IMG/VR virus record: IMGVR_UViG_3300028394_000067
Length of the DNA: 20,000 nucleotides
Strand: one strand, 5' to 3'
DNA from: an uncultured virus (IMG/VR IMGVR_UViG_3300028394_000067)
Taxonomy: Duplodnaviria > Heunggongvirae > Uroviricota > Caudoviricetes
Shown here piece after piece: positions 1-20,000 of the stretch. The notes below the pieces were generated by a model. The model saw nothing but the letters and a program-made list of their open reading frames with translations, ran no database searches and was not told where the DNA came from. Positions within the stretch are counted from its first letter, which is position 1. The number at the start of each line of letters is the position of its first letter. The position numbers were made by a program, and so were the translations under genes.

Positions 1-43
1 TGTTATCGAGTCAAGTATATTTACTTCGACTTCACCTTCCTGA
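1..43 (+). CDS. 3' end of an upstream gene (partial; ...VIESSIFTSTSPS*)
   Basis: Open frame from position 2 to TGA at 41-43, followed by a strong terminator. The product cannot be identified from 13 residues. Confidence 0.5.
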   Translation, partial: VIESSIFTSTSPS

Positions 44-69
44 TCTAATCAGTAAGGGTTCTTACAACT

Positions 70-98
70 ACCCCTCCTTCGGGAGGGGTTTTTGTTTT
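70..98 (+). terminator. Rho-independent terminator
   Basis: ACCCCTCC-TTCG-GGAGGGGT perfect 8-bp stem with a cUUCGg tetraloop, followed by TTTTGTTTT. Confidence 0.92.
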
Positions 99-183
99 GG
101 AATCAAATTATTAATAAAATTTTTAGCGTTTTTTAAATCGTTAACTGGCAAAGTATCAAGCATATGTTTCTTGCGTGGTCTTT

Positions 184-444
184 ATGACTGACCGGAAGCT
201 TTCAGAGTTTGGAATTAAACGAAAAGAGTGCCAAAAATGTGGCGCTACTTGGTTAAATAACGTTCACTATTGGCGTACGGGGGCAAAAGGTAGCGAACTA
301 GACCTTGCGGGCTTGGTTTGTAACCAAACTGACTCCTCTGAGTGCATAAATCCAGCTAAAGGACGTGTTGGAGGCGATACTTGGGAGAAACGAGCTGAAT
401 TTATTGAAAAATCTGCGCCAAAACTAAAAACTTGTGATCAATAA
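184..444 (+). CDS. Small Cys-rich hypothetical phage protein (possible Zn-binding)
   Basis: CxxC (CQKC), HYW, LAGLVCN...CINP; resembles small conserved cyanophage proteins. ATG 184 preferred over GTG 175. Confidence 0.75.
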   Translation: MTDRKLSEFGIKRKECQKCGATWLNNVHYWRTGAKGSELDLAGLVCNQTDSSECINPAKGRVGGDTWEKRAEFIEKSAPKLKTCDQ

Positions 445-484
445 GCTTTGTTTTTGCGGTTGTTTAGCCTAAACTACTGTACAC

Positions 485-955
485 ATGTTGACTCAGCCCA
501 TGACAGCCAGTGTTTATAGACCTAGTGGCGTAAAAATTGAGATACTTTCGACATATGACGAGGGTGATTACTTTATGGTGCGTTCCAATACCACGGGTAA
601 AGTTTTTTTTGCTCATAAAGACCAAGTTGGAGAACTTCTTGACGAAAATGAACCAACTTTAAGTGCTAACCATGTAGGTACAAGGCGCAGCAGACGAAAT
701 GTGAAGTCAGAGGTTGAAAAAACTCCGATAATTAAACCTCTACCACCTGCGGACACTCGGATAAATTTAAATACTCTGACACCCGAAGGTCTTACGCAGT
801 GCTTACCAGGCGTGGGACTAAAGACAGCTAAAGAAATTGTTGAACTACGTCAATCTTTACCTGGTGAAAAGTTCATAAAACTAGATCAACTTAACTCAAT
901 TAAACGAGTTGATTGGGATGAAGTGTTTGCTACCGGAAGTGTATACGTAGAATAG
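485..955 (+). CDS. Helix-hairpin-helix (ComEA-like) DNA-binding protein
   Basis: C-terminal INLNTLT..LTQCLPGVGLKTAKEIVELR..F..LDQL matches the ComEA/HHH_3 pattern. Small beta-rich N-terminal domain plus a basic linker. Confidence 0.85.
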   Translation: MLTQPMTASVYRPSGVKIEILSTYDEGDYFMVRSNTTGKVFFAHKDQVGELLDENEPTLSANHVGTRRSRRNVKSEVEKTPIIKPLPPADTRINLNTLTPEGLTQCLPGVGLKTAKEIVELRQSLPGEKFIKLDQLNSIKRVDWDEVFATGSVYVE

Positions 956-977
956 AAGAACATAAGTTTTCGTATCC

Positions 978-1598
978 GTGGCCCAACTAACTACTTTTGA
1001 ACTTGAGCAAATTCAATCGTATTTAGCTCAACAAGGGGTTGTTTTTCAGGCAACAACGACTGATGCTACCAAGAGAGAAGTCGTCTATGCCGCAGTTAAT
1101 CAATTAACTAGAAATCCTGCTCAGGTTTTTGGTTATGCCCTTGACGATTTTAACTTTAGCCGTGTTGCTTATCACTTAGCCTTTAACATCGCAACTGTTC
1201 CGGCGGGTGACTATGCTCGTTTGCTCGAAGCTTGTAATAGTATCCCTAGTGAGTTTTATTACGACAAGATAATTCAGCAAATTGAGCGCTGTGAGGAAGC
1301 TGAGCGTCTTACTGAGCTTGCTACCGGTAGAGCTACAAGTCGTCAAGAAACAATTCTTGGTGACGTTTCACGTTCCATTAATATTCAAGATAAACGTGAA
1401 ACAGCTCGCATATGGAGGGAAAACTATTTGTATGAGTGCGATAGGTTAGCGCAGCAGCTTTATGTGCCTAACTATCGAGACCCTGTGGCCGCGAGATATC
1501 GCTTTGAACGATCAGGTGGAGAGTTTATTCAAGCAATACCTGGACCACCTGATATTTCACGAGCAGACAGACTCTATTTTTACGCAAATTGGCGGTAG
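978..1598 (+). CDS. Conserved hypothetical phage protein, possibly head completion/connector
   Basis: 206-aa mostly helical ORF (RVAYHL..VPAGDYARL..LYVPNYRDP) at the start of the structural cluster. Function inferred from position only. Confidence 0.6.
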   Translation: MAQLTTFELEQIQSYLAQQGVVFQATTTDATKREVVYAAVNQLTRNPAQVFGYALDDFNFSRVAYHLAFNIATVPAGDYARLLEACNSIPSEFYYDKIIQQIERCEEAERLTELATGRATSRQETILGDVSRSINIQDKRETARIWRENYLYECDRLAQQLYVPNYRDPVAARYRFERSGGEFIQAIPGPPDISRADRLYFYANWR

Positions 1599-1629
1599 AC
1601 TTACTTTATTAGCGACCGATTTGTAGCAC

Positions 1630-3660
1630 ATGAGCATACTAAGAGGACTCACGGATCTTGTACTTCAAGGTGGTTCGGCTGGTGCCAAAAAATTACTCAA
1701 TGAGCTTCAATATGGGGTTAAGCCAGCTCGTGAATTTGTTGAACGTGCACAAGATACAATTACTGATTCACAAACTTATAAAGGATTAGCAAGAGAAGCT
1801 GAAAGAGTCTTAGGGAGACCTCTTCCTCCTCAGTTTTCAGGAGCTAAATTTGGTAATATTCCTGCCCGTGCCACGGGTTTGGTCAGCGACCTTACTGAGA
1901 AAACAAACCGTCAACGAGCGGTTGAAGCTGGAATGGTAAATAGAGTCATTCGAGAAATGGCTGGAGAAGTTCCAAATCGTCCTCCAATTACTGCGCAAAC
2001 TGCTGGCGGTGCACTTAGAGCACCTGGTGTTGGACGAACGGTAACAAGGCAAGACCCACGATTAATACCTGAGTCAGTCCCAACTGGTGATCCTTATGCA
2101 CGAGATTATGAATTAACTAGACAGTTAATGCAAGACAAAGGAGGGGGAAGCATGATGCGTGTTGCAGAACGACTCGCGGCTGATGCTCTACCTAATACTC
2201 GTGTAGCTCTACCTGTATCAGCAGATCGAGAACTTGCAGATAGGTTAATGCGAGGGGAAATTTCAGTTCCTCCCGAGGATGCGGCAGCTCTCTTTAATAG
2301 GTTGCGTGGACAAGCTCCTTCACCTAGAGATATTCCTACTTCTGTTCCCGAATATTTACAAGGTACATTTCTTAAACCAGGTCCGGGTGAGGTAAAAGGT
2401 TATGGAATGCCTTTAAGGTACCCTGCAGGTACTCAAGCTGTTGGAGGAGGAAAACTTGGTAACACTACATACGGTGAGGGCGTTGAAGCTAATATTGGTG
2501 CTTTTCTAGGTCCTGTTCCTCCTCCAAATAGACTTAATGTCATGGAGGCCATTGAACAAGGTATTCCTCTTACTCCCCGAGCACCTGGCGGTGAAGTTCG
2601 CGGAGGATCTTTTTTTACTGAACCTGATCCTTTTACCGGTCGCATTGAAATAGATCCACGTATCAATCCTTATCCTACAAGTCGAGTTGTTTTAGACACG
2701 GCTGGTAATGTTGTTGGTGATGCGGTTGAAGCTGTAGTTGATCCTGTTACACAAGCTACACGTAATGCCTCAGGAGGCATTCAAATGAGTGATTTAAACA
2801 CACTTATAGACGTATTACGTAATAATCCTATTAGAAGTGTCGGCGCTCTTGGAGGCGCTGGTCTAGCTGGCTTTGGGTTAAGTAGTGTCATAGTAAACAT
2901 GAGGCGCGGAGATGAAGGCTCGGCTCCTCTTGATCTACAAGGTGAAACAAGGACTCCTCCTGGAGAGCCCGTGGTTACTCCTACCGGAATTAATCAACCA
3001 GAACAAACCCCTGTGTTATTTGCTGATAATGACGGCACTCCCTTAGGTTCCGTAGGTTATCTTGAACAAAATCAACCTATGCCTCGTCGACCAGATCCAA
3101 CTGCCCCAGCACCTGTAATTACTCGAGGTGGAGATCGCAAAAGTGAGATGCGTGAGCAGTTAGCTCAGTATTCACCTCGCGCCGCCGCTGTAGATAGAGC
3201 TATGGAACCCCGTAGCCCTGAGAGGTATAAAAGTGCAGAGGATTATTACGCTGCGAGAGCTGCCTATGCGAATCAAGCTCCTGTAAGGCAATCGTTGATG
3301 AAGTATGCAGAAGGAACAGGTTCTAGTCCTGCTGAATCAACTGCCTTGCGGACGTGGGCTCAAAGCTACCCTGCTCTAGCTTACGAAATGCAGCGTCGCA
3401 GCATGGTTAACCCTGAAGCTAACCAACAAACTCAACAGTCCGTAACGACTACGACCATTACAACTCCAATGGGGACAAACAATCAGGCTAATGCCATTGG
3501 AAACGCAGAAGCCACTGCTCAAAGTGCAGTAGCTCCAACTCAGGGAAGTTTCGACTTACGTAGTGCCACCACACCTATGGAACAACCTGTACTTACTCCT
3601 GCTGAAGAGTTCTTGCAGCGCTTAAGTGTTCCTCAGCGTGATCAGATGATGTATTACTGA
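1630..3660 (+). CDS. Large Pro/Gly/Arg-rich protein, putative internal virion/ejection protein
   Basis: 676-aa Cys-free low-complexity ORF with one Gly-rich hydrophobic stretch (SVGALGGAGLAGFGLSSVIV). Confidence 0.6.
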   Translation: MSILRGLTDLVLQGGSAGAKKLLNELQYGVKPAREFVERAQDTITDSQTYKGLAREAERVLGRPLPPQFSGAKFGNIPARATGLVSDLTEKTNRQRAVEAGMVNRVIREMAGEVPNRPPITAQTAGGALRAPGVGRTVTRQDPRLIPESVPTGDPYARDYELTRQLMQDKGGGSMMRVAERLAADALPNTRVALPVSADRELADRLMRGEISVPPEDAAALFNRLRGQAPSPRDIPTSVPEYLQGTFLKPGPGEVKGYGMPLRYPAGTQAVGGGKLGNTTYGEGVEANIGAFLGPVPPPNRLNVMEAIEQGIPLTPRAPGGEVRGGSFFTEPDPFTGRIEIDPRINPYPTSRVVLDTAGNVVGDAVEAVVDPVTQATRNASGGIQMSDLNTLIDVLRNNPIRSVGALGGAGLAGFGLSSVIVNMRRGDEGSAPLDLQGETRTPPGEPVVTPTGINQPEQTPVLFADNDGTPLGSVGYLEQNQPMPRRPDPTAPAPVITRGGDRKSEMREQLAQYSPRAAAVDRAMEPRSPERYKSAEDYYAARAAYANQAPVRQSLMKYAEGTGSSPAESTALRTWAQSYPALAYEMQRRSMVNPEANQQTQQSVTTTTITTPMGTNNQANAIGNAEATAQSAVAPTQGSFDLRSATTPMEQPVLTPAEEFLQRLSVPQRDQMMYY

Positions 3661-3695
3661 TAACGAGTTAAAATGTTGTTCTCGGAGGTTATCTA

Positions 3696-4304
3696 ATGAG
3701 CTACTCTTTCTCCCCTAGTTATGGTTTTGATACTGCTTATAACAGGCCCTTACAGGGCAATATAAATGACTATACCGGCAAACGTTTTATCAATCCTCCT
3801 CTTGGTTATACAACTGACGTTTTCCGAGACGTAGAGCTCCCGGTTCCTGGCTCGGAATTTGGAGTTGCTAGACGTGATGAGTCTGGTTTATTTAATTTTG
3901 TAGATAAACTTGGAAACATAGCTCCAGGTGTAGCAAATGCTTACAGGGCTATGAGGGGTTTTCCTGCTAATCCTGCTTTTGAACCACAAGGTACTCGTTA
4001 TGCAGGGGATCGATTAGGTCGTGTAATAGCTGATCGTGAAAATCGCCGTCGAAATCAACCTATGCGAGAACTACCAGGAGCAAGAGACGTAGCACAGGCC
4101 GTGGCGGGGTCAGATTTTTCTCCCTTTAACACTGCTATTCTTCGTGAGGCAATTGCATCACCCACTGCTTTGCAACGGCTGTTTACTGGCGGGGTTGCCT
4201 CTACAATAGATCCAGTTCGTACCAGTGTGGCTTTAGCTGGGTCAGAGGACCTGTCTCAGACCGCTGCACTTCCGGCTGATTACTACTCTTCTCTTGTTTC
4301 CTAG
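3696..4304 (+). CDS. Hypothetical protein, putative internal virion protein
   Basis: 202-aa ORF with GGAGG RBS at 3684-3688; shares an FVDxLGxxxPGVxN motif with ORF 9407-10207. Confidence 0.65.
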   Translation: MSYSFSPSYGFDTAYNRPLQGNINDYTGKRFINPPLGYTTDVFRDVELPVPGSEFGVARRDESGLFNFVDKLGNIAPGVANAYRAMRGFPANPAFEPQGTRYAGDRLGRVIADRENRRRNQPMRELPGARDVAQAVAGSDFSPFNTAILREAIASPTALQRLFTGGVASTIDPVRTSVALAGSEDLSQTAALPADYYSSLVS

Positions 4305-4314
4305 GATCTAAATC

Positions 4315-4872
4315 ATGAGCTCTACAAGCACCAACAAACAACCTTTAATGGTTGATAGGCCTTTTCTTAGAGGCGCCAAAGTTAATAACGGAACTACTGT
4401 TGTAACTAATACAAGTAGTCCTGATTTTGGTGACTTAATTCAATTGGTTCGCGTTGGAGATCTTCCCTCAGAGGACGGAGCTCTTGTAGAGGATATTTTT
4501 GTCGTATCAAATGAAGGCTACCCAAATAGAGGTGGTGTTCGATCTGCAGCTTTTGGTGTTTATATCTATGCACCTAACCAAGCTGCTCCTTCTACCTCAG
4601 CTTCTCTTTTGATAAGTAAGTTTGAAGTTGGTCTATCCGGCGACACAGAAGGTTTGATTCAACGTGTAGAACTCCCCGCAACCGTTGCCCCCACACCTCA
4701 AACTGGGGACACTAACTTAGTCCGCCCGATTGAAATTGGTAAGTCTGAAGCTTTGTATTTAGAGAAAGGATATATTTTGTGTGTAGGTTACTTAGGTAAC
4801 GGACCCGCCGCTGTCTCCGGTGGCTTAAGTGCGTCAGGTCTCTCGATTTTTGCGCAAGGCGGTTTCTATTGA
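4315..4872 (+). CDS. Putative virion structural protein (beta-rich)
   Basis: 185-aa ORF with alternating beta-strand-like segments, ending AQGGFY, tightly packed within the structural cluster. Confidence 0.6.
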   Translation: MSSTSTNKQPLMVDRPFLRGAKVNNGTTVVTNTSSPDFGDLIQLVRVGDLPSEDGALVEDIFVVSNEGYPNRGGVRSAAFGVYIYAPNQAAPSTSASLLISKFEVGLSGDTEGLIQRVELPATVAPTPQTGDTNLVRPIEIGKSEALYLEKGYILCVGYLGNGPAAVSGGLSASGLSIFAQGGFY

Positions 4873-4875
4873 TCC

Positions 4876-6414
4876 GTGGCTCGTAAAAAGGGCTCTGATG
4901 ATTTTTTGCCTAATGGTCCAAGACCACTTGGTTCTTTTAAACCTATTTCAAATATTATTGGATCTGATAAAAAATCTCAGCTCTTACGTCCGTTACCTTT
5001 TAAGCGTAGATTTAGACCAGCAATCAATACAAAAGATTTTAGTGTCGTAAGTGAATACAATTATGCTTCTCTCTGGTCACGTTGGCGCCGTGGTTATGAA
5101 CTTAGCATGTACGCACAAGGAGCGTACAGTGGTTTAATTTATTCGTCTTTTAAATATTACGTCTCAGGCACTGCCGGTGTAGGTGGGTATATACCTGGCT
5201 TGTTCTTTGTATATCCGACACTCAGAAGCGATATGCGTATGCACATGGTCGGTATTCGTCCACGAGATACTTTTAACTTCTTGGATTTTGGTATTTCAAT
5301 TCAATCTGTAACTCAATATGATGAAACGACTTACGCCGTAGTCCTAAGTCAACGATTTGGCTCTCCTATTTCGTATTTTACCGGAGAGGTGTTGTCGAAC
5401 AGGTTTAATTCTGACGGTACGGAAAAACAATTTGGATATAGTAACTACACAGTTACAGCTGTAGGTTTAAACGGTGTTATTTTAGAACCATCAATAAACC
5501 CAGACTTCAATACATTATTTTTATCGTTTGCAGCTGATAAAAGTTGGTCCGTGGTTAATTCCACGACCATTGTTGTACCTGCTACAGGTCCTCCATTAGT
5601 TGGTGAATTTCTTACAACAGAAATAAGAGTTCAGTGCTCTTGTCAAGATTTTTTAAACAGAGAAGGTTTTAATTTTTATAATCTCTCAGTTAAACAACGG
5701 TATCCCTATACAAGTATATTAAACGTCGATCCTGGTTTTTTCGATGGAGGTCCTAGTGCTTCTGGTCGAGTAAGTCCATCTAATGACTATCCTGGGTACG
5801 CTAGAACCTTTGGTTTTATTTATCTAAACAAAATCTACACTATACCTTCGTACGAAGACGCAGCCGTCTATTCAGATCCCTCTCTATTTTATTTTCAACC
5901 TAAATGGTGTAAACATATTTATGCTGCTTTTTGGGACATGCAACGTAAGTTTAGATTGTTTAATGTCACAACTTCAAGATTACCTCAACCAAATGATGAG
6001 CCTTTGGATGAATATTATCGTGAGAAATTTGAAGTTGATTTAGCAAAACAAAATAGTTTTCTAAGACGAGAGGAAGATCTTGTTTGGTGGTCTCGCTACA
6101 GTCCTTCTCTTGGAGGGTTACCTAAGCATTTACTTTACGCTGATAAGTATAATATGATTGCAAAAACACTAAATTTTGGACAGCTAGACGACTTAACAGA
6201 ACTTCAGGATACAAATTTTCAACTGTTTACAATAAATGATTTCAATCCTTTAAATCCTGCTGCTTTGCCTCAAGAAACTTATGATGGTGGAACTTACTCT
6301 GATGGTGTTGTTATCACAAGCTCTTCTAATATTTTAGACGGAGGTCAGTATACTAATGGTGAACTTGTGCCTCCGAGCTATCCTCCTACATTTATAAACG
6401 GAGGAACCTACTAA
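4876..6414 (+). CDS. Protein with a split SWIM-type zinc finger and C-terminal DGGxY repeats
   Basis: VQCSCQDF (5635-5643) ... WCKHIYAA (5908-5916) fits SWIM CxC-xn-CxH. C-terminus YDGGTY..LDGGQY..INGGTY*. Confidence 0.7.
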   Translation: MARKKGSDDFLPNGPRPLGSFKPISNIIGSDKKSQLLRPLPFKRRFRPAINTKDFSVVSEYNYASLWSRWRRGYELSMYAQGAYSGLIYSSFKYYVSGTAGVGGYIPGLFFVYPTLRSDMRMHMVGIRPRDTFNFLDFGISIQSVTQYDETTYAVVLSQRFGSPISYFTGEVLSNRFNSDGTEKQFGYSNYTVTAVGLNGVILEPSINPDFNTLFLSFAADKSWSVVNSTTIVVPATGPPLVGEFLTTEIRVQCSCQDFLNREGFNFYNLSVKQRYPYTSILNVDPGFFDGGPSASGRVSPSNDYPGYARTFGFIYLNKIYTIPSYEDAAVYSDPSLFYFQPKWCKHIYAAFWDMQRKFRLFNVTTSRLPQPNDEPLDEYYREKFEVDLAKQNSFLRREEDLVWWSRYSPSLGGLPKHLLYADKYNMIAKTLNFGQLDDLTELQDTNFQLFTINDFNPLNPAALPQETYDGGTYSDGVVITSSSNILDGGQYTNGELVPPSYPPTFINGGTY

Positions 6415-6415
6415 C

Positions 6416-7039
6416 ATGACTTCAACACCAGTTACTTCTTTACTTAAAAGAACCGGTAACGCATCCGATAGACCGAGTGGCAACATCATTGTTAATGGTG
6501 AGCTTGCTTTGAGTTTTGGTGCGGCAGACCCTGGAGTTTATTTCGAAGATTCTGCTGGCAGCATACGAAAAATCGGTCCCACCGCTTACGGCACTGTAGC
6601 TCCTAACGCTGTACCCGTGGGTTTGGCGGGTAACTCCTTAGGGGAGTTGTGGACAGACTCCAACACGACTACGTATTATTTAAAAGTATGGAATGGCACA
6701 GCTTGGCAAAAAGTCGGTGCGGCTTTTGCTGATGTAGCTGGAAGTGCAAATGTCACTATTGCTTCTGGTGCTATCTTTGCAAACTCGGCTCTTGTGGCAT
6801 CAGGTTCGTTTGGATCGATCCTTGCCTCTGGGGCCTTAGGTGCAATTCTTGCTTCTGGTTCTCGTGGTGCACTGCTGGCTTCTGGAGTCGTTACCGCAAC
6901 CGGTGTATCTTGTTCCGATATTTATACAGGATCTTTGACTGGAACTGGGCCCTCTGGTTCCCTTCGCTACAAAATCGACAACACTGGAACGCCTAGCGGG
7001 TTGTACGTAGCCTTTGCTGGCGGGTGGGCTCTAGTTTAA
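6416..7039 (+). CDS. Tail fibre/fibre-adaptor protein
   Basis: N-terminal LKR..RP....GELALS...PGVYF..KIGP resembles the Mtd/hyaluronidase-type fibre N-terminal domain; GELWTD..LKVWNGTAW module; 9-aa (I/L)ASG repeats. Confidence 0.75.
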   Translation: MTSTPVTSLLKRTGNASDRPSGNIIVNGELALSFGAADPGVYFEDSAGSIRKIGPTAYGTVAPNAVPVGLAGNSLGELWTDSNTTTYYLKVWNGTAWQKVGAAFADVAGSANVTIASGAIFANSALVASGSFGSILASGALGAILASGSRGALLASGVVTATGVSCSDIYTGSLTGTGPSGSLRYKIDNTGTPSGLYVAFAGGWALV

Positions 7040-7572
7040 CTGTTTCTTAAAGTTGCTTTGAGCATCCACGCGCTCTTAAACATATTGTTAACAATTTCAG
7101 CTACAAAGTTTTCTACATCTGGAGCTTCAACTTCTTTAGCCATTTCAACGACGGCTTTACCTAACATTCCGCCTTGCTCTAGATTTTTTAAATAAGTTAC
7201 TAGACTGTCGTTTGCTTCGTACGTTTTGGTGTTAGGAAACTTTTTATAGGCGCTTAGTAGCCCGTTCTGGCACATAGGCATTAAGTAATCCATGCTTCTG
7301 ACCAGTTCAGAGACTGTATCAAAGTCCGTGGTGTGCTGTTCGTATTGTTTTTGTAAAAATTCGTGCAGAGCTAAAAATTGAGGAGACTCAATGTTTAGAT
7401 GAAGTAGATGCGCTTGCGTGTTTAGCTGGTATAGATAAGAAGCTAAAGCAACCATGTTGTAGATCAAATTGTCTACACAGTTATCTTTTTGTATAATGAC
7501 CTCCTGGGTGATCATTTCTTTCTTAGGTGCCTCGACGGCAGCCTGAAGTATATCCGTGATCGAGGAGGTCAT
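7036..7572 (-). CDS. dps: Dps family (ferritin-like) DNA protection protein
   Basis: HLNIESPQFLALHEFLQKQYE..DTVSELVR and the terminal WML match the Dps signature (HWN..F..LHE..Y....D..AER; WML). Ferroxidase H, H, D, E retained. ATG 7572 preferred; TTG 7587 possible. Confidence 0.88.
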   Translation of the reverse strand: MTSSITDILQAAVEAPKKEMITQEVIIQKDNCVDNLIYNMVALASYLYQLNTQAHLLHLNIESPQFLALHEFLQKQYEQHTTDFDTVSELVRSMDYLMPMCQNGLLSAYKKFPNTKTYEANDSLVTYLKNLEQGGMLGKAVVEMAKEVEAPDVENFVAEIVNNMFKSAWMLKATLRNS

Positions 7573-7583
7573 TAGGTTTAAGC

Positions 7584-7847
7584 TCAAAGAGCGCAGACGG
7601 CGCTTTCCTCTATATTAACCTCTTCGTTATCAACTTCTGCTCCGCTTTTCAAATATTCTTGAAGAGAATCTTGATGAATACGGTACAGAGACTTCGCGCC
7701 GTTTGGCTGAAGATTAACGAAGATGCCCTTAGGCCAACCACCGGGCTGATTAGATTCGGTAAGAGAGATACGTTTACGTACAAAACCAGCAGAGCAGTTG
7801 AGCAGCTCTGCGGTCTGAGCGATAGTCAGGAGCCGTGCAGTCTCCAT
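7584..7847 (-). CDS. Excisionase/MerR-like helix-turn-helix DNA-binding protein
   Basis: LLTIAQTAELLNCSAGFVRKRI ... YRIHQDSLQEYL matches the HTH_17/Xis pattern. Confidence 0.8.
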   Translation of the reverse strand: METARLLTIAQTAELLNCSAGFVRKRISLTESNQPGGWPKGIFVNLQPNGAKSLYRIHQDSLQEYLKSGAEVDNEEVNIEESAVCAL

Positions 7848-7881
7848 TGGAGTTCAGAAAGTAAATGTCGTGGACGTAACG

Positions 7882-7909
7882 ACGTTAGCAGGGATTAGCT
7901 GTAAGTCAA
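7882..7909 (-). promoter_or_regulatory. Sigma70-type promoter for the HTH-dps unit
   Basis: Minus strand TTGACT (7909-7904), 16 nt, TAACGT (7887-7882), with a TGn extension; 35 nt upstream of ATG 7847. Confidence 0.55.
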
Positions 7910-7980
7910 ACCATGATTATGCTTTTAATCTTAATTTCATAATCGTTACGGTAGACTAAATTGTAGTCGAAATACGACGC

Positions 7981-8229
7981 ATGACGATTCGTCTTGCTGG
8001 CGAAATCTTCAAAGGATATAATCAGCCTCGTCGAGATTCTGATGGAGGTAAAAAGTTTGCCGTGGCCGCAAAGGAAGGAGATACTGTGCGTTTAGTGCGT
8101 TTTGGTGACCCTAATATGACTATTAAAAAACACATTCCAGAACGAAGAGCTAACTTCAGAGCACGTCATAATTGTGATGCACCTGGGAGTAAATTAAAAG
8201 CTCGTTATTGGGCTTGCAAATCTTGGTAA
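7981..8229 (+). CDS. Small basic conserved phage protein
   Basis: KKFAV...VRFGDPNM.IKK..P.RR.NFRARHNC......ARYWACK.W is a motif I recognise from many phage hypothetical proteins; function unknown. Confidence 0.75.
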   Translation: MTIRLAGEIFKGYNQPRRDSDGGKKFAVAAKEGDTVRLVRFGDPNMTIKKHIPERRANFRARHNCDAPGSKLKARYWACKSW

Positions 8230-8266
8230 CGATTGGAGCTAAACTTAAATGAGCTTCGAGGATACA

Positions 8267-8500
8267 ATGAAAAACCACGGAAGTCAGTTGGTTGTTGGTC
8301 TAACAATCGAAGACGATTTTGTTCTGACCAGACTCAAGAACAGGGCGATCAGTTTGGAAGGAAAAGCGAGGGATCAGTATATGTGGAAAGTTATTTATAA
8401 TTTTGTATGCAGAGAACGTGCGTATAAATCTGTTTTAGAAGAGCTTGACGTGGCTATAGATACTAATATTGATATATTCCAAGAGGAGCCTAATGACTAA
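8267..8500 (+). CDS. nblA: NblA-like phycobilisome degradation protein
   Basis: LTIEDDFVL...YMWKVIYNFVCRERAYKSVL aligns without gaps over 46 aa to the NblA pattern as I recall it (LSLEQQFSI...FLVKLYEQMVVREATYQELL). GAGGA RBS at 8258-8262 favours ATG 8267. Confidence 0.7.
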   Translation: MKNHGSQLVVGLTIEDDFVLTRLKNRAISLEGKARDQYMWKVIYNFVCRERAYKSVLEELDVAIDTNIDIFQEEPND

Positions 8501-9368
8501 TAAAGACTTTATATCGCCGAATGCTCGTCGTTATCTAGATATTATTTCTTTTGCTGAGGGTACCCTCGGTCCTAAAGGTACACCTCGGTATGACATTACG
8601 TTTGGGTATACACCTATAACTAATAAATTGGTGGCCCACCCCAGACGTTTAGTTTCTAGTGGAGGCCATACAAGTGATGCTGCGGGCGCGTATCAATTTT
8701 TGTCAACGACGTGGAATAGGGTAGCTCCTATGGTGGGGGCCAAAGATTTTGGGCCGCGATCTCAAGACTTAGCGGCGTTGCAGTTAATTCGCATGCGTGG
8801 AGTTAATCCCGATCGCGATCCGATCTCACCTAACACTATTGCTCGCCTTGCCCCTGAGTGGGCATCCTTACCTACGTTGCAAGGAAAAAGTTATTGGGGT
8901 CAGCCAGTTAGATCTTTTAACGATATTCAACGTTTTGTACAGAACCGTGGCGGCGGTGCTTCAGTTTCTTATGATCCTTCAGTCCGGTACGCAGCTCCTG
9001 AAGGTACCGGTGAACCTGGTGGCACTCAAGGTCAACCAACAAATAGAGCCTATGATCCAGTTGTCGCAAGTGTAATTACTGGACTTTTAAAACAAGCAGG
9101 AGAAGGTAATAAAGAGTTAGAAAGGTCAACACTTTCTAGTCCGCCGCTTGTTGAGTTTAAAGGAGAGGAGGACGGTGATGCTTCCTCCGATAAAGTTTTA
9201 TCGTATCTTATGGAGGCTAAAGAAGATGAAGAGACTAAGGCTGCACTTCGAGCGCGAAACCAAGCAATTGCGTCTGCTGAAAGTGCTCAAGCGGAAACTC
9301 AAGACAAACTAAATAGACTTATGCTTCAAGCACAACAAGCTTTTACTACTCCTAGACCTGTAATTTAG
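8493..9368 (+). CDS. Lambda-R-type muramidase (GH104) with long C-terminal extension
   Basis: LDIISFAEGT (catalytic Glu), HP, SDAAGAYQFLSTTW, DFGPRSQD, EWASLP, YWGQP. GAGGAG RBS before ATG 8493. Confidence 0.9.
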   Translation: MTNKDFISPNARRYLDIISFAEGTLGPKGTPRYDITFGYTPITNKLVAHPRRLVSSGGHTSDAAGAYQFLSTTWNRVAPMVGAKDFGPRSQDLAALQLIRMRGVNPDRDPISPNTIARLAPEWASLPTLQGKSYWGQPVRSFNDIQRFVQNRGGGASVSYDPSVRYAAPEGTGEPGGTQGQPTNRAYDPVVASVITGLLKQAGEGNKELERSTLSSPPLVEFKGEEDGDASSDKVLSYLMEAKEDEETKAALRARNQAIASAESAQAETQDKLNRLMLQAQQAFTTPRPVI

Positions 9369-9406
9369 GGTTAAACTTAAATGACTGTCTCTCGCAGCAA
9401 AGTAAG

Positions 9407-10207
9407 ATGAGTTTTTCTGTAGGTGACTTAGGGTTTAATTACGGTGACTATAGCGTTAACCCAGGTGGGTTTACGTATCCAACTGGAGACTTTTCAGGTG
9501 GGTTTTCTATGGGTGACTTAGGAGTTAACTATGGAAATTACAGTGTCAATAATCCTTTTGCTAAGGCACAAAGCGGCGGTGGTTTTTTTAATCAAGCTGG
9601 TCAGTTTGTAGACAGTCTCGGTAGGCTTATACCAGGCGTAACTAATATTGCTAAGGCTTATCAAGATATTGCTGGTGTCGGAGCTCAACAATCTCCAGGT
9701 ATTTTTAACAAACAATTAACACAAGAATCTTTAGATAAAATAAACACGGAACGCAAAAATACTACGGAGCAGATAGCTGCAACTTTTCAAAGGATCGCTG
9801 GTTTAACCGGAAAAAATATACCCGGTGCTGTCAACGAATACATTGCAGCGTTTAACAAATACATGCCTGAAGCTGAGCAAAAAGGTTTGACGCAAATAGC
9901 AACACCGCCCGAGATCGCAACTGAATATGGTCGTTTAAAAAATCGTGTAGATGAAAGTAATACACAATACAGTACTTTATTAAACCCACGGTATCAAGCT
10001 GCTTATAAAGCCCCTGATGCAATTGCCTCTATTAATACTCAGGCTATTAAAGATGTTATGAGTTTTAGTCCCGCTAACCGTGAACTGTACAACTACAGCG
10101 ACCCTCAAAGTCAGAGAAACATTTATGGTCGACCTGAGGCTAATGCTAATCTTGCACAGTTTTATGCTGGGAACCAAGCCGTTAATGATCTAATGAGTTA
10201 CGGGTAA
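9407..10207 (+). CDS. Hypothetical protein, putative internal virion protein
   Basis: 266-aa Cys-free ORF with an N-terminal duplicated motif S(V/M)GDLG(F/V)NYG(D/N)YSVN and a helical remainder. Confidence 0.65.
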   Translation: MSFSVGDLGFNYGDYSVNPGGFTYPTGDFSGGFSMGDLGVNYGNYSVNNPFAKAQSGGGFFNQAGQFVDSLGRLIPGVTNIAKAYQDIAGVGAQQSPGIFNKQLTQESLDKINTERKNTTEQIAATFQRIAGLTGKNIPGAVNEYIAAFNKYMPEAEQKGLTQIATPPEIATEYGRLKNRVDESNTQYSTLLNPRYQAAYKAPDAIASINTQAIKDVMSFSPANRELYNYSDPQSQRNIYGRPEANANLAQFYAGNQAVNDLMSYG

Positions 10208-10479
10208 TGAGAGCTATAGGTAAAACAGGAGCAGAAAGACGTGCTGATAGTTTTGGTTCGCGAAGAGAATCGCACGTCGACAGAGAACCTCGTTTTTTAA
10301 GATTTGCTGGACAATTGTTTAACTTAAAGCCTAGGAGAGAACCAAACTACACAGGCAAACCTTCCGGTTTAAATTTTGGTAATCGAGATTCTTTTGGCCC
10401 TGATGATTCGTGGGCGACTAAGGAACCTATTACGTATAAACCCGTCCCAGACTACTATACATCTCACGAAACTTACTAA
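10207..10479 (+). CDS. Hypothetical protein
   Basis: 90-aa ORF coupled to the upstream stop (TAATG); overlaps the convergent minus-strand gene by 50 nt. Confidence 0.55.
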   Translation: MRAIGKTGAERRADSFGSRRESHVDREPRFLRFAGQLFNLKPRREPNYTGKPSGLNFGNRDSFGPDDSWATKEPITYKPVPDYYTSHETY

Positions 10480-11008
10480 CGCTTGATTCGTACTGTGTCA
10501 CAGGAGGTAAGTAGTAAATAAAACCAAACACCCTGCAGTTTTTTAAAGGTTTTAAAGTTTCGTCATCAATTAACAATTTTGGTTTATTTTTCAGGATACA
10601 CAGAGGAAAATCAAAATTAATTCGTTGCGTCGAGATAAAAGCAACCTCAGTAGAAGTTATAAACAAAATTCCCTGCTCAAATTCTTTATGAAGCCATTTT
10701 CTATATGCTTGTTCTAACCAGATACGTTGGTTTGATTTTTTAAATTGATTGTTTTTTGTAAATAACTTAATTGGCTTTGGCTGCTCGTGCTTTAGCGCAA
10801 CAGCTCTGGGAGGGTAAAGATAAATATTTTTAGCCTTCCAGGTCTGAACTAAACCGTTATTTTGCCAGTTAAAATATCGCTCAGCCTGTACAACTTGGTT
10901 TGCGTGTTCACTGGAGGCTGGATCTAAATCAATTGATCCACCATAAAACGCGGCTGTAAGAGCAATTAATTCCGGCGGCGAAACAAAATCTTTAGAGGAT
11001 AAGACCAC
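10430..11008 (-). CDS. Phage DNA N6-adenine methyltransferase-like protein with atypical catalytic motif
   Basis: IDLDPAS..AN..V.A..YF....NGL...W layout typical of phage Dam-like MTases, but YPPR occupies the NPPY position. Confidence 0.72.
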   Translation of the reverse strand: MVLSSKDFVSPPELIALTAAFYGGSIDLDPASSEHANQVVQAERYFNWQNNGLVQTWKAKNIYLYPPRAVALKHEQPKPIKLFTKNNQFKKSNQRIWLEQAYRKWLHKEFEQGILFITSTEVAFISTQRINFDFPLCILKNKPKLLIDDETLKPLKNCRVFGFIYYLPPVTQYESSVSKFREMYSSLGRVYT

Positions 11009-11411
11009 GAGAAAATTCGTCTATACGTTTATTCACCTGTTGCGGATCTATAAGGTGTAGAGATACTCCTTCAGGTTGGATCATTGCAACGAGTGCTAGG
11101 TTTTCGTCCTCGTGCTCTTCGATAAATTTATCTACCTTCTTCAGCATTCGGCAAACTTCTTTGTGCATCATTTCTTCAGCTAACGCTAGATCTCTATACA
11201 GATCTTTTGTCGTTAGGTACTTACTCTTTTGTGGATCTTCAGGGTTAAAAACTAAGATGCCCTTGCCTAAAGACTTCTTGTTATCAAAATAAATTTTTGT
11301 GATGTCAGCCAGAATGGTTCGCATCACCCCCGCAGCAATCATTGTTTCTGTTTCGTTTCCATGAAACAGTTGTTTAACCAACATTGCTGCGTTCTTTGAA
11401 AGATTAGTCAT
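10992..11411 (-). CDS. Hypothetical protein
   Basis: 139-aa ORF overlapping both neighbours in a compact operon. Confidence 0.7.
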   Translation of the reverse strand: MTNLSKNAAMLVKQLFHGNETETMIAAGVMRTILADITKIYFDNKKSLGKGILVFNPEDPQKSKYLTTKDLYRDLALAEEMMHKEVCRMLKKVDKFIEEHEDENLALVAMIQPEGVSLHLIDPQQVNKRIDEFSRGLIL

Positions 11412-11733
11412 TGTTTTGAAAGTTGCTCCAGGCTGATTGGATAATGGCGTGTGGATCGTACAGGAACTTTGAACTGTTTTGTTCGGCTGGGTCAGTTTTG
11501 CAGTAATGAGTACCCTGCACTAAACCAGATTTGCCTCCCGATGTTATGCCTTGATAAACTAGCTTATCAAGAGTAACTGTCGGTACGTTAAGACGTTGGC
11601 AAATAACTTTTTTTGAAACAAAAACTGTTGTTCTTTTGTCGCTACTTTTACTTAACGCAATTAGTTGCAGAGACGTATCAATACTAATTATTGCGTCTCG
11701 TATCTGTTTGATTTCTCGAAGTGCAGAGTCCAT
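11404..11733 (-). CDS. Hypothetical protein, possible excisionase-like winged HTH
   Basis: ATG 11733 (MDSALREIK) preferred to 11859. N-terminal coiled-coil-like helix, then FVSKKVICQRLNVPTVTLDKLV..G..GTHY, an HTH-like pattern. Confidence 0.55.
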   Translation of the reverse strand: MDSALREIKQIRDAIISIDTSLQLIALSKSSDKRTTVFVSKKVICQRLNVPTVTLDKLVYQGITSGGKSGLVQGTHYCKTDPAEQNSSKFLYDPHAIIQSAWSNFQNND

Positions 11734-11749
11734 GTGATAAAGAAAAATA

Positions 11750-11861
11750 GAGGGGCTCCTCAAACCACCTGGTACCAGGCAATTTAAGCGAATTGCTGCG
11801 GTGTGGAAAGGACGAAAACACGAGCCGCACCCCTCGTGCCAACGTGGCCCTTGTTTCACGC
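11750..11861 (-). ncRNA. Candidate structured cis-regulatory RNA/attenuator
   Basis: GC-rich intergenic region with five adjacent inverted repeats; G-U pairs extend two stems only in the minus orientation. No family recognised. Confidence 0.35.
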
Positions 11862-11869
11862 TGACTGCT

Positions 11870-12337
11870 TCAGTCTAGAAGTAATTCAAGTTGTGTCACA
11901 AAGTCCTTTGGTTCATCAGCTAAGAGCCTAATCAGTTTATGCAGTTTCTGATCCATGTCAAGTTTTTCTGGTGTGTTCTTTATTAACCAATAGTTATGCG
12001 CGTTTAGAAGATAATAGTGTGTTTGCTTTGCTCTTAAAGCTTGTGTCTTCCATTTTTCAAAATCAAAGCTGCTGTTGTGTCGTGAATTACCTCCGCGCAA
12101 CTCTAGTTCTCTGATTTCAATCTGTAAATCTATATCTTTAACTATGAACTCAAGTGAACTAATAATTGCTTTACATTCTTGGATTGTTTTTGGAGGTTCG
12201 TTATCCGTATAAATCCAAAACGGTAAACTTAGAACTCTTTGTTCTTCGGGCCAGAGAAAAGGTTTTGGCGGCTGTGGGCTATCCGCTGTAGTTGAGAAAT
12301 TGGAGGACTTGGCCGATAAATAAGTTGAAGTTGCCAT
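11870..12337 (-). CDS. Hypothetical helical protein
   Basis: 155-aa ORF with a coiled-coil-like core; part of the leftward operon. Confidence 0.7.
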   Translation of the reverse strand: MATSTYLSAKSSNFSTTADSPQPPKPFLWPEEQRVLSLPFWIYTDNEPPKTIQECKAIISSLEFIVKDIDLQIEIRELELRGGNSRHNSSFDFEKWKTQALRAKQTHYYLLNAHNYWLIKNTPEKLDMDQKLHKLIRLLADEPKDFVTQLELLLD

Positions 12338-12497
12338 TTAAACAGTACAAAGAATGTTGTTCAAAACTCGTTTTGATTACGAGCTCAAGCCTGTGAAGCT
12401 TGTTAAGCTGGGACCTAGTCGTGTTTGTAGACTGCCCTAGTGCTGTTGATAGCTCCGTAATATTCGCGGGTTGCAAATACTGTAGCTCCTCAATCAA
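12279..12497 (-). CDS. Winged helix-turn-helix protein (ArsR/MarR-like)
   Basis: LQPANITELSTALGQSTNTTRSQLNKLHRLELV...YCL. Likely TTG start at 12497 overlapping the upstream TGA (TTGA). Confidence 0.7.
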   Translation of the reverse strand: MIEELQYLQPANITELSTALGQSTNTTRSQLNKLHRLELVIKTSFEQHSLYCLNGNFNLFIGQVLQFLNYSG

Positions 12498-13186
12498 GCA
12501 ACTAAGCTTTTGGATTTCTCGGCGTCTGATCTTATTAACTGTATTACTCTCAGAGACAGCTCGAGCGAGAGCTGATCGTGCAATAGACGCTGCGTGGTTT
12601 TTGCCGAAATTCCCTGAACAGCTAATTTCTGGATGTAGAACCGAACTGGTTTCGTGATTTTTGCCGCTGGACTTTCTGCTATGCATAGATGATAAGGATT
12701 TATGCAGTTGGAATCAGAACAAGTCGAACGAACAAAGTTTGTAGCCTTTAACTTTTTCTTCCAGAAAATTTCATAAACAAATCGTTTTGTCCTTGTAGAA
12801 CGTTCGTTGTCCCGGTCGCGACAATAGCCTAGATCAGCTGGTAAGTACAGGTGCTCTTTTTTGTCTAAGACAAAGCGGTGCCGCTCGATCCAAGCCATAA
12901 GGTGTGCTGTTTTACCCCGTGCAAATTCAAACTCCTGACGGCAGACCTCGCAAGCGCGGATCAAATCATTTGGTAGTCGAACTTTTTTCATGTCCTTCTG
13001 AGGGACGACCAGAGGATCAGAACGACCGCAAAGGCAACTCCAGACAGCGACGTGGTCGTAGTGCTGGATTAACCAGTGGCCTTTGTGTTCTGTGTGGTCT
13101 GGCTTTACTGAGGGAACTGTTAGTGGGTGACCGTCTGAGAGTTCCAGTAAACCTAGAAGTAGTAGAGCTCGTTGGGAAAACGCCAT
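12494..13186 (-). CDS. HNH/His-Cys-type homing-endonuclease-like zinc protein, probably degenerate
   Basis: WSCLCG and CEVC pairs, KRFVYE, VRSTCSDSNCINPYHL (canonical: HR..Y..V.H.C.N..C.NP.HL), and a C-terminal HTH-like segment. Confidence 0.65.
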   Translation of the reverse strand: MAFSQRALLLLGLLELSDGHPLTVPSVKPDHTEHKGHWLIQHYDHVAVWSCLCGRSDPLVVPQKDMKKVRLPNDLIRACEVCRQEFEFARGKTAHLMAWIERHRFVLDKKEHLYLPADLGYCRDRDNERSTRTKRFVYEIFWKKKLKATNFVRSTCSDSNCINPYHLCIAESPAAKITKPVRFYIQKLAVQGISAKTTQRLLHDQLSLELSLRVIQLIRSDAEKSKSLVA

Positions 13187-13207
13187 AGGTTAGACGTGTT
13201 TGGGTAG

Positions 13208-13216
13208 AGTATAGCA
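13208..13216 (-). promoter_or_regulatory. Extended -10 promoter for the leftward operon
   Basis: Minus strand TGcTATACT, 21 nt upstream of ATG 13186. Confidence 0.6.
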
Positions 13217-13524
13217 CACAGAACGCTCTGAAGCTCATAGTCTATGGGGTAAGTGCAAATATTCTATTAAATCTAATCTTCTATTACTAAAAAGAGTCGA
13301 CAACTGATATGCGCGGCTTTAACTGTATTTAAAAAGTTCCGAAGCAACGAAAATTGGTACTTGTTATTTACCTGATAAGTATTAAGTTACTTTATAAGTC
13401 TCGAATTTAGTTAATTTAAAGTACCTTACTACGCGAAACTTGAGTGTCAGTGAGCTGCGTAGAAAAACTTTTTGGGTTTTAGTTTACCGAAGAACCAGTG
13501 TGGACTACCAAACCTTAACGGAGG

Positions 13525-13533
13525 TGTTACAAT
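13525..13533 (+). promoter_or_regulatory. Extended -10 promoter
   Basis: TGtTACAAT, 22 nt upstream of ATG 13556. Confidence 0.55.
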
Positions 13534-13555
13534 TTGAATAACACTACACTGATCT

Positions 13556-13726
13556 ATGTCCAAGATCATAGACAAGCCTCTGGACAATCCTTCTTGGACA
13601 GAGTTGAAGATCAGGTCTACGCTGCTCGGTGTGCCTGCCTGGCGCTTAGCTGAAGATCTGGCTTTCCACCAAAAAGACGGAACACTAGTTCTAAGTTCTT
13701 CTTCTCCAGTCAAGGTTAGAGTTTAA
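13556..13726 (+). CDS. Small hypothetical protein (56 aa; not in ORF track)
   Basis: MSKIIDKPLDNPSWTELKIRSTLLGVPAWRLAEDLAFHQKDGTLVLSSSSPVKVRV*, preceded by an extended -10. Confidence 0.55.
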   Translation: MSKIIDKPLDNPSWTELKIRSTLLGVPAWRLAEDLAFHQKDGTLVLSSSSPVKVRV

Positions 13727-13800
13727 ATTACTAAGATCTTTTGTTTTTCGGTCGAACTCAGTTAAACTGGGAGCTAAGGAGGGGTTACGTTTGTTTGTAA

Positions 13801-14691
13801 ATGACCGAATTAAACGTCCCTTCATGCCCTACTCACGGTTCGTTACCCCGTTCACTCCATTCGGAGAATTTTGAGGGTATCGTTACTGTTGTTTCAAACC
13901 TCATCGAGACGGTAAGCGGAGTGGGAACTGTAAGCTATTCTCGTTGCCCTTACGGGTATCCTTCTAATTTTGAAGGCGTTGTCCGCGTATTAGAAGATTT
14001 AAATACAACTGTAAGTGGTATACAAGGAGGTGGAGGCGGCGGCTCTGCTAGTGGAATTGTTGGTGGTTCAGGTATTTATATTGTTCAAAGTGGTAGTTTT
14101 CAAGTCATTAACGCCACTGTGTTATCAGCTTCAGGTATTGCTTACACAGCTGGCTCTGGGCTTTTTCTTAGTAACGCCGGGACAACCTTTAATCTTTTTG
14201 CAACCGGACAAGGAAATGTATCTGTATTGTATAGCGGAAGTCTTGCGGTAATTAGTGGTGCTGGAAGTTCCAGTGCTGGCGGCTCTGCCGCTATTATTTC
14301 TGGCGCACCAGGAGCCGGGTACGGAGCTGGGCAACTTTGGTTTGATACGAACGAAGGACGGTTGTTTGTTTATGCTTCAGGTAACGGAGTTTCCGCTCCC
14401 GCTTGGTATCAGACCAATGCTGAAGCGTTAGTGAATAAAAGTTCCGCACCTCCTTCAGGCGCAGGACTAAACGCTCCTTTAAGAGACGGACTGCTGTGGT
14501 TTAATACGTTAATGGGTAATTTGTTTGTATACGATGCTACTAGTAGTGGTTGGTACGAAACAGGACCGGTTAGATCAGCAGCATATGGTGCTGCAGCACC
14601 TTCGGTTAACAGTACTCCAGGCGCTGGTTGGTTTAACACTACGAGTCAAAGTCTGCTTATTTGGGATGGTTCCAACTGGATTTCAGTGTAA
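13801..14691 (+). CDS. Tail fibre/fibre-adaptor protein
   Basis: Duplicated NFEG(I/V)V.V.....TVSG N-terminal motif, Gly/Ser linker, three GxxWF(D/N)T....L(F/L)(V/I)(Y/W) modules typical of phage fibres. Confidence 0.75.
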   Translation: MTELNVPSCPTHGSLPRSLHSENFEGIVTVVSNLIETVSGVGTVSYSRCPYGYPSNFEGVVRVLEDLNTTVSGIQGGGGGGSASGIVGGSGIYIVQSGSFQVINATVLSASGIAYTAGSGLFLSNAGTTFNLFATGQGNVSVLYSGSLAVISGAGSSSAGGSAAIISGAPGAGYGAGQLWFDTNEGRLFVYASGNGVSAPAWYQTNAEALVNKSSAPPSGAGLNAPLRDGLLWFNTLMGNLFVYDATSSGWYETGPVRSAAYGAAAPSVNSTPGAGWFNTTSQSLLIWDGSNWISV

Positions 14692-14712
14692 AATATAATT
14701 ATTTTTTGAACT

Positions 14713-14835
14713 ATGGCCAACCCGAAAGATAAAGTCAATAAAATTGACAGTAAGCCAAAACGAACTCGTCAGGGTCAAGGTCTACATAGTCGCCCGTCTC
14801 ACGGTAGAAAAAAACTAAGGGGACAAGGAAAATAA
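14713..14835 (+). CDS. Small basic protein (40 aa; not in ORF track)
   Basis: MANPKDKVNKIDSKPKRTRQGQGLHSRPSHGRKKLRGQGK*; the PK.TRQG.G...RGQGK pattern resembles small cyanophage proteins. TAAAAT box at 14689-14694. Confidence 0.7.
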   Translation: MANPKDKVNKIDSKPKRTRQGQGLHSRPSHGRKKLRGQGK

Positions 14836-14870
14836 GGATTAAAGTTATTTAGTGATCTTTTAAATTTAAA

Positions 14871-15254
14871 ATGGCTATTACTTCCTTTACGACCACTGAC
14901 GCTGTTTCCCAAGGTAATGCTGTTTACCTTACTTCTAGTGGATTTTTAGGTAAAGCCATAGCAACAAACTTTACCCAATCGGCTGTTGTCGGATTAGCGT
15001 TGAATTCCGCTAATTCATCTAACCTTGTTAGTGTTGCTGGAGATTCTGTTTTTATCTCTTCGCTTACATTGACTCCAGGAACTCTACAGTATTTATCTAT
15101 CTCTTCATCAGGATCTTTGGTAGATTATCCTACCTGGCAAACTCAGTTCAATTCCCTAGTAGCTTCGGGGGCTTTTTTAACCAGCGTGGGCCGCGCAGTT
15201 AGTTCTTCAGGAATAAGTTTAGAAATTGAAAAACCTATCTATGTTACAAAGTAG
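14871..15254 (+). CDS. Putative virion decoration/fibre-base protein
   Basis: DAVSQGNAVYL..A.A.....VVGLA...LTPG..YLS..G....VG.A.S....LEIEKPI; apparent paralogue of 16849-17352. Confidence 0.65.
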   Translation: MAITSFTTTDAVSQGNAVYLTSSGFLGKAIATNFTQSAVVGLALNSANSSNLVSVAGDSVFISSLTLTPGTLQYLSISSSGSLVDYPTWQTQFNSLVASGAFLTSVGRAVSSSGISLEIEKPIYVTK

Positions 15255-16137
15255 GCATTTCATAATCCTGCGTAACATTTACGTAATGTTTCCATATTAC
15301 TTCTGAACTGTTTCCCGCCCACTTAGCTGCTTGTGCCACAGGAATTTTTTCTTCTAACCAACGGCTGATTGCTGTATGCCGCAAATCATAAGGTCTGTAT
15401 CTGTGAGTTATTAACCCAGCTTCTAGTAACTCTTTTGCGCGATCGTAGAAAAAACTCATGAATGCGTATCTGTTGTAAGGAAATACGTAGTCATCTATTT
15501 TAGGTTGTTCTTTTAAAATTGCTTGCGTTCGGGTGTTTAGAGGCACAAGTCGTTTTTTATTGGTTTTAGTTGAGTTTTTTAAACCATGTGTAAGTGTGTA
15601 ATTGCAGTGCACTAAAATTTTATCTTCTTTTATGTCACTCCACTGTATTGCTCTTACTTCACCTGTTCGCATAGCTGTTTGTAGCATGAATTCTGCATAA
15701 GCCGCCCAATTTTGTTTTTTTTGTCTTTCTTTAAACGTGTTTAATAATATCGAAGTTTCGTTGCGGGGAATCACAATAATTTCTTCATCCTGCTGCGGTG
15801 GTTTTGGCATTCTGTATTTAGCTATTGGGTTTTTTGTCAGATAACCTATCTCATCGCTGGAAGCCCAAGCATATAATGCTTTTATGTACATACAAACACG
15901 TCTAGCTGACTTAACAGGTTGTTGTCCTAGGGTCCATCGCATTAGTTCTCTGCCTTCTTCTAAATCAGTTACCGGACATCGATTAAGCCATTTAAAAGTC
16001 TGTTTATAGTCACTTACTAAACTTGTTGGGCACAGGATAACGCTTCGTTCTGCGTGGAATTTTTGCCAAGCTTCTTGAATTGTAGGAGTTTGCACGGACT
16101 GGAGGGACAGAGAGTCCTCAAAGTATACTGGGGTCAT
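15244..16137 (-). CDS. Tyrosine recombinase (integrase/invertase family)
   Basis: MRTGE (Arg), KNSTKT (Lys), YDLRHT (xxxR), AGNS and WKHY (Tyr nucleophile), plus an N-terminal core-binding region ending NP. The Y..RH/GNS variant is typical of cyanobacterial members. Start may be GTG 16095. Confidence 0.92.
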   Translation of the reverse strand: MTPVYFEDSLSLQSVQTPTIQEAWQKFHAERSVILCPTSLVSDYKQTFKWLNRCPVTDLEEGRELMRWTLGQQPVKSARRVCMYIKALYAWASSDEIGYLTKNPIAKYRMPKPPQQDEEIIVIPRNETSILLNTFKERQKKQNWAAYAEFMLQTAMRTGEVRAIQWSDIKEDKILVHCNYTLTHGLKNSTKTNKKRLVPLNTRTQAILKEQPKIDDYVFPYNRYAFMSFFYDRAKELLEAGLITHRYRPYDLRHTAISRWLEEKIPVAQAAKWAGNSSEVIWKHYVNVTQDYEMPTL

Positions 16138-16231
16138 CGACGGTATGATATATACTTAAATTATTTTTTTTCATCGCTTCTTCTGGACTGAAGTTGGCAT
16201 ATAATTATGTTGTGCAAGTTGTAAATTTACA

Positions 16232-16819
16232 GTGTTTGTTCTAAACGGAAAACCACTTGCTTTGGATGTTCCATTTGAAGCTAACGACACTCTTTACCCT
16301 GCAAATTGGTTGCGCTTAGCTTCGCCAACAGAACGAGAAGCTATTGGTATTACTGAGGTTCCAGATCCTCCATTTTATGATCAGAGATTTTATTGGGGAT
16401 ATACGGCGAGCGGTACTCTAATTCCTAAAGATCATGGAGTTTTAGTTTCTGGGTGGTCTGATCAGACAAGTCAGACAGCATATACTCTTTTGTTGCCAAC
16501 GGATTGGCAGATAGTACGTCAGATGGACGACGGCACTCGTGCAGACCCTATGATTGTCGCTTGGCGTCAAAACATACGTCAAGCTACTTCAGAAAAGATA
16601 AGTTGTCTTCAAAGCACGGCTACCACAGAAGAGTTAGCAAATTATGTGACTGGTTCTGGATACCCCGTGTGGCCACAACTAAACCCTCCAACTCCACCAA
16701 CTCCTGATCCCTCTGGCGTTGTGTTTAGTAATTATGGTACTTCTTCTTCTCTGCTGACAGATAATTCACTCGTTACTTCGGCTCCTTTGTTTACATCTAG
16801 TTCAACATTAACTTTTTAA
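16232..16819 (+). CDS. Tail fibre assembly chaperone-like protein
   Basis: YPANWLRL...AIGI....DQRFYWG N-terminus and LLLPTDW......WRQNIR...WP motif typical of phage tail assembly chaperones; Pro/Ser/Thr-rich tail. Confidence 0.7.
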   Translation: MFVLNGKPLALDVPFEANDTLYPANWLRLASPTEREAIGITEVPDPPFYDQRFYWGYTASGTLIPKDHGVLVSGWSDQTSQTAYTLLLPTDWQIVRQMDDGTRADPMIVAWRQNIRQATSEKISCLQSTATTEELANYVTGSGYPVWPQLNPPTPPTPDPSGVVFSNYGTSSSLLTDNSLVTSAPLFTSSSTLTF

Positions 16820-16848
16820 CTAACTTGTTTACCTAGAGGATTTTTGCC

Positions 16849-17352
16849 ATGACTACTCGCACCATATTTAACAGGAAATACGAGTCTTATACTCCGGCAG
16901 GCACCGAAGTTTATTTAGTAAATGGTGCTGGTGTCACTACAACTGCTATAACAACACAGTTATTGACAGCAGGACAAACCCTAGTACAGGGAGATGTTGT
17001 TTACGTTAGTGGTGTATATGCTTTATTAGCTAGTGCAGCGAGCGGTGTGGACGCCACAAGGTATAATCCGATAGGCATCACTGCTACATCTGCTGTAGCA
17101 GCAAGCGGCGTAGAGGTTATCTTGGATGATGTTGCGACAATGTCTGCTGTAAATTTAATAGGGGAGACTCAAATGATCCCCGGCCAGTACTATTACTTAT
17201 CTAAATACGCTGGTAAAATAACTCGTTTTTCGACCGCTTCTGGTTTGGTGACAAGCGCCAGTGGGTATGCAGCGTTGGTAAACTTAGGGCAAGCTTTAAG
17301 TCCTTCTGAGTTAGAAGTAGAAATAGAATCACCAGTGATCCTTAACAACTAG
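16849..17352 (+). CDS. Putative virion decoration/fibre-base protein
   Basis: TAGQTLVQGDVVYV..PIGI...PGQYYYLS..G....LGQALS..LEVEIESPV; AGAGGA RBS; paralogue of 14871-15254. Confidence 0.7.
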   Translation: MTTRTIFNRKYESYTPAGTEVYLVNGAGVTTTAITTQLLTAGQTLVQGDVVYVSGVYALLASAASGVDATRYNPIGITATSAVAASGVEVILDDVATMSAVNLIGETQMIPGQYYYLSKYAGKITRFSTASGLVTSASGYAALVNLGQALSPSELEVEIESPVILNN

Positions 17353-17381
17353 GGTTATACTTAAATAACGGAGGTTTTCTG

Positions 17382-18110
17382 ATGGCTACGCGCAGACCGA
17401 TTGTTTTAGTTAGTGGAGTTTCCTCAGAGTTACCTCCTGGTGATTTAGTTCCGGGTGTTGATTCTACGGCTCAAGCTTCGGGTAACGCTGCCTTAGTTTT
17501 AGCAGCGATTGCACTTGCATCAGGTAATGCTGCACTAACTAACTCTGCTACTGCACTTGCATCAGGTAATGCTGGTCTTGTAGTTGCATCACAAGCATTA
17601 ACTTCAGGTAATCTAGGTATTACAAATGCAGCGACTGCACTTGCATCAGGTAATGCTGCACTAACTAACTCTGCTACTGCACTTGCATCAGGTAATGCTG
17701 CCTTAACTGGACTCTCAAGTAAATATGACAAAGTCGGTGGTGCAATTTCAGGCCCCGTGGTTGTTCAATCTCAATCTATTGGTCCTTCTACTTATGTAAT
17801 TAGTTCTGGCGTTTGTAGATTAAATTTTGGTGCCGGTAATAATTTTGAAGTTGTTCTAAACGCTGCAACTTCTACTTTTGCTACTCCTGTAAATGCTAGT
17901 GGGGGTCAAACAGGAGCGATCACACTACGTCAAGACAACACAGGCACACGTTTAGTTGCTTACAGCGGTGCTTGGAGCTTTGCTAGTAACACAGCGCCAA
18001 CTCTGACTACAACGGCTAGCGGCGTGGATTTACTTGCGTATTATGTAGTTAATCCTGCACGAATTCTTGCTGTTGCTACGCTAGCTTACGGGTCCGGTAC
18101 CGTTTCTTAG
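17382..18110 (+). CDS. Fibre protein with 14-aa ALASGNA repeats and C-terminal adaptor domain
   Basis: GGAGG RBS; six xxSGN units at 14-aa spacing; C-terminal NNF.V.L...P.N...GQ.G.I..QD.TG.R......W.F....PTLTT....D domain, which often precedes lectin-type receptor-binding genes. Confidence 0.78.
   Translation: MATRRPIVLVSGVSSELPPGDLVPGVDSTAQASGNAALVLAAIALASGNAALTNSATALASGNAGLVVASQALTSGNLGITNAATALASGNAALTNSATALASGNAALTGLSSKYDKVGGAISGPVVVQSQSIGPSTYVISSGVCRLNFGAGNNFEVVLNAATSTFATPVNASGGQTGAITLRQDNTGTRLVAYSGAWSFASNTAPTLTTTASGVDLLAYYVVNPARILAVATLAYGSGTVS
17510..17700 (+). repeat. 65-bp exact direct repeat (17510-17574 and 17636-17700) within a 42-bp-period array
   Basis: TGCACTTGCATCAGGTAATGCTGCACTAACTAACTCTGCTACTGCACTTGCATCAGGTAATGCTG occurs twice, offset 126 nt. 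Confidence 0.9.
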
Positions 18111-18122
18111 GATTTATCAGTA

Positions 18123-18242
18123 ATGAGCGGTCTTTTAAGCAATTCTTTATTTCTCTCTACGGCAGCCGCCGCTGGTGGCTTACAAATATCCAGATCATTG
18201 AGATTCAATAGTAGTGACAGTGGTTACGAGGGTACATTATGA
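18123..18242 (+). CDS. 39-aa truncated duplicate of the receptor-binding protein N-terminus (candidate constant leader of a switching locus)
   Basis: MSGLLSNSLFLSTAAAAGGLQISRSLRFNSSDSGYEGTL*; 20/22 aa identical to the next gene's N-terminus; its TGA overlaps the next ATG (ATGA). Confidence 0.7.
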   Translation: MSGLLSNSLFLSTAAAAGGLQISRSLRFNSSDSGYEGTL

Positions 18243-20000
18243 GCATCCCAGGAAGCGCCAGTCCACTATTGCTGGCATCAACTGCCGCCGCTGCTGGTGG
18301 TTTGCAAATAAGTAGATCAATACGTTTTAATTCAGCAGACTCGGCTACTTTGAGTAGAACCCCGGCAGTAGCGGGAAATAGGCAGACGTGGACGTGGAGC
18401 GGGTGGGTGAAGCGGGTTTTCTTTGGGCAGAGTTTTGAATACTTATTTGACGCAGGAACAGCAGATAACTTTGGCTTTACCAACAATTCTGCTTATGTAT
18501 ATTTTGGATCTGGTGGCCTTGGATTTAAAACGGCATCCGCTGTTTTTCGTGATCCAAGCGCTTGGATGCATTACCTTATTCATCTTGATTCCACTAATGC
18601 TACTGCTGAGGACAGATGCCAGATTTGGATAAACGGAGTCCGACTTACGTCTTGGTCATCTAACCCAACCATACCTCTAAACTTTCAATCAAACATAAAT
18701 AGCACAGTAGCGCATACCTTCGCTAATGCGCCAGGATATAGCTTTATGAATACCTACCTCACCAACATCCACTTCATTGACGGCCAAGCACTTACCCCCA
18801 GCAGTTTCACCGAAACCGATGCCACTACTGGGCAACTGATACCAAAAACATACACCGGAAGTTACGGGACGAATGGCTTCAACCTTTTGTTCGCTGATAA
18901 CTCCAGCAATACTGCCAGCACATTAGGGAAGGACACTAGTGGCAACAGTAATAACTGGACGCCGAATAATTTATCCGTTACTGCTGGTGTAGGCAACGAT
19001 TCCCTCGTAGACTCCCCCACTAATGGGTCGCAGTCGGACACTGGCGTGGGCGGCGAGGTGAGGGGCAATTACGCGACGTTGAATCCGTTGGCAAATGGGG
19101 CCGGGACGCTTACGAATGGCAATTTAGATTATCTTGCCGCCACCTCGAATGCTTGGGGGACACGATATTCAACAATAGGCGTAAGTTCTGGCAAGTGGTA
19201 TGCAGAGTTTACTGGCATTGCTCAGACAAGTGGGATGGGCATGATGGCCGGGGTTTCCCGATCAATACAGTCAGGGCACGTCGGCTCTACCTCAGACGGA
19301 TACGGCTACAGATACGCGGGCGATAAGTATAACAGCAACTCAGGATCCGCTTATGGCGCTAGTTACACAGACAACGATGTTATCGGGGTTGCACTAGACC
19401 TAGACAACGGCACTCTTGTTTTCTACAAAAACGGTGCATCACAAGGCACCGCGTATTCGTCATTACCTTCCGGAACGTACTTCTTTGGCTTGTCTGGATA
19501 TCACACATCAACTCAAGCTGTCGCCAACTTCGGCCAACGCGCATTTGCCTACACCGCACCATCAGGCTTCAAGGCACTTTGCACACAGAACCTGCCAGCC
19601 CCATTAGTCACGAAGTCTAATACGGTGTTTGATGTTGCGTTGTGGACGGGAGACGGAGGAAGCACAAAGACTATTACAGGTCTTGGTTTTAATCCTGATT
19701 TTATCTGGACAAAGCAAAGAAACCAAACGTATTATCACCAAATTTATGACGTTGTACGTGGATTGGGTGTTGCAAAAGCAATAGCTAGTAATGCAGATAC
19801 TGTTGAGGGTTACGGGGATTCAGCGCAATATGGATATATTAGCTCTACAACTGCTGACGGATTTATAGGTACTGCTGGTACTGGTACGCCATTGTATGTT
19901 AATCAAACAAGCACTACCTACGTCGGCTGGTGCTGGGACGCAGGCACCTCAACCGTATCCAACACAGCAGGCAGCATCACTTCTCAGGTGCGGGCGAATG
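18239..20000 (+). CDS. LamG/concanavalin-A-like + SPRY domain receptor-binding/tail protein (partial, runs off window; not in ORF track)
   Basis: Uninterrupted frame of at least 587 aa: SRSIRFNSADS..WTWSGWVKR..FRDPSAWMH..IWINGV (LamG-like); SSGKWYAE..DVIGVALDLDNGTLVFYKNG..NFGQ (SPRY); WTGDG..GLGFNPDFIWTK.R repeat domain. Confidence 0.88.
   Translation, partial: MSIPGSASPLLLASTAAAAGGLQISRSIRFNSADSATLSRTPAVAGNRQTWTWSGWVKRVFFGQSFEYLFDAGTADNFGFTNNSAYVYFGSGGLGFKTASAVFRDPSAWMHYLIHLDSTNATAEDRCQIWINGVRLTSWSSNPTIPLNFQSNINSTVAHTFANAPGYSFMNTYLTNIHFIDGQALTPSSFTETDATTGQLIPKTYTGSYGTNGFNLLFADNSSNTASTLGKDTSGNSNNWTPNNLSVTAGVGNDSLVDSPTNGSQSDTGVGGEVRGNYATLNPLANGAGTLTNGNLDYLAATSNAWGTRYSTIGVSSGKWYAEFTGIAQTSGMGMMAGVSRSIQSGHVGSTSDGYGYRYAGDKYNSNSGSAYGASYTDNDVIGVALDLDNGTLVFYKNGASQGTAYSSLPSGTYFFGLSGYHTSTQAVANFGQRAFAYTAPSGFKALCTQNLPAPLVTKSNTVFDVALWTGDGGSTKTITGLGFNPDFIWTKQRNQTYYHQIYDVVRGLGVAKAIASNADTVEGYGDSAQYGYISSTTADGFIGTAGTGTPLYVNQTSTTYVGWCWDAGTSTVSNTAGSITSQVRAN

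Follow-up and report, generated by a model that had tools for sequence, protein, structure and literature searches.

The 39-codon open reading frame that precedes the receptor-binding protein (RBP) gene in this uncultured virus is probably an orphaned leader, left behind when recombination replaced the resident RBP gene with another RBP cassette of a homing-endonuclease cassette family, here without the nuclease gene. All coordinates refer to the window, the whole stretch of 20,000 nt that was analysed (Table 1).

Table 1 Features of the fibre region in the window
Feature	Position	Strand	Evidence or remark
Tyrosine recombinase, 297 aa, uninterrupted	15244..16137	-	PF00589 7.4e-16; PHROG 1 integrase 7.7e-41
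g195, 195-aa protein	16232..16819	+	No match in Pfam or NCBIfam
g167, conserved 167-aa gene 5' of fibre adaptor	16849..17352	+	Adaptor synteny in relatives
Fibre/adaptor protein, 242 aa	17382..18110	+	Six 42-nt repeats at 17460-17742
Stub ORF, 39 aa	18123..18242	+	Probable orphaned 5' leader of resident RBP gene; gene intact in G001
Recombination joint, 32 nt	18199..18230	+	No mismatch to a relative whose identity elsewhere is about 70%
Linker, 11 nt, GAGGGTACATT	18228..18238	+	Carries Shine-Dalgarno-like run for RBP2
RBP2, complete start, runs off window end	18239..20000	+	SPRY and DUF7483; SADS-type leader without the word

As the original prediction held, the stub (MSGLLSNSLFLSTAAAAGGLQISRSLRFNSSDSGYEGTL, then a stop) reproduces the N-terminus of the RBP (MSIPGSASPLLLASTAAAAGGLQISRSIRFNSADSATLSRTP...) and stops on the ATG of a complete RBP, RBP2. 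The match extends as far as RFNSSDSGY, and the stop codon that meets this ATG is TGA (18240-18242). The two leaders are 70% identical over residues 3-35 by tblastn, a similarity beyond chance that indicates homology. A GAGGG Shine-Dalgarno-like run lies 6 nt 5' of the RBP2 ATG, and RBP2 is probably expressed from resident signals, via this run or by coupling to the stub through the ATGA overlap. The RBP had been described as LamG plus SPRY; Pfam supports SPRY (4.7e-14) but finds DUF7483 (3e-31) in place of LamG, for which no model matched RBP2 at E<=0.01, although relatives carry annotations as concanavalin-A-like or laminin G proteins. The RBP has tblastn matches in 66 phage records, the best in Methylophilales phage MEP301 (43% identity over 96% of the query), and by Pfam, PHROGs and tblastn matches to virion or fibre proteins it fits the SPRY/concanavalin-like tail-fibre family of aquatic phages. 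Among 19 relatives of the adaptor, the ordinary layout, a single RBP leader directly 3' of the adaptor, is found in 13, and none has a stub ORF after the adaptor. No tRNA genes were found within the window.

Two states of one backbone were observed. G001, a record of 42 kb, is 100% identical to window positions 1-18227, continues with TGTGCT and then ends. From sequencing run X1, one contig spans 17671-18227 and ends there, another spans 18204-18808, and a third carries the word described below, then 27 other letters from TGTGCT on, then window positions 18377-18415, after which it diverges; read in frame, this third contig encodes an intact RBP (...SSDSGYCARTPGTASGNR...). The depths in this run are 45.9 upstream, 36.1 on the window's path and 22.5 on the alternative path. 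The replacement appears to be a recent event, as the sister record, in which the older RBP is intact, matches the window without a difference over 18,227 nt. An alternative state in which the leader is fused in frame had been predicted, and it exists, at the end of G001 and in the X1 contig of depth 22.5, as a leader fused to a full RBP; the headless cassette that was to supply the fusion was not found in the window, G001 or G002.

The DNA word proposed as the crossover site lies at 18201-18222 as claimed. The joint contains a 27-mer (18201-18227) and, within it, a 13-mer core (18210-18222, AGTAGTGACAGTG), and three distinct stub junctions break 0 to 9 nt 3' of this 13-mer, so that a crossover at or near it is borne out. 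Exact copies of the 27-mer are present in further viral and metagenome contigs, and the word is exact in at least 122 IMG/VR stretches; 80 word-bearing loci were fetched. Of these loci, 73 read through as RBP genes, 36 of them closed at 657-1039 codons and 37 reaching the contig end, and the remaining 7 hold stubs; a homologue of g195, which lies just 3' of the RBP in most relatives, is near the RBP in 33. The expected conservation at the DNA level was also found: in a codon-unbiased sample of 58 distinct leader contexts, AGT AGT GAC AGT is exact in 24 of 27 SSDS-type leaders, whereas 25 SADS leaders spread over about 20 codon combinations. Third-position conservation is 0.74-0.96 across +3 to +29 and 0.41-0.78 in the flanks. 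The word forms the core of a 27-nt island with conserved synonymous sites.

Three types of stub junction were found. Besides the junction of the window (type W), for which no other IMG/VR contig was found, there are type H (L004/L119 and L082, detected in only two contigs, both from one sample) and type D (L053, L060, L087, L092 and L096), each identical rightwards from the word on differing upstream leaders. In L004 and L082 a predicted HNH-AP2 homing endonuclease gene lies exactly between island and linker; the junction ORFs match HNH_3 at 1e-14 and 7e-15, and their AP2 match is 2e-4, under the Pfam cut-off, and 9.5e-8 against AP2 domains in the PDB. L119 and L082 have 722 nt in common at 98.2% identity. 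This stretch begins 2 nt before the word and extends about 150 nt into the following leader; upstream of it the two do not align at all, and downstream they match in patches of 79-93%. The alignments demonstrate that the word, the predicted nuclease gene and a spare RBP leader move as one 722-nt unit between unrelated backbones. At a single site in homologous contexts, some loci have the endonuclease gene and others lack it, and the high-identity tract around it is bounded by divergence like a co-conversion tract. The L004 stub is frameshifted and has no in-frame start, the L082 stub is degraded, and the RBPs behind type W and type H stubs both have SADS leaders without the word.

Once the endonuclease gene is left out, the H form and the window correspond: each reads TAC, then GAGG, an 11-nt linker and then ATG, with the stub-frame stop overlapping the RBP start, and the alignment of the window with L004/L082 differs by one 531-nt in-frame block between TAC and GAGG (by our count). 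When the nuclease gene is removed from L004/L082, the linkers agree in length, in the first four bases and at 10 of 15 positions, a thin indication that they are homologous. The tail of the type D stub, as we read the alignments, is similar to the C-terminus of the endonuclease, and in the same frame. No endonuclease gene is present at the window junction (18228-18238), so the window is at most a derivative or empty form of a homing-endonuclease cassette, not a member.

In the mechanism we favour, a left crossover in the 27-nt island (TTCAAYAGTAGTGACAGTG plus about 8 nt) within the leader would join the resident leader to the incoming cassette, which would bring its own ribosome-binding site, start codon, island-less leader and a different RBP body. 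Because it supplies a replacement 5' end, such a cassette could insert within the coding region of an essential fibre gene. Because its junction belongs to a recurrent cassette family, we take the window stub for a homing-type cassette that lacks the endonuclease; the nuclease gene would have been either lost from the window's cassette or never part of it. Whether nuclease activity is the driving force is a more tentative matter: the endonuclease might cut intact island alleles and thereby drive exchange, a proposal to which we give about one chance in three. A little more doubtful is the fullest version, in which the island would be the HNH-AP2 homing site, the cassette with its replacement RBP 5' end would invade an essential gene without intron or intein, leave orphan leaders and drag RBP parts between unrelated phages, and the uniformity of the island in at least 122 contigs would reflect repeated conversion by such cassettes. 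Under attack by a homing endonuclease, target sites should diversify rather than stay homogeneous, and homing therefore explains the island's uniformity only loosely.

Modular mosaicism of tail fibres, in which a conserved N-terminal anchor is combined with exchangeable distal domains, usually produces one hybrid gene. The present case is similar in that one backbone carries different RBPs, the leader is conserved while the bodies vary, and contigs break just after the leader, but here an orphan leader ORF precedes a complete gene, and identical junctions are seen on more than one backbone. Phage homing endonuclease genes that are free-standing, such as T4 seg/mob, as presented in the account of 'intronless homing' in PMC2988022, share with the cassettes an HNH nuclease gene beside or inside an important gene, presence or absence at one site between related genomes, and a short high-identity tract against diverged flanks. 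Unlike what that account describes, the cassette here brings along a second copy of the invaded gene's 5' end, which leaves the downstream gene complete and turns the upstream piece into a stub that is redundant, and the window has no nuclease gene. The same source describes how free-standing endonucleases split other genes, nrdA of Aeromonas phage Aeh1 by mobE and the T4 topoisomerase gene 39/60 by mobA, where an endonuclease gene likewise sits inside an essential coding sequence without intron or intein (PMC2988022). In the split genes as described there, both halves are needed and reassemble as subunits, whereas here the second part is a full-length gene that has a leader of its own, and the first part seems dispensable, given its state in L004 and L082 (PMC2988022). 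HEG islands (Barth, Dunham and Seed 2023; PMC10448857) are alike in that nuclease genes delimit the tracts that phages exchange and are grouped close to essential genes; the tracts there exceed 10 kb, whereas the tract here is 722 nt and one of its edges is a fixed 27-nt word in a coding leader.

An explanation that dispenses with the nuclease, which we consider unlikely though the strongest of the alternatives, is that RBP mosaics are joined by homologous recombination at short conserved islands; one illegitimate join would have made the word, linker and complete RBP, which later spread with the island as left homology, and the nuclease gene of L004/L082 would be a later, unrelated intergenic insertion. 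Further conserved DNA islands do exist inside RBP genes, at +466 (40 of 74 loci) and at +1260, and they coincide with joints of the run contigs, so that plain homologous recombination at conserved linkers could suffice without a nuclease. The contig ends within 150 nt 3' of the word in 12 of the 80 loci, as expected of a region variable in the population, and homologues of the endonuclease as well as of the recombinase also occupy the slot between RBP and g195 in other relatives, which implies that the region collects selfish genes. However, this view does not readily account for three junction types that all break 0 to 9 nt 3' of one 13-mer, for an endonuclease gene placed exactly at the island's end, with an in-frame difference from the window form, or for the endonuclease-like type D tail in the same frame. 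Moreover, 27-32 nt is little left homology for recombination to proceed unassisted.

The stub could also be an artefact, if an assembler had misjoined a G001-like backbone across the 27-32-nt word to the word, linker and RBP2 of another phage. Several phages in the sample share the word with several upstream and downstream continuations, the independent assembly G001 joins the same backbone to the other continuation, and the depths along the two paths are unequal, all of which would fit such a chimera; but an ordinary short read is longer than the repeat, and assemblers normally resolve such repeats. The word, linker and RBP2 also form the single run contig 18204-18808, so that a stub of the window's junction type exists in some phage regardless, and stubs on good leaders are present in other records. 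We regard a chimera as improbable.

The reading that fares worst, marginally behind the chimera, is the one originally proposed, that the tyrosine recombinase swaps RBP cassettes at the word, within one genome like a shufflon or between co-infecting genomes, and so makes host range switchable. A lone, intact recombinase does lie in the fibre region as predicted, and its six homologues (60-74% identical) have conserved motifs; it has only weak Xer-like matches, far under curated cut-offs. The gene has a patchy distribution, is always divergent to the g195 homologue and is within a few kb of the RBP in every record that bears it; the conservation of the word in DNA and the two states of one backbone would also suit a site-specific enzyme. 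All 9 typed records with the recombinase or a remnant carry the SSDS word, and 3 of 4 typed records without it have SADS leaders, an association that leans towards the recombinase, in a sample that is small and not phylogenetically independent. A first scan of bacterial genome contigs gave no relatives and a profile scan gave three MAG contigs from three unrelated groups (phyla); with no hit in an ordinary bacterial genome, a role in lysogeny is unproven, a point in favour of this reading.

The recombinase nevertheless tracks neither the stub nor the word. It adjoins only 3 of the 33 word-bearing loci with a visible g195 slot and is absent in the other 30, contrary to the predicted co-occurrence; the stub is present without it in G005 (97% complete) and beside a copy with an internal TAA in G006, and G009, G010, L025 and L099 have the recombinase yet no stub. 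The partner sites that a switch would need were not found either. On both strands of the window, at up to 2 mismatches, the 13-mer matched only itself (0.66 matches expected by chance); with 1 mismatch allowed, G001, G002, G003, G006, G009 and G010 hold a single copy each and G004 and G005 two each, the latter being direct repeats in separate fibre modules, and no inverted pair was found in the window or in G001-G006, G009 and G010. In six-frame searches for a headless RBP, G002 (89% complete, same stub) gave only the stub and a single full gene and G001 only the leader, and in the present genome the search reaches the window end, which falls inside RBP2. The word has no dyad symmetry on reading the sequence, and the junction gene in relatives is a predicted HNH homing endonuclease. 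We regard the recombinase as a sporadic accessory insert in the fibre region, unrelated to the mechanism of the stub.

The R64 shufflon (Rci) and the invertible Gin, Cin and Hin tail-fibre segments combine a constant N-terminus with alternative C-terminal parts of an adhesin or fibre through a crossover inside the coding sequence, and such systems require a single genome to hold both silent segments and inverted repeat sites, neither of which was found here. An Rci-type shufflon is not supported, as neither several inverted site copies nor silent start-less C-terminal segments were found in the window and the relatives searched. A Gin/Cin/Hin-type invertase is not supported either; those enzymes are serine recombinases, the recombinase here is of the tyrosine type, and there are no inverted repeats around the RBP (the longest in the window is 32 nt at 72% complementarity).

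The host range of phages is set by their receptor-binding genes, and the natural exchange of these genes is mostly inferred from mosaic sequences. The present case offers a fixed 27-nt joint, two states of an otherwise identical backbone from one freshwater sample, recurrent orphan leaders, and a nuclease gene that moves with a spare leader as a unit. In practice, contigs of this phage group tend to break just 3' of the word, and short leader ORFs before fibre genes should be neither annotated as separate genes nor taken for switches. Taken together, the four features of this case suggest a mechanism, open to testing, through which selfish nucleases could cause the turnover of receptor-binding proteins in uncultured aquatic phages.

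The 39-aa stub (translation MSGLLSNSLFLSTAAAAGGLQISRSLRFNSSDSGYEGTL*) does reproduce the leader of a receptor-binding protein (RBP) and stops on the next ATG, as the original prediction had it: it is 70% identical by tblastn to residues 3-35 of RBP2, the RBP gene with a complete start that follows (N-terminus MSIPGSASPLLLASTAAAAGGLQISRSIRFNSADSATLSRTP...), and its TGA overlaps the ATG of RBP2. The resident leader is followed by a DNA island, a linker with a ribosome-binding site (a GAGGG run 6 nt upstream of the ATG) and the complete RBP2, whose frame is still open at the window end. This gene had been described as LamG+SPRY; Pfam confirmed SPRY and added DUF7483, while LamG gave no Pfam match at E<=0.01. 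RBP2 matches PHROGs of virion structural and tail fibre proteins, and it is related to fibre or SPRY proteins found in Methylophilales, Pelagibacter, Roseobacter and cyanobacterial phages; no cultured phage gave a megablast match to 15244-20000. The 42-nt repeat of the window's adaptor gene also occurs, in much longer runs, in relatives L028, L029 and L031-L034. The minus-strand ORFs of the window include an endonuclease-like protein (PHROG 1872, 4e-5), a small HTH_17-like protein (3.3e-5, under Pfam's cut-off) of the fold family of excisionases, and a ferritin/Dps-like protein (1.9e-10).

Features of the window and of the related loci (L), genomes (G) and stub types compared with it
Feature	Location	Strand	Remarks
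Minus-strand ORFs	12494-13186, 7584-7847, 7036-7587	-
Tyrosine recombinase	15244-16137	-	antisense, uninterrupted
g195	16232-16819	+
g167	16849-17352
Adaptor/fibre gene	17382-18110		242 aa
Repeats in adaptor	17460-17742		six tandem 42-nt units
Stub ORF	18123-18242	+	39 aa
Word	18201-18222
13-mer core	18210-18222
27-mer island	18201-18227
Linker	18228-18238
RBP2	from 18239	+
Type W stub	the window
Type D stubs	L053, L060, L087, L092, L096		three different leaders
Type H stubs	L004/L119 and L082		HNH_3 + AP2 ORF at junction
DUF7483 ORFs, L004	10570-13014, 12974-13333		profile 1-182 and 216-330
Nuclease gene, L004	13263-14057		DUF4379 + T5orf172
Recombinase remnants	L016-L018 (e.g. L018:6666-6803), G013:45397-45537		last ~46 codons, inside 83-aa open frame
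Recombinase block comparison	L096:5521-6499		against G005 end (L251)
Adaptor + leader + type D units, G004	38905 (internal); 108 nt from contig end		different leaders

The ordinary arrangement has no stub. In 13 of 19 viral adaptor loci g167 and the adaptor are followed by a single RBP leader, the remaining six have long repeat-rich adaptors with no RBP match, and none of the 19 carries a stub. Among 80 word-bearing loci (L043-L122, out of at least 122), the word is read through in 73, of which 36 stop after 657-1039 codons and 37 run to the contig end; the frame stops soon after the word in seven. In type D, ...GACAGTG is followed by 14 codons (DLWQNLCNTQEAAK*), and their stop shares bases with the ATG of the next gene, which is fibre-like, encodes 509 aa and has a Laminin_G_3 domain. 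In type H, the frame after ...GGTTACGAG enters the HNH_3 + AP2 protein, a putative homing endonuclease, and the stop of this ORF likewise overlaps the start codon of a full RBP; the leader of that RBP is of the SADS type, SSDS and SADS leaders being named by peptide motif. The stop of the stub frame overlaps the RBP start in all three types, and in each type the DNA is constant from the word rightwards and the upstream leader is variable.

A four-way alignment showed that the window corresponds to type H minus the endonuclease block: in each, TAC is followed by GAGG, the 11-nt linker and ATG. The junction is common to the window and endonuclease-bearing relatives. The block counts 531 nt (own count) and is therefore in frame. 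The type D tail (...NLCNTQEAAK*) is similar to the endonuclease C-terminus (...ALTNAQLQEVAA*) in the same frame, and the two regions are aligned with each other; this is suggestive, not strong, and the tail may be a remnant of a deleted endonuclease gene. L119 and L082, which come from different phages in one sample, have only 722 nt in common, at 98.2% identity, running from 2 nt before the word through the endonuclease gene and covering roughly the first 150 nt of the leader that follows, with nothing alignable upstream and only 79-93% patches downstream. Thus, what moves as a unit is the word, the endonuclease gene and a spare leader, and not a complete RBP. The old leader of L004 is frameshifted with no in-frame start and that of L082 is barely recognisable, and the word is intact in both. 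Endonuclease homologues also lie between the RBP and g195 in L081, L017 and L018. In L004, DUF7483 is split over two overlapping ORFs, and the T5orf172 gene directly after the RBP is another likely homing nuclease.

We propose that the left crossover lay in the island and that recombination would have imported the linker, the second leader and RBP2 from a donor already carrying them as a composite. Such composites may, tentatively, descend from homing cassettes, the nuclease cutting intact island alleles and repair copying the cassette. The main rival, which we consider unlikely, is that homologous recombination acted alone, the nuclease being a bystander; on its side, RBP genes have further common 12-mers, near +466 (shared by 40 of 74 distinct loci) and near +1260, the places at which run contigs part from the window and return to it, and on the side of homing stand the 722-nt unit and the junction found with the endonuclease.

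The backbone of the window exists in two states. The nearest record, the sister G001 (42,454 nt), matches window 1-18227 at 100% identity; after ...GGTTAC the window reads GAGGGT and G001 reads TGTGCT and ends there, so the crossover that had been predicted at the word is well placed. In the source-like metagenome run X1, one contig covers window 17671-18227 and then stops, a second covers 18204-18808, and a third has the word, then 27 different letters starting TGTGCT, then window 18377-18415, and diverges beyond that until it rejoins the window at 18754; their depths (45.9, 36.1 and 22.5, respectively) do not decide if the backbone follows the two paths side by side. The third contig reads in frame as an ordinary intact RBP (...RFNSSDSGYCARTPGTASGNR...), and similar 'YC.R' forms are found in the intact RBP genes of relatives. 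Therefore, in the older state a normal RBP reads through the word, and the window is the derived state, with a complete second RBP after the word. The contigs of runs X4, X5 and X8 cover the backbone as far as 18139-18222. Within IMG/VR, exact searches found no match to the G001-type continuation, none to the window's own junction in other contigs, and the word followed by GAG in the two type H contigs only. An assembly chimera at the window's join is very improbable; we keep it in view because the X1 contigs, short and breaking at the word, do not tie leader to continuation.

The word is conserved as DNA in relatives, as had been anticipated. TTYAAYAGTAGTGACAGTG is present in at least 122 IMG/VR stretches, a set ascertained by the word itself; therefore, we took a second sample with degenerate peptide patterns (80 loci, 63 with the motif, 58 distinct contexts: 27 SSDS, 25 SADS and 6 others). 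There, exact AGT AGT GAC AGT was found in 24 of the 27 SSDS leaders, and the 25 SADS leaders, which are without the word, used about 20 codon combinations. Third-codon-position conservation in the SSDS class was 0.74-0.96 over +3 to +29 and 0.41-0.78 in the flanks, with no such island in the SADS class. The word lies inside the intact RBP genes of L005, L014 and L015 (...RSLRFNSSDSGYLSRTPAS...), the exact 27-mer in two further viral contigs, and a 21-mer from it in two short metagenome contigs, both intact RBP genes. In 12 of the 80 word-bearing loci the contig stops no more than 150 nt past the word, which fits a region varying within populations. In this phage group, assemblies tend to be interrupted directly behind the RBP leader. 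A reading of the island as RNA structure was dropped on sequence comparison, there being no second invariant stretch able to pair with it from -18 to +84 or in the shared 12-mers. An integron-like insertion, in which hybrid sites would flank the cassette, is a further possible reading; the second-site search covered the 13-mer at one mismatch.

The tyrosine recombinase is intact, as first noted, with weak similarity to Xer models, and it had been proposed to drive a host-range switch. That proposal is not supported: shufflons and Gin/Cin systems need inverted sites, no inverted site or headless RBP was found in the records checked, and the recombinase is patchy. The window has no second copy of the 13-mer, which occurs once each in G001, G002, G003, G006, G009 and G010 and in two direct copies, never inverted, in G004 and G005, so that no inverted copy lies in the window or the eight genomes checked; in G001, G002 and G003 the search for a headless RBP came up empty. 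The two copies of G005 belong to two tandem fibre modules. In G004 (78,772 nt, rated 100% complete; L096 and L248) the second copy lies behind an L060-type leader, with the 133-nt type D unit repeated at 98.5% identity; its two units may be two fibre modules or a mis-joined contig.

Nor does the recombinase go consistently with the stub. Among stub-bearing genomes it is present in G004, has an internal TAA in G006, and is absent from G005 (97% complete) and from the incomplete records G007 and G008; among stub-less ones, G009 and G010 have it, G013 has a remnant, and five genomes at 98-100% completeness lack the gene, three of these with SADS leaders. A g195 homologue, which the recombinase always adjoins where present, is seen in 33 of the 80 word-bearing loci, three of which have the recombinase (L096, L099 and, as a remnant, L047). 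Running against our main reading, all nine typed records with the recombinase or a remnant have the SSDS word, and among four typed records that lack the gene three are SADS; given few records from phages that are related to one another, we take the association as an open hint. G005 matches G004 to the recombinase 3' end and then diverges, so the recombinase gene acts like a clean presence/absence block behind the fibre gene. The remnants in L016-L018 and G013 are 94-96% identical to the window recombinase as protein but only about 74% over the containing DNA tract, which suggests that they may still be selected as protein. A single-protein search of bacterial genomes found no recombinase; a profile search found three MAG contigs (L165, L166 and L167; 54-60% identity; Hyphomonadaceae, Methylacidiphilales and Ignavibacteria), probably phage sequence binned by mistake. 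The gene may serve lysogeny or be a selfish insert.

Published work describes comparable systems: free-standing endonuclease genes of T4-like phages travel with their flanks, and essential genes are split by mobE in Aeh1 nrdA and by mobA in the T4 topoisomerase gene (PMC2988022); in other phages, nuclease genes lie at boundaries of exchange (PMC10448857); and in the BASEL collection, homing endonucleases with gene conversion are present or absent beside tail-fibre loci (PMC8594841). The split genes are close parallels to the present case, which differs in that the cassette brings along a second copy of the 5' end of the RBP gene it invades; a narrow literature search found no description of such a cassette, and we do not claim that none is in print. 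Taken together, our observations suggest that the stub arose when recombination replaced a cassette, in connection with a family of homing endonucleases, and not through a recombinase switch. Stubs would persist where the new leader is without the word, since two direct word copies would presumably recombine and remove the stub. The spare leader would preserve the whole fibre gene, so that neither an intron nor an intein would be needed for an endonuclease gene to be tolerated inside the coding sequence.
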